DNA of 64,000 nt from assembly GCA_043228905.1 (NCBI GenBank), contig JBHGNT010000035.1, forward strand, positions 1 to 64,000. The letters are read 5' to 3'. Below the pieces are notes generated by a model. The model had not been told where the DNA came from. It saw only the letters and a program-made list of their open reading frames with translations, and searched no databases. Of the stretch, positions 1 to 64,000 are shown piece by piece. The first letter of the stretch is position 1; every line of letters starts with the position of its first letter. Source of the DNA: Azolla caroliniana. Lineage: Eukaryota > Plantae > Polypodiophyta. The position numbers were made by a program, and so were the translations under genes.

Positions 1-3000
1 AACACAGAAATCCGATATCACACGAGCCAGTTATGAACATTTTAATTTACCTACTTGCTCTTGTCAACTCCCACCTCAAATTTGCTAATTTCTTCATGTC
101 GCTCGACCTGAGTTTTAAAATCATGATTTTTTAATTCCATATCATAGCTAGCGTTGTTAGCTTCAATTCGCATGTTTGAATACAGAAAGCCGATATCACA
201 CGAGCCAGATATGAACATTTTAATTTACCTACTTGCTCTTGTCAACTCCCACCTCAAATTTGCTAATTTCTTCATGTCGCTCGACGTGGGTTTCAAAATC
301 TTGACTTTTTATTTCCATATCATAGCAAGCGTTGTTAGCTTCAATTCGCATGTTTGAACACAGAAATCCGATATCACACGAGCCAGATACGAACATTTTA
401 ATTTACCTACTTGCTCTTGTCAACTCCCACCTCCAATTTGCTAATTTCTTCATGTCGCTCGACCTGATTTTTAAAATCTTGATTTTTTAATTCCATATCA
501 TAGCTAGCGTTGTTAGCTTCGATTCGCATGTTTGAACACAAAAATCCGATATCACACGAGCCAGATATGAACATTTTAATTTACCTACTTACTCTTGTCA
601 ACTCCTGCCTCAAATTAATTCCATATCATAGCTAGCGTTGTTAGCCTCAATTCGCATGTTTGAACACAGAAATCCGATATCACACGAGCCAGATATGAAC
701 ATTTTAATTTACCTACTTGCTCTTGTCAACTCCCACCTCAAATTTGCTAGTTTCTTCATGTCTCTCGACGTGGGTTTAAAAATCTTGACTTTTTCATTCC
801 ATATCATAGCAAGCATTGTTAGCTTCAATTCGCATGTTTGAACACAGATATCCGATATCACACGAGCCAGATATGAACATTTTAATTTACCTACTTGCTC
901 TTGTCAACTCCCACCTCAAATTTGCTAATTTCTTCATGTCGCTCGACCTGATTTTTAAAATCTTGATTTTTTAATTCCATATCATAGCTAGCGTTGTTAG
1001 CTTCGATTCGCATGTTTGAACACAAAAATCCGATATCACACGAGCCAGATATGAACATTTTAATATACCTACTTACTCTTGTCAACTCCTGCCTCAAATT
1101 AATTCCATATCATAGCAAGCGTTGTTAGCTTCAATTCGCATGTTTGAACACAGAAATCCGATATCACACGAGCCAGATATGAACATTTTAATTTACCTAC
1201 TTGCTCTTGTCAACTCCCACCTCAAATTTGCTAATTTCTTCATGTCGCTCGACCTGAGTTTTAAAATCTTGATTTTTTAATTCCATATCATAGCTAGCGT
1301 TGTTAGCTTCAATTCGCAAGTTTGAACACAGAAATCCGATATCACACGAGCTAGATATGAACATTTTAATTTACCTACTTGCTCTTGTCAACTCCCACCT
1401 CAAATTTGCTAATTTCTTCATGTCGCTCGACCTGATTTTTAAAATCTTGATTTTTTAATTCCATATCATAGCTAGCGTTGTTAGCTTCGATTCGCATGTT
1501 TGAACACAAAAATCCGATATCACACGAGCCAGATATGAACATTTTAATTTACCTACTTACTCTTGTCAACTCCTGCCTCAAAATTAATTCCATATCATAG
1601 CTAGCGTTGTTAGCTTCAATTCGCATGTTTGAATACAGAAAGCCGATATCACACGAGCCAGATATGAACATTTTAATTTACCTACTTGCTCTTGTCAACT
1701 CCCACCTCAAATTTGCTAATTTCTTCATGTCTCTCGACGTGGGTTTCAAAATCTTGACTTTTTATTTCCATATCATAGCAAGCGTTGTTAGCTTCAATTC
1801 GCATGTTTGAACACAGAAATCCGATATCACACGAGCCAGATATGAACATTTTAATTTACCTACTTGCTCTTGTCAACTCCCACCTCAAATTTGCTAATTT
1901 CTTCATGTCGCTCGACCTGATTTTTAAAATCTTGATTTTTTAATTCCATATCATAGCTAGCGTTGTTAGCTTCAATTCGCATGTTTGAACACAGAAATCC
2001 GATATCACACGAGCCAGATATGAACATTTTAATTTACCTACTTGCTCTTGTCAACTCCCACCTCAAATTTGCTAATTTCTTCATGTCGCTCGACCTGATT
2101 TTTAAAATTTTGATTTTTTAATTCCATATCATAGCTAGCGTTGTTAGCTTCGATTCGCATGTTTGAACACAAAAATCCGATATCACACGAGCCAGATATG
2201 AACATTTTAATTTACCTACTTACTCTTGTCAACTCCTGCCTCAAATTAATTCCATATCATAGCAAGCGTTGTTAGCTTCAATTCGCATGTTTGAACACAG
2301 AAATCTGATATCACACGAGCCAGATATGAACATTTTAATTTACCTACTTGCTCTTGTCAACTCCCACCTCAAATTTGCTAATTTCTTCATGTCGCTCGAC
2401 CTGAGTTTTAAAATCTTGATTTTTTAATTCCATATCATAGCTAGCGTTGTTAGCTTCAATTTGCATGTTTGAACACAGAAATCCGATATCACACGAGCTA
2501 GATATGAACATTTTAATTTACCTACTTGCTCTTGTCAACTCCCACCTCAAATTTGCTAATTTCTTCATGTCGCTCGACCTGATTTTTAAAATCTTGATTT
2601 TTTAATTCCATATCATAGCTAGCGTTGTTAGCTTCGATTCGCATGTTTGAACACAAAAATCCGATATCACACGAGCCAGATATGAACATTTTAATTTACC
2701 TACTTACTCTTGTCAACTCCTGCCTCAAATTAATTCCATATCATAGCTAGCGTTGTTAGCTTCAATTCGCATGTTTGAATACAGAAAGCCGATATCACAC
2801 GAGCCAGATATGAACATTTTAATTTACCTACTTGCTCTTGTCAACTCCCACCTCAAATTTGCTAATTTCTTCATGTCTCTCGACGTGGGTTTCAAAATCT
2901 TGACTTTTTATTTCCATATCATAGCAAGCGTTGTTAGCTTCAATTCGCATGTTTGAACACAGAAATCCGATATCACACGAGCCAGATATGAACATTTTAA

Positions 3001-5280
3001 TTTACCTACTTGCTCTTGTCAACTCCCACCTCCAATTTGCTAATTTCTTCATGTCGCTCGACCTGATTTTTAAAATCTTGATTTTTTAATTCCATATCAT
3101 AGCTAGCGTTGTTAGCTTCGATTCGCATGTTTGAACACAAAAATCCGATATCACACGAGCCAGATATGAACATTTTAATTTACCTACTTACTCTTGTAAA
3201 CTCCTGCCTCAAATTAATTCCATATCATAGCTAGCGTTGTTAGCTTCAATTCGCATGTTTGAACACAGAAATCCGATATCACACGAGCCAGATATGAACA
3301 TTTTAATTTACCTACTTGCTCTTGTCAACTCCCACCTCAAATTTGCTAGTTTCTCCATGTCTCTCGACGTGGGTTTCAAAATCTTGACTTTTTAATTCCA
3401 TATCATAGCTAGCGTTGTTAGCTTCAATTCGCATGTTTGAACACAGAAATCCGATATCACACGAGCCAGATATGAACATTTTAATTTACCTACTTGCTCT
3501 TGTCAACTCCCACCTCAAATTTGCTAATTTCTTCATGTCGCTCGACCTGAGTTTTAAAATCTTGATTTTTTAATTCCATATCATAGCTAGCGTTGTTAGC
3601 TTCAATTTGCATGTTTGAACACAGAAATCCGATATCACACGAGCTAGATATGAACATTTTAATTTACCTACTTGCTCTTGTCAACTCCCACCTCAAATTT
3701 GCTAATTTCTTCATGTCGCTCGACCTGATTTTTAAAATCTTGATTTTTTAATTCCATATCATAGCTAGCGTTGTTAGCTTCGATTCGCATGTTTGAACAC
3801 AAAAATCCGATATCACACGAGCCAGATATGAACATTTTAATTTACCTACTTACTCTTGTCAACTCCTGCCTCAAATTAATTCCATATCATAGCTAGCGTT
3901 GTTAGCTTCAATTCGCATGTTTGAATACAGAAAGCCGATATCACACGAGCCAGATATGAACATTTTAATTTACCTACTTGCTCTTGTCAACTCCCACCTC
4001 AAATTTGCTAATTTCTTCATGTCTCTCGACGTGGGTTTCAAAATCTTGACTTTTTATTTCCATATCATAGCAAGCGTTGTTAGCTTCAATTCGCATGTTT
4101 GAACACAGAAATCCGATATCACACGAGCCAGATATGAACATTTTAATTTACCTACTTGCTCTTGTCAACTCCCACCTCCAATTTGCTAATTTCTTCATGT
4201 CGCTCGACCTGATTTTTAAAATCTTGATTTTTTAATTCCATATCATAGCTAGCGTTGTTAGCTTCGATTCGCATGTTTGAACACAAAAATCCGATATCAC
4301 ACGAGCCAGATATGAACATTTTAATTTACCTACTTACTCTTGTAAACTCCTGCCTCAAATTAATTCCATATCATAGCTAGCGTTGTTAGCTTCAATTCGC
4401 ATGTTTGAACACAGAAATCCGATATCACACGAGCCAGATATGAACATTTTAATTTACCTACTTGCTCTTGTCAACTCCCACCTCAAATTTGCTAGTTTCT
4501 TCATGTCTCTCGACGTGGGTTTCAAAATCTTGACTTTTTAATTCCATATCATAGCAAGCGTTGTTAGCTTCAATTCGCATGTTTGAACACAGATATCCGA
4601 TATCACACGAGCCAGATATGAACATTTTAATTTACCAACTTGCTCTTGTCAACTCCCACCTCAAATTTGCTAATTTCTTCATGTCGCTCGACCTGATTTT
4701 TAAAATCTTGATTTTTTAATTCCATATTATAGCTAGCGTTGTTAGCTTCGATTCGCATGTTTGAACACAAAAATCCGATATCACACGAGCCAGATATGAA
4801 CATTTTAATTTACCTACTTACTCTTGTCAACTCCTGCCTCAAATTAATTCCATATCATAGCTAGCGTTGTTAGCTTCAATTCGCATGTTTGAACACAGAA
4901 ATCCGATATCACACGAGCCAGATATGAACATTTTAATTTACCTACTTGCTCTTGTCAACTCCCACCTCAAATTTGCTAATTTCTTCATGTCGCTCGACCT
5001 GATTTTTAAAATTTTGATTTTTTAATTCCATATCATAGCTAGCGTTGTTAGCTTCGATTCGCACGTTTGAACACAAAAATCCGATATCACACGAGCCAGA
5101 TATGAACATTTTAATTTACCTACTTACTCTTGTCAACTCCTGGCTCAAATTTGCTAATTTCTTCATGTCTCTCGACGTGAGTGTCCAAATCTTGATTTTT
5201 TAATTCCATATCATAGCAAGCGTTGTTAGCTTCAATTCGCATGTTTGAACACAGAAATCCGATTTTACACGAGCCAAATA
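1..5280. repeat. Homogeneous satellite subfamily with 484/662/1146-bp higher-order repeats built from 178-bp and 128-bp monomers
   Basis: Diagnostic GAGCCAGATATG and CTTGCTCTTGTCAACTCCCACC variants. The 50-bp-deleted monomer (CAAATTAATTCC junction) recurs at ~611, 1095, 1580, 2242, 2727, 3211, 3872, 4357 and 4841. Identical spurious ORFs at 1607, 2753 and 3899 are spaced 1146 = 5x178 + 2x128. Confidence 0.9.
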
Positions 5281-8200
5281 TGAACATTTTAATTTACTAA
5301 CGCGTTGTTCTAAACTCCCTCCTCAAATTTGCTAATTTCTTCATGTCTCTCGACCTCCGTTTGAAAATCTTGATTTTTTAATTCCATATCATAGCTAGTT
5401 TTGTTAGTTTCGATTTACTCAAGGGCTCCTCTCAACTCCCTCCTCAAGTTTGCTAATTTCTTCATATCTCTCGACCTGAGTTTCAAAATCTGGAGTTTTT
5501 AAATCCACATCATAGCTAGCGTTGTTTGCTTCGATGCGCATGTTTGATCACAAAAATCCGTTATGACACGAGCCAGGTATGAACATTTTAATTTACCTAC
5601 TAGCTCTTCTCAACTCCCTTCTCAAATTTGGTAATTTCGTCATGTCTCTCGACCTGAGTTTCAAAATCTTGACTTTTTAATTCCATATCATAACTAGCGT
5701 TGTTAGATTCGATTCGCATGTTTGAACACAAAAATCCGATATCACACGAGCCAGGTAGGAACATTTTAATTTACTCAAGGGCTCCTCTCAACTCCCTTCT
5801 CAAGTTTCCTAATTTCGTCATGTCTCTCGACCTGAGTTTCAAAATCTTGATTTTTTAATTCTATATCATAGCTAGCGTTGTTAGCTTCGATTCACATGTT
5901 TGAACACAAAAATCCGATATGACACGAGCCAGGTATGAACATTTTAATTCACGTACTAGCTCTTCTCCACTCACTCCTCAAATTTTGTAATTTCGTCATG
6001 TCTCTCGACCTGAGTTTCAAAATCTTGATTTTTTAATTCCATATCATAGCTAGCGTTGTTGGCTTCGATTCGCATGTTTGAACACAAAAATCCGATATCA
6101 CACGAGCCAGGTAGGAACATTTTAATTTACTAACGCGCTCTTCTCCACTACCTCCAAAAATTTTCTAATTTCCTCATGTCTCTCGAGCGGAGTTTCAAAA
6201 TCTCGATTTTTTAATTCCATATTAGAGCTAGCGTTGTTAGCGTTGTTTGAACACAGAAATCCGATATCACACGAACCAGGTATGAACATTTTAATTTACT
6301 AACGCGCTCTTCTCCACTACCTCCTCAAATTTGCTATTTTCCTCATGTCTGTCGACCTGAGTTTCAAAATCTTGATTTTTTAATTCCATATCATAGTTAG
6401 CGTTGTTAGCTTCAATTTGCATGTTTGAACACAAAAATCCAATATCACAGGAGCTAGGTATGAACATTTTAATTTACTCAAGAGCTCTTCTCAACTCACT
6501 CCTCAAATTTTGTAATTTCGTCATGTCTCTCGACCTGAGTTTCAAAATCTTGATTTTTTAATTCCATATCAGAGCTAGCGTTGTTAGCTTCGATTCGCAT
6601 GTTTGAACACAAAAATCCGATATCACACGAGCCAGGTAGGTACATTTTAATTTACTCAAGGGCTCCTCTCAACTCCCTTCTCAAGTTTCCTAATTTCGTC
6701 ATGTCTCTCGACCTGAGTTTCAAAATCTTGATTTTTTAATTCTATATCATAGCTAGCGTTGTTAGCTTCGATTCACATGTTTGAACACAAAAATCCGATA
6801 TGACACGAGCCAGGTATGAACATTTTAATTCACGTACTAGCTCTTCTCCACTCACTCCTCAAATTTTGTAATTTCGTCATGTCTCTCGACCTGAGTTTCA
6901 AAATCTTGATTTTTTAATTCCATATCATAGCTAGCGTTGTTGGCTTCGATTCGCATGTTTGAACACAAAAATCCGATATCACACGAGCCAGGTAGGAACA
7001 TTTTAATTTACTAACGCGCTCTTCTCCACTACCTCCAAAAATTTTCTAATTTCCTCATGTCTCTCGAGCGGAGTTTCAAAATCTCGATTTTTTAATTCCA
7101 TATTAGAGCTAGCGTTGTTAGCGTTGTTTGAACACAGAAATCCGATATCACACGAACCAGGTATGAACATTTTAATTTACTAACGCGCTCTTCTCCACTA
7201 CCTCCTCAAATTTGCTATTTTCCTCATGTCTGTCGACCTGAGTCTCAAAATCTTGATTTTTGAATTCCGTATCATAGCTAGCGTTGTTAGCTTCGATTCG
7301 CATGTTTGAACACAAAAATCCGATATGACATGAGCCAGGTATGAACATTTTAATTTACCTACTAGCTCTTCTCAACTCACTCCTCAAATTTTGTAATTTC
7401 GTCATGTCTCTCGACCTGAGTTTCAAAATCTTGATTTTTTAATTCCATATCATAGCTAGCGTTGTTGGCTTCGATTCGCATGTTTGAACACAAAAATCCG
7501 ATATCACACGAGCCAGGTAGGAACATTTTAATTTACTAACGCGCTCTTCTCCACTACCTCCAAAAATTTTCTAATTTCCTCATGTCTCTCGAGCGGAGTT
7601 TCAAAATCTCGATTTTTGAATTCCATATTAGAGCTAGCGTTATTAGCTTCGATTCATATGTTTGAACACAGAAATCCGATATCACACGAACCAGGTATGA
7701 ACATTTTAATTTACTAACGCGCTCTTCTCCACTACCTCCTCCAATTTGCTAATTTCTTCATGTCTCTCGACCTGAGTTTCAAAATCTTGATTTTTTAATT
7801 CCATATAAGAGCTAGCGTTGTTAGCTTCGATTCGCATGTTTGAACACAAAAATACGATATCACACGAGCCACGTATGAACATTTTAATTTACCTACTAGC
7901 TCTTCTCAACGCCCTCCTCAAATTTGTTAATTTCTCCATGTCTGTCGACCTGAGTTTCAAAATCTTGATATTTTAATTCTATATCATAGCTAGCGTTGTT
8001 AGCTTCGATTTGCATTATTTAATTTACTCAAGGGCTCCTCTCAACTCCCTCCTCAAGTTTGCTATTATCGTCATGTCGCTCGACCTGAGTTTCAAAATCT
8101 TGATTTTTTAATTCCATATCATAGCTAGCGTTGTTAGCTTCGATTCGCATGTTTGAACACAAAAATCCGATATCACACAAGCCTGGTATGAACATTTTAA

Positions 8201-11200
8201 TTTACCTAGAGGCTCTTGTCAACTCCCTCCTCAAATTTGTTAATTTCTCCATGCCTCTCGACCTGATTTTTTAATATCATATTAGAGCTAGCGTTGTTAC
8301 CTTCGATTCACATGTTTGAACACAGAAATCCGATATCACACGAGCCAGGTATGAACATTTTAATTTACTAACGCGCTCTTCTCCACTACCTCCTAAAATT
8401 TGCTAATTTCTTCATGTCTGTCGAGCTGAGTTTCAAAATCTTGATTTTTTATTTCCATTTTAGAGCTAGCGTTGTTAGCTTCGATTCACATGTTTGAACA
8501 CAGGAATCAGATATCACACGAGCCAGGTACGAACATTTTAATTTACTAACGCGCTCTTCTCCACTACCTCCTCAAATTTGCTAATTTCTTCATGTCTCTC
8601 GACCTGAGTTTCAAAAGCTTCATTTTTTAATTGTAGATCAGAGCTAGCGTTGTTAGCTTCGATTCGCATGTTTCAACACAGGAATCCGATATCACACAAC
8701 CCTGGTATGAACATTTTAATTTACTAACGCGCTCTTCTCCACTACCTCCTAAAATTTTCTAATTTCCTCATGTCTCTCGAGCGGAGTTTCAAAATCTTGA
8801 TTTTTTAATTCCATATCATAGCTAGCGTTGTTAGCTTCGATTCACATGTTTGAACACAAAAATCCGATATGACACGAGCCAGGTATGAACATTTTAATTT
8901 ACGTACTAGCTCTTCTCCACTCACTCCTCAAATTTTGTAATTTCGTCATGTCGCTCGACCTGAGTTTCAAAATCTTGATTTTTTAATTCCGTATCATAGC
9001 TAGCATTGTTAGCTTCGATTCGCATGTTTGAACACAAAAATCCGATATGACACGAGCCAGGTATGAACATTTTAATTTACCTACTAGCTCTTCTCAACTC
9101 ACTCCTCAAATTTTGTAATTTCGTCATGTCTCTCGACCTGAGTTTCAAAATCTTGATTTTTTAATACCATATCATAGCTAGCGTTGTTGGCTTCGATTCG
9201 CATGTTTGAACACAAAAATCCGATATCACACGAGCCAGGTAGGAACATTTTAATTTACTAACGCGCTCTTCTCCACTACCTCCTAAAATTTTCTAATTTC
9301 CTCATGTCTCTCGACCTGAGTTTCAAAATCTTGATTTTTTAATTCCATATTAGAGCTAGCGTTATTAGCTTCGATTCGTATGTTTGAACACAGAAATCCG
9401 ATATCACACGAACCAGGTATGAACATTTTAATTTACTAACGCGCTCTTCTCCACTACCTCCTAAAATTTGCTAATTTCTTCATGTCTCTCGAGTTGAGTT
9501 TCAAAATTTTGATTTTTTAATTCCATATTAGAGGTAGCGTTGTTAGCTTCGATTCACATGTTTGAACACAGGAATCCGATATCACACGAGCCAGGTATGA
9601 ACATTTTAATTTACTAACGCGCTCTTCTCCACTACCTCCTCAAATTTGCTAATTTCTTCATGTCTCTCGACCTGAGTTTCAAAATCTTGATTTTTTAATT
9701 GTAGATCAGAGCTAGCGTTGTTAGCTTCGATTCGCATGTTTCAATACAGGAATCCGATATCACACGAGCCTGGTATGAACATTTTTATTTACTAACGCGC
9801 TCTTCTCCACTACCTCCTAAAATTTGCTAATTTCTTCATGTCTCTCGAGCTGAGTTTCAAAATCTTGATTTTTTAATTCCATATTAGAGGTAGCGTTGTT
9901 AGCTTCGATTCACATGTTTGAACACAGGAATCCGATATCACACGAGCCAGGTATGAACATTTTAATTTACTAACGCGCTCTTCTCTACTACCTCTTCAAA
10001 TTTGTTAATTTCTCCATGTCTGTGGACCTGAGTTTCAAAATCTTGATATTTTAATTCCATATCAGAGCTAGCGCTGTTAGCTTCGATTCACATGTTTGAA
10101 CACAAGAATCCGATATCACACGAGCCAGGTATGAACATTTTAATTTACTCAAGGCCTCCTCTTAACTCCCCTGTCAAGGTTACTAATTTCGTCATGTCTC
10201 TCGACCTGAGTTTCAAAATCTTGATTTTTTAATTCCATATCATAGCTTGCGTTGTTACCTTCCAATCGCATGTTTGAACACATAAATCCGATATGACACG
10301 AGCCAGGTATGAACATTTTAATTTACCTACTAACTCTTCTCAACTCACTCCTCAAATTTAGTAGTTTCGTCATGTCTCTCGACCTGAGTTTCAAAATCTT
10401 GATTTTTTAATTCCATATCATAGCTAGCGTTGTTACCTTCGATTCGCATGTTTGAACACATAAATCCGATATGACACGAGCCAGTTATGAACATTTTAAT
10501 TTACCTACTAGCTCTTCTCAACTCACTCCTCAAATTTCATAATTTCGTCGTGTCTCTCGACCTGAGTGTCAAAATCTTGATTTTTTAATTCCATATCATA
10601 GCTAGCGTTGTTAGATTCGATTCGCATGTTTGAACACAAAAATCCGATATCACACGAGCTAGCTATGAACATTTTAATTTGCGTACTAGCGCTTGTCAAC
10701 TACCTCCTCAAATTTACTAATTTCTTCATGTCTCTCGACCTAAGTTTCAAAATCTTGATATTTTAATTCTATATCATAGCTAGCGTTGTTAGCTTCGATT
10801 TGCATGTTTTAATTTACTCAAGGGCTCCTCTCAACTCCCTCCTCAAGTTTGCTATTATCGTCATGTCGCTCGACCTGAGTTTCAAAATCTTAATTTTTTA
10901 ATTCCATATCATAGCTAGCGTTGTTAGCTTCGATTCGCATGTTTGAACACAAAAATCCGATATCACATGAGCCTGGTATGAACATTTTAATTTACCTAGA
11001 GGCTCTTGTCAACTCCCTCCTCAAATTTGTTAATTTCTCCATGTCTCTCGACCTGAGTTTCAAAATCTTGATTTTTTAATATCATATTAGAGCTAGCGTT
11101 GTTACCTTCGATTCACATGTTTGAACACAGAAATCCGATATCACACGAGCCAGGTATGAACATTTTAATTTACTAACGGGCTCTTCTCCACTACCTCCTA

Positions 11201-14200
11201 AAATTTGGTAATTTCTTCATGTCTCTCGAGCTGTGTTTCAAAATATTGATTTTTTAAGTCCATATCAGAGCTAGCGTTGTTAGCTTCGATTCACATGTTT
11301 TCACACAAAAATACGATATCACACGAGCGACGTATGAACATTTTAATTTACCTAGACGCTCTTGTCAACTCCCTCCTCAAATTTGTTAATTTCTCCTTGT
11401 CGCTCGACCTGAGTTTCAAAATGTTGATTTTTTAATTCCATATTAGAGCTAGCGCTGTTAGCTTCGATTCACATGTTTGAACACAGAAATCCGATATCAC
11501 ACGAGCCAGGTATGAACATTTTAATTTACTAACGGGCTCTTCTCCACTAACTCCTAAAATTTGCTAATTTCTTCATGTCTCTCGAGCTGTGTTTCAAAAT
11601 CTTGATTTTTTAATTCCAAATTAGAGCTAACGTTGTTAGCTTCGATTCGCATGTTTGAACAAAGAAATCCGATATCACACGAGCCTGGTATGAACATTTA
11701 ACTTTACTAACGCGCTCTTCTCCACTACCTCTTCAAATTTGCTAATTTCTTCATGTCTCTCGACCTGAGTTTCAAAATCTTGATTTTTGAATTCCATATT
11801 AGAGCTAGCGTTGTTAGCTTCGATTCCCATGTTTGAACACAGAAATCCGATATCATACGAGCCAGGTATGAACATTTTAATTTACTAACGGGCTCTTCTC
11901 AACTACCTCCTAAAATTTGCTAATTTCTTCATGTCTCTCGAGCTGAATTTGAAAATCTTGATTTTTTAATTCCATATCAGAGCTAGTGCTGTTAGCTTCG
12001 ATTCACATGTTTGAACACAAGAATCCGATATCACACGAGCCAGGTATGAACATTTTAATTTACTCAAGGGCTCCTCTCAACTCCCTTGTCAAGGTTGCTA
12101 ATTTCGTCATGTCTCTCGACCTGAGTTTTAAAATCTTGATTTTTTAATTCCATATCATAGCTAGCGTTGTTACCTTCGATTCGCATATTTGAACACATAC
12201 ATCCGATATGACACGAGCCAGGTATGAACATTTTAATTTACCTACTAGCTCTTCTCAACTCACTCCTCAAATTTAGTAGTTTCGTCATGTCTCTCGACCT
12301 GAGTTTCAAAATCTTGATTTTTTAATTCCATATCATAGCTAGCGTTGTTAGCTTCGATTCGCATGTTTGAACACAAAAATCCGATATCACACGAGCTAGC
12401 TATGAACATTTTAATTTGCGTACTAGCGCTTGTCAACTACCTCCTCAAATTTGCTAATTTCTTCATTTCTCTCGACCTAAGTTTCAAAATCTTGATTTTT
12501 TAATTCAATATCAGCGCTAGCGTTGTTATCTTCGATTTGCATGTTTTAATTTACTCAAGGGCTCCTCTCAACTCCCTCCTCAAGTTTGCTATTTTCGTCA
12601 TGTCTCTCGACCTGAGTTTCAAAATCTTGATTTTTGAATTCCATATCAGTGCTAACGTTGTTAGCTTCGATTCGCATGTTTGAACACAAAAATCTGATAT
12701 CACACGAGCCACGTATGAACATTTTAATTTACTAACGCGCTCTTCTCCACTACCTCCTCAAATTTGCTAATTTCTTGATGTCCTTCGACCTGAATTTGAA
12801 AATCTTGATTTTTTAAATCCATATTAGAGCTAGCGCTGTTAGCTTCGATTCACATGTTTGAACACAAGAATCCGATATCACACGAGCCAGGTATGAACAT
12901 TTTAATTTACTCAAGGGCTCCTCTCAACTCCCTTGTCAAGGTTGCTAATTTCGTCATATCTCTCGACCTGTGTTTCAAAATCTTGATTTTTTAATTCCAT
13001 ATCATAGGTAGCGTTGTTACCTTCGATTCGCATGTTTGAACAAATAAATCCGATATGACACGAGCCAGGTATGAACATTTTAATTTACCTACTAGCTCTT
13101 CTCAACTCACTCCTCAAATTTGGTAATTTCGTCATGTCTCTCGACCTGAGTTTCAAAATCTTGATTTTTTAATTCCATATCATAGCTAGCGTTGTTAGCT
13201 TCGATTCGCATGTTTGAACACAAAAATCCGATATCACACGAGCTAGCTATGAACATTTTAATTTGCGTACTAGCGCTTGTCAACTACCTCCTCAAATTTG
13301 CTAATTTCTTCATTTCTCTCGACCTAAGTTTCAAAATCTTGATTTTTTAATTCAATATCAGCGCTAGCGTTGTTATCTTCGATTTGCATGTTTTAATTTA
13401 CTCAAGGGCTCCTCTCAACTCCCTCCTCAAGTTTGCTATTTTCGTCATGTCTCTCGACCTGAGTTTCAAAATCTTGATTTCTGAATTCCATATCAGTGCT
13501 AACGTTGTTAGCTTCGATTCGCATGTTTGAACACAAAAATCTGATATCACACGAGCCACGTATGAACATTTTAATTTACTAACGCGCTCTTCTCCACTAC
13601 CTCCTCAAATTTGCTAATTTCTTGATGTCCTTCGACCTGAATTTGAAAATCTTGATTTTTTAAATCCATATTAGAGCTAGCGCTGTTAGCTTCGATTCAC
13701 ATGTTTGAACACAAGAATCCGATATCACACGAGCCAGGTATGAACATTTTAATTTACTCAAGGGCTCCTCTGAACTCCCTTGTCAAGGTTGCTAATTTCG
13801 TCATATCTCTCGACCTGTGTTTCAAAATCTTGATTTTTTAATTCCATATCATAGGTAGCGTTGTTACCTTCGATTCGCATGTTTGAACAAATAAATCCGA
13901 TATGACACGAGCCAGGTATGAACATTTTAATTTACCTACTAGCTCTTCTCAACTCACTCCTCAAATTTGGTAATTTCGTCATGTCTCTCGACCTGAGTTT
14001 CAAAATCTTGATTTTTTAATTCCATATCATAGCTAGCGTTGTTAGCTTCGATTCGCATGTTTGAACACAAAAATCCGATATCACACGAGCTAGCTATGAA
14101 CATTTTAATTTGCGTACTAGCGCTTGTCAACTACCTCCTCAAATTTGCTAATTTCTTCATGTCTCTCGACCTAAGTTTCAAAATCTTGATTTTTTAATTC

Positions 14201-16780
14201 AATATCAGCGCTAGCGTGGTGAGCTTCGATTCGCATGTTTGAACACAAAAATCCGATATCACACGAGCCAGGTATAAACATTTTAATTTACCTACTAGCG
14301 CTTGTGAACTCCCTCCTAAAATGTGCTAATTTCTTCATGTCTCTCGACCTGAGTTTCAAAATCTTGATTTTTTAATTCCATATTAGAGCTAGCGTTGTTA
14401 GCTTCGATTCACATGTTTGAACACGAAAATCCGATATCATACGAGCCAGGTACGAATATTTTAATTTACTCAAGGGCTCCTCTCAACTCCCTCCTCAAGT
14501 TTGCTAATTTCGTCATGCCTCTGGACCTGAGTTTCAAAATCTTGATTTTTTAATTCCATATCATAGCTTGCGTTGTTAGCTTCGATTCGCATGTTTGAAC
14601 ACAAAAATCCGATATCACACGAGCCTGGTATGAACATTTTAATTTACCTAGAGGCTCTTGTCAACTCCCTCCTCAAATTTGTTAATTTCTCCATGCCTCT
14701 CGACCTGAGTTTCAAAATCTTGATTTTTTAATATCATATTAGAGCTAGCGTTGTTACCTTCGATTCACATGTTTGAACACAGAAATCCGATATCACACGA
14801 GCCAGGTATGAACATTTTAATTTACTCAAGGGCTCCTCTCAACTCCCTCCTCAAGTTTCCTAATTTCGTCATGTCGCTCGACCTGAGTTTCAAAATCTTG
14901 ATTTTTTAATTCCATATCATAGCTAGCGTTGTTAGCTTCGATTCGCATGTTTGAACACAAAAATCCGATATGACACGAGCCAGGTATGAACATTTTAATT
15001 TACCTAATAGCTCTTCTCAACTCACTCCTCATATTTTGTAATTTCGTCATGTCTCTCGACCTGAGTTTCAAAATCTTGATTTTTTAATTCCATATCATAG
15101 CTAGCGTTGTTAGCTTCGATTCGCATGTTTGAACACAAAAATCCGATATCACACGAGCCAGGTAGGAACATTTTAATTTACTCAAGGGCTCCTCTCAACT
15201 CCCTCCTCAAGTTTGCTATTTTCGTCATGTCTCTCGACTTGAGTTTCAGAATCTTGAGTTTTTAAATCCACATCATAGCTAACGTTGTTAGCTTTGATTC
15301 GCATGTTTGAACACAAAAGTCCGATATCACACGAGCCAGGTATGAACATTTTAATTTACCTCCTAGCTCTTCTCAACTCCATCCTCAAATCTGGTAATTT
15401 CGTCATGTCTCTCGACCTAAGTTTCAAAATCTTGATATTTTAATTCCATATCATAGCTAGCGTTGTTAGCTTCGATTTGCATGTTTGAACACAAAAATCC
15501 GATATCACACGAGCCAGGTATGAACATTTTAATTTACTCAAGGGCTCCTCTCAACTCCCTTGTCAAGGTTGCTAATTTCGTCATGTCTCTCGACCTGAGT
15601 TTTAAAATCTTGATTTTTTAATTCCATATCATAGCTAGCGTTGTTACCTTCGATACGCATGTTTGAACACATAAATCCGATATGACACGAGCCAGGTATG
15701 AACATTTTAATTTACGTACTAGTTCTTCTCAACTCACTCCTCAAATTTGGTAATTTCGTCATGTCTCTCGACCTGAGTTTCAAAATCTTGATTTTTTAAT
15801 TCCATATTATAGCTAGCGTTGTTAGCTTCGATTTGCATGTTTGAACACAAAAATCCGATATCACACGAGCCAGGTATGAACATTTAAATTTACTCAAGGG
15901 CTCCTCTCAACTCCCTTGTCAAGGTTGCTAATTTCGTCATGTCTCTCGACCTGAGTTTCAAAATCTTGATTTTTTAATTCTATATCATAGCTAGCGTTGT
16001 TAGATTCGATTCGCATGTTTGAACACAAAAATCCGATATCACACGAGCCAAGTAGGAACATTTAAATTTACACAATATCATAGCTAGCGTTGTTAGCTTC
16101 GATTCGCATGTTTGAACACAAAAATCCGATATGACACGAGCCAGGTATGAACATTTTAATTTACGTACTAGTTCTTCTCCACTCACTCCTCAAATTTGGT
16201 AATTTCGTCATGTCTCTCGACCTGAGTTTCAAAATCTTGATTTTTTAATTCCATATTATAGCTAGCGTTGTTAGCTTCGATTTGCATGTTTGAACACAAA
16301 AATCCGATATCACACGAGCCAGGTATGAACATTTAAATTTACTCAAGGGCTCCTCTCAACTCCCTTGTCAAGGTTGCTAATTTCGTCATGTCTCTCGACC
16401 TGAGTTTCAAAATCTTGATTTTTTAATTCCATATCATAGCTAGCGTTGTTACCTTCGATTCGCATGTTTGAACACATAAATCCGATATGACACGAGCCAG
16501 TTATGAACATTTTAATTTACCTACTAGCTCTTCTCAACTCACTCCTCAAATTTCATAATTTCGTCGTGTCTCTCGACCTGAGTGTCAAAATCTTGATTTT
16601 TTAATTCCATATCATAGCTAGCGTTGTTAGATTCGATTCGCATGTTTGAACACAAAAATCCGATATCACACGAGCCAGGTAGGAACATTTTAATTTACTC
16701 AAGGGCTCCTCTCAACTCCCTCCTCAAGTTTGCTATTTTCGTCATGTCGCTCGACTTGAGTTTCAAAATCTTGATTTTTT
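1..16780. repeat. 178-bp tandem satellite array, left block (probable centromeric/pericentromeric satellite)
   Basis: The AA of the TGTTTGAA landmark falls at 1, 179, 357 and 535 (period 178). Head-to-tail, one orientation, with occasional deleted monomers. Centromeric role is inferred from monomer size and HOR organisation only. Confidence 0.97.
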
Positions 16781-16789
16781 CATATTAAT

Positions 16790-17295
16790 AGACTATATAA
16801 TGTCTTATACGAGGAGTGCGGGCAGGATACTTCTTTGGCTGTGATTAGTGTTATTTGGTTAACTATTTGAGGATTTAGGGTTTGGGTGTGAAGGTTTGGG
16901 GTATATGGGTTAACTGAGGTTTTTGGGTTAAATATCTTAAGGGTTTAGGGTTTTGTTCGGAGGGTTTAGGGCATATGGGTAAAATATCTGAGGGTTTAGG
17001 GTTTGGTAGACTATATGATGTATTGCACGAGGAAAGCGGGCACGATACTTATTTAGGCTACGACTAGTGTTATTAGGTTAACTATTCTTAGGGTTTATGG
17101 GTTTGTTCTGAGGGTTTAGGGTATATGGGTTAAAATATTCTGAGGGTTTAGGGTAGTGTGTGCAAAAGTAAAGGTATTAAGGATTGGTAGGTTTAGGGTT
17201 TTTGTGGTAAGGGGAGATATGTTTGGAGAGGTATGATGATGAGGGTATGGGTTGGCGGGGATATAATGTGTTAGGGTTATTAGTTTAGGGTTGCG
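16790..17295 (-). repeat. PLE 3'-terminal region: two diverged ~218-bp direct repeats with interspersed TTTAGGG telomere-like motifs
   Basis: AGACTATAT..ACGAGGA..GCGGGCA.GATACTT..TAGTGTTATT.GGTTAACTATT starts at 16790 and 17008. AGGGTTTAGGG at 16940, 16961, 16991, 17111 and 17143, with further TTTAGGG near 16874, 17192 and 17284. Confidence 0.85.
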
Positions 17296-17455
17296 GGTAT
17301 TGGGTAGGTTAAAGATTAAGGGAAAGAGGGGGGAGTGCCACGTTTTACTTAGTGGGAATGAAATAGCATATATATTATTGAAAGCACAACTAACCACAAC
17401 ATAAAAACAATAGACACTTGAGAAGAAAATATATATTGATCAAATATATATTAAT

Positions 17456-17514
17456 ATGACCTATGTAGCAAACTAGTTTCGCTCATATATGGAGCTCATC
17501 AGTGCTTAGGTCAT
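17456..17514 (-). ncRNA. Minimal type I hammerhead ribozyme
   Basis: Minus strand reads AUGACCUA-AGCA-CUGAUGA-GCUC-CAUAUAU-GAGC-GAAA-C-UA-G-UU-UGCU-ACA-UAGGUCAU. Both core boxes present; stem II GCUC/GAGC; stem I AGCA/UGCU plus AUGACCUA/UAGGUCAU; very short stem III within the palindrome AAACUAGUUU. Predicted cleavage after GUU, between 17471 and 17470. Confidence 0.9.
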
Positions 17515-17857
17515 TTTCGAGTACAAAGGTAAGTTTATATAGGTTTGTGGTAAGGGGGGTGTAAGATGAGTGGTGGACAAGAGTGATAAATGTGAAAAGA
17601 AGTGAGGAGTATGGGAGGGAGTGGTGTAACACGGTGATAAGGGGGCAAGATATGATTTTGTAAAGGGAGGGAGTGGGTATCATGAGTTTGATAGAGATAA
17701 GTGGGTAACTAGAGGGTATAATAATGGTGATAAGTGGGTGACCGGAGGGTATGATAAGTGAGGGGAGGGGTGTGTATATGTGTGTGATGGTGGCTAGTAC
17801 GAGGTAAAGATGTGGGTGAAAAACGAGGGGAATACGAATTTAATAGTTATGGGGAAT

Positions 17858-17860
<3 letters not shown>

Positions 17861-17901
<41 letters not shown>

Positions 17902-18240
17902 TTAACTAATGAGAAGAGAGTGTGAAAAAAGGTGAGAAAAGAGAGAGGGAGAGAGAGAGAGAGAGAGAGAAAAGAAAAAAAGAAAGAAAGAAAGAAGAGA
18001 GACGTAGAGAAAAGAAAAGGTAGAGAGGGAGAAAAAAGGAAAAGAAAAAAGAGGTGAGTTTTAGAGTGTAGAGAGGGAGAAAAGTAAAGGTAGAGAGAGA
18101 GGAAAAAGAAATGATTTAGAGAGGGAGAAAGGTAAAGGTAGAGAGAGAAAGAGAAGGGGAGGGAAGGAGGAGATAGAGATAGAGAAAGGGAAAGTTAAGA
18201 GAGAAGAAATGTGAAGGTAGAGAGGGAGAAGATAGGGGGA
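17861..18240. repeat. (GA)19 microsatellite and polypurine tract (polypyrimidine on the PLE sense strand) in the PLE 3' UTR
   Basis: Perfect GA run at 17861-17898, a second run near 17950-17970, then almost pure A/G sequence to ~18240. Confidence 0.9.
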
Positions 18241-18307
18241 GATCCTCACGTGGTAAATATAGGGAGATAAAACTTGTGGTTTAAAAAAATAAAAATATGG
18301 AGAGGAC

Positions 18308-20285
18308 TTAGTGTGGATCTATAGTAATGTTTTTTGTGTTGACTAGTGAAGAGTGTAGATTTTTAGATTTAGTCCAACAAATTATTGGTTTGGGGATGTG
18401 TTGTAGTAGAGGGTCTTCTTGGAGGTTTAAGTGTAGGCTAGTAAGGGTTTCTTTTATTCCTAGATTAGGGGCTTGGTGTGTGAATTTTAGTTTAAAGATT
18501 ATGGGTGTCGGGGTTTGGTTAATGGTTTTGTTTGAGAGGAGAGTTGGTCTAAGGGAATAGGGGTGTTTTTTTAATATATTGAGGATAAAGTGTGTAGGGT
18601 ATCCTCGTGCTCGTAGTCTCTTAAAAAATAGTTGTTGCATTTTTAAATAACCTTGGGTTGTACTTTCTCTAATAATGTATCTTTTAAGTTCGTTCGAGAG
18701 GAAGCTTTTTTTGACGTGGATAGGATGTGTCGAGGTGAAGGGTATGTATTGGTAAGTATTAAGTTCTTTTTGAAAACAATTAAAGTTGAAATTATTATTA
18801 GCGAGGTTTATCCAAAGGTCGAGAAAAGGAAGTTTAGTGAGAGAGGTTTGGATGGTCAGTTTAATGGAGTTTTGAGTGGTAATACTATAGAAATTTAGGT
18901 AGTCTAAGAGTTGTGTTTTCGTACCGCTCCATACACCAAAGGCATCATCAATATATCTCGTGAAATAAAATAAATGGGGAGATGGGTTGGAATTCTCGAG
19001 GTATGACAAAAAAAGGCAAGCATATACTACGGAAAAATTGCTTCCCATGGCCGTGCCTTTAATTTGTTGATAGATTTGGTTATTAAATTTAAGGAAGTGA
19101 TATTCTAAGGTTAAGGCGCTGAGAGTATAGATGAGGTTGGCTTTTTGTTTTGAGAAATGGGGGGTAATTAGGTGTTTTAGGGCAAGTAGTCCTAGTTTTG
19201 GTGGAATACTCGGGTAGAGGGATTCTACGTCAAATGAAAAGATGAAGCTATTGGGTGGTGTGGTAAGGTTTTCTAGGGATTGTACTAAGGAGAATGAGTC
19301 TCTAAGGTATTGTTTTTGTTGTAGGAGTATGGGGAGGAGTTGGTGGTGTAGCCACTTAGAAGTTTGTTCAAATAACGAACCGTTGTAAGAACAAATAGGC
19401 CTATAGCCAATGGGTTCTTTGTGTACTTTGGGTAGGAAGTACATGGTGGGGACTCGGTATTCGTTGGATGGTTTGTGTAAGATGAATTTTATTTCTATGA
19501 GGGAGAGGGTTCCTAGGTGTTGATTCATTAATGTTTTTAATCTATGTAGGAGTTCTTCTAAGGGGAAGGTATCTACGGGTTTGTAAGTGGATGTATCGGA
19601 TAGGTGAGCTAGGGCTTTATCTAGGTATGTTTGTTTGTTTAAGACACAAACACCTACATTTTTGTCTGCGGGGAGGATGATAATGTGTTTATTGCTTTTA
19701 AGGCTTTTTAAGGCTTGTAGTAGGTGTAGTGGAATGTGTTTAGTGGGTAGGTTTGTATTATGGAGTTTTATGGTGAGGAGATTAAGGTGTTTATGAAGTA
19801 TGTCTTCTAACGGTGGGTATTGTGTAGGGGGGTTCCAAGAGGGGTTGGGTAGTTTAAAGGGGTTGTGTGGGGCGGAGGAGTCGTCTTGAAAGAAATGTCT
19901 AAGTCTAAGGGATCTACTAAGGTTATGGAATTCTTGAAGAATAGAAGTGGAGGTGGGGGGGGGGGGAGGGAGGTATAAACTTAAGACCTAGGTTAAGGAG
20001 TTTAATTTCTGACTTGCTAAGGGTATGTGTAGAAAGGTTGTGGATTTTACTACTATGAGGGGGACTAAAGGGTGTTGTAAGGGGTTTCCAAAATTTATAT
20101 CTAAGTTTCTTTTTACGTGTTTTTTTTGTATGTGGTCTAAAGGGGATTCTATGTGACATGTTACCTAGCCAATTAGAGGAATCTAGGGGGGTAGAGTTAC
20201 CATTAACAAAATACCACATACGTTTAGTTGGGTGTACGGCGTGTCTAAAACGTCGGTTTGATCTTTTAGCACGCCGTACTAAACG
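18308..20285 (-). CDS. PLE reverse transcriptase (ORF2, ~660 aa if repaired), broken by a 1-nt frameshift in a G12 run at 19955-19966
   Basis: The supplied 406-aa ORF frame stays open upstream of Met 19528 up to the G run (..TSTSILQEFHNLSRSLRLRHFF..ALKSLKSNKHIIILPADKNVGVCVLNKQTYLDKALAHLSDTSTY..). The 98-aa ORF 19923-20219 supplies the PLE N-terminal motif and its frame is open back past 20285. Removing one G joins the two. Confidence 0.85.
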
Positions 20286-20291
20286 TTTTTT
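20234..20291 (-). promoter_or_regulatory. Putative programmed -1 ribosomal frameshift signal, ORF1 to RT
   Basis: ORF1 ends CCA AAA AAC GTT TAG, giving heptamer A_AAA_AAC (20291-20285) in the correct phase. A 5-nt spacer precedes a hairpin GUACGGCGUG-CUAAAA / UUUUAG-A-CACGCCGUAC (20279-20234). The -1 frame is the RT N-terminal frame. Confidence 0.8.
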
Positions 20292-21429
20292 GGCCGGTGG
20301 AGGTTGTGAGTGGTGGGAAGTGTGATGTGAGAAGAATACATAGGGGATTTAGGGTGACTAGTTGAGGGGTGGATACAACTTGTGGATGGTTTGGTAGAGG
20401 TGGTGTAGGGAGGATGTTGGGTATGGGTTGATTGGGTGTAGTGGTTAGGGATGTAGGGGTTAAGAGAGGTGTATGAGGGGTTGGGGAAGGCTAAGGGTAT
20501 TTGGGAAAATAGGGGAGGGTTTATGTTGTGATTGTGGGTAGTTTCTTTAAACCAAGGGGGGCTTAGTGTGTGTGAATAGTTGTGAGAGGGGGGGGTAGGA
20601 AAGGTATTTCTAGAATTATTAGGAGGAGTATAAAAAGAAAACGAAAGAGAAGGAGAGTTAGGGGTAGGGTGAGCGTTAGGATTTACACAGTGGGTATGGG
20701 TAGGAGGGTAAGGATGAGTACTGTTTTGGGGTTGAAGGTCTTCGGGGGAGGGATACAAGGGGGGAGCGATGAAGCTGAATGGGGTGTGTTGGGGCTGGTG
20801 GTGAATCTGATGATAGGTATCTCGCGAATGGTGGAGTGGTGTGTCCTCCTCAAGTGGTGGCTGGAGCTGATAATTGGTGGTGGTTATGTTATGAATTGCC
20901 GTCTCGTATGTTGTCCGAGAGGGAGGTTGATGTTGGAGAGGGTGAGAAAACGGCGGGGGTCGAGGCGTCGGCAGAAGAGGCTGCTGTAATTTGCAGGGCT
21001 GGTCGCATGGTGGCAGCGGCGACGGCGGTGGCGGCGGCGGCTGCGGCTGAAGATCATTGTTGGGTTGGCGTTGATTTATATGTTGATGTCGATGCTGATA
21101 TGAGTGCATTTGGTGTTCTCTTTCCGTCATATATCTCCAGGGCTCGTGGTGTTGCGGTTGCGGAGGCGGCGGCTGAAAACCATTGTTAGGTTGGCCTCGG
21201 TTTTGATGCCGGTAAAGGTATACTTGTTGTTTGTTTTCAGGAGGAAATGGAGAGGAGAAGCTATGGATAGTGTTTGCTTTGGGCTGAAATGGGGCGGAAG
21301 GTATATGGCGGAGTTGCATTCGTTGGAGAAGTACGGGTTCGTTGAAACCAATAAATTTAACTATTGGTTCGTATTGATTGGAATCTAAATTATGGCGCGG
21401 GGTAATTTCGTGTGTTGTTATGTTATAAG
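20279..21429 (-). CDS. PLE ORF1, Pro/Gln/His/Thr-rich low-complexity protein, 5'-truncated
   Basis: Open frame of ~383 codons inside the insert. The first ~15 codons of the supplied 398-aa ORF (21430-21475) are satellite sequence, so the true start is missing. It ends exactly at the frameshift signal. Confidence 0.7.
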
Positions 21430-24400
21430 TGTTTGAACACAAAAATCCGATATCACACGAGCCAGGTATGAACATTTTAATTTACCTACTAGATCTTCTC
21501 AACTCCCTCCTCGAATTTGGTAATTTCGTCATGTCTCTTGACCTGAGTTTCAAAATCTTGATTTTTTAATTCCATATCATAACTAGCATTGTTAGCTTCG
21601 ATTCGCATGTTTGAACACAAAAATCCGATATCACACGAGCCAGGTATGAACATTTTAATTTACTCAAGGGCTCCTCTCAACTCCCTGGTCAAGGTTGCTA
21701 ATTTCGTCATGTCTCTCGACCTGAGTTTCAAAATCTTGATTTTTTAATTCCATATCATAGCTAGCGTTGTTACCTTCGATTCGCATGTTTGAACACATAA
21801 ATCCAATATGACACAAGCCAGGTATGAACATTTTAATTTACCTACTAGCTCTTCTCAACTCACTCCTCAAATTTAGTAATTTCGTCATGTCTCTCGACCT
21901 GAGTTTCAAAATCTTGACTTTTTAATTCCATATCATAGCTAGCGTTGTTAGATTCGATTCGCATGTTTGAACACAAAAATCCGATATCACACGAGCCAGG
22001 TAGGAACATTTTAATTTACTCAACAGCTCCTCTCAACTCCCTCCTCAAGTTTGCTATTTTCGTCATGTTTCTCGACCTGAGTTTCAAAATCTTGATTTTT
22101 TAATTCCATATCATAGGTAGCGTTGTTAGCTTCGATTCGCATGTTTGAACACAAAAATCCGATATCACACGAGCCAGGTAGGAACATTTTAATTTACTCA
22201 AGGGCTGCTCTCAACTCCCTCCTCAAGTTTGCTATTTTCGTCATGTCTCTCGACCTGAGTTTCAAAATCTTGATTTTTTAATTCCATATCATAGCTAGCG
22301 TTGTTAGCTTCGATTCGCATGTTTGAACACAAAAATCCGATATCACACGAGCCAGGTATGGACATTTTAATTTACTCAAAGGCTCCTCTCAACTCCCTCC
22401 TCAAGTTTGCTAATTTCTTCATATGTCTCGACCTGAGTTTCAAAATCTTGATTTTTCAATTCCATATCATAGCTAGCGTTGTTAGCTTCGATTCGCATGT
22501 ATGAACACAAAAATCCGATATCATACGAGCCAGGTACGAACATTTTAATTTACTCAAGGGCTCCTCTCAACTCCCTCCTCAAGTTTGCTAATTTCGTCAT
22601 GCCTCTCGACCTGAGTTTCAAAATTTTTATTTTTTAATTCCATATCATAGCTTGCGTTGTTAGCTTCGATTCGCATGTCTGAACACAAAAATCCGATATC
22701 ACACGAGCCAGGCATGAACATTTTAATTTACCTACTAGCTCTTCTCAACTCCCTCCTCGGATTTCGTAATTTCGTCATGTCTCTCGACCTGAATTTCAAA
22801 ATCTTGATTTTTTAATTCCATATCAAAACTAGCGTTGTTAGCTTCGATTCGCATGTTTCAACACAAAAATCCGATATCACACGAGCCAGGTATGAACATT
22901 TTAATTTACTCACGGTCTCCTCTCAACTCCCTCCTCAAGTTTGCTAATTTCTTCATATCTCTCGACTTAAGTTTCAAAATCTTGAGTTTTTAAATCCACA
23001 TCATAGCTAGCGTTGTTAGGTTTGGTTCGCATATTTGAACACAAAAATCCTATATCACACTCGCCAGGTATGAACATTTTAATTTACCTACTAGCTCTTC
23101 TCAACTCACTCCTCAATTTGGTAATTTCGTCATGTCTCTCGACCTGAGTTTCAAAATCTTGATTTTTTAACTCCATATCATAGCTAGCGTTGTTAGATTC
23201 GATTCGCATGTTTGAACACAAAAATCCGATATCACACGAGCCAGGTATGAACATTTTAATTTACCTACTAGCTCTTCTCAACTCACTCCTCGAATTTAGT
23301 AATTTCGTCATGTCTCTCGACCTGAGTTTCAAAATCTTGATTTTTTAATTCCATATCAAAACTAGCGTTGTTAGCTTCGATTCGCATGTTTGAACACATA
23401 AATCCGATATCAGACGAGCTAGGTATGAACATTTTAATTTACTCAAGGGCTCCTCTCAACTCCCTCCTCAAGTTTGCTAATTTCTTCATATCTCTCGACC
23501 TGAGTTTAAAATCTTGAGTTTTTAAATCCACATCATAGCTAGCGTTGTTAGCTTCGATTCGCATATTTGAACACAAAAATCCGATATCACACTCGCCAGG
23601 TATGAATATTTTAATTTACCTACTAGCTCTTCTCAACTCACTCCTCAAATTTGGTAATTTCGTCATGTCTCTCGACCTGAGTTTCAAAATCTTGATTTTT
23701 TAACTCCATATCATTGCTAGCGTTTGTAGATTCGATTCACATGTTTGAACACAAAAATCCGATATCACACGAGCCAGGTAGGAACATTTTAATTTACTCT
23801 AGGGGTCCTCACAACTCCCTCTTCAAGTTTGCTAATTTCGTCATGTCTCTCGATGTGAGTTTCAAAATCTTGATTTTTTAATTCCATATCGTAGCTAGCG
23901 TTGTTAGATTCGATTCGCATGTTTGAACACAAAAATCCGATTTCACACGAGCCAAGTATGGACATTTTAGTTTACTCAAGGGCTCCTCTCAACTCCCTCC
24001 TCAAGTTTGTTAATTTCTTCATATCTCTCGACATGAGTTTCAAAATCTTGAGTTTTTAAATCCACATCATAGCTAGCGTTCTTAGCTTCGATTCGCATGT
24101 TTGAATACAAAAATCCGATATCACACTCGCCAGGTATGAACATTTAAATTTACCTACCTACTCTTCTCAACTCCCTCCTCAAATTTGGTAATTTCGTCAT
24201 ATCTCTCGACCTAAGTTTGAAAATCTTGATTTTTTAATTCCTTATTATAGCTAGCGTTGTTAGCTTCGATTCGAATGTTTGAACACATAAATCCGATCTG
24301 ACACTCGCCAGGTATGAACATTTAAATTTACCTATTAGCTCTTCTCAACTCACTCCTCAAATTTGGTAATCTCCTCATGTCTCTCGACCTGAGTTTCAAA

Positions 24401-27400
24401 ATCTTGACTTTTTAATTCCATATCATAGCTAGCGTTGTTAGATTTGATTCGCATATTTGAACACAAAAATCCGATATCACACGAGCCAGGTAGGAACATT
24501 TTAATTTACTCAAGGGCTCCTCTCAACTCCCTCCTCAAGTTTGCTATTTTCGTCATGTCTCTCGACCTGAGTTTCAAAATCTTGATTTTTTAATTCCATA
24601 TCATAGATAGCGTTGTTAGATTCGATTCACATGTTTGAACAGAAAAATCCGATATCACACGAGCCAGGTATGAACATTTTAATTTACCTACTAGCTCCTC
24701 TCAACTCCCTCCTCAAGTTTGCTATTTTCGTCATGTCTCTCGACCTGAGTTTCAAAATCTTGATTTTTGAATTCCATATCATAGCTAGCGTAGTTAGCTT
24801 CGATTCGCATGTTTGAAAACATAAATCCGATATGACACGAGCCAGGTATGAACATTTTAATTTACCTGCTAGCTATTCTCATCTCACTCCCCAAATTTAG
24901 TAGTTTCGTCACGTCTCTCGACCTGAGTTTCAAAATCTTGATTTTTTAATTCCATATCATAGCTAGCATTGTTAGCTTCGATTCGCATGTTTGAACACAA
25001 AAACCCGATATCACACTCGCCAGGAATGAACATTTTAATTTACGTACTAGCTCTTCTCAACTCACTCCTCAAATTTGGTAATTTCGTCATGTCTCTCGAC
25101 CTGAGTTTGAAAATCTTGATTTTTTAATTCCATATCATAGCTAGCGTTGTTAGCTTCGATTCGCATGTTTGAACACAAAAATCCGATATCTCACGAGCCA
25201 GGTAGGAACATTTTAATTTACTCAAGGGCTCCTCTCAACTCCCTCCTCAAGTTTGCTAATTTCGTCATGTCTCTCGACCTGAGTTTCAAAATCTTGATTT
25301 TTTAATTCCATATCATAGCTAGCGTAGTTAGCTTCGATTCACATGTTTGAACACATAAATCCGATATGACACGAGCCAGGTATGAACCTTTTAATTTACC
25401 TGCTAGCTCTTCTCAACTCAGTCCCCAAATTTAGTAGTTTCGTCATGTCTCTCGACCTGAGTTTCAAAATCTTGATTTTTTAATTCCATATCATAGCTAG
25501 CGTTGTTAGCTTCGATTCGCATGTTTGAACACAAAAACCCGATATCACACCTGCCAAGTATGAATATTTTAATTTACCTACTAGCTCTTCTCAACTCACT
25601 CCTCAAATTTGGTAATTTCGTCATGTCTCTCGACCTGAGTTTGAAAATCTTGATTTTTTAATTCCATATCATAGCTAGCGTTGTTAGCTTCGATTCGCAT
25701 ATTTGACCACAAAAATCCGATATCACACGAGCCAGGTAGGAACATTTTAATTTACTCAAGGGCTCCTCTCAACTCCCTCCTCAAGTTTGCTAATTTCGTC
25801 ATGTCTCTTGACTTGAGTTTCAAAATCTTGATTTTTTTATTCATATCATAGCTAGCGTTATTAGCTTCGATTCGCATGTTTGAACACAAAAATCCGATAT
25901 CACACTCGCCAGGTATGAACATTTTAATTTACCTAGTAGCTCTTCTCAACTCACTCCTCAAATTTGGTAATTTCGTCATGTCTCTCGACCTGAGTTTCAA
26001 AATCTTGATTTTTTAATTCTATATCATAAGTAGCATTGTTAGCTTCGATTCGCATGTTTGAACACAAAAATCCGATATCACACGAGCCAGGTATGAACAT
26101 TTTAATTTACTCAAGGGCTCCTTTGAACTCCCTGGTCAAGGTTGCTAATTTCGTCATGTTTCTCGACCTCAGTTTCAAAACGTTGTTTTTTAATTCCATA
26201 TCATAGCTAGCGTTGTTACCTTCGATTCGCATGTTTGAACACATAAATCCAATATGACACAAGCCAGGTATGAACATTTTAATTTACCTACTAGCTCTTC
26301 TCAACTCACTCCTCAAATTTGGTAATTTCGTCATGTCTCTCGACCTGAGTTTCAAAATCTTGACTTTTTAATTCCATATGATAGCTAGCGTTGTTAGATT
26401 CGATTCGCATGTTTGAACACAAAAATCCGATATCACACGAGCCAGGTATGAACATTTTAATTTACTCAAGGGCTCCTCTCAACTCCCTCCTCAAGTTTGC
26501 TAATTTCTTCATATCTCTCGACCTAAGTTTAAAATCTTGAGTTTTTAAATCCACATCATAGCTAGCGTTGTTAGCTTCGATTCGCATATTTGAACACAAA
26601 AATCCGATATCACACTCACCAGGTATGAATATTTTAATTTACCTACTAGCTCTTCTCAACTCACTCCTCAAATTTGGTAATTTCGTCATGTCTCTCGACC
26701 TGAGTTTCAAAATCTTGATTTTTTAACTCCATATCATTGCTAGCGTTGTTAGATTCGATTCACATGTTTGAACACAAAAATCCGATATCACACGAGCCAG
26801 GTAGGAACATTTTAATTTACTCTAGGGGTCCTCACAACTCCCTCTTCAAGTTTGCTAATTTCGTCATGTCTCTCGATGTGAGTTTCAAAATCTTGATTTT
26901 TTAATCCCATATCATAGCTAGCGTTGTTAGATTCGATTCGCATGTTTGAACACAAAAATCCGATTTCACACGAGCCAGGTATGGACATTTTAGTTTACTC
27001 AAGGGCTCCTCTCAACTCCCTCCTCAAGTTTGTTAATTTCTTCATATCTCTCGACCTGAGTTTCAAAATCATGAGTTTTTAAATCCACATCATAGCTAGC
27101 GTTCTTAGCTTCGATTCGCATGTTTGAATACAAAAATCCGATATCACACTCGCCAGGTATGAACATTTAAATTTACCTACCTACTCTTCTCAACTCCCTC
27201 CTCAAATTTGGTAATTTCGTTATGTCTCTCGACCTAATTTCTCAAATCTTGATTTTTGAAATCCATATCATAGCTAGCGTAGTTAGCTTCGATTCGCATG
27301 TTTGAACACATAAATCCGATATGACACGAGCCAGGTATGAACATTTTAATTTACCTGCTAGCTATTCTCATCTCACTCCCCAAATTTAGTAGTTTCGTCA

Positions 27401-30400
27401 TGTCTCTCGACCTGAGTTTCAAAATCTTGATTTTTTAATTCCATATCATAGCTAGCATTGTTAGCTTCGATTCGCATGTTTGAACACAAAAACCCGATAT
27501 CACACTCGCCAGGTATGAACATTTTAATTTACGTACTAGCTCTTCTCAACTCACTCCTCAAATTTGGTAATTTCGTCATGTCTCTCGACCTGAGTTTGAA
27601 AATCTTGATTTTTTAATTCCATATCATAGCTAGCGTTGTTAGCTTCGATTCGCATGTTTGAACACAAAAATCCGATATCTCACGAGCCAGGTAGGAACAT
27701 TTTAATTTACTCAAGGGCTCCTCTCAACTCCCTCCTCAAGTTTGCTAATTTCGTCATGTCTCTCGACCTGAGTTTCAAAATCTTGATTTTTTAATTCCAT
27801 ATCATAGCTAGCGTAGTTAGCTTCGATTCACATGTTTGAACACATAAATCCGATATGACACGAGCCAGGTATGAACCTTTTAATTTACCTGCTAGCTCTT
27901 CTCAACTCAGTCCCCAAATTTAGTAGTTTCGTCATGTCTCTCGACCTGAGTTTCAAAATCTTGATTTTTTAATTCCATATCATAGCTAGCGTTGTTAGCT
28001 TCGATTCGCATGTTTGAACACAAAAACCCGATATCACACCTGCCAAGTATGAATATTTTAATTTACCTACTAGCTCTTCTCAACTCACTCCTCAAATTTG
28101 GTAATTTCGTCATGTCTCTCGACCTGAGTTTGAAAATCTTGATTTTATAATTCCATATCATAGCTAGCGTTGTTAGCTTCGATTCGCATATTTGACCACA
28201 AAAATCCGATATCACACGAGCCAGGTAGGAACATTTTAATTTACTCAAGGGCTCCTCTCAACTCCCTCCTCAAGTTTGCTAATTTCGTCATGTCTCTTGA
28301 CTTGAGTTTCAAAATCTTGATTTTTTTATTCATATCATAGCTAGCGTTATTAGCTTCGATTCGCATGTTTGAACACAAAAATCCAATATCACACTCGCCA
28401 GGTATGAACATTTTAATTTACCTAGTAGCTCTTCTCAACTCACTCCTCAAATTTGGTAATTTCGTCATGTCTCTCGACCTGAGTTTCAAAATCTTGATTT
28501 TTTAATTCTATATCATAAGTAGCATTGTTAGCTTCGATTCCCATGTTTGAACACAAAAATCCGATATCACACGAGCCAGGTATGAACATTTTAATTTACT
28601 CAAGGGCTCCTTTGAACTCCCTGGTCAAGGTTGCTAATTTCGTCATGTTTCTCGACCTCAGTTTCAAAACGTTGTTTTTTAATTCCATATCATAGCTAGC
28701 GTTGTTACCTTCGATTCGCATGTTTGAACACATAAATCCAATATGACACAAGCCAGGTATGAACATTTTAATTTACCTACTAGCTCTTCTCAACTCACTC
28801 CTCAAATTTGGTAATTTCGTCATGTCTCTCGACCTGAGTTTCAAAATCTTGACTTTTTAATTCCATATGATAGCTAGCGTTGTTAGATTCGATTCGCATG
28901 TTTGAACACAAAAATCCGATATCACACGAGCCAGGTATGAACATTTTAATTTACTCAAGGGCTCCTCTCAACTCCCTCCTCAAGTTTGCTAATTTCTTCA
29001 TATCTCTCGACCTAAGTTTAAAATCTTGAGTTTTTAAATCCACATCATAGCTAGCGTTGTTAGCTTCGATTCGCATATTTGAACACAAAAATCCGATATC
29101 ACACTCACCAGGTATGAATATTTTAATTTACCTACTAGCTCTTCTCAACTCCCTCCTCAAGTTTGGTAATTTCGTCATGTCTCTCGACCTGAGTTTCAAA
29201 ATCTTGATTTTATAATTCCATATCATAGCTAGCGTTGTTAGCTTCGATTCGCATATTTGACCACAAAAATCCGATATCACACGAGCCAGGTAGGAACATT
29301 TTAATTTACTCAAGGGCTCCTCTCAACTCCCTCCTCAAGTTTGCTAATTTCGTCATGTCTCTTGACTTGAGTTTCAAAATCTTGATTTTTTTATTCATAT
29401 CATAGCTAGCGTTATTAGCTTCGATTCGCATGTTTGAACACAAAAATCCAATATCACACTCGCCAGGTATGAACATTTTAATTTACCTAGTAGCTCTTCT
29501 CAACTCACTCCTCAAATTTGGTAATTTCGTCATGTCTCTCGACCTGAGTTTCAAAATCTTGATTTTTTAATTCTATATCATAAGTAGCATTGTTAGCTTC
29601 GATTCCCATGTTTGAACACAAAAATCCGATATCACACGAGCCAGGTATGAACATTTTAATTTACTCAAGGGCTCCTTTGAACTCCCTGGTCAAGGTTGCT
29701 AATTTCGTCATGTTTCTCGACCTGAGTTTCAAAATCTTGTTTTTTAATTCCATATCATAGCTAGCGTTGTTACCTTCGATTCGCATGTTTGAACACATAA
29801 ATCCAATATGACACAAGCCAGGTATGAACATTTTAATTTACCTACTAGCTCTTCTCAACTCACTCCTCAAATTTGGTAATTTCGTCATGTCTCTCGACCT
29901 GAGTTTCAAAATCTTGACTTTTTAATTCCATATCATAGCTAGCGTTGTTAGATTCGATTCGCATGTTTGAACACAAAAATCCGATATCACACGAGCCAGG
30001 TATGAACATTTTAATTTACTCAACAGCTCCTCTCAACTCCCTCCTCAAGTTTGCTATTTTCGTCATGTTTCTCGACCTGAGTTTCAAAATCTTGATTTTT
30101 TAATTCCATATCATAGGTAGCGTTGTTAGCTTCGATTCGCATGTTTGAACACAAAAATCCGATATCACACGAGCCAGGCAGGAACATTTTAATTTACTGA
30201 AGGGCTCCTCTCAACTCCCTCCTCAAGTTTGCTATTTTCGTCATGTCTCTCGACCTGAGTTTCAAAATCTTGATTTTTTAATTCCATATCATAGCTAGCG
30301 TTGTTAGATTCGATTCGCATGTTTGAACACAAAAATCCGATATCACACGAGCTAGGTAGGAACATTTTAATTTAATCTAGGGGTCTTCTCAACTCCCTCT

Positions 30401-33400
30401 TCAAGTTTGCTAATTTCGTCATGTCTGTCGACTTTAGTTTCAAAATCTTGATTTTATAATTCCATATCATAGGTAGCGTTGTTAGCTTCGATTCGCATGT
30501 TTGAACACAAAAATCCGATATGACACGAGCCAGGTATGAACATTTTAATTTACCTTATAGCTCTTCTCAAATCACTCCTCATATTTTGTAATTTCGTCAT
30601 GTCTCTCGTCCTGAGTTTCAAAATCCTGATTTTTTAATTCTATATCATAGCTAGCGTTGTTAGCTTCGATTCGCATGTTTGAACACAAAAATCCGATATC
30701 ACACGAGCCAGGTATGGACATTTTAATTTACTCAAGGGCTCCTCTCAACTCCCTCCTCAAGTTTGCTAATTTCTTCATATCTCTCGACCTGAGTTTCAAA
30801 ATCTTGATTTTATAATTCCATATCATAGCTAGCGTTGTTAGCTTCGATTCGCATGTTTGAACATGAAAATCCGATATCATACGAGCCAGGTACGAATATT
30901 TTAATTTACTCAAGGGCTCCTCTCAACTCCCTCCTCAAGTTTGCTAATTTCGTCATGCCTCTTGACCTGAGTTTCAAAATCTTGATTTTTTAATTCCATA
31001 TCATAGCTAGCGTTGTTACCTTCGATTCGCATGTTTGAACACATAAATCCAATATGACACAAGCCAGGTATGAACATTTTAATTTACCTACTAGCTCTTC
31101 TCAACTCACTCCTCAAATTTGGTAATTTCGTCATGTCTCTCGACCTGAGTTTCAAAATCTTGACTTTTTAATTCCATATCATAGCTAGCGTTGTTAGATT
31201 CGATTCGCATGTTTGAACACAAAAATCCGATATCACACGAGCCAGGTATGAACATTTTAATTTACTCAACAGCTGCTCTCAACTCCCTCCTCAAGTTTGC
31301 TATTTTCGTCATGTCTCTCGACCTGAGTTTCAAAATCTTAATTTTTTAATTCCATATCATAGGTAACGTTGTTAGCTTCGATTCGCATGTTTGAACACAA
31401 AAATCCGATATCACACGAGCCAGGTAGGAACATTTTAATTTACTGAAGGGCTCCTCTCAACTCCCTCCTCAAGTTTGCTATTTTCGTCATGTCTCTCGAC
31501 CTGAGTTTCAAAATCTTGATTTTGTAATTCCATATCATAGCTAGCGTTGTTAGCGTCGATTCGCATGTTTGAACACAAAAATCCGATATGACACGAGCAA
31601 GGTATGAACATTTTAATTTACCTTATAGCTCTTCTCAACTCACTCCTCATATTTTGTAATTTCGTCATGTCTCTCGACCTGAGTTTCAAAATCTTGATTT
31701 TTTAATTCTATATCATAGCTAGTGTTGTTAGCTTCGATTCGCATGTTTGAACACAAAAATCCGATATCACACGAGCCAGGTATGAACATTTTAATTTACT
31801 CAAGGGCTCCTCTGAACTCCCTGGTCAAGGTTGCTAATTTCGTCATGTCTCTCGACCTGAGTTTCAAAATCTTGATTTTTTAATTCCATATCATAGCTAG
31901 CATTGTTACCTTCGATTCGCATGTTTGAACACATAAATCCAATATGACACAAGCCAGGTATGAACATTTTAATTTACCTACTAGCTCTTCTCAACTCACT
32001 CCTCAAATTTGGTAATTTCGTCATGTCTCTCGACCTGAGTTTCAAAATCTTGATTTTTTAATTCTATATCATAGCTAGTGTTGTTAGCTTCGATTCGCAT
32101 GTTTGAACACAAAAATCCGATATCACACGAGCCAGGTATGAACATTTTAATTTACTCAAGGGCTCCTCTGAACTCCCTGGTCAAGGTTGCTAATTTCGTC
32201 ATGTCTCTCGACCTGAGTTTCAAAATCTTGATTTTTTAATTCCATATCATAGCTAGCATTGTTACCTTCTATTCGCATGTTTGAACACATAAATCCAATA
32301 TGACACAAGCCAGGTATGAACATTTTAATTTACCTACTAGCTCTTCTCAACTCACTCCTCAAATTTGGTAATTTCGTCATGTCTCTCGACCTGAGTTTCA
32401 AAATCTTGAATTTTTAATTCCATATTATAGCTAGCGTTGTTAGATTCGATTCGCATGTTTGAACACAAAAATCCGATATCAGACGAGCCAGGTAGGAACA
32501 TTTTAATTTACTCAACAACTCCTCTCAACTCCCTCCTCAAGTTTGCTATTTTCGTCATGTTTCTCGACCTGAGTTTCAAAATCTTGATTTTTTAATTCCA
32601 TATCATAGGTAGCGTTGTTAGCTTCGATTCCCATGTTTGAACACAAAATTCCGATATCACACGAGCCAGGTAGGAACATTTTAATTTACTGAAGGGCTCC
32701 TCTCAACTCCCTCCTCAAGTTTGCTAATTTCGTCATGTCTCTCGACCTGAGTTTCAAAATCTTGATTTTTTAATTCCATATCATAGCTAGCGTTGTTAGA
32801 TTCGATTCGCATGTTTGAACACAAAAATCCGATATCACACGAGCTAGGTAGGAACATTTTAATTTAATCTAGGGGTCTTCTCAACTCCCTCTTCAAGTTT
32901 GCTAATTTCGTCATGTTTGTCGACCTTAGTTTCAAAATCTTGATTTTATAATTCCATATCATAGGTAGCGTTGTTAGGTTCGATTCGCATGTTTGAACAC
33001 AAAAATCCGATATGACACGAGCCAGGTATGAACATTTTAATTTACCTAATAGCTCTTCTCAACTCACTCCTCATATTTTGTAATTTCGTCATGTCTCTCG
33101 TCCTGAGTTTCAAAATCCTGATTTTTTAATTCCATATCATAGCTAGCGTTGTTAGATTCGATTCGCATGTTTTAACACAAAAATCCGATATCACACGAGC
33201 CAGGTATGAACATTTTAATTTACTCAACAGCTCCTCTCAACTCCCTCCTCAAGTTTGCTATTTTCGTCATGTTTCTCGACCTGAGTTTCAAAATCTTAAT
33301 TTTTTAATTCCATATCATAGGTAACGTTGTTAGCTTCGATTCGCATGTTTGAACACAAAAATCCGATATCACACGAGCCAGGTAGGAACATTTTAATTTA

Positions 33401-36400
33401 CTGAAGGGCTCCTCTCAACTCCCTCCTCAAGTTTGCTATTTTCGTCATGTCTCTCGACCTGAGTTTCAAAATCTTGATTTTGTAATTCCATATCATAGCT
33501 AGCGTTGTTAGCGTCGATTCGCATGTTTGAACACAAAAATCCGATATGACACGAGCAAGGTATGAACATTTTAATTTACCTTATAGCTCTTCTCAACTCA
33601 CTCCTCATATTTTGTAATTTCGTCATGTCTCTCGACCTGAGTTTCAAAATCTTGATTTTTTAATTCTATATCATAGCTAGTGTTGTTAGCTTCGATTCGC
33701 ATGTTTGAACACAAAAATCCGATATCACACGAGCCAGGTATGAACATTTTAATTTACTCAAGGGCTCCTCTGAACTCCCTGGTCAAGGTTGCTAATTTCG
33801 TCATGTCTCTCGACCTGAGTTTCAAAATCTTGATTTTTTAATTCCATATCATAGCTAGCATTGTTACCTTCGATTCGCATGTTTGAACACATAAATCCAA
33901 TATGACACAAGCCAGGTATGAACATTTTAATTTACCTACTAGCTCTTCTCAACTCACTCCTCAAATTTGGTAATTTCGTCATGTCTCTCGACCTGAGTTT
34001 CAAAATCTTGATTTTTTAATTCTATATCATAGCTAGTGTTGTTAGCTTCGATTCGCATGTTTGAACACAAAAATCCGATATCACACGAGCCAGGTATGAA
34101 CATTTTAATTTACTCAAGGGCTCCTCTGAACTCCCTGGTCAAGGTTGCTAATTTCGTCATGTCTCTCGACCTGAGTTTCAAAATCTTGATTTTTTAATTC
34201 CATATCATAGCTAGCATTGTTACCTTCTATTCGCATGTTTGAACACATAAATCCAATATGACACAAGCCAGGTATGAACATTTTAATTTACCTACTAGCT
34301 CTTCTCAACTCACTCCTCAAATTTGGTAATTTCGTCATGTCTCTCGACCTGAGTTTCAAAATCTTGAATTTTTAATTCCATATTATAGCTAGCGTTGTTA
34401 GATTCGATTCGCATGTTTGAACACAAAAATCCGATATCAGACGAGCCAGGTAGGAACATTTTAATTTACTCAACAACTCCTCTCAACTCCCTCCTCAAGT
34501 TTGCTATTTTCGTCATGTTTCTCGACCTGAGTTTCAAAATCTTGATTTTTTAATTCCATATCATAGGTAGCGTTGTTAGCTTCGATTCCCATGTTTGAAC
34601 ACAAAATTCCGATATCACACGAGCCAGGTAGGAACATTTTAATTTACTGAAGGGCTCCTCTCAACTCCCTCCTCAAGTTTGCTAATTTCGTCATGTCTCT
34701 CGACCTGAGTTTCAAAATCTTGATTTTTTAATTCCATATCATAGCTAGCGTTGTTAGATTCGATTCGCATGTTTGAACACAAAAATCCGATATCACACGA
34801 GCTAGGTAGGAACATTTTAATTTAATCTAGGGGTCTTCTCAACTCCCTCTTCAAGTTTGCTAATTTCGTCATGTTTGTCGACCTTAGTTTCAAAATCTTG
34901 ATTTTATAATTCCATATCATAGGTAGCGTTGTTAGGTTCGATTCGCATGTTTGAACACAAAAATCCGATATGACACGAGCCAGGTATGAACATTTTAATT
35001 TACCTAATAGCTCTTCTCAACTCACTCCTCATATTTTGTAATTTCGTCATGTCTCTCGTCCTGAGTTTCAAAATCCTGATTTTTTAATTCCATATCATAG
35101 CTAGCGTTGTTAGATTCGATTCGCATGTTTTAACACAAAAATCCGATATCACACGAGCCAGGTATGAACATTTTAATTTACTCAACAGCTCCTCTCAACT
35201 CCCTCCTCAAGTTTGCTATTTTCGTCATGTTTCTCGACCTGAGTTTCAAAATCTTAATTTTTTAATTCCATATCATAGGTAACGTTGTTAGCTTCGATTC
35301 GCATGTTTGAACACAAAAATCCGATATCACACGAGCCAGGTAGGAACATTTTAATTTACTGAAGGGCTCCTCTCAACTCCCTCCTCAAGTTTGCTATTTT
35401 CGTCATGTCTCTCGACCTGAGTTTCAAAATCTTGATTTTATAATTCCATATCATAGCTAGCGTTGTTAGCTTCGATTCGCATGTTTGAACATGAAAATCC
35501 GATATCATACGAGCCAGGTACGAATATTTTAATTTACTCAAGGGCTCCTCTCAACTCCCTCCTCAAGTTTGCTAATTTCGTCATGCCTCTTGACCTGAGT
35601 TTCAAAATCTTGATTTTTTAATTCCATATCATAGCTAGCGTTGTTACCTTCGATTCGCATGTTTGAACACATAAATCCAATATGACACAAGCCAGGTATG
35701 AACATTTTAATTTACCTACTAGCTCTTCTCAACTCACTCCTCAAATTTGGTAATTTCGTCATGTCTCTCGACCTGAGTTTCAAAATCTTGACTTTTTAAT
35801 TCCATATCATAGCTAGCGTTGTTAGATTCGATTCGCATGTTTGAACACAAAAATCCGATATCACACGAGCCAGGTATGAACATTTTAATTTACTCAACAG
35901 CTGCTCTCAACTCCCTCCTCAAGTTTGCTATTTTCGTCATGTCTCTCGACCTGAGTTTCAAAATCTTAATTTTTTAATTCCATATCATAGGTAACGTTGT
36001 TAGCTTCGATTCGCATGTTTGAACACAAAAATCCGATATCACACGAGCCAGGTAGGAACATTTTAATTTACTGAAGGGCTCCTCTCAACTCCCTCCTCAA
36101 GTTTGCTATTTTCGTCATGTCTCTCGACCTGAGTTTCAAAATCTTGATTTTGTAATTCCATATCATAGCTAGCGTTGTTAGCGTCGATTCGCATGTTTGA
36201 ACACAAAAATCCGATATGACACGAGCAAGGTATGAACATTTTAATTTACCTTATAGCTCTTCTCAACTCACTCCTCATATTTTGTAATTTCGTCATGTCT
36301 CTCGACCTGAGTTTCAAAATCTTGATTTTTTAATTCTATATCATAGCTAGTGTTGTTAGCTTCGATTCGCATGTTTGAACACAAAAATCCGATATCACAC

Positions 36401-39400
36401 GAGCCAGGTATGAACATTTTAATTTACTCAAGGGCTCCTCTGAACTCCCTGGTCAAGGTTGCTAATTTCGTCATGTCTCTCGACCTGAGTTTCAAAATCT
36501 TGATTTTTTAATTCCATATCATAGCTAGCATTGTTACCTTCGATTCGCATGTTTGAACACATAAATCCAATATGACACAAGCCAGGTATGAACATTTTAA
36601 TTTACCTACTAGCTCTTCTCAACTCACTCCTCAAATTTGGTAATTTCGTCATGTCTCTCGACCTGAGTTTCAAAATCTTGATTTTTTAATTCTATATCAT
36701 AGCTAGTGTTGTTAGCTTCGATTCGCATGTTTGAACACAAAAATCCGATATCACACGAGCCAGGTATGAACATTTTAATTTACTCAAGGGCTCCTCTGAA
36801 CTCCCTGGTCAAGGTTGCTAATTTCGTCATGTCTCTCGACCTGAGTTTCAAAATCTTGATTTTTTAATTCCATATCATAGCTAGCATTGTTACCTTCTAT
36901 TCGCATGTTTGAACACATAAATCCAATATGACACAAGCCAGGTATGAACATTTTAATTTACCTACTAGCTCTTCTCAACTCACTCCTCAAATTTGGTAAT
37001 TTCGTCATGTCTCTCGACCTGAGTTTCAAAATCTTGAATTTTTAATTCCATATTATAGCTAGCGTTGTTAGATTCGATTCGCATGTTTGAACACAAAAAT
37101 CCGATATCAGACGAGCCAGGTAGGAACATTTTAATTTACTCAACAACTCCTCTCAACTCCCTCCTCAAGTTTGCTATTTTCGTCATGTTTCTCGACCTGA
37201 GTTTCAAAATCTTGATTTTTTAATTCCATATCATAGGTAGCGTTGTTAGCTTCGATTCCCATGTTTGAACACAAAAATCCGATATCACACGAGCCAGGTA
37301 GGAACATTTTAATTTACTGAAGGGCTCCTCTCAACTCCCTCCTCAAGTTTGCTAATTTCGTCATGTCTCTCGACCTGAGTTTCAAAATCTTGATTTTTTA
37401 ATTCCATATCATAGCTAGCGTTGTTAGATTCGATTCGCATGTTTGAACACAAAAATCCGATATCACACGAGCTAGGTAGGAACATTTTAATTTAATCTAG
37501 GGGTCTTCTCAACTCCCTCTTCAAGTTTGCTAATTTCGTCATGTTTGTCGACCTTAGTTTCAAAATCTTGATTTTATAATTCCATATCATAGGTAGCGTT
37601 GTTAGGTTCGATTCGCATGTTTGAACACAAAAATCCGATATGACACGAGCCAGGTATGAACATTTTAATTTACCTAATAGCTCTTCTCAACTCACTCCTC
37701 ATATTTTGTAATTTCGTCATGTCTCTCGTCCTGAGTTTCAAAATCCTGATTTTTTAATTCTATATCATAGCTAGCGTTGTTAGCTTCGATTCGCATGTTT
37801 GAACACAAAAATCCGATATCACACGAGCCAGGTATGGACATTTTAATTTACTCAAGGGCTCCTCTCAACTCCCTCCTCAAGTTTGCTAATTTCTTCATAT
37901 CTCTCGACCTGAGTTTCAAAATCTTGATTTTATAATTCCATATCATAGCTAGCGTTGTTAGCTTCGATTCGCATGTTTGAACATGAAAATCCGATATCAT
38001 ACGAGCCAGGTACGAATATTTTAATTTACTCAAGGGCTCCTCTCAACTCCCTCCTCAAGTTTGCTAATTTCGTCATGCCTCTTGACCTGAGTTTCAAAAT
38101 CTTGATTTTTTAATTCCATATCATAGCTTGCGTAGTTAGCTTCGATTCGCATGTCTGAACACAAAAATCCGATATCACACGAGCCAGGTAGGAACATTTT
38201 AATTTACTGAAGGGCTCCTCTCAACTCCCTCCTCAAGTTTGCTATTTTCGTCATGTCTCTCGACCTGAGTTTCAAAATCTTGATTTTGTAATTCCATATC
38301 ATAGCTAGCGTTGTTAGCTTCGATTCGCATGTTTGAACACAAAAATCCGATATGACACGAGCCAGGTATGAACATTTTAATTTACCTAATAGCTCTTCTC
38401 AACTCACTCCTCATATTTTGTAATTTCGTCATGTCTCTCGACCTGAGTTTCAAAATCCTGATTTTTTAATTCCATATCATAGCTAGCATTGTTACCTTCG
38501 ATTCGCATGTTTGAACACATAAATCCCATATGACACAAGCCAGGTATGAACATTTTAATTTACCTACTAGCTCTTCTCAACTCACTCCTAAAATTTGGTA
38601 ATTTCGTCATGTCTCTCGACCTGAGTTTCAAAATCTTGACTTTTTAATTCCATATCATAGCTAGCGTTGTTAGATTCGATTCGCATGTTTGAACACAAAA
38701 ATCCGATATCAGACGAGCCAGGTAGGAACATTTTAATTTACTCAACAACTCCTCTCAACTCCCTCCTCAAGTTTGCTATTTTCGTCATGTTTCTCGACCT
38801 GAGTTTCAAAATCTTGATTTTTTAATTCCATATCATAGCTTGCGTTGTTAGCTTCGATTCGCATGTTTGAACACAAAAATCCGATATCACACGAGCCAGG
38901 TAGGAACATTTTAATTTACTGAAGGGCTCCTCTCAACTCCCTCCTCAAGTTTGCTATTTTCGTCATGTCTCTCGACCTGAGTTTTAAAATCTTGATTTTT
39001 CAATTCCATATCATAGCTAGCGTTGTTAGCTTCGAATCGCATGTTTGAACACGAAAATCCGATATCATACGAGCCAGGTACGAATATTTTAATTTACTCA
39101 AGGGCTCCTCTCAACTCCCTCCTCAAGTTTGCTAATTTCGTCATGCCTCTGGACCTGAGTTTCAAAATCTTGATTTTTTAATTCCATATCATAGCTTGCG
39201 TTGTTAGCTTCGATTCGCATGTCTGAACACAAAAATCCGATATCACACGAGCCAGGTATGAACATTTTAATTTACCTACTAGCTCTTCTCAACTCACTCC
39301 TCATATTTTGTAATTTCGTCATGTCTCTCGTCCTGAGTTTCAAAATCCTGATTTTTTAATTCTATATCATAGCTAGCGTTGTTAGCTTCGATTCGCATGT

Positions 39401-42400
39401 TTGAACACAAAAATCCGATATCACACGAGCCAGGTATGGACATTTTAATTTACCTACTAGCTCTTCTCAACTCCCTCCTCGAATTTGGTAATTTCGTCAT
39501 GTCTGTCGACCTGAGTTTCAAAATCTTGATTATTTAATTCCATATCAAAACTAGCGTTGTTAGCTTCGATTCGCATGTTTGAACACAAAAATCCGATATC
39601 ACACGAGCCAGGTATGAACATTTTAATTTACTCAAGGGCTCCTCTCAACTCCCTCCTCAAGTTTGCTAATTTCTTCATATCTCTTGACCTAAGTTTCAAA
39701 ATCTTGATTTTTTAATTCATATCATAGCTAGCGTTATTAGCTTCGATTTGCATGTTTGAACACAAAAATCCGATATCACACTCGCCAGGTATGAACATTT
39801 TAATTTACCTAGTAGCTCTTCTCAACTCACTCCTCAAATTTGGTAATTTCGTCATGTCTCTCGACCTGAGTTTCAAAATCTTGATTTTTTAATTCCATAT
39901 CATAACTAGCATTGTTAGCTTCGATTCGCATGTTGGAACACAAAAATCCGATATCACACGAGCCAGGTATGAAAATTTTAATTTACTCAAGGGCTCCTCT
40001 CAACTCCCTCCTCAAGGTTGCTAATTTCGTCATGTCTCTCGACCTGAGTTTCAAAATCTTGATTTTTTAATTCCATATCATAGCTAGCATTGTTACCTTC
40101 GATTCTCATGTTTGAACACATAAATCCCATATGACACAAGCCAGGTATGAACATTTTAATTTACCTACTAGCTCTTCTCAACTCACTCCTAAAATTTGGT
40201 AATTTCGTCATGTCTCTCGACCTGAGTTTCAAAATCTTGACTTTTTAATTCCATATCATAGCTAGCGTTGTTAGATTCGATTCGCATGTTTGAACACAAA
40301 AATCCGATATCGGACGAGCCAGGTAGGAACATTTTAATTTACTTAACAACTCCTCTCAACTCCCTGGTCAAGTTTGCTATTTTCGTCATGTTTCTCAACC
40401 TGAGTTTCAAAATCTTGATTTTTTAATTCCATATCATAGGTAGCGTTGTTAGCTTCGATTCGCATGTTTGAACACAAAAATCCGATATCACACGAGCCAG
40501 GTAGGAACATTTTAATTTACTGAAGGGCTCCTCTCAACTCCCTCCTCAAGTTTGCTATTTTCGTCATGTCTCTCGTCCTGAGTTTCAAAATCCTGATTTT
40601 TTAATTCTATATCATAGCTAGCGTTGTTAGCTTCGATTCGCATGTTTGAACACAAAAATCCGATATCACACGAGCCAGGTAGGAACATTTTAATTTACTC
40701 AAGGGCTCCTCTCAACTCCCTCCTCAAGTTTGCTAATTTCGTCATGTCTCTTGACTTGAGTTTCAAAATCTTGATTTTCTAATTCATATCATAGCTAGCG
40801 TTATTAGCTTCGATTTGCATGTTTGAACACAAAAATACGATATCACACTCGCCAGGTATGAACATTTTAATTTACCTAGTAGCTCTTCTCAACTCACTCC
40901 TCAAATTTGGTTATTTCGTCATGTCTCTCGACCTGAGTTTCAAAATCTTGATTTTTTAATTCCATATCATAACTAGCATTGTTAGCTTCGATTCGCATGT
41001 TGGAACACAAAAATCCGATATCACACGAGCCAGGTATGAACATTTTAATTTACTCAAGGGCTCCTCTGAACTCCCTGGTCAAGGTTGCTAATTTCGTCAT
41101 GTCTCTCGACCTGAGTTTCAAAATCTTGATTTTTTAATTCCATATCATAGCTAGCATTGTTACCTTCGATTCGCATGTTTGAACACATAAATCCAATATG
41201 ACACAAGCCAGGTATGAACATTTTAATTTACCTACTAGCTCTTCTCAACTCACTCCTAAAATTTGGTAATTTCGTCATGTCTCTCGACCTGAGTTTCAAA
41301 ATCTTGACTTTTTAATTCCATATCATAGCTAGCGTTGTTAGATTCGATTCGCATGTTTGAACACAAAAATCCGATATCAGACGAGCCAGGTAGGAACATT
41401 TTAATTTACTCAACAACTCCTCTCAACTCCCTCCTCAAGTTTGCTATTTTCGTCATGTTTCTCGACCTGAGTTTCAAAATCTTGATTTTTTAATTCCATA
41501 TCATAGGTAGCGTTGTTAGCTTCGATTCGCATGTTTGAACACAAAAATCCGATATCACACGAGCCAGGTAGGAACATTTTAATTTACTGAAGGGCTCCTC
41601 TCAACTCCCTCCTCAAGTTTGCTATTTTCGTCATGTCTCTCGACCTGAGTTTCAAAATCTTGATTTTGTAATTCCATATCATAGCTAGCGTTGTTAGCTT
41701 CGATTCGCATGTTTGAACACAAAAATCCGATATGACACGAGCCAGGTATGAACATTTTAATTTACCTAATAGCTCTTCTCAACTCACTCCTCATATTTTG
41801 TAATTTCGTCATGTCTCTCGACCTGAGTTTCAAAATCCTGATTTTTTAATTCCATATCATAGCTAGCATTGTTACCTTCGATTCGCATGTTTGAACACAA
41901 AAATCCCATATGACACAAGCCAGGTATGAACATTTTAATTTACCTACTAGCTCTTCTCAACTCACTCCTCAAATTTGGTAATTTCGTCATGTCTCTCGAC
42001 CTGAGTTTCAAAATCTTGATTTTTTAACTCCATATCACTGCTAGCATTGTTACCTTCGATTCGCATGTTTGAACACAAAAATCCGATATCACACGAGCCA
42101 GGTAGGAACATTTTAATTTACTCTAGGGGTCCTCACAACTCCCTCTTCAAGTTTGCTAATTTCGTCATGTCTCTCGATGTGAGTTTCAAAATATTGATTT
42201 TTTAATTCCATATCATAGCTAGCGTTGTTAGCTTCGATTCGCATGTTTGAACACAAAAATCCGATATCGGACGAGCCAGGTAGGAACATTTTAATTTACT
42301 GAAGGGCTCCTCTCAACTCCCTCCTCAAGTTTGCTATTTTCGTCATGTCTCTCGACCTGAGTTTCAAAATCTTGATTTTGTAATTCCATATCATAGCTAG

Positions 42401-45400
42401 CGTTGTTAGCTTCGATTCGCATGTTTGAACACAAAAATCCGATATGACACGAGCCAGGTATGAACATTTTAATTTACCTAATAGCTCTTCTCAACTCACT
42501 CCTCATATTTTGTAATTTCGTCATGTCTCTCGACCTGAGTTTCAAAATCTTGATTTTTTAATTCCATATCATAGCTAGCATTGTTACCTTCGATTCGCAT
42601 GTTTGAACACATAAATCCCATATGACACAAGCCAGGTATGAACATTTTAATTTACCTACTAGCTCTTCTCAACTCACTCCTAAAATTTGGTAATTTCGTC
42701 ATGTCTCTCGACCTGAGTTTCAAAATCTTGACTTTTTAATTCCATATCATAGCTAGCGTTGTTAGATTCGATTCGCATGTTTGAACACAAAAATCCGATA
42801 TCAGACGAGCCAGGTAGGAACATTTTAATTTACTCAACAACTCCTCTCAACTCCCTCCTCAAGTTTGCTATTTTCGTCATGTTTCTCGACCTGAGTTTCA
42901 AAATCTTGATTTTTTAATTCCATATCATAGCTTGCGTTGTTAGCTTCGATTCGCATGTTTGAACACAAAAATCCGATATCACACGAGCCAGGTAGGAACA
43001 TTTTAATTTACTGAAGGGCTCCTCTCAACTCCCTCCTCAAGTTTGCTATTTTCGTCATGTCTCTCGACCTGAGTTTTAAAATCTTGATTTTTCAATTCCA
43101 TATCATAGCTAGCGTTGTTAGCTTCGAATCGCATGTTTGAACACGAAAATCCGATATCATACGAGCCAGGTACGAATATTTTAATTTACTCAAGGGCTCC
43201 TCTCAACTCCCTCCTCAAGTTTGCTAATTTCGTCATGCCTCTGGACCTGAGTTTCAAAATCTTGATTTTTTAATTCCATATCATAGCTTGCGTTGTTAGC
43301 TTCGATTCGCATGTCTGAACACAAAAATCCGATATCACACGAGCCAGGTATGAACATTTTAATTTACCTACTAGCTCTTCTCAACTCACTCCTCATATTT
43401 TGTAATTTCGTCATGTCTCTCGTCCTGAGTTTCAAAATCCTGATTTTTTAATTCTATATCATAGCTAGCGTTGTTAGCTTCGATTCGCATGTTTGAACAC
43501 AAAAATCCGATATCACACGAGCCAGGTATGGACATTTTAATTTACCTACTAGCTCTTCTCAACTCCCTCCTCGAATTTGGTAATTTCGTCATGTCTGTCG
43601 ACCTGAGTTTCAAAATCTTGATTTTATAATTCCATATCATAGGTAGCGCTGTTAGCTTCGATTCGCATGTTTGAACACAAAAATCCGATATCACACGAGC
43701 CAGGTATGAACATTTTAATTTACCTAATAGCTCTTCTCAACTCACTCCTCATATTTTGTAATTTCGTCATGTCTCTCGTCCTGAGTTTCAAAATCCTGAT
43801 TTTTTAATTCTATATCATAGCTAGCGTTGTTAGCTTCGATTCGCATGTTTGAACACAAAAATCCGATATCACACGAGCCAGGTATGAACATTTTAATTTA
43901 CTGAAGGGCTCCTCTCAACTCCCTCCTCAAGTTTGCTAATTTCGTCATGTCTCTTGACTTGAGTTTCAAAATCTTGATTTTCTAATTCATATCATAGCTA
44001 GCGTTATTAGCTTCGATTTGCATGTTTGAACACAAAAATACGATATCACACTCGCCAGGTATGAACATTTTAATTTACCTAGTAGCTCTTCTCAACTCAC
44101 TCCTCAAATTTGGTTATTTCGTCATGTCTCTCGACCTGAGTTTCAAAATCTTGATTTTTTAATTCCATATCATAACTAGCATTGTTAGCTTCGATTCGCA
44201 TGTTTGAACACAAAAATCCGATATCACACGAACCAGGTATGAACATTTTAATTTACTCAAGGGCTCCTCTGAACTCCCTGGTCAAGGTTGCTAATTTCGT
44301 CATGTCTCTCGACCTGAGTTTCAAAATCTTGATTTTTTAATTCCATATCATAGCTAGCATTGTTACCTTCGATTCGCATGTTTGAACACATAAATCCAAT
44401 ATGACACAAGCCAGGTATGAACATTTTAATTTACCTACTAGCTCTTCTCAACTCACTCCTCAAATTTGGTAATTTTGTCATGTCTCTCGACCTGAGTTTC
44501 AAAATCTTGACTTTTTAATTCCATATCATAGCTAGCGTTGTTAGATTCGATTCGCATGTTTGAACACAAAAATCCGATATCAGACGAGCCAGGTAGGAAC
44601 ATTTTAATTTACTCAACAACTCCTCTCAACTCCCTCCTCAAGTTTGCTATTTTCGTCATGTTTCTCGACCTGAGTTTCAAAATCTTGAATTTTTAATTCC
44701 ATATCATAGGTAGCGTTGTTAGCTTCGATTCGCATGTTTGAACACAAAAATCCGATATCACACGAGCCAGGTTGGAACATTTTAATTTACTGAAGGGCTC
44801 CTCTCAACTCCCTCCTCAAGTTTGCTATTTTCGTCATGTCTCTCGACCTAAGTTTAAAATCTTGAGTTTTTAAATCCACATCATAGCTAGCGTTGTTAGC
44901 TTCAATTCGCATATTTGAACACAAAAATCCGATATCACACTCGCCAGGTATGAATATTTTAATTTACCTACTAGCTCTTCTCAACTCACTCCTCAAATTT
45001 GGTAATTTCGTCATGTCTCTCGACCTGAGTTTCAAAATCTTGATTTTTTAACTCCATATCACTGCTAGCATTGTTACCTTCGATTCGCATGTTTGAACAC
45101 AAAAATCCGATATCACACGAGCCAGGTAGGAACATTTTAATTTACTCTAGGGGTCCTCACAACTCCCTCTTCAAGTTTGCTAATTTCGTCATGTCTCTCG
45201 ATGTGAGTTTCAAAATCTTGATTTTTTAATTCCATATCATAGCTAGCGTTGTTAGCTTCGATTCGCATGTTTGAACACAAAAATCCGATATCACACGAGC
45301 CAGGTAGGAACATTTTAATTTACTGAAGGGCTCCTCTCAACTCCCTCCTCAAGTTTGCTATTTTCGTCATGTCTCTCGACCTGAGTTTCAAAATCTTGAT

Positions 45401-48400
45401 TTTGTAATTCCATATCATAGCTAGCGTTGTTAGCTTCGAATCGCATGTTTGAACACGAAAATCCGATATCATACGAGCCAGGTACGAATATTTTAATTTA
45501 CTCAAGGGCTCCTCTCAACTCCCTCCTCAAGTTTGCTAATTTCGTCATGCCTCTGGACCTGAGTTTCAAAATCTTGATTTTTTAATTCCATATCATAGCT
45601 TGCGTTGTTAGCTTCGATTCGCATGTCTGAACACAAAAATCCGATATCACACGAGCCAGGTATGAACATTTTAATTTACCTACTAGCTCTTCTCAACTCA
45701 CTCCTCATATTTTGTAATTTCGTCATGTCTCTCGTCCTGAGTTTCAAAATCCTGATTTTTTAATTCTATATCATAGCTAGCGTTGTTAGCTTTGATTCGC
45801 ATGTTTGAACACAAAAATCCGATATCACACGAGCCAGGTATGGACATTTTAATTTACTCAAGGGCTCCTCTCAACTCCCTCCTCAAGTTTGCTAATTTCG
45901 TCATGTCTGTCGACCTGAGTTTCAAAATCTTGATTTTATAATTCCATATCATAGGTAGCGTTGTTAGCTTCGATTCGCATGTTTGAACACAAAAATCCGA
46001 TATCACACGAGCCAGGTATGAACATTTTAATTTACCTAATAGCTCTTCTCAACTCACTCCTCATATTTTGTAATTTCGTCATGTCTCTCGTCCTGAGTTT
46101 CAAAATCCTGATTTTTTAATTCTATATCATAGCTAGCGTTGTTAGCTTCGATTCGCATGTTTGAACACAAAAATCCGATATCACACGAGCCAGGTAGGAA
46201 CATTTTAATTTACTCAAGGGCTCCTCTCAACTCCCTCCTCAAGTTTGCTAATTTCGTCATGTCTCTTGACTTGAGTTTCAAAATCTTGATTTTCTAATTC
46301 ATATCATAGCTAGCGTTATTAGCTTCGATTTGCATGTTTGAACACAAAAATACGATATCAAACTCGCCAGGTATGAACATTTTAATTTACCTAGTAGCTC
46401 TTCTCAACTCACTCCTCAAATTTGGTTATTTCGTCATGTCTCTCGACCTGAGTTTCAAAATCTTGATTTTTTAATTCCATATCATAACTAGCATTGTTAG
46501 CTTCGATTCGCATGTTTGAACACAAAAATCCGATATCACACGAGCCAGGTATGAACATTTTAATTTACTCAAGGGCTCCTCTGAACTCCCTGGTCAAGGT
46601 TGCTAATTTCGTCATGTCTCTCGACCTGAGTTTCAAAATCTTGATTTTTTAATTCCATATCATAGCTAGCATTGTTACCTTCGATTCGCATGTTTGAACA
46701 CATAAATCCAATATGACACAAGCCAGGTATGAACATTTTAATTTACCTACTAGCTCTTCTCAACTCACTCCTCAAATTTGGTAATTTTGTCATGTCTCTC
46801 GACCTGAGTTTCAAAATCTTGACTTTTTATTCCATATCATAGCTAGCGTTGTTAGATTCGATTCGCATGTTTGAACACAAAAATCCGATATCAGACGAGC
46901 CAGGTAGGAACATTTTAATTTACTCAACAACTCCTCTCAACTCCCTCCTCAAGTTTGCTATTTTCGTCATGTTTCTCGACCTGAGTTTCAAAATCTTGAA
47001 TTTTTAATTCCATATCATAGGTAGCGTTGTTAGCTTCGATTCGCATGTTTGAACACAAAAATCCGATATCACACGAGCCAGGTAGGAACATTTTAATTTA
47101 CTGAAGGGCTCCTCTCAACTCCCTCCTCAAGTTTGCTATTTTCGTCATGTCTCTCGACCTAAGTTTAAAATCTTGAGTTTTTAAATCCACATCATAGCTA
47201 GCGTTGTTAGCTTCGATTCGCATATTTGAACACAAAAATCCGATATCACACTCGCCAGGTATGAATATTTTAATTTACCTACTAGCTCTTCTCAACTCAC
47301 TCCTCAAATTTGGTAATTTCGTCATGTCTCTCGACCTGAGTTTCAAAATCTTGATTTTTTAACTCCATATCACTGCTAGCATTGTTACCTTCGATTCGCA
47401 TGTTTGAACACAAAAATCCGATATCACACGAGCCAGGTAGGAACATTTTAATTTACTCTAGGGGTCCTCACAACTCCCTCTTCAAGTTTGCTAATTTCGT
47501 CATGTCTCTCGATGTGAGTTTCAAAATCTTGATTTTTTAATTCCATATCATAGCTAGCGTTGTTAGATTCGATTCGCATGTTTGAACACAAAAATCCGAT
47601 TTCACACGAGCCAGGTATGGACATTTTAGTTTACTCAAGGGCTCCTCTCAACTCCCTCCACAAGTTTGCTAATTTCTTCATATATGTCGACCTGAGTTTC
47701 AAAATCATGAGTTTTTAAATCCACATCATAGCTAGCGTTATTAGCTTCGATTCGCATGTTTGAATACAAAAATCCGATATCACACTCGCCAGGTATGAAT
47801 ATTTAAATTTACCTACCTACTCTTCTCAACTCCCTCCTCGAATTTGGTAATTTTGTCATGTCTCTCGACCCTAGTTTGAAAATCTTAATTTTTTAATTCC
47901 TTATCATAGCTAGCGTTGTTAGCTTTGATTCGCATGTTTGAACACATAAATCCGATATGACACTCGCTAGGTATGAACATTTAAATTTACCTACTAGCTC
48001 TTCTCAACTCACTCCTCAAATTTGGTAATTTCCTCATGTCTCTCGACCTGAGTTTCAAAATCTTGATTTTTTAATTCCATATCATAGGTACCGTTGTTAG
48101 CTTCGATTCGCATGTTTGAATACAAAAATCCGATATCACACGAGCCAGGTATGGACATTTTCGTTTACTCAAGGGCTCCTCTGAACTCCCTCCTCATGTT
48201 TGCTAATTTCGTCATGTCTCTCGACCTGAGTTTCAAAATCTTGATTTTTTAATTTCATATCATAGCTAGCGTTGTTAGCTTCGATTCGCATGTCTGAACA
48301 CAAAAATCCGATATCACACGAGCTAGGTATGAACATTTTAATTTACCTACTAGCTCTTCTCAACTCACTCCTCGAATTTAGTAATTTCGTCATGTCTCTC

Positions 48401-48799
48401 GACCTGAGTTTCAAAATCTTGATTTTTTAATTCCATATCAAAACTAGCGTTGTTAGCTTCGATTCGCATGTTTGAACACAAAAATCCGATATCACACGAG
48501 CCAGTTATGAACATTTTAATTTACTCAAGGGCTCCTCTCAACTCCCTCCTCAAGTTTGCTAATTTCTTCATATCTCTCGACCTAAGTTTAAAATCTTGAG
48601 TTTTTAAATCCACATCATAGCTAGCGTTGTTAGCTTCGATTCGCATATTTGAACACAAAAATCCGATATCACACTCGCCAGGTATGAATATTTTAATTTA
48701 CCTACTAGCTCTTCTCAACTCACTCCTCAAATTTGGTAATTTCGTCATGTCTCTCGACCTGAGTTTCAAAATCTTGATTTTTTAACTCCATATCATTGC
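21430..48799. repeat. 178-bp tandem satellite array, central block, with multi-monomer HORs and local duplications
   Basis: Period 178 (e.g. 22148 to 22326). Rare variants recur at near-integer monomer multiples: 2489 (14-mer), 1065 (6-mer), 1958 (11-mer), 2670 (15-mer), 4092 (23-mer). Confidence 0.97.
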
Positions 48800-49255
48800 T
48801 GTCAGGAACGCTACCTAGGCGGAGAAGGAATTAGTACTAAAAGAAGGATTAGTACAATTGTTGAGAACAGTACTAAGACAGAGAAGGATTAGTACTATGA
48901 GAGGTGTAGAACGTTGAGAGAAGGAACGAGTGAGAGGGAGAGAGAGAGAGAGAGAGAGAGAATGATGATACGAAGGATATATGTATTAGGTGAAGGAAAA
49001 TATACAATAACAGCTAGAAGGCTTAAGACTGGCGTTGAACCGATTTGGTTCGAACTAATGCCTTGCGCCTCCTTTTATAGTGTCTTCAGGAATACTCCTG
49101 AAGTTTCTAGAATGTTCCAGAGAAATCTGGAATATACATCCATTTCCTAATAAAATATAAATGAAAATAATATACTTCGAATTACAATGTATAATATAAC
49201 GGTAAAGACTCGACCCATGTAACAACAGGTTATGGGTTCGAGTCTAGTTATGACA
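48800..49255 (-). repeat. 3' LTR
   Basis: Direct repeat of 54111-54566, adjacent to the PPT. Contains a (GA)n tract and three short GAAGGA(A)TTAGTAC repeats. Confidence 0.97.
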
Positions 49256-52200
49256 CTATCCCCCCTTTAAAACGACGAGTTCCACGAGTCGTTTTAGATT
49301 GAGGACCCGGTTTCTCTGGATATCGACGATGGAAGTCTTCAAGAAGAGCACGAGCATTGGTCACGTTCTCGATCAGCTCCCAAGTACGCTCGCTGGGACT
49401 ATACCCTAGCCAATCGACTAGATAGTAGAGCTTATTGCGAACAATCTTGGAATCAAGGATGGCAGCGACCTCATACTCAGGTCCATCTTCAAGCTCGATA
49501 GGAGGTGGAGGTTGTGTAATCCGTCCTGGGATAGTGCTCTCGTGATAAGGTTCAAGGAGGGAACTATGAAATACCGGATGTATCCGAAGTTGCGGAGGTA
49601 GACCGAGACGAAAAGCGACATCATTAATCTTTCCGATAATACGGAAAGGACCTAATCGCCGATAATCCAATTTTTCACATGGGCGAGTAGTCTTGATGTG
49701 TCGTCGTAGCAGCCACACCCGATCCCCAATGTTAAAACTGGATGGAAGTCGATGACGATCTGCGTAGTCCTTGTGTGATTGTTGAGCATGCTGGAGTTGA
49801 GTAGATAAATCTTCTTGTATCTTGCGTAATCGCTCCAAACGATCCTCCGCGCACGGATTTGTGGACACTTCTGGGACTTCAAGGACAGACCACCGGGGAT
49901 GACATCCCGTATAAGCATAGAATGGCGTAACTTTAGTCGATGCGTGGATAGCGTTATTATAGGCAAATTCGGCGAAGTGAAGAATATCTGCCCAGTCATC
50001 CTGATGATAGCTGAGAAAGCACCGCAGATACTGCTCCAATGTTTGATTTGTTCGTTCGGCTTGACCGTCGGTTTGTGGGTGGTAGCCGGAGGAGAGGTTA
50101 CAAGTCACCTTGAGCATCTTAAAAAGGTGCTTCCAGAATTTGGATACAAACTGGGGTCCACGATCGCTAATGATACTATCGGGAAGTCCATGATGCCGAC
50201 ATACTTCCCGCATGACAATTTCGGCGGTGTCTTCACTAGATATTTCCTTAGTACATGGTAAGAAATGAGCCATCTTCGTATATCGATCCACCACTGTTAG
50301 AATCGCGTTGAACTCCTTAGAGACTGGAAGATCTGTGATGAAGTCGAGAGCAATGGATTGCCATGGCTTGCTTGGAATTGGTAATGGTTCTAATAAACCA
50401 TATGGATGATGCCTTGGCATTTTCGCTCTGCAACAGGTGTCACAAGTCCGAACAAAATCTTTGACAAATTGTTGCATACGGGGCCACCAGAATGATCGTT
50501 GTACTAAATCTAATGTTTTAGTACTACCGAAATGTCCTGCTGTATATGTGTCATGGCAGTTTTGTACTACTCGAAGGCGGCAAGAACCATTAGGAACATA
50601 CAAAAGTTCTTTAAAGAAGAGTAATCCATCACAGTATTTAAATTGCCGATAGTCAGTACCTGGTGGTTGTGACTGTGAACATGACGCTCGACAGGGGTCA
50701 ATTTGTGCTAGTATAGCTTGGGCGAAGGCGTCAGTCTTCAAGTCCTCACGTATAGTATTGGTGACGTCAGAGTCCATGGGCATGTCAAAGACCTGTGCTC
50801 CTTGTAGTCGTGCTGGTCCCAAGATTACTTGCTTCTGGTTATCGAAAGCTGGCTCCCCGGGACGTGGTGTTAGATACGAACGTCGTGATAATGCATCTGC
50901 CTTCCCTTGGTGCTTCCCCGGACGATATGTAATTTTGAAGTCGAAGCGTGTGAGGAAGTGGGCCCATCGAGCTTGACGTCGATTCAGTACACGAGCATCT
51001 TGAAAGTAGGCAAGGTTCTTGTGGTCACTGAATACAGTGACTTGATGAGGAGATCCCTCGAGAAAATGCCTCCACTGTATAAAAGAATCAACTATTGCCA
51101 ATAGCTCTTTATCGTGAATTTCGTAGTTGATTTCGGCGGCGTCAAACTTACGGGAGTGGAAAGCCACAGGATGCAGCTTCTCGTCATTACCCTGTTGTGA
51201 CAAAATGCTCCCCAATGCGAAATCAGATGCGTCAGCTTCGATAATGAATGGTTGTTCCGGATCCACATGACCTAGAATTGGAGCTGATGTGAACGCCTTC
51301 TTAAGACTCTCGAAAGCCATGTCCGTTTCTTTAGACCAGATAAATGATTGTCCTTTCCTGGTGAGCTGTGTGAGAGGCAGAACTATTTTTGAGTAGTCTT
51401 GTATGAACTTCCGGTAAAAATTTGCAAAGCCTAGGAAGCACTGCACATCCCGCACCGAACGCGGAGTTTGCCATTCTACCACCGTTTTGACCTTAGCTGG
51501 GTCCATAGAGATGCCTTCTGAGGAGATGACATATCCGAGAAATTCCACCTGGTTGCACCCGAAACTACATTTCTCTAGCTTTGCATATAGCCCATGTTCT
51601 CGAAGTCGTTTTAGTACTAATAGTACATGAGAATCATGTTCTTCTTGGGTCTTTGAATAAACCAGTAGATCATCTAAATAGATGATCAGAAAATCATCCA
51701 ATAGATCTCGAAATATATCATTCGCCATGTGCTGGAAGACTGCTGGCGCATTAGTGAGTCCGAACGGCATGACCGTATACTCGAAGTGCCCATATCTGGT
51801 GCGAAACGCGGTCTTCCATTCATCTCCTGGTCGGATTCGTACGAGGTTATAGGCTCCTCGTAAATCGATCTTCGTGAAGAACCTGGCACCATTGATTCGT
51901 TCTAAAAGACTTGAGATAAGGGGAAGAGCATACCTATTTCTTATTGTAACCTTATTCAAGCCACGGTAATCTACAACAAGTCGAAGCGAGCCATCTTTTT
52001 TCTTGACGAAGAAAATGGGTGCGCCGGCTGGAGATTTCGAATGCCGAATGAAACCGTTCTCCAAATTCTCCTCTATATAGGCTCGAAGGACTTCTAGCTC
52101 GGTTGGTGACAAACTGTAGATCGGCCCCCATGGCGGCTCTTTTCCCGGTTGTAAGTCGATGGCGCAATCGTACGGCCGATGATGAGGAAGTGTGTTGGCT

Positions 52201-52850
52201 TGTACTTTATCGAACACATCAGCGTACTGACGATACTTCTCGGGGAGTTGAACAATACTGTCTTCTTTAGTGGTGATGGAGGGGTTTACTGATATTGCGA
52301 AAAGGAACATCTCCTCCTTGCGCCCTTCTTCACGCAACTGATGTAGCGAAATGGTTGCCATTGTCTTTTGGGTTTGTCGACACCGGATTGCCCTTGTTCT
52401 CCAATCTATGTTTGGATTGTGTAATTCGAACCATGGTAATCCTAAAACTATGGGATGTTCTGGGATACTAATAATATTAAACGACACTACACATGCTAAG
52501 TTATCTAGGACAATATTAACAGGTTCTGACTCTTCTATGATATTCCCAGAAGCAATGGGACGACCATCAATGACTACTACTGAGGCTGGACACGGGAGCT
52601 TACTGAGGGATATCTGATGGGCTTGGGCAAAATTCCTATCCATAAAGCAAGAATTAGCTCCGGAATCTAGAAGTGCTAAGGTATGTACTGGAGGGGTACT
52701 TTTAGTACTAACTGCTACTTGGGCTACGAACACATCACTAACTTGCTTAGAGGGAATGGAACCACTAATGGGCTGCACAGATCTAGGGCTGTCCAACCAA
52801 ACGGCTCCTATTTTGGCTGGACTTAATAGTTTAACTCTTCTTCTAACTGA
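49248..52850 (-). CDS. pol: Pol polyprotein: aspartic protease, RT, RNase H, integrase, chromodomain
   Basis: LLDSGANSCF; LRLVVDYRGLN..YLDD; EADASD..ELLAI..DHKNL; H..H..CDTC, LDFITDLP, SDRGPQF, DGQAERTNQTLE; GPF; YEVAAILD..YLVDWLGY..TWE. No ATG start; the frame is open back to 52850, overlapping the gag end in the -1 frame. The stop lies inside the 3' LTR. Confidence 0.96.
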   Translation of the reverse strand, partial: SVRRRVKLLSPAKIGAVWLDSPRSVQPISGSIPSKQVSDVFVAQVAVSTKSTPPVHTLALLDSGANSCFMDRNFAQAHQISLSKLPCPASVVVIDGRPIASGNIIEESEPVNIVLDNLACVVSFNIISIPEHPIVLGLPWFELHNPNIDWRTRAIRCRQTQKTMATISLHQLREEGRKEEMFLFAISVNPSITTKEDSIVQLPEKYRQYADVFDKVQANTLPHHRPYDCAIDLQPGKEPPWGPIYSLSPTELEVLRAYIEENLENGFIRHSKSPAGAPIFFVKKKDGSLRLVVDYRGLNKVTIRNRYALPLISSLLERINGARFFTKIDLRGAYNLVRIRPGDEWKTAFRTRYGHFEYTVMPFGLTNAPAVFQHMANDIFRDLLDDFLIIYLDDLLVYSKTQEEHDSHVLLVLKRLREHGLYAKLEKCSFGCNQVEFLGYVISSEGISMDPAKVKTVVEWQTPRSVRDVQCFLGFANFYRKFIQDYSKIVLPLTQLTRKGQSFIWSKETDMAFESLKKAFTSAPILGHVDPEQPFIIEADASDFALGSILSQQGNDEKLHPVAFHSRKFDAAEINYEIHDKELLAIVDSFIQWRHFLEGSPHQVTVFSDHKNLAYFQDARVLNRRQARWAHFLTRFDFKITYRPGKHQGKADALSRRSYLTPRPGEPAFDNQKQVILGPARLQGAQVFDMPMDSDVTNTIREDLKTDAFAQAILAQIDPCRASCSQSQPPGTDYRQFKYCDGLLFFKELLYVPNGSCRLRVVQNCHDTYTAGHFGSTKTLDLVQRSFWWPRMQQFVKDFVRTCDTCCRAKMPRHHPYGLLEPLPIPSKPWQSIALDFITDLPVSKEFNAILTVVDRYTKMAHFLPCTKEISSEDTAEIVMREVCRHHGLPDSIISDRGPQFVSKFWKHLFKMLKVTCNLSSGYHPQTDGQAERTNQTLEQYLRCFLSYHQDDWADILHFAEFAYNNAIHASTKVTPFYAYTGCHPRWSVLEVPEVSTNPCAEDRLERLRKIQEDLSTQLQHAQQSHKDYADRHRLPSSFNIGDRVWLLRRHIKTTRPCEKLDYRRLGPFRIIGKINDVAFRLGLPPQLRIHPVFHSSLLEPYHESTIPGRITQPPPPIELEDGPEYEVAAILDSKIVRNKLYYLVDWLGYSPSERTWELIENVTNARALLEDFHRRYPEKPGPQSKTTRGTRRFKGGIVS
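49256..49268 (-). promoter_or_regulatory. Polypurine tract
   Basis: Minus strand AAAGGGGGGATAG directly precedes the TGTCA of the 3' LTR. Confidence 0.9.
52784..52835 (-). promoter_or_regulatory. Putative gag-pol -1 frameshift signal with H-type pseudoknot
   Basis: G_UUA_AAC (52835-52829), 6-nt spacer, stem GUCCAGCCAAA/UUUGGUUGGAC. Loop UAGG-A-GC can pair with downstream GCCCUA (52789-52784). Confidence 0.8.
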
Positions 52851-54013
52851 CTAAGGACATCAAATTTGTTGACTAAATTTGGACTATAAGTACTATTAGA
52901 ACTTTCATGCATACCTAGGGAAGTAGACTCAGTTTTAGTATTATTAAGACTATCAGACACACCTAGGGAAACAGACTCGGGTTTAGTACTATTAGTACAG
53001 GCAATTATTTGGTTTACCTGTCTTTTTGGTCTATTGGGACAGTTTACTGCAATATGCCCTGGTCCCCCGCAATACAAACATAGTCGATGTGCCCTGCGTC
53101 GCTGCTTTTCTTCTTCCGATAGTGGTCCGCGACGACGTGTGGTGTCGATCTCCATTGGAGTCGGAGTATTCGTTGGAGATGTACTGAAGGACTCCCTTGA
53201 AAAAGGCTTTGCTACGATTGAAGCATAGGTAGGCTCCGATCTTGTCCTTGGCATTTGGAACTGACGTTCCGAGCGTCGTTCGAAGAGGCGGTTATCGCAT
53301 CGCACCGCACGACTGATTGCTTCGGTCAATGATTTTGGCTCTTCGGGGAAAGTTAAGAGTAGATCTTTAACATCATTCCGTAGGCCAAAGCGAAATTGTT
53401 CCATCAATGCCTGGTCATCCCAGGGAATATCGCTGGCAAGAAGACGGAAGTCCGCAGCATAAGCTGAGGCCGACCGCTCACCTTGGCGCAATCTCCGGAT
53501 TTTGTTGATGGCGGTTCTAACACTGTCAGTATCTCCGAAACAGGATTTAAACTCGCTCATAAACTCTTCAAAATTATTTAACATGGGAGAGTTTTTCTCT
53601 AACAGAGGGGCGAACCATGCCAAAGCCGTGCCACTAAGTAGAGTGCGAACTAGTCCCACTCGGGATGCATCGGTGGGATATCGAGAAGGATGCATTTGGA
53701 TCACTAGACGTACCTGGTTGAGGAATCCTCTAAACTGTGATCTGGTCCCATCAAATTTTGTAGGGAGACCGATCTTGGGTTCTCTGTGAATCCCTTGATT
53801 ACCTGATCCTTGTTGTTGGAGTGATATAATGGTCGCTTCGAGTTGTTGTACCCGTAGCGTCAGCTCCCCATGTTGTTGCTGTTTTTCCAGCGCCGTTTGT
53901 TGAAGATCCCCCAACAGGCGGTGATTTTCTTGTTCAAGCGCTAAAAATTTCTCCTTTAAGGACTGGAGCTCCGAGAAAACAGATTGGTATTCTTGAGCGC
54001 TAACAGTTTCCAT
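52823..54013 (-). CDS. gag: Gag (396 aa): N-terminal coiled coil, retrotransposon capsid domain, CCHC zinc knuckle
   Basis: KFDGTR..FRGFLNQV, LSGTALAWF, LRQGERSASAYAADFR, PMEID, CLYCGGPGHIAVNC. Confidence 0.95.
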   Translation of the reverse strand: METVSAQEYQSVFSELQSLKEKFLALEQENHRLLGDLQQTALEKQQQHGELTLRVQQLEATIISLQQQGSGNQGIHREPKIGLPTKFDGTRSQFRGFLNQVRLVIQMHPSRYPTDASRVGLVRTLLSGTALAWFAPLLEKNSPMLNNFEEFMSEFKSCFGDTDSVRTAINKIRRLRQGERSASAYAADFRLLASDIPWDDQALMEQFRFGLRNDVKDLLLTFPEEPKSLTEAISRAVRCDNRLFERRSERQFQMPRTRSEPTYASIVAKPFSRESFSTSPTNTPTPMEIDTTRRRGPLSEEEKQRRRAHRLCLYCGGPGHIAVNCPNRPKRQVNQIIACTNSTKPESVSLGVSDSLNNTKTESTSLGMHESSNSTYSPNLVNKFDVLSQLEEELNY

Positions 54014-54096
54014 TTTGATAGGGAGAATAAGGGTATTAGTATGAAGAGAAGGAGGATAAAAGGGAAGGAAGAGGGAGAGAAAGACCAGATGGAGGA

Positions 54097-54110
54097 AAAT
54101 CGGTTCAAAC
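54097..54110 (-). promoter_or_regulatory. Non-tRNA (self-priming, Tf1-type) primer binding site
   Basis: After the 5' LTR the minus strand reads GTTTGAACCGATTT, with no TGG start. TTGAACCGATTT is exactly complementary to AAATCGGTTCAA at 54357-54346 within the LTR. Confidence 0.85.
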
Positions 54111-54566
54111 TGTCAGGAACGCTACCTAGGCGGAGAAGGAATTAGTACTAAAAGAAGGATTAGTACAATTGTTGAGAACAGTACTAAGACAGAGAAGGAT
54201 TAGTACTATGAGAGGTGTAGAACGTTGAGAGAAGGAACGAGTGAGAGGGAGAGAGAGAGAGAGAGAGAGAGAATGATGATACGAAGGATATATGTATTAG
54301 GTGAAGGAAAATATACAATAACAGCTAGAAGGCTTAAGACTGGCGTTGAACCGATTTGGTTCGAACTAATGCCTTGCGCCTCCTTTTATAGTGTCTTCAG
54401 GAATACTCCTGAAGTTTCTAGAATGTTCCAGAGAAATCTGGAATATACATCCATTTCCTAATAAAATATAAATGAAAATAATATACTTCGAATTACAATG
54501 TATAATATAACGGTAAAGACTCGACCCATGTAACAACAGGTTATGGGTTCGAGTCTAGTTATGACA
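54111..54566 (-). repeat. 5' LTR
   Basis: 456 bp, TGTCA..TGACA; no difference from the 3' LTR seen by eye. Confidence 0.97.
54383..54390 (-). promoter_or_regulatory. Candidate LTR TATA box
   Basis: TATAAAAG on the minus strand, starting 33 nt upstream of the predicted self-primer 5' end at 54357. Confidence 0.7.
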
Positions 54567-57500
54567 ATTGCTAGCGTTGTTAGATTCGATTCACATGTTT
54601 GAACACAAAAATCCGATATCACACGAGCCAGGTAGGAACATTTTAATTTACTCTAGGGGTGCTCACAACTCCCTCTTCAAGTTTGCTAATTTCGTCATGT
54701 CTCTCGATGTGAGTTTCAAAATCTTGATTTTTTAATTCCATATCATAGCTAGCGTTGTTAGATTCGATTCGCATGTTTGAACACAAAAATCCGATATCAC
54801 ACGAGCCAGGTAGGAACATTTTAATTTACTGAAGGGCTGCTCTCAACTCCCTCCTCAAGTTTGCTATTTTCGTCATGTCTCTCGACCTGAGTTTCAAAAT
54901 CTTGATTTTGTAATTCCATATCATAGCGAGCGTTGTTAGCTTCGATTCGCATGTTTGAACACAAAAATCCGATATGACACGAGCCAGGTATGAACATTTT
55001 AATTTACCTAATAGCTCTTCTCAACTCACTCCTCATATTTTGTAATTTCGTCATGTCTCTCGACCTGAGTTTCAAAATCCTGATTTTTTAATTCTATATC
55101 ATAGCTAGCGTTGTTAGCTTCGATTCGCATATTTGAACACATAAATCCGATATCACACGAGCCAGGTATGAACATTTTAATTTACTCAAGGGCTCCCTCA
55201 ACTCCCTCAAGTTTGCTATATTCGTCATGTCTCTCGACCCGAGTTTCAAAATCTTGAACACATCATAGCTAGCGTTGTTAGCTTCGATTCGCATATTTGA
55301 ACACAAAAATCCGATATCACACTCGCCAGGTATGAATATTTTAATTTACCTACTCGCTCTTCTCAACTCACTCCTCAAATTTGGTAATTTCGTCATGTCT
55401 CTCGACCTGAGTTTCAAAATCTTGATTTTTTAATTCCATATCAAAACTAGCGTTGTTAGCTTCGATTCGCATGTTTGAACACAAAAATCCGATATCACAC
55501 GAGCCAGGTATGAACATTTTAATTTACTCAAGGGCTCCTCTCAACCCCCTCCTCAAGTTTGCTAATTTCTTCATATCTCTCGACCTATGTTTAAAATCTT
55601 GAGTTTTTAAATCCACATAATAGCTAGCGTTGTTAGCTTCGATTCGCATATTTGAACACAAAAATCCGATATCACACGAGCCAGGTATGGACATTTTCGT
55701 TTACTCAAGGGCTCCTCTCAACTCCCTCCTCGAATTTGGTAATTTCGTCATGTCTCTCGACCTGAGTTTCAAAATCTTGATTTTTTAATTCCATATCATA
55801 GCTAGCATTGTTACCTTCGATTCGCATGTTTGAACACAAAAATCCGATATCACACGAGCCAGGTATGGACATTTTAATTTACTCAAGGGCTCCTCTCAAC
55901 CCCCTCCTCAAGTTTGCTAATTTCTTCATATCGCTCGACCTGAGTTTCAAAATCTTGATTTTTCAATTCCATATCATAGCTAGCGTTGTTAGCTTCGATT
56001 CGCATGTTTGAACACGAAAATCCGATATCATACGAGCCAGGTACGAATATTTTAATTTACTCAAGGGCTCCTCTCAACTCCCTCCACAAGTTTGCTAATT
56101 TCGTCATGCCTCTCGACCTGAGTTTCAAAATCTTGATTTTTTAATTCCATATCATAGCTTGCGTTGTTAGCTTCGATTCGCATGTCTGAACACAAAAATC
56201 CGATATCATACGAGCCAGGTATGAACATTTTAATTTACCGACTAGCTCTTCTCAACTCACTCCTCGAATTTAGTAATTTCGTCATGTCTCTCGACCTGAG
56301 TTTCAAAATCTTGATTTTTTAATTCCATATCAAAACTAGCGTTGTTAGCTTCGATTCGCATGTTTGAACACAAAAATACGATATCACACGAGCCAGGTAT
56401 GAACATTTTTATTTACTCAAGGGCTCCTCTCAACTCCCTCCTCAAGTTTGCTAATTTCTTCATATCTCTCGACCTAAGTTTAAAATCTTGAGTTTTTAAA
56501 TCCACATCATAGCTAGCGTTGTTAGCTTCGATTCGCATATTTGAACACAAAAATCCGATATCACACTCGCCAGGTATGAATATTTTAATTTACCTACTAG
56601 CTCTTCGTCATGTCTCTCGACCTGAGTTTCAAAATCTTGATTTTTTAACTCCATATCATTGCTAGCGTTGTTAGATTCGATTCACATGTTTGAACACAAA
56701 AATCCGATATCACACGAGCCAGGTAGGAACATTTTAATTTACTCTAGGGGTCCTCACAACTCCCTCTTCAAGTTTGCTAATTTCGTCATGTCTCTCGATG
56801 TGAGTTTCAAAATCTTGATTTTTTAATTCCATATCATAGCTAGCGTTGTTAGATTCGATTCGCATGTTTGAACACAAAAATCCGATTTCACACGAGCCAG
56901 GTATGGACATTTTAGTTTACTCAAGGGCTCCTCTCAACTCCCTCCACAAGTTTGCTAATTTCTTCATATATGTCGACCTGAGTTTCAAAATCATGAGTTT
57001 TTAAATCCACATCATAGCTAGCGTTATTAGCTTCGATTCGCATGTTTGAATACAAAAATCCGATATCACACTCGCCAGGTATGAATATTTAAATTTACCT
57101 ACCTACTCTTCTCAACTCCCTCCTCGAATTTGGTAATTTCGTCATGTCTCTCGACCCTAGTTTGAAAATCTTAATTTTTTAATTCCTTATCATAGCTAGC
57201 GTTGTTAGCTTTGATTCGCATGTTTGAACACATAAATCCGATATGACACTCGCTAGGTATGAACATTTAAATTTACCTACTAGCTCTTCTCAACTCACTC
57301 CTCAAATTTGGTAATTTCCTCATGTCTCTCGACCTGAGTTTCAAAATCTTGATTTTTTAATTCCATATCATAGGTACCGTTGTTAGCTTCGATTCGCATG
57401 TTTGAATACAAAAATCCGATATCACACGAGCCAGGTATGGACATTTTCGTTTACTCAAGGGCTCCTCTGAACTCCCTCCTCATGTTTGCTAATTTCGTCA

Positions 57501-60500
57501 TGTCTCTCGACCTGAGTTTCAAAATCTTGATTTTTTAATTCCATATCATAGCTAGCGTTGTTAGCTTCGATTCGCATGTCTGAACACAAAAATCCGATAT
57601 CACACGAGCTAGGTATGAACATTTTAATTTACCTACTAGCTCTTCTCAACTCACTCCTCGAATTTAGTAATTTCGTCATGTCTCTCGACCTGAGTTTCAA
57701 AATCTTGATTTTTTAATTCCATATCAAAACTAGCGTTGTTAGCTTCGATTCGCATGTTTGAACACAAAAATCCGATATCACACGAGCCAGGTATGAACAT
57801 TTTAATTTACTCAAGGGCTCCTCTCAACTCCCTCCTCAAGTTTGCTAATTTCTTCATATCTCTCGACCTAAGTTTAAAATCTTGAGTTTTTAAATCCACA
57901 TCATAGCTAGCGTTGTTAGCTTCGATTCGCATATTTGAACACAAAAATCCGATATCACACTCGCCAGGTATGAATATTTTAATTTACCTACTAGCTCTTC
58001 TCAACTCACTCCTCAAATTTGGTAATTTCGTCATGTCTCTCGACCTGAGTTTCAAAATCTTGATTTTTTAACTCCATATCATTGCTAGCGTTGTTAGATT
58101 CGATTACATGTTTGAACACAAAAATCCGATATCACACGAGCCAGGTAGGAACATTTTAATTTACTCTAGGGGTCCTCACAACTCCCTCTTCAAGTTTGCT
58201 AATTTCGTCATGTCTCTCGATGTGAGTTTCAAAATCTTGATTTTTTAATTCCATATCATAGCTAGCGTTGTTAGATTCGATTCGCATGTTTGAACACAAA
58301 AATCCGATTTCACACGAGCCAGGTATGGACATTTTAGTTTACTCAAGGGCTCCTCTCAACTCCCTCCTCAAGTTTGTTAATTTCTTCATATCTCTCGACC
58401 TGAGTTTCAAAATCATGAGTTTTTAAATCCACATCATAGCTAGCGTTATTAGCTTCGATTCGCATGTTTGAATACAAAAATCCGATATCACACTCGCCAG
58501 GTATGAATATTTAAATTTACCTACCTACTCTTCTCAACTCCCTCCTCAAATTTGGTAATTTTGTCATGTCTCTCGACCCTAGTTTGAAAATCTTGATTTT
58601 TTAATTCCTTATCATAGCTAGCGTTGTTAGCTTTGATTCGCATGTTTGAACACATAAATCCGATATGACACTCGCTAGGTATGAACATTTAAATTTACCT
58701 ACTAGCTCTTCTCAACTCACTCCTCAAATTTGGTAATTTCCTCATGTCTCTCGACCTGAGTTTCAAAATCTTGATTTTTTAATTCCATATCATAGGTACC
58801 GTTGTTAGCTTCGATTCGCATGTTTGAATACAAAAATACGATACCACACGAGCCAGGTATGGACATTTTGGTTTACTCAAGGGCTCCTCTGAACTCCCTC
58901 CTCATGTTTGCTAATTTCGTCATGTCTCTCGACCTGAGTTTCAAAATCTTGATTTTTTAATTCCATATCATAGCTAGCGTTGTTAGCTTCGATTCGCATG
59001 TCTGAACACAAAAATCCGATATCACACGAGCCAGGTATGAACATTTTAATTTACCTACTAGCTCTTCTCAACTCACTCCTCGAATTTAGTAATTTCGTCA
59101 TGTCTCTCGACCTGAGTTTCAAAATCTTGATTTTTTAATTCCATATCAAAACTAGCGTTGTTAGCTTCGATTCGCATGTTTGAACACAAAAATCCGATAT
59201 CACACGAGCCAGGTATGAACATTTTAATTTACTCAAGGGCTCCTCTTAACTCCCTCCTCAAGTTTGCTAATTTCTTCATATCTCTCGACCTAAGTTTAAA
59301 ATCTTGAGTTTTTAAATCCACATCATAGCTAGCGTTGTTAGCTTCGATTCGCATATTTGAACACAAAAATCCGATATCACACTCGCCAGGTATGAATATT
59401 TTAATTTACCTACTAGCTCTTCTCAACTCACTCCTCAAATTTGGTAATTTCGTCATGTCTCTCGACCTGAGTTTCAAAATCTTGATTTTTTAACTCCATA
59501 TCATTGCTAGCGTTGTTAGATTCGATTCACATGTTTGAACACAAAAATCCGATATCACACGAGCCAGGTAGGAACATTTTAATTTACTCTAGGGGTCCTC
59601 ACAACTCCCTCTTCAAGTTTGCTAATTTCTTCATGTCTCTCGATGTGAGTTTCAAAATCTTGATTTTTTAATTCCATATCATAGCTAGCGTTGTTAGATT
59701 CGATTCGCATGTTTGAACACAAAAATCCGATTTCACACGAGCCAGGTATGGACATTTTGTTTACTCAAGGGCTCCTCTCAACTCCCTCCTCAAGTTTGTT
59801 AATTTCTTCATATCTCTCGACCTGAGTTTCAAAATCATGAGTTTTTAAATCCACATCATAGCTAGCGTTCTTAGCTTCGATTCGCATGTTTGAATACAAA
59901 AATCCGATATCACACTCGCCAGGTATGAACATTTAAATTTACCTACCTACTCTTCTCAACTCCCTCCTCAAATTTGGTAATTTCGTTATGTCTCTCGACC
60001 TAATTTCTCAAATCTTGATTTTTTAAATCCTTATCATAGCTAGCGTTGTTATCTTCGATTCGCATGTTTGAACACATAAATCCGATATGACACTCGCCAG
60101 GTATGAACATTTAAATTTACCTACTAGCTCTTCTCAACTCACTCCTCAAATTTGGTAATTTCCTCATGTCTCTCGACCTGAGTTTCAAAATCTTGACTTT
60201 TTAATTCAATATCATAGCTAGCGTTGTTAGATTCGATTCGCATATTTGAACACAAAAATCCGATATCACACAAGCCAGGTAGGAACATTTTAATTTACTC
60301 AAGGGCTCCTCTCAACTCCCTCCTCAAGTTTGCTATTTTCGTCATGTCTCTCGACCTGAGTTTCAAAATCTTTATTTTTTAATTCCATATCATAGATAGC
60401 GTTGTTAGATTTAATTCACATGTTTGAACACAAAAATCCGATATCACACGAGCCAGATAGGAACATTTTAATTTACTCAAGGGCTCCTCTCAACTCCCTC

Positions 60501-63500
60501 CTCAAGTTTGCTAATTTCTTCATATTTCTCGACCTGAGTTTCAAAATCTTGATTTTTCAATTCCATATCATAGCTAGCGTTGTTAGCTTCGATTCGCATA
60601 TTTGAACACAAAAATCTGATATCATACGAGCCAGGTACGAACATTTTAATTTACTCAACGGCTCCTCTCAACTCCCTCCTCAAGTTTGCTAATTTCGTCA
60701 TGCCTCTTGACCTGAGTTTCAAAATCTTGATTTTTTAATTCCATATTATAGCTTGCGTTGTTAGCTTCGATTCGCATGTCTGAACACAAAAATCCGATAT
60801 CACACGAGCCAGGTATGAGCATTTTAATTTACCTACTAGCTCTTCTCAACTCCTTCCTCGAATTTGGTAATTTCGTCATGTCTCTGGACCTGAGTTTCAA
60901 AATCTTGATTTTTTAATTCCATATCAAAACTAGCGTTGTTAGCTTCGATTCGCATGTTTGAACACAAAAATCCGATATCACACGAGCCAGGTAGGAACAT
61001 TTTAATTTACTCAAGGGCTCCTCTCAACACCCTCCTCAAGTTTGCTAATTTCTTCATATCTCTCGACCTGAGTTTCAAAATCTTGATTTTTTAATTCGAT
61101 ATCATAGCTAGTGTTGTTAGCTTCGATTCGCATGTTTGAACACAAAAATCCGATATCACACGAGCCAGGTATGAACAATTTAATTTACCTACTAGCTCTT
61201 CTCAACTCACTCCTCAAATTTGGTAATTTCGTCATGTCTCTCGACCTGAGTTTCAAAATCTTGATTTTTTAATTCCATATCATAGCTAGCGTTTTAAGCT
61301 TCGATTCGTATGTTTGAACACAAAAATCCGATATCACACGAGCCAGTTATGAACATTTTAATTTACTCAAGGGCTCCTCTCAACTCCCTCCTCAAGTTTG
61401 CTAATTTCTTGATATCTCTCGACCTGAGTTTAAAAATCTTGATTTTTTAAATCCACATCATAGCTACCGCTGTTAGCTTCGATTCGCATGTTTGAACACA
61501 TAAATTCGATATGACACGAGCCACGTATGAACATTTTAATTTACCTACTAGCTCTTCTCAACTCACTCCTCAAATTTGGTAATTTCGTCATGTCTCACGA
61601 CCTGCGTTTCAAAATCTTGACTTTTTAATTCCATATCATAGCTAGCGTTGTTAGATTCGAATGGCATATTTGAACACAAAAATCCGATATCACACGAGCC
61701 AGGTAGGAACATTTTAATTTACTCAAGGGCTCCTCTCAACTCCCTCCTCAAGTTTGCTATTTTCGTCATGTCTCTCGACCTGAGTTTCAAAATCTTGATT
61801 TTTTAATTCCATATCATAGCTAGCGTTGTTAGATTCGATTCGCATGTTTGAACACAAAAATCCGATATCACACGAGCCAGGTAGGAACATTTTAATTTAC
61901 TGAAGGGCTCCTCTCAACTCCCTCCTCAAGTTTGCTATTTTCGTCATGTCTCTCGAACTGAGTTTCAAAATCTTGATTTTGTAATTCCATATCATAGCTA
62001 GTGTTGTTAGCTTCGATTCGCATGTTTGAACACAAAAATCCGATATGACACGAGCCAGGTATGAACATTTTAATTTACCTAATAGCTCTTCTCAACTCAC
62101 TCCTCATATTTTGTAATTTCGTCATGTCTCTCGACCTGAGTTTCAAAATCCTGATTTTTTAATTCTATATCATAGCTAGCGTTGTTAGCTTCGATTCGCA
62201 TATTTGAACACATAAATCCGATATCACACGAGCCAGGTATGAACATTTTAATTTACTCAAGGGCTCCCTCAACTCCCTCAAGTTTGCTATTTTCGTCATG
62301 TCTCTCGACCCGAGTTTCAAAATCTTGAACACATCATAGCTAGCGTTGTTAGCTTCGATTCGCATATTTGAACACAAAAATCCGATATCACACTCGCCAG
62401 GTATGAATATTTTAATTTACCTACTCGCTCTTCTCAACTCACTCCTCAAATTTGGTAATTTCGTCATGTCTCTCGACCTGAGTTTCAAAATCTTGATTTT
62501 TTAATTCCATATCAAAACTAGCGTTGTTAGCTTCGATTCGCAGGTTTGAACACAAAAATCCGATATCACACGAGCCAGGTATGAACATTTTAATTTACTC
62601 AAGGGCTCCTCTCAACCCCCTCCTCAAGTTTGCTAATTTCTTCATATCTCTCGACCTATGTTTAAAATCTTGAGTTTTTAAATCCACATAATAGCTAGCG
62701 TTGTTAGCTTCGATTCGCATATTTGAACACAAAAATCCGATATCACACGAGCCAGGTATGGACATTTTCGTTTACTCAAGGGCTCCTCTCAACTCCCTCC
62801 TCGAATTTGGTAATTTCGTCATGTCTCTCGACCTGAGTTTCAAAATCTTGATTTTTTAATTCCATATCATAGCTAGCATTGTTACCTTCGATTCGCATGT
62901 TTGAACACAAAACTCCGATATTACACGAGCCAGGTATGGACATTTTAATTTACTCAAGGGCTCCTCTCAACCCCCTCCTCAAGTTTGCTAATTTCTTCAT
63001 ATCGCTCGACCTGAGTTTCAAAATCTTGATTTTTCAATTCCATATCATAGCTAGCGTTGTTAGCTTCGATTCGCATGTTTGAACACGAAAATCCGATATC
63101 ATACGAGCTAGGTACGAATATTTTAATTTACTCAAGGGCTCCTCTCAACTCCCTCCACAAGTTTGCTAATTTCGTCATGCCTCTCGACCTGAGTTTCAAA
63201 ATCTTGATTTTTTAATTCCATATCATAGCTTGCGTTGTTAGCTTCGATTCGCATGTCTGAACACAAAAATCCGATATCATACGAGCCAGGTATGAACATT
63301 TTAATTTACCTACTAGCTCTTCTCAACTCACTCCTCGAATTTAGTAATTTCGTCATGTCTCTCGACCTGAGTTTCAAAATTTTGATTTTTTAATTCCATA
63401 TCAAAACTAGCGTTGTTAGCTTCGATTCGCATGTTTGAACATAAGGGCTCCTCTCAACTCCCTCCTCAAGTTTGCTATTTTCGTCATGTCTCTCGACCTG

Positions 63501-64000
63501 AGTTTCAAAATCTTGATTTTTTAATTCCATATCATAGCTAGCGTTGTTAGATTCGATTCGCATGTTTGAACACAAAAATCCGATATCACACGAGCCAGGT
63601 AGGAACATTTTAATTTACTGAAGGGCTCCTCTCAACTCCCTCCTCAAGTTTGCTATTTTCGTCATGTCTCTCGAACTGAGTTTCAAAATCTTGATTTTGT
63701 AATTCCATATCATAGCTAGCGTTGTTAGCTTCGATTCGCATGTTTGAACACAAAAATCCGATATGACACGAGCCAGGTATGAACATTTTAATTTACCTAA
63801 TAGCTCTTCTCAACTCACTCCTCATATTTTGTAATTTCGTCATGTCTCTCGACCTGAGTTTCAAAATCCTGATTTTTTAATTCTATATCATAGCTAGCGT
63901 TGTTAGCTTCGATTCGCATATTTGAACACATAAATCCGATATCACACGAGCCAGGTATGAACATTTTAATTTACTCAAGGGCTCCCTCAACTCCCTCAAG
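54567..64000. repeat. 178-bp tandem satellite array, right block, with 8-mer HOR (~1423 bp) and a block repeated at 7071-bp spacing
   Basis: GATGTGAG variant at 54706, 56797, 58219 and 59642. Near-identical spurious ORFs at 55094/62165 and 55808/62879 are both spaced 7071. Confidence 0.97.

What the first reader, a model, noticed from the sequence alone, without database searches (positions are those of the whole stretch)
16781..17470. 3' RNA segment with multiple telomerase-template-like CCCUAAACCCU motifs, releasable by the ribozyme
Seen: five AGGGTTTAGGG (1.5 telomere repeats) plus further TTTAGGG copies, all C-strand on the element RNA and all 3' of the hammerhead cut site. Known: EN-deficient PLE RNAs carry reverse-complement telomeric repeats that anneal to G-overhangs, and the plant telomerase RNA template is CUAAACCCU-like. 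Conservative reading: annealing sites for priming on telomere ends. Speculative reading: cleavage frees a ~690-nt template RNA that works with the TERT-related RT as a proto-telomerase-like pair.
Basis: partly seen in the sequence, partly recalled or inferred. Interest (0 to 1): 0.75.

Follow-up and report, generated by a model that had tools for sequence, protein, structure and literature searches.

The report
Retrotransposon leader with telomere-like motifs
The stretch is the repeated end piece of a plant jumping gene that has no DNA-cutting enzyme; no copy examined is joined to a chromosome at its telomere-like motifs, so they are unlikely to be a telomerase template, but they possibly steer the element toward chromosome ends.

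Summary
The motifs are real and the host telomere is TTTAGGG, but the reading does not hold. The 690 nt are the pseudo-LTR of an endonuclease-less, two-ORF Penelope-like element (PLE). In tandem copies the segment runs straight into ORF1, so in the working RNA it is likely the 5' leader, not a free 3' RNA.

Of 19 independent insertions, 18 read junctions end at the leader/ORF1 boundary and none at a motif. Most subtelomeric copies point opposite to G-overhang priming (14 of 19 over all families). Four sister families lack the motifs yet transpose, and two of them also have telomeric tracts at 5' junctions. The host has its own TERT gene. A proto-telomerase pair is therefore very unlikely.

Two results are worth keeping:
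- In sister families, 7 of 49 mapped 5' ends fall within -2..+1 nt of the predicted hammerhead cut, a genomic footprint of cleaved RNA being reverse transcribed.
- Motif-bearing families sit in subtelomeric satellite far more often (13 of 27) than motif-less ones (7 of 88). This fits tethering rather than priming, but rests on only two related families.

No usable RNA data were found.

The parts
16781..17470 (-). Pseudo-LTR part downstream of the hammerhead cut; 5' leader of ORF1 in tandem copies
   Evidence: Followed directly by ORF1 in tandem copies on C96 and C32
16781..16783 (-). Fixed 3' end of the element: an ATG in frame with ORF1. The start conserved across families is the next ATG, 21 nt further, absent here
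16813..16820 (-). CGCACTCC motif about 30-45 nt before the 3' end, shared by all six families; candidate RT-initiation or promoter signal (inferred)
16940..16950 (-). CCCTAAACCCT motif 5
16961..16971 (-). CCCTAAACCCT motif 4
16991..17001 (-). CCCTAAACCCT motif 3
17111..17121 (-). CCCTAAACCCT motif 2
17143..17153 (-). CCCTAAACCCT motif 1
16874..16880 (-). Single CCCTAAA (further singles at 17192-17198 and 17284-17290)
17007..17054 (-). Older duplicate (83%) of the terminal block 16789-16836, 218 bp away; the motif region grew by local duplication
   Evidence: family D10
17449..17515 (-). Type I hammerhead with a 2-bp palindromic stem III; predicted cut between 17471 and 17470
17516..18307 (-). 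Pyrimidine-rich 3' UTR with (TC)n runs
18308..20348 (-). PLE reverse transcriptase ORF without GIY-YIG; split here at the homopolymer 19955-19966, open for 679 aa in other copies
20220..20291 (-). A AAA AAC heptamer plus hairpin (-34.9 kcal/mol over the 100-nt stretch folded) at the ORF1/RT overlap; predicted -1 frameshift site
   Evidence: slippery-site rule recalled
20279..21430 (-). Pro/His-rich C-terminal part of ORF1; the window copy is 5'-truncated at 21430 and lacks about 1.47 kb of the unit
1..16780 (+). 178-bp satellite, the insertion target (resumes at 21431); the same satellite borders telomere arrays elsewhere in the genome

Best explanation
The 690-nt segment is the pseudo-LTR of an endonuclease-less two-ORF Penelope-like retrotransposon and runs directly into ORF1 in tandem copies, so it likely forms the 5' leader of a hammerhead-cut, unit-length RNA, and its telomere-like motifs possibly tether the element near chromosome ends rather than prime or template DNA synthesis. 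Shown: the architecture, the fixed 3' end at the leader/ORF1 boundary, junctions away from the motifs, and dispersed interstitial insertion. Inferred: (1) tandem transcripts are cut at two hammerheads, giving an RNA ordered leader-ORF1-RT-3'UTR; (2) the RT starts internally at the leader/ORF1 boundary on a pre-existing DNA 3' end (break or nick) with a few bases of A/T-rich pairing; (3) it copies the leader and either stops at the cut (leader-only copies) or crosses the ribozyme junction on uncut RNA, a circle or by template jump, which yields body-plus-leader copies such as the window's; (4) short telomeric tracts at junctions come from host telomerase acting at the break. Weakest step (about 0.35 on its own): the motifs bias insertion to subtelomeres by pairing with G-strand DNA or through telomere-binding proteins.
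For: Unit of 6.1 kb read from a natural tandem copy: ORF1, overlap with a 679-aa RT, hammerhead, 690 nt, then ORF1 again. All 26 of 26 candidates for the family's 3' terminus were scored and merged by hand into 19 insertions. The 18 junctions read end between about -5 and +15 nt of the terminal ATG, often sharing AAAAT(C) with the target. The same layout holds in five sister families with leaders of about 150-440 nt. Of 49 curated 5' ends in sister families, 7 lie at -2..+1 of the cut, against 0.12-0.29 expected (P about 3e-8 on the local background). One of them (L222) continues as a whole unit. No fixed target-site duplication: 3 of 33 short copies scored above 10. Satellite occupancy is 13 of 27 for motif-bearing families against 7 of 88 for motif-less ones (Fisher p=1.2e-5). 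Internal initiation past the pLTR-ORF junction is shown in vitro for an EN+ PLE (PMC11167929), and a cut-and-circle model was proposed in PMC4209133.
Against: No family-A copy starts exactly at the cut: of 27 loci, 22 run through the ribozyme, 4 lack the post-cut motif, and 1 stops at -6 at an inversion. The cleaved-template evidence therefore comes from sister families only. The short palindromic stem III predicts poor monomer cleavage (PMC4209133), and in Anolis Poseidon uncut RNA was the main template (PMC11167929). The motif-satellite link rests on two related families (76% RT identity) against four, so ancestry, age or the ORF1 protein could explain it. One copy (C189) has C-strand telomeric units on both sides, so a G-strand repeat can probably serve as primer, though at the ORF1 boundary. 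Insertions inside terminal arrays would erode quickly, and only 18 array borders were seen.
Confidence: 0.68

Rival explanations
1. The motifs act as DNA: telo-boxes (AAACCCTA), next to (TC)n/GAGA runs, forming the pLTR's internal promoter or chromatin element bound by TRB-type proteins. The subtelomeric bias would be incidental.
For: What families A and B share is the telo-box rather than the 11-mer: B has 9-10 AAACCCTA, mostly AAACCCTAAT, but only 3 11-mers. PLE pLTRs hold the promoter in Penelope and Chlamys-3 (PMC8557442, passages). TRBs bind telo-boxes in promoters (abstract starts).
Against: Families C, D, E and B2 have no CCCTAAA in 0 of 22, 0 of 22, 0 of 12 and 0 of 4 located leaders, yet have young copies. 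This reading does not explain the satellite enrichment.
Confidence: 0.25
2. The motifs are neutral: a captured telomeric unit amplified by local duplication on a C/A-rich strand, or a relic of an ancestral telomere-priming stage.
For: The motifs sit in duplicated blocks, the strand has only 51 G in 690 nt, ORF1 also carries CCCTAA-like Pro-Asn repeats, and leaders differ freely between families.
Against: Families A and B amplified telomere-like units in different repeat contexts, and both are satellite-enriched.
Confidence: 0.2
3. One reading: the motifs anneal to telomeric G-overhangs and prime reverse transcription there, as in Athena, Coprina and Terminons.
For: Right strand, right host repeat, downstream of a hammerhead, predicted unpaired (0.92-0.96 against a mean of 0.70); known for EN- PLEs (PMC6431247, PMC8557442). 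The C189 copy is flanked by C-strand units.
Against: 0 of 18 read 3' junctions at a motif; 0 of 18 telomere borders with a copy in that orientation. Among satellite insertions 14 of 19 point the other way. The motifs start 180-320 nt from the ribozyme, not immediately next to it.
Confidence: 0.1
4. One reading: the cut frees a 690-nt template RNA that works with the RT as a proto-telomerase.
For: The 11-mer contains the Arabidopsis template CTAAACCCT (PMC6765143, passages). Short C-strand tracts occur at the 5' ends of two family-A copies (C96, C189). The 5'-truncated window copy could release such a piece from read-through RNA.
Against: Junction tracts also occur in motif-less families C and E and in both orientations (4 of 43 listed rows in B, C and E). 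The host has a TERT gene with TRBD above the Pfam cut-off and RT motifs. The segment is continuous with ORF1 in tandem copies. No flanking leader sequence was seen in junction tracts or telomere arrays inspected.
Confidence: 0.02

Closest known systems
Coprina / Athena EN-deficient PLEs (Gladyshev and Arkhipova 2007; known here only through passages in PMC8557442, PMC6431247, PMC13159263)
   Same: PLE RT without GIY-YIG, two ORFs, about 6 kb, hammerhead in the pLTR, reverse-complement telomeric motifs downstream of it, subtelomeric location. The closest named plant relatives are Selaginella moellendorffii (39%, EN-less length) and Ginkgo (43%) proteins.
   Different: Copies are not attached to telomeres at the motifs, mostly point the opposite way, and are dispersed through chromosome arms (78 scored of 617 RT candidates). 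Most sister families have no motifs.
Terminons of bdelloid rotifers
   Same: Hammerhead followed by C-rich telomeric sequence on the RNA; tandem chains.
   Different: There the repeats are immediately downstream of the ribozyme and mark the 3' end. Here they lie 180-600 nt downstream and the 3' end is a further 100-170 nt on, at the ORF1 boundary.
Poseidon PAc of Anolis (PMC11167929)
   Same: Reverse transcription starts inside the RNA near the pLTR-ORF junction; genomic ends mark that site.
   Different: PAc has an endonuclease, starts 111-118 nt into the ORF without homology to the target, and showed no need for cleavage. Here ends lie just at or before the start codon with microhomology, and sister-family copies start at the cut.
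PLE-X of Selaginella and Chara (PMC8557442)
   Same: EN-less plant PLEs with hammerheads that insert away from telomeres.
   Different: PLE-X belong to the Chlamys group with a CxC motif and target 28S rDNA in spike mosses. No tree was built here, so the clade is not assigned.
Plant telomerase RNA (PMC6765143)
   Same: Contains the 9-nt template permutation CTAAACCCT.
   Different: TR is a roughly 260-nt Pol III RNA with one template; this is a multi-motif leader of a coding retroelement.

Membership tests
Penelope-like elements | PLE-type RT with N-terminal motifs and thumb | tested here: met
   RVT_1 weak hit. The best 150 relatives include GIY-YIG-bearing PLE-like proteins (4 of 38 scanned). 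Motif names are recalled.
Penelope-like elements | Partial tandem copies forming pseudo-LTRs | tested here: met
   C96 and C32 in family A; tandems in B, B2, C and E
Penelope-like elements | Hammerhead in the pLTR | tested here: met
   45 of 45 cells paired but invariant. The outer stem I and the stem III palindrome change in a compensated way on direct reading.
EN-deficient PLEs (Coprina/Athena) | No GIY-YIG endonuclease | tested here: met
   No Pfam nuclease hit in the RT or in the ORF1 pieces scanned; the scan did detect GIY-YIG in relatives. A novel nuclease in ORF1 is not excluded.
EN-deficient PLEs (Coprina/Athena) | Reverse-complement telomeric repeats downstream of the hammerhead | tested here: met
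   met for families A and B only
EN-deficient PLEs (Coprina/Athena) | 3' end attached to telomeric G-overhang, 5' end toward the telomere | tested here: not met
   0 of 18 read 3' junctions at motifs; 14 of 19 satellite insertions in the opposite orientation
EN-deficient PLEs (Coprina/Athena) | RT falls in the Coprina or Athena clade | not tested
   No named reference set was at hand; only nearest named hits
Telomerase RNA / proto-telomerase | Template of one repeat plus a few bases | tested here: met
   11-mer contains CTAAACCCT (PMC6765143)
Telomerase RNA / proto-telomerase | Stand-alone non-coding RNA | tested here: not met
   Continuous with ORF1 in tandem copies
Telomerase RNA / proto-telomerase | Reiterative repeat addition by its RT | not testable with these tools
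   Needs primer extension; junction tracts in motif-less families point to host TERT

The most novel reading that the evidence does not exclude
An endonuclease-less PLE that has uncoupled telomere recognition from priming: telomere-complementary motifs in the leader guide the particle to chromosome ends, while cDNA starts at the ORF1 boundary on nearby breaks or lagging-strand 3' ends in the subtelomeric satellite, using a hammerhead-cut RNA whose two ends the RT bridges. Genomic copies that begin exactly at the cut would be the first in vivo footprint of PLE ribozyme cleavage found in my searches.
Probability: 0.3. Interest if true: 0.7.

Novelty: new variant of a known kind. Interest (0 to 1): 0.45.

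Why it matters
Two open questions on PLEs become testable in one genome. What does the hammerhead do? Passages in PMC8557442 call it unclear, and PMC11167929 found cleavage unnecessary in vitro; here sister-family copies start at the cut. How do EN-less elements find primers away from telomeres? Here six young families, two with telomeric motifs and four without, form a natural comparison. The proto-telomerase idea that drove the first score is not supported.

Tried and rejected
RNA evidence: no RNA holder was listed. This is no evidence either way.

Rfam at gathering score: no hit. PDB sequence search of the RT: no hit at E<=1. ORF1: no convincing Pfam family.

The 70% matches of the segment to contig ends looked like a 70-bp subtelomeric repeat but are plain telomere arrays. 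A TGA in ORF1 of the C96 copy looked like read-through but is private to that copy: 1 of 9 reads.

Orientation bias against the Athena direction is weak: 14 to 5, p=0.064. It is 15 to 5 if a 3'-truncated copy on C8 is added. One inverted pair was left out. Target k-mer availability does not clearly explain it. Lagging-strand priming as in RmInt1 (PMC6698660) stays a lead only.

The family-A copy on C13 that stops at -6 from the cut was not counted, because it is an inversion at a CTAG palindrome. The first structure count was out of register and was redone. Target-duplication scores for satellite insertions are meaningless because of periodicity.

Gladyshev and Arkhipova 2007 and Arkhipova et al. 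2017 were not held. No supplements were read; those of PMC8557442 list plant PLE families and may bear on novelty. Earlier scan findings were not available.

Full report
Observation. The five AGGGTTTAGGG are at 16940, 16961, 16991, 17111 and 17143, and 8 of the window's 10 TTTAGGG fall in the segment. They exceed whole-window shuffles and local Markov nulls, but they arose by local duplication. A hammerhead lies at 17515-17449 (Rfam HH9, E=0.02, below gathering) with a predicted GUU cut leaving 690 nt. The host telomere is TTTAGGG and the 178-bp satellite around the element borders telomere arrays. The host is a plant by telomere type and by the nearest named RT relatives, from Ginkgo and Selaginella; I did not identify it further.

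The element. On the minus strand, 21430-16781, lies a 5'-truncated Penelope-like element. A natural tandem copy on C96 gives the 6.1-kb unit: ORF1, an overlap with a predicted -1 frameshift site, a 679-aa RT without GIY-YIG, a pyrimidine-rich UTR, the hammerhead and the 690 nt. In the tandem copies on C96 and C32 the last three bases of the segment are an ATG in frame with ORF1 of the next unit; the start conserved among families is 21 nt further. The segment is thus the pseudo-LTR and, by inference, the 5' leader of a cut-to-cut RNA. The window copy lacks the ORF1 start and has its RT frame split at a homopolymer, which may be real or an assembly error.

Where copies join the genome. All 26 candidates for the family's 3' terminus were scored. 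I merged tandem partners and identical junctions by hand into 19 insertions. I read 18 junctions; the 19th, a rearranged remnant on C16, was not read. All 18 end within about -5 to +15 nt of the terminal ATG, often sharing AAAAT(C) with the target, and none ends at a motif. One (C60) is followed by about 14 G-strand repeats on the sense side. One (C189) has C-strand units on both sides, the only case that fits a telomeric primer, and it joins at the ORF1 boundary. The ribozyme-region search ranked 24 family-A hits before dropping to other families (40 of 116 candidates scored), and all map to these loci. Of 18 telomere-array borders inspected, 16 adjoin satellite, 1 other DNA, and 1 (C7) a family-B copy whose sense strand points to the telomere, the reverse of Athena. 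Among satellite insertions of all families, 14 of 19 point that way (p=0.064). There is no fixed target-site duplication.

Sister families. The RT search scored 78 of 617 candidates, many interstitial and with open frames. Five sister families (B, B2, C, D, E; my labels) share the ribozyme, a CGCACTCC motif and a fixed end just before ORF1. Only B has telomeric motifs (15 of 15 located leaders), mostly as AAACCCTAAT; C, D, E and B2 have none in 22, 22, 12 and 4 located leaders. For C, D and E only the best 30 loci each were fetched (of 73, 49 and 54 candidates). So the motifs are not needed for transposition. But families A and B lie in the subtelomeric satellite in 13 of 27 insertions against 7 of 88 for the rest (p=1.2e-5). 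A and B are close relatives, so this is one or two evolutionary events, not 27.

Ribozyme use. In the sister families, 7 of 49 mapped 5' ends lie at -2..+1 of the predicted cut (L205, L209, L206, L219, L152, L154, L222), against 0.12 (uniform) or 0.29 (local) expected. The 49 are curated from 60. I dropped 4 duplicates and 7 B2 ends caused by a divergent reference, and re-read 4 ends by eye (two D, two B2) that the aligner had misplaced; these 4 are among the 7. Loci were chosen by their 3' ends, not their 5' ends. A stall at the ribozyme stem would be expected further 3' (ends at +5, +8, +8, +18 may be such). No family-A copy starts exactly at the cut.

Telomerase test. Short telomeric tracts occur at 5' junctions in both orientations: in 2 family-A insertions and in 4 of 43 listed rows for B, C and E, including motif-less C and E. 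The genome has a TERT gene with TRBD above the Pfam cut-off and RT motifs. The simplest source of the tracts is host telomerase at the break (inference; a mammalian parallel appears in the listing of PMC2246262).

Mechanism. Shown: architecture, junctions, family comparison. Inferred: hammerhead cleavage of tandem RNA, internal initiation at the leader/ORF1 boundary on pre-existing DNA ends, crossing of the ribozyme junction by uncut RNA, circle or jump. Least certain: the motifs as a tether to chromosome ends (about 0.35), against telo-box promoter (0.25), neutral relic (0.2), direct priming (0.1) and template RNA (0.02).

Literature seen. PMC11167929 and PMC4209133: parts 1-2 of 4 each. Passages only: PMC8557442, PMC12477314, PMC6431247, PMC13159263, bioRxiv 10.64898/2026.07.22.740005 (79), PMC6765143, PMC6698660. 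Abstract starts only: TRB papers. The two primary Arkhipova papers on telomeric PLEs were not held, and no supplements were read. Searches listed no paper whose title or abstract start describes this family or PLE copies starting at the ribozyme cut; the library is partial.

Verdict. A real feature with a mostly wrong interpretation. It works like a Penelope pLTR with internal initiation. It meets the EN-less PLE features except telomere attachment, so I file it as a variant, not as a telomere-priming Coprina/Athena member. Interest 0.45.

Noticed in passing
window 48798-54565 (-): Intact-looking chromodomain Ty3/gypsy LTR retrotransposon with identical 457-bp LTRs inside the satellite.
   Followed up: partly
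window 20220-20291 (-); L073, L075, L084, L090: A AAA AAC heptamer and downstream hairpin conserved at the ORF1/RT overlap in several families: predicted -1 ribosomal frameshift.
   Followed up: partly
L032:4400-4710 (C7); L072 ORF1: ORF1 encodes Pro-Asn repeats through CCCTAA (TTAGGG-type) tandem runs, a second telomere-like tract on the same RNA strand.
   Followed up: no
L032:3715-7900 (C7 start): A family-B tandem is the terminal DNA of a chromosome end, broken in ORF1 and capped with TTTAGGG on its sense 3' side; its 5' junction has 1.5 G-strand repeats.
   Followed up: yes
L231/L232 (C10:106.4-107.0 kb); L241/L242 (C21): Head-to-head inverted pairs of short family-E copies, as if both sides of one break were primed.
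   Followed up: partly
L060 (C13:4.94 Mb): Family-A copy inverted at the CTAG palindrome of hammerhead stem III, 2 nt before the cut.
   Followed up: partly
L051 (C136): Copy with the same junctions as the window's but a 289-bp deletion between two telomere-like motifs.
   Followed up: partly
L043-L046, L069 (C189): An older family-A copy has been amplified in pieces within another tandem repeat that itself carries telomere-like units.
   Followed up: partly
L033, L047, L091, L095 (contig starts): A short non-telomeric stretch that looks like a library adapter (recalled) interrupts several telomere arrays: probable assembly artefact.
   Followed up: no
L268 (C3:6.34 Mb): Host TERT gene exons with TRBD and RT motifs.
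   Followed up: partly

Follow-up and report, generated by a model that had tools for sequence, protein, structure and literature searches.

How does a retroelement that lacks an endonuclease, and belongs to a telomere-associated class, come to lie inside a satellite array? Among transposons, endonuclease-deficient (EN−) Penelope-like elements (PLEs) are the nearest relatives of telomerase, and they are thought to prime on any exposed DNA 3′ end. To our knowledge, few of their insertions outside telomeric regions have been documented at sequence level, and Selaginella is the sole plant for which such elements have been described. We analysed a stretch of 64,000 nucleotides from Azolla caroliniana (the window) in which such an insertion can be read at both ends.

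A truncated EN− PLE in a continuous satellite array

The window contains only satellite and two transposons. We confirm that one of these is a single 4.6-kb copy of an EN− PLE on the minus strand, embedded in a continuous array of a 178-bp satellite. The limits proposed by a sequence-only reading of the window, 16781 and 21429, are exact: TRF ends the array at 16780 and restarts it at 21430, and GC skew moves from −0.25 outside to +0.4/+0.6 only within the insert. That reading also gave the flanking satellite a single orientation; the two flanks do share it, together with a 356-bp higher-order (HOR) register, with 96.3% identity at an offset of four monomers versus 89% at three. No second copy of the element and no telomere arrays were found in the 64-kb window.

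1–16780, unstranded: 178-bp satellite, left flank (3′ side on the element's sense strand), from TRF and the HOR register test
16781–21429, minus: 5′-truncated EN− PLE, unit positions 1475–6113 of a 6113-bp unit
18308–20219, minus: RT open reading frame (ORF) with N-terminal PLE motifs, RT domain and thumb/HTH, ending without an endonuclease
19955–19966, minus: C12 homopolymer that shifts the RT frame, from comparison with other copies
20279–21429, minus: C-terminal part of ORF1, P/Q/H/N-rich and low-complexity, conserved helical domain missing
21430–63997, unstranded: 178-bp satellite, right flank, split by a Ty3/gypsy element (48800–54566)

Related sequences are metagenome contigs of 3.5–7.3 kb, and the insert is 98.8% identical to L004 over 4,659 bp. 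The family had been credited with a full telomere-attachment toolkit, which did not hold for this copy: it is 5′-truncated by 1,474 bp and its RT is frameshifted. The copy is a dead-on-arrival insertion.

Domain content and the missing endonuclease

The minus-strand ORF 18308–19528 matches RVT_1. One frameshift aside, the window RT is 99% identical to P0001, an intact 636-aa protein with precomputed domains DUF8422 (PF28514), RVT_1 (PF00078) and HTH_animal (PF26215) and with 197 PLE homologues, GIY-YIG-bearing ones included, at 30–34% identity. The N-terminal motifs, RT core and thumb/HTH thus point to a PLE, judged by profile and homology. At the frameshift site, other copies have C11 or C4TC6; the frameshifted RT was searched both as separate ORF pieces and via the intact natural protein P0001. 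A PDB sequence search with the RT returned nothing at E ≤ 1.

That the RT ends past the thumb without a GIY-YIG domain, as first read, agrees with negative Pfam results on the RT, and the profile check of full-length copies that the reading had proposed found none in the 875-aa ORF1 or the small downstream ORFs. The GIY-YIG search worked on the positive control P0072, and PF01541 was not found in relatives of at least 37% identity, even with a length window of 350–1113 aa. An endonuclease is therefore lacking at both RT ends and in ORF1, in this copy, in full-length copies and across the clade. Full-length copies consist of ORF1 (helical and low-complexity) followed by an RT beginning MWYF…; the GIY-YIG N-terminal to RT that marks Chlamys/Naiad is not there, and we rejected membership of that group.

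The upstream ORF1 is present in the window copy, but only its C-terminal ~383 codons remain of the 875 aa in full-length copies. A model of the ORF1 domain (pLDDT 76) is all-helical, and a fold search with it gave only generic long-helix matches (E > 0.4).

The coding strand of the element has just 8% G, a detail new to this analysis, and third codon positions have 4.9%; the depletion is a separate trait of the subclade. We considered recent G-to-A hypermutation as its cause and rejected it: other copies keep intact ORFs, and families only 62–75% identical share the bias, which peaks at codon position 3 but has shifted amino acids too. The 26 window-private substitutions show no excess of G>A.

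In an RT tree that covered land-plant, fungal and GIY-YIG-bearing PLEs, the family falls within a land-plant EN− clade (100% support) with Selaginella, Ginkgo and Cryptomeria, separate from the clade with the fungal Microbotryum element and from the GIY-YIG clades. The suggestion of an undescribed plant PLE family is half right: the family is new, but its kind is known, since the clade includes the published telomere-associated Selaginella element. EN− PLEs of Selaginella were described by Gladyshev & Arkhipova 2007, as cited in PMC12477314, PMC4209133 and PMC8557442.

The 3′ region and the unit junction

The 3′ region holds the following features.

16781–16788, minus: first 8 nt (TTAATATG) of the filler that separates tandem units, from comparison with tandem copies
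16809–16823, minus: conserved motif GCCCGCACTCCTCGT, with a diverged second copy at 17027–17041
16880–17296, minus: telomere-like block with 8 CCCTAAA motifs
17449–17515, minus: type I hammerhead ribozyme with a palindromic 6-nt helix III (ACUAGU)
17533–17542, minus: TATA box CTATATAAAC, common to five families
17860–18300, minus: CT-rich low-complexity 3′ untranslated region

The hammerhead, which had been recognized in the first reading, scores 23 bits against Rfam HH9, under the gathering score of 52; covariation nevertheless bears it out. Across six families, 97% of cells are paired and 6 pairs have compensatory changes, versus just 29–40% paired in slid controls. Cleavage is predicted after U17471. 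As expected of a PLE, the ribozyme lies in the terminal repeat region; the TATA box is ~18 nt upstream of the hammerhead match and ~30 nt upstream of the CUGAUGA core.

The telomere-like 3′ motifs are a genuine enrichment: the last 650 nt contain 8 CCCTAAA versus 0.22 expected (~36-fold; 0 of 2,000 shuffles reach 8) and none in the TTTAGGG orientation. The sense-strand 3′ region thus carries reverse-complement telomeric repeats, here as degenerate single or double units with no terminal array. Profile hits, covariation and motif counts together uphold the first description of an EN-less PLE with an ORF1, a hammerhead and such motifs. The tail also contains two ~148-bp repeats (16789–16928 and 17007–17154). 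In every family, motif GCCCGCACTCCTCGT precedes the start codon (ATG) of ORF1 by 45–75 nt, and it may be a 3′-end promoter for the downstream unit; in the last 100 nt before ORF1 no conserved RNA structure was predicted, only this kind of primary-sequence conservation.

Relatives show what lies between units. In 8 of 8 tandem contigs, head-to-tail units are parted by a 23-nt filler homologous to the satellite, whereas sister families have telomeric repeats at this junction (ATCTAAACCCTAAACCCCAAAT in P0002), a further new detail. The window copy has the filler's first 8 nt, so its template would have come from a tandem. In L001 (616–638), (CCCTAAA)~3, CCCAAACCCTAAACCCTAAACCCT, has been added to a truncated 5′ end with a CCTA overlap, in agreement with the published description of EN− PLEs (PMC3846280). 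Telomeric repeats on truncated 5′ ends or between units are thus found in the family, but not in the window copy, whose 5′ end has none and joins satellite directly.

Both junctions fit a proposed break repair

At each edge of the insert, element and satellite share bases.

21430–21432, minus: 5′ junction, 3-bp microhomology ACA
16765–16778, minus: 3′ junction homology, satellite AAAATCAAGATTTT matching element AAAATCATGATTTT (unit positions 5–18)

The 3′ match leaves the crossover ambiguous over ~16765–16783. The insertion site has lost 40 bp of satellite and has no target-site duplication (TSD), in contrast to the clean 5-bp TSD that flanks the Ty3/gypsy element of this array. This combination of missing TSD, target deletion and junction homology is the signature of break-primed, endonuclease-independent insertion, and fits the earlier proposal that the element patched a break in satellite DNA. 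The 3′ junction is the only 13/14 match of 14-mers among 6113 × 178 (~1.09 million) unit/satellite position pairs, and a gapped alignment of the whole unit with the satellite also has its best hit there. Reverse transcription begins close to the 3′ end, which constrains where on the element the match can fall, and a fair estimate for the coincidence is nearer 1/178 to 1/50 than 1e-6; it is known from one satellite 3′ junction of the family (n = 1), and junctions were read from assembled sequence. In L002, another insertion into satellite, the truncation lies at unit position 2150, with a TGT microhomology.

Close matches to the Ty3/gypsy polyprotein are all metagenomic, and the named hits, from fungi, fish and Closterium, have 40–50% identity; as a chromovirus of fungal type, the element would fit the Tcn1 clade described from non-seed plants (PMC2864245).

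Proposed break-primed reverse transcription and its alternatives

Double-strand-break priming has been proposed before for EN− PLEs (PMC3846280). We consider that the insert was probably made in this way: a double-strand break in the satellite, with two ends, would have been the site of reverse transcription that needed no endonuclease. Anatomy, junction sequences, lack of an endonuclease, the family's association with telomeres and its place in the clade are established here, whereas we infer which molecules served as RNA template and primer and in what order the steps took place. The template would be a read-through RNA of a head-to-tail tandem, almost unstructured because of its 8% G (sense RNA is predicted to fold with −0.084 kcal/mol/nt, versus −0.239 for the neighbouring Gypsy). 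A resected satellite 3′ end (plus strand, …AAAATCTTGATTTTTT-3′) would anneal to a 14-nt near-perfect complement just beyond the unit end, within the satellite-like 23-mer. The element's RT would then extend this primer through the tail (telomere-like block and hammerhead), the RT gene and part of ORF1, halting 1,474 nt before the unit's 5′ end, and the cDNA would be joined to the second break end via the 3-bp microhomology. The outcome would be the loss of forty bp of satellite without a TSD. Two points count against this course: for the primer to pair, one T of the T6 run must bulge or wobble-pair with G, and an efficient hammerhead would cut the tail off the transcript, which means that the template has to be an RNA left uncleaved.

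The same 3′ junction could also be secondary. At least two units would once have stood here head to tail, and recombination of the satellite-like filler with a downstream satellite monomer, or microhomology-mediated repair between them, would have removed the downstream unit or units and left a single truncated one with its 3′ junction in the homology. The filler's homology to satellite in every tandem contig and the retention of its first 8 nt speak for such a secondary deletion, and a divergence of 1.2% from the tandem units leaves time for rearrangement. We nevertheless think it unlikely: it needs an extra event, the 5′ junction and target loss still require an endonuclease-independent origin, and the exact join of T6 to CAT is what simple primer extension predicts.

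Satellite arrays are easily misassembled, and the sole RT defect is a homopolymer length difference typical of long-read error, so a chimeric join of PLE-containing reads into the array has to be weighed. It is very unlikely, given that the two junctions lie 40 bp from each other within a single monomer, keep the same HOR register and have microhomologies that are biologically typical; that the independent short-read contig L002 joins the family to satellite in the same orientation; and that the k119 unitig L023 breaks at most 5 nt from the window copy's truncation point. Other retroelements can be mobilised in trans, and the nuclease of an EN+ PLE or LINE might have opened the site. The absence of a TSD, the deleted target and the long junction homology make this very unlikely, as do the lack of any EN+ PLE among relatives of at least 37% identity and the failure of EN+ Penelope to cross-mobilise Athena (PMC3846280). 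Very little probability attaches to a former chromosome end, with the element added terminally to an array break and satellite joined distally later by fusion or translocation: terminal addition is the canonical EN− PLE mode (PMC3846280) and L001 has a telomere-repeat cap, but the window copy's 5′ end has no telomeric repeats and the distal flank keeps the dimeric HOR register with 40 bp missing, which a random fusion would not.

A possible change of genomic address

One further reading is tentative. Where a unit ends and the ORF1 of its neighbour has yet to begin, sister families carry CCCTAAA ×2, and the Azolla family has the satellite-like 23-mer at exactly the same position. Conceivably, though we put the chance well short of even, the family has changed address: exchange of the 3′ tag with which it anneals would have redirected it from telomeres to satellite, helped by a nearly structure-free, G-depleted RNA. 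Read-through RNAs ending in the tag would anneal to resected breaks in the 178-bp satellite as a telomeric tag would to G-overhangs.

Copying onto broken ends had been predicted for this class of telomere-associated elements, yet sequences that document it are rare. The locus is a clean case away from chromosome ends, and because its target is periodic both junctions can be read, so that the presumed primer, the resection (40 bp) and the annealing site follow directly. Should the tag prove functional, it would show how a retroelement that primes by annealing can move to another genomic niche through the capture of a few flanking bases, which would bear on the evolution of telomerase-like templating and on the repair and colonisation of satellite arrays.

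Comparison with known systems

Drosophila HeT-A/TART likewise form head-to-tail arrays with a strong strand compositional bias, and the 3′-end promoter of HeT-A, which drives the downstream unit, is a possible further likeness. Unlike the Azolla family, they are non-LTR (LINE-like) elements without a hammerhead, in a host without telomerase. Typical LINE-1 priming homology is much shorter than the 13/14 nt seen in the Azolla insert. Endonuclease-independent LINE-1 insertion at double-strand breaks (PMC1920257) resembles our locus in lacking a TSD and in its target deletion, 5′ truncation and junction microhomology; LINE-1 is, however, another retroelement class and normally has an endonuclease, whereas the Azolla family has none. 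Chlamys and PLE-X1 (green algae, Selaginella) are also green-lineage PLEs, some with canonical hammerheads, but Chlamys has an N-terminal GIY-YIG, absent here, and PLE-X1, with its CxC motif, is targeted to 28S rDNA (PMC8557442), a context absent from the Azolla locus.

The EN− PLE clades Athena/Terminons (bdelloid rotifers) and Coprina (fungi, protists) share several traits with the family, as described in PMC8557442, PMC3846280 and PMC12477314: they lack an endonuclease, encode long helices in an upstream ORF1, combine reverse-complement telomeric repeats with a hammerhead, have telomeric repeats on truncated 5′ ends and form head-to-tail chains. Unlike in Athena/Coprina, the Azolla telomere-like block lies 150–650 nt from the hammerhead rather than adjacent to it, and the insertion documented here is internal.

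Finally, the EN− PLE of Selaginella moellendorffii, whose hammerhead was described in PMC4209133, has the same order of hammerhead, CCCTAAA block, ORF1 (~900 aa, with the same helical domain) and RT (~600 aa) without endonuclease, shares the palindromic helix III, and shows a repeat spacing of 7.45 kb. It differs in an RT just 37–40% identical to that of the Azolla family and an RT gene with 19.6% rather than 8–9% G. The Selaginella copy ends in pure (CCCTAAA)n and adjoins telomeric repeats, whereas in the Azolla family the block is followed by ~100 nt and the satellite-like 23-mer, and the Azolla copy lies inside satellite.

Two inserts in one satellite array

The 64-kb window is a single 178-bp satellite array of uninterrupted orientation that holds two foreign inserts. 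The first, a Penelope-like element (PLE) read on the minus strand, occupies exactly the interval assigned to it by the sequence-only reading, 16781–21429: TRF tracks the satellite up to 16780 and again from 21430. Its parts, in element order, and those of the second insert are as follows.

Features of the two inserts (window positions)
21429–20279, minus: C-terminal part of ORF1, P/Q/H/N-rich
20219–18308, minus: reverse transcriptase (RT) ORF with one frameshift
19955–19966, minus: C12 run, the site of the RT frameshift
downstream of the RT ORF, minus: CT-rich low-complexity stretch of about 450 nt
17542–17533, minus: TATA box
17515–17449, minus: hammerhead
between the hammerhead and the CCCTAAA block, minus: AT-rich stretch
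after the AT-rich stretch, minus: 400-nt block with eight CCCTAAA inside two ~148-bp repeats
between the CCCTAAA block and the 3′ end, minus: conserved 15-nt motif
3′ end of the PLE, minus: ...ATAGTCTATTAATATG
48800–54566, minus: intact Ty3/gypsy chromovirus with 457-bp LTRs and a 5-bp target-site duplication (TSD)
52823–54013, minus: gag of the chromovirus
49248–52796, minus: pol of the chromovirus, with C-terminal chromodomain

The chromovirus proteins have their nearest named relatives in fungi, fish and Closterium (40–50% identity). Its LTRs are 100% identical to each other and its TSD is ATTGC; its insertion must therefore be very recent, and integrase-type insertions into the array look normal. 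The array itself is heterogeneous, with a 484-bp higher-order unit (178+128+178, 93–97% identity) at 1–5400, then 178-bp monomers with occasional shortened copies of 135 or 93 bp; near the PLE the register is a 356-bp dimer.

An endonuclease-less reverse transcriptase

A 406-aa piece of the window RT retrieved 197 homologues. The top match, at 99% identity, is an intact 636-aa RT of the same family (P0001) with PLE-specific DUF8422, RVT_1 and HTH_animal domains; named relatives are Cryptomeria, Ginkgo and Selaginella proteins at 37–47% identity. A maximum-likelihood tree of 99 RTs puts the window family with these three in a clade of 29 rows that has 100% support, apart from the clades with GIY-YIG proteins, sponge, oomycete and the fungus Microbotryum. 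Pfam found no GIY-YIG domain in the RT, the full ORF1 or the small downstream ORFs, and the control was detected. A search with the 636-aa protein, admitting relatives of 350–1113 aa, found PF01541 in none of those at least 37% identical, which are 356–658 aa long. With no N-terminal GIY-YIG in full-length copies by either route, the proposal that the element lacks an endonuclease is borne out.

A 324-aa PLE RT fragment, 57% identical to the window RT, also lies at 461–1435 of L013, an organelle-like 11.6-kb ENA contig of 61x coverage with ndhG-ndhI-ndhA, including its group II intron, and five tRNA genes. One possibility is a mitochondrial genome with plastid and nuclear DNA inserted in it, another a chimeric contig.

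The complete unit and its conserved parts

Related loci comprise 25 ENA metagenome contigs (those of the PLE families are 3.5–7.3 kb long), the organelle-like contig and a Selaginella scaffold. In the related contigs the window family forms head-to-tail tandems of a 6,113-bp unit that encodes an 875-aa ORF1 and a 636-aa RT, followed by a tail of ~1.5 kb and, directly after it, the next ORF1. Parts follow one another in this same order at the Selaginella locus, where the repeat spacing is 7.45 kb. ORF1 carries an all-helical domain of ~200 aa, kept as far as Selaginella, which AlphaFold models with a pLDDT of 76; a PDB fold search with it gave no match, and a search of 1.84 billion proteins matched it to only 48 representatives. 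The window copy spans unit positions 1475–6113, the conserved ORF1 domain being lost with the first 1,474 bp.

In the ORF1 part that the window copy lacks, the coding sequence of related loci (L008:1086–1360, L012:4120–4360, L004:1116–1380) contains CCCTAA hexamer runs of up to seven perfect units, which encode (Asn-Pro)n; ORF1 of L008 has 28 CCCTAA and no TTAGGG. The longest runs occur in the P0010 family, the one without a telomere-like tail block. The CCCTAAA block is present in the P0001, P0002 and P0003 families and in Selaginella, and is not universal in the clade, because the P0010 family has none between hammerhead and ORF1 (L005:3660–3850, L007:3030–3205).

The hammerhead scores under the Rfam threshold. 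It recurs in every family, ~30 nt downstream of the TATA box, and in a six-family alignment pairing across its three helices is 97%, against 29–40% in slid controls, and six pairs are compensatory. Helix III is a 6-nt palindrome (ACUAGU, ACAUGU or ACCGGU), which points to a ribozyme that works as a dimer, a mode of action known for the hammerheads of PLEs (PMC4209133). The TATA box (TATATAAA/TATATATA) is a conserved feature ~30 nt before the hammerhead core in window 17533–17542, L005, L012, L015 and L017, an arrangement suggesting that transcripts begin at the ribozyme and would then lose their 5′ leader by its cleavage. The 15-nt motif, GC(C/T)CGCACTCCT(C/T)G, lies in every family 45–75 nt before ORF1 begins (window 16809–16823 and 17027–17041; L005:3799, L012:3095, L017:4586, L019:6094). 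No conserved secondary structure accompanies it, and it may be a 3′-end promoter driving the downstream unit.

Junctions and a proposed break-primed insertion

Both flanks are parts of one array: the right matches the left with 96.3% identity at a four-monomer offset and 89% at three, in keeping with the 356-bp dimer register there. Exactly 40 bp of one monomer were lost at the insertion site, with no target duplication at the flanks, and at the 5′ junction ACA is common to element and satellite.

Of four observations on mechanism, the 3′ junction is the most telling. Past ...TATTAATATG, tandem copies go on GAAAATCATGATTTT, whereas the window goes on AAAAAATCAAGATTTT, pure satellite. The 14-mer AAAATCATGATTTT, set against AAAATCAAGATTTT, is the sole 13/14 match in all 6113 x 178 pairs of unit and monomer positions, and nowhere else in the whole unit does a gapped alignment do as well as the one around it; the exact element 14-mer is present as a satellite variant at window 117–130. 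If the RNA end is fixed, only the satellite phase is free, which makes the chance of such a match about 1/178 to 1/50. Annealing of a resected satellite 3′ end to the RNA at the 14-mer, followed by extension by RT, would give the T6|CAT join just as observed, a single T being bulged. Because annealing and extension yield this join, we take the window copy to have arisen by break-primed insertion. The proposal of a PLE that patches breaks in satellite DNA thus stands as to the kind of element (endonuclease-less, telomere-type, internal), and goes too far in crediting this 5′-truncated copy with a complete toolkit.

A second satellite insertion, L002, is oriented alike, breaks off at unit 2150 with TGT microhomology, and has its 5′ junction only 7 bp from that of the window copy in satellite phase. 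The 5′ junctions of these two PLE copies and the chromovirus TSD lie in or beside the same 40–47-bp monomer section (window 16781/21429 and 48795–48799; L002:~297). This clustering is not significant (n=3); the section could be one where the repeat is accessible or fragile. L023 (k119, sample ERZ27227308), a circularly collapsed unitig from this family, breaks at unit position 1470, no more than 5 nt from the truncation point of the window copy (1472–1475). This evidence is indirect; it is what would be expected if the same satellite–element junction branches the assembly graph of that sample.

A satellite-like tag between units

One truncated copy links the family to telomeres. In L001, where the copy is cut at unit 533, CCCAAACCCTAAACCCTAAACCCT stands before the truncated end and shares CCTA with the element, with unique DNA beyond it; L001 thus shows the published hallmark of endonuclease-less PLEs, telomeric repeats at a truncated 5′ end (PMC3846280).

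All families have two segment ends in common, ...ATAGTCTA at the unit 3′ end and ACTATGGAGG where ORF1 starts. Between them, the window family has a 23-nt filler, TTAATATGGAAAATCATGATTTT, in 8/8 contigs from eight samples; its closest sister family (RT 86% identical) has ATCTAAACCCTAAACCCCAAAT, a third has ACCCTAAACCCTA 10 nt before the ATG, and two further families have nothing. If chains are built by successive priming, the filler position would hold the DNA end that primed the upstream unit, and this putative primer is telomeric in relatives; in the window family it resembles satellite. The filler would also place the tandem master copy in the satellite.

The window copy holds the first 8 nt of the filler, and its template is therefore a read-through RNA of the tandem. 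We prefer the reading that filler-derived RNA annealed to a satellite break; later deletion of a downstream unit by recombination between filler and satellite remains as the alternative.

Depletion of G

G makes up 8% of the PLE sense strand in the window family, 8–13% overall with loci L001–L012 and L016–L025 included, and 4.9% of third codon positions; it is 17–20% in the chromovirus of the same array and in more distant PLEs (Selaginella, P0012 family). The depletion is limited to one nine-row subclade on a long stem branch of the 99-RT tree. Recent hypermutation was ruled out as its source. The PLE RNA is predicted to be almost structure-free (−0.084 kcal/mol/nt), except in the hammerhead region, the ORF1 remnant at the insert start and parts of the RT gene.

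Relation to known elements

Our literature search found no description of an endonuclease-less PLE inside a plant satellite; a 2026 centromere atlas reports Penelope elements in satellite arrays for chordates only, as GIY-YIG-dependent. Two features of the window family merit further study, namely its satellite-like junction tag and its depletion of G. Hammerheads of plant PLEs are already on record (PMC4209133), and priming of endonuclease-less PLEs at deprotected telomeres or double-strand breaks was stated earlier (PMC3846280, PMC8557442, PMC12477314). Telomere-attached members have been found in rotifers, fungi, protists and the plant Selaginella. The sequence-only reading, which suggested an undescribed plant PLE, is thus right that the family is new and overstates its novelty, the kind being known from Selaginella.

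Follow-up and report, generated by a model that had tools for sequence, protein, structure and literature searches.

We detected a conserved signal at the junction between ORF1 and the reverse transcriptase (RT) of an endonuclease-less (EN-minus) Penelope-like element (PLE) in the Azolla caroliniana genome, and we place at roughly 0.85 the probability that programmed −1 ribosomal frameshifting joins ORF1 to the RT, the shift itself being something we infer. This is the best reading of the junction because both heptamer and hairpin are conserved, because constraint on the RT frame starts right after the heptamer, and because several lineages offer no AUG before the RT N-terminal motif. The signal is real and conserved, and it is probably functional.

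The element and its copy in the window

The window, by which we mean the whole 64,000-nucleotide stretch that was analysed, contains one 5'-truncated copy of the element, embedded in a satellite array that continues on both of its flanks (Table 1). A tandem array elsewhere yields a full monomer of 6124 bp, with an ORF1 of 881 codons (in L085) and an ORF2 of 679 codons, both counted stop to stop. ORF2 of this family (family A) encodes a PLE-type RT in which the N-terminal motif, the DKN-type motif, and the RT core are all present, with a match to RVT_1 (E 8.4e-06) that lies under the curated cut-off. Motif and Pfam checks found no GIY-YIG endonuclease motif in the family A RT, a weak search found no longer fused relative with GIY-YIG among its three matches, and no protease, RNase H, integrase, or accessory ORF was seen in the 6-kb element. 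The closest named RT relatives are proteins of Cryptomeria, Selaginella, and Ginkgo, at 37–42% identity. With its PLE-type RT and no GIY-YIG, the element is an endonuclease-less PLE. RuBisCO small-subunit genes in the genome show the host to be a plant, and the first-pass annotation of this DNA had likewise taken the element for a plant PLE.

Table 1. Features of the 64,000-nucleotide window around and beyond the PLE copy.
Feature	Positions	Strand	Remarks
Family A EN-minus PLE copy, 5'-truncated	16782..21432	−	98.7% match to monomer positions 1473–6124
ORF1, 3' part with Pro/His/Asn-rich tail	20279..21432	−	start and conserved helical domain missing in this copy
Slippery heptamer A_AAA_AAC	20285..20291	−	in ORF1 phase (X_XXY_YYZ register), three codons before stop
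5-nt spacer	20280..20284	−	overlaps ORF1 stop TAG (20281–20279)
Predicted stimulatory hairpin	20234..20279	−	10+6 bp; loop of 13 nt; a single bulged base
−1 frame, start of ORF2	19923..20348	−	basic patch and RT N-terminal motif; early end in this copy
C run	19955..19966	−	one base more than most copies have; RT frame broken here
RT core, thumb, C-terminus	18308..19987	−	RVT_1 E 4.8e-06, under curated cut-off; no GIY-YIG
Hammerhead-ribozyme-like motif, 3' UTR	17458..17514	−	CUGAUGA...GAAA core; fold z −3.63
3' tail, degenerate CCCTAAA telomere-like repeats	16782..17330	−	from sequence
178-bp satellite array	1–16781 and 21433–64000		higher-order variants of 128/306/484 and 135/313/491 bp
LTR retrotransposon	48928–54272	−	between two (GA)17 runs

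The copy in the window is itself defective and unable to make an ORF1–RT fusion. Its 5' end leaves it short of the first ~490 ORF1 codons, and its RT core lies in another frame than the −1 frame because the C run is one base longer, an extra C shared with the near-identical copy L001. It had been proposed that the −1 frame reads straight into the PLE RT N-terminal motif; the peptides quoted for that proposal are indeed read and the motif is reached, but the frame stops at 19923 and the core follows in a different one. Intact copies exist elsewhere in the genome, and the RT frame is unbroken in 7 of 15 copies with a full junction. The hammerhead-like motif in the 3' UTR is a candidate ribozyme; among nine loci searched, Rfam HH9 was found in the relatives L121 and L061 only, with scores under the gathering threshold.

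The satellite surrounding the copy is possibly centromeric. The LTR retrotransposon farther along the window, which by its motifs appears to be of Ty3/gypsy type, has a gag-like ORF (54112–52823) that overlaps a 1200-aa pol ORF (52850–49248) in the −1 frame, and G_UUA_AAC stands in gag phase directly ahead of its gag stop.

Conservation of the heptamer and frame offset

On the minus strand of the window, ORF1 ends in CCA AAA AAC GTT TAG, and both the heptamer in ORF1 phase and the spacer, stem, and loop described from the letters alone were found as claimed. The hairpin has a predicted stability of −26.1 kcal/mol (z −7.35), which none of 200 shuffles equalled. Families A–E all carry A_AAA_AAC three codons before the ORF1 stop, and in families B–E a stop closes the −1 frame 1–8 codons upstream. 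A census of distinct junction sites, in which ten genomic loci were retrieved by a heptamer-containing pattern and the copies, being related, are not independent trials, gave A_AAA_AAC at 75/81 genomic and 41/44 metagenome junctions; divided by coding state, the heptamer was present at 79/81 junctions with an RT open for at least 595 codons versus 37/44 where the RT frame is interrupted or cut. A degenerate pattern of 24 nt for the junction matched 92 places, and its reversed control none. Other copies thus keep the heptamer with their ORFs in different frames, as the frameshift proposal had predicted, rather than reading through in one frame or lacking the heptamer. In family F, ORF1 is in frame with the RT at one of the 11 genomic junctions listed, via two 1-nt deletions that were not seen in the four other family-F copies compared.

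In an RT tree of 52 rows, which left out loci without a junction and carried no telomerase or LINE outgroup, a clade with 100/100 support unites, in 23 rows, all of this genome's families with the Selaginella, Ginkgo, and Cryptomeria proteins. The RTs of this land-plant clade are 38–85% identical, and 15 of its 16 DNA-backed rows have A_AAA_AAC or G_GGA_AAC in register; the exception is L148, a broken copy, and its relatives in the genome do carry the heptamer. Most lineages have the six-A run, while L157 has G_GGA_AAC and the distant L179 and L180 have U_UUA_AAC. Outside the clade we compared 19 loci at 26–33% identity: a canonical heptamer lies in the overlap of ten (one of them a fragment), four are one long ORF, and five have no heptamer or are cut. 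The four single-ORF contigs, and three contigs that show no heptamer (L184, L185, and L189), count against the frameshift reading. Within RT bodies, canonical heptamers take up 0–1.3% of in-register positions.

At the protein level the range reaches further. The tripeptide Lys/Gly-Asn-Gly, which is the ORF1-frame reading of the heptamers plus GG, occurs in 13 of the tails of 24 distant ORF1 proteins, among them a stand-alone 605-aa Cryptomeria ORF1; the shuffles averaged 3.1 (0/5000), with a shuffle that ignores a possible favouring of the Asn-Gly dipeptide. At the position of the L157 heptamer, a Selaginella gene model has Pro-Gly-Lys-Arg, in a segment whose score of E 6.1 makes it a mere lead. 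Two lineages have doubled sites: in family F (L163–L166) ORF1 and the −1 frame overlap for 150–170 codons beyond the heptamer, and the hairpin loop holds a second heptamer, and L157 has two G_GGA_AAC sites with a predicted hairpin after each.

Conservation of the hairpin

Across 17 aligned junctions, 83% of cells pair against 25–49% in slid controls, and both-sided changes occur in 8 of 16 stem pairs, with no more than 1/500 shuffles reaching any of the measures under a control that takes no account of relatedness. The first-pass annotation had named compensatory stem changes as a check on its proposal, and two-sided changes are present in other copies. The 10+6-bp stem form is that of family A; in a consensus fold across families nothing beyond a core of 6 bp survives (covariation term −0.08), and three basal stem pairs fail in about half of the sequences. 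The hairpin also has the lowest synonymous divergence (pS 0.54) of 40 intervals compared.

Of 18 downstream intervals folded, 11 have z ≤ −2.4 and seven, including L156 and L170 of the plant clade, are no more stable than shuffles. When the downstream fold was ranked against body positions in 18 lineages, which were chosen for having a heptamer, it came within the top 2% for strength in 13. Rows of the land-plant clade often have unrelated hairpins 5–9 nt after the heptamer. In families F, L165, L159, and L182 the hairpin sequence differs and the spacing is kept. A simple search of ten sequences for a pseudoknot found no conserved pairing of the loop with downstream sequence, and what pairing there was came to 4–6 bp at differing places.

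Probable translation of the −1 frame and competing explanations

Coding constraint in the −1 frame holds from the heptamer onward. Codons 20–38, which lie between the hairpin and the first AUG, show pN 0.22 versus pS 0.73, similar to the RT N-terminal motif, with pS near enough to saturation that such ratios are rough. Homology in the −1 frame begins at the heptamer in nine lineages that are 24–55% identical in that region, and invariant His, Trp, and Gly residues stand ahead of any AUG in the −1 frame of these lineages. The first Met falls at codon 257–517, past the RT N-terminal motif, in L121–125, L157, L159–160, and L163–166. The late first Met and the constraint ahead of AUG therefore indicate that the RT needs upstream entry without an AUG.

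Entry of this kind could also come from splicing, if an intron that contains the heptamer joined ORF1 to the RT frame and the ORF1 stop TAG were its 3' splice site. Such an intron would likewise account for the coding constraint past the hairpin, and in most close families the heptamer is followed by a TAG, a potential acceptor; conserved introns in PLEs are described in the Fig. 1 legend of PMC8557442, and public gene models of Ginkgo, Cryptomeria, and Selaginella (predictions, at the protein level only) place ORF1-like and RT-like parts in one protein. However, TAA replaces TAG in the open-RT genomic copies L094 and L095 and in family I, and no AG is found there in F, L165, L170, L182, and L183, yet heptamer and spacing are kept. 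An A run also occupies the place where, from general knowledge, a pyrimidine tract would be expected, and we consider an intron very unlikely. Contigs from three runs presumed to be RNA cover parts of ORF1 and of a relative's RT and leave the junction uncovered. On the strand antisense to ORF1 at L005 (2997–3096, + strand), one contig from run X1 lacks a 98-nt stretch that is bounded by GT..AG when read antisense, a gap present in none of the genomic copies compared; this single contig, presumed to be RNA, is possibly a spliced antisense transcript.

Less probable again is that ribosomes re-initiate or initiate internally at an AUG near codon 40, or that the RT has an mRNA of its own, with the hairpin aiding termination or initiation. 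Nine of the 11 close sequences have a Met at codon 39 that would suit such a start, non-AUG codons could also serve as one, and coupling of stop and restart is the presumed route for TART (PMC5009743). But the AUG is missing at that column in family A, in L121–125, and in L142, and none precedes the RT N-terminal motif in F, L157, L159, and L165. The codons upstream of the AUG are moreover under purifying selection and conserved down to 24% identity.

Slippage of RNA polymerase on the A6 run, which would add a base and bring the RT into frame in some transcripts, is compatible with the six-A run of most lineages, but G_GGA_AAC in L157 and U_UUA_AAC in L179 and L180 fit tRNA re-pairing rather than a homopolymer, and the hairpins stand at ribosome-like spacing, which makes this mechanism highly implausible. 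Scarcely credible at all is that a single-ORF element was split when its A-rich Lys/Arg block mutated, and that copying spread the change: Lys/Arg blocks are mutation-prone in Naiad PLEs (PMC8557442) and the window copy does show an accident of this sort at its C run, but lineages with as little as 38% RT identity, and young intact copies, keep the same offset and heptamer, which largely refutes it.

Ribosomal frameshifting remains the preferred reading, and under it the hairpin would make ribosomes pause while tRNA-Lys and tRNA-Asn occupy AAA AAC. Most would stop three codons on and release an ORF1 protein of ~880 aa, with its long-helix domain and disordered tail, while a minority would slip back one base and continue into an ORF1–RT fusion computed at ~1,535 aa for family A. 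ORF1 would then be the main product and the fusion the minor one, in proportions that we infer, and, no protease having been found, the fusion would remain uncut.

We suggest, tentatively and with the balance somewhat against it, that −1 frameshifting is the ancestral and general mode of RT expression in two-ORF EN-minus PLEs, spanning the lycophyte-to-conifer clade and lineages that are 27–33% identical. If this were true, many annotations of such PLEs as "single-ORF" or intron-joined would be wrong, and an ORF1–RT fusion would let an EN-minus element reach more than 100 interstitial and satellite sites.

The ORF1 protein

ORF1 has a conserved domain of ~200 aa with predicted long helices (pLDDT 86), followed by a variable tail rich in Asn, Pro, and His. 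The domain matched no Pfam family above cut-off, no gag or zinc knuckle, and no PDB structure by Foldseek at E ≤ 0.001; atlas matches at 0.90 were to unnamed clusters only, and an RT profile searched against PDB by sequence also gave no match. The gag-pol likeness that had been drawn for this element holds for the control arrangement, but not for the proteins: ORF1 is a long-helix protein with no gag match in Pfam or by fold, and no protease was matched. ORF1 would probably serve as an RNA-packaging scaffold. In families A, B, and L121, ORF1 includes long Asn-Pro repeats that are encoded by CCCTAA/AACCCT telomere-like repeats.

An ORF1 profile matched 60 proteins, none longer than 770 aa and two with RT-like parts. 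One homolog of the domain (P0176) is from the alga Closterium, which suggests that the lineage may be older than land plants. Distant PLE-like RTs in L190, L191, L193, and L196 form one clade of single ORFs of 1094–2328 aa, in which the ORF1 domain profile has no match.

Copies in the genome and in metagenomes

A DNA search of the genome found 17 loci at 94–100% identity and a second group near 73%, and RT searches added further genomic families at 83%, 73–76%, and 49% identity along with 76 metagenome loci. A search of viral contigs gave no relative. The 144 scored RT matches are spread along chromosome-scale contigs and in satellite contigs. EN-minus PLEs are generally confined to chromosome ends, according to PMC8557442, and the plant element does not share this restriction.

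Copies of family A (L081–L098, and the window copy at 16782) have a precise 3' end and variably truncated 5' ends, and in most of them a few bases resembling the ORF1 start follow the 3' end and overlap an AAAAT-rich target. These ends suggest that priming may occur by microhomology at breaks. The 5' junctions of L082, L097, and L093 carry CCCTAAA, and reverse-complement telomere repeats are present at the 3' side as the degenerate CCCTAAA tail. L082, L093, L097, and L098 are interstitial 5' truncations capped by CCCTAAA repeats, as described for Terminons; at L098, telomere repeats in the opposite orientation adjoin the 3' end. At L081 (G000:C15:10305000-10314900), ~390 bp of flank is duplicated on both sides of the insertion at 96.9%, a very long target duplication that is absent in L083 and L088 and ambiguous in satellite copies. 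Head-to-tail tandem arrays were seen at L091–L092, L099–L100, L104, L109, and L114, some of them apparently mixing PLE families. A family-F copy at L103 (G000:C261:20700-29700) lies in a tandem array of tRNA-Glu(TTC) genes, eight in 9 kb; we rejected tRNA targeting by this family, with a tRNA array at only 1 of 40 loci scanned.

Comparison with known systems

EN-minus PLEs are the sister group of telomerase RT, and the clade-wide signal points to how these telomerase-related RTs are likely expressed, namely as a large ORF1–RT fusion at a low ratio. It also explains why gene predictors split plant PLEs or join them by introns. As a 60-nt cassette with natural variants, the signal is assayable in plant extracts, and the family, which is young, intact, and interstitial though EN-minus, is a tractable system for endonuclease-independent retrotransposition. 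Recoding is familiar from retroviruses and LTR elements but, to our knowledge, poorly documented in elements of non-LTR type.

Compared with retroviral and Ty3/gypsy gag-pol, the plant element has the same X_XXY_YYZ site of the most shift-prone class, a short spacer, a 3' structure, and the polymerase in the −1 frame, but it is non-LTR, its ORF1 matches no gag or zinc knuckle, and no protease, RNase H, or integrase was found in it. The animal PLE in which a frameshift is combined with a pseudoknot is presumably of the bdelloid Athena/Terminon type, which the first-pass annotation had cited as precedent. The precedent as such is on record, the Fig. 1 legend of PMC8557442 describing animal PLEs in which a frameshift with a pseudoknot may set ORF1 apart. 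The plant element resembles these animal PLEs in having no endonuclease, a separate long-helix ORF1, and a probable frameshift before the RT. Like Terminons, whose structure is given in PMC6431247, it has tandem arrays, some 5' truncations capped by telomere repeats and, close to its 3' end, telomere-like repeats and a hammerhead-like motif. It differs in its plant host, its hairpin, which is predicted to be a simple one, its size of 6 kb, and its copies, which are chromosome-wide and in satellites rather than mainly terminal.

Coprina elements of fungi, a diatom, and Selaginella (Sm1/Sm2) are likewise EN-minus, with a DKN-type motif and no insertion in the fingers; the closest named RTs include Selaginella, and a Selaginella RT falls inside the plant clade. 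According to PMC13159263, Coprina typically has one ORF and Athena two, Selaginella has Coprina, and one fungal Coprina has two ORFs, the first of them with a coil domain. By description, the typical Coprina is thus single-ORF and telomeric, with no frameshift mechanism given in that text, unlike the plant element. PLE-X, the EN-minus, Chlamys-related group of Selaginella and Chara, is also a plant and EN-minus group, and its canonical hammerhead (reported for Selaginella PLEs in PMC4209133) may have a counterpart in the hammerhead-like core of our element. In contrast to PLE-X and Chlamys, six RTs checked have no CxC motif, no insertion in the fingers was seen, the spacing between motifs A and B in the plant clade is 58–62 aa, as in canonical PLEs, and there is no sign of 28S rDNA targeting.

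The portion of PMC5009743 that reviews shift-prone heptamers leaves Penelope unmentioned, and the available parts of PMC5408684 and two bioRxiv preprints contain nothing on frameshifting in plant PLEs. No report of it turned up in the literature searched, and an earlier mention for Selaginella or Coprina is possible in primary Athena/PLE papers. Set against these systems, a −1 signal of the hairpin type in an EN-minus PLE clade of land plants is probably new for plants, frameshifting being known in animal PLEs, and hints of it extend to more distant lineages.
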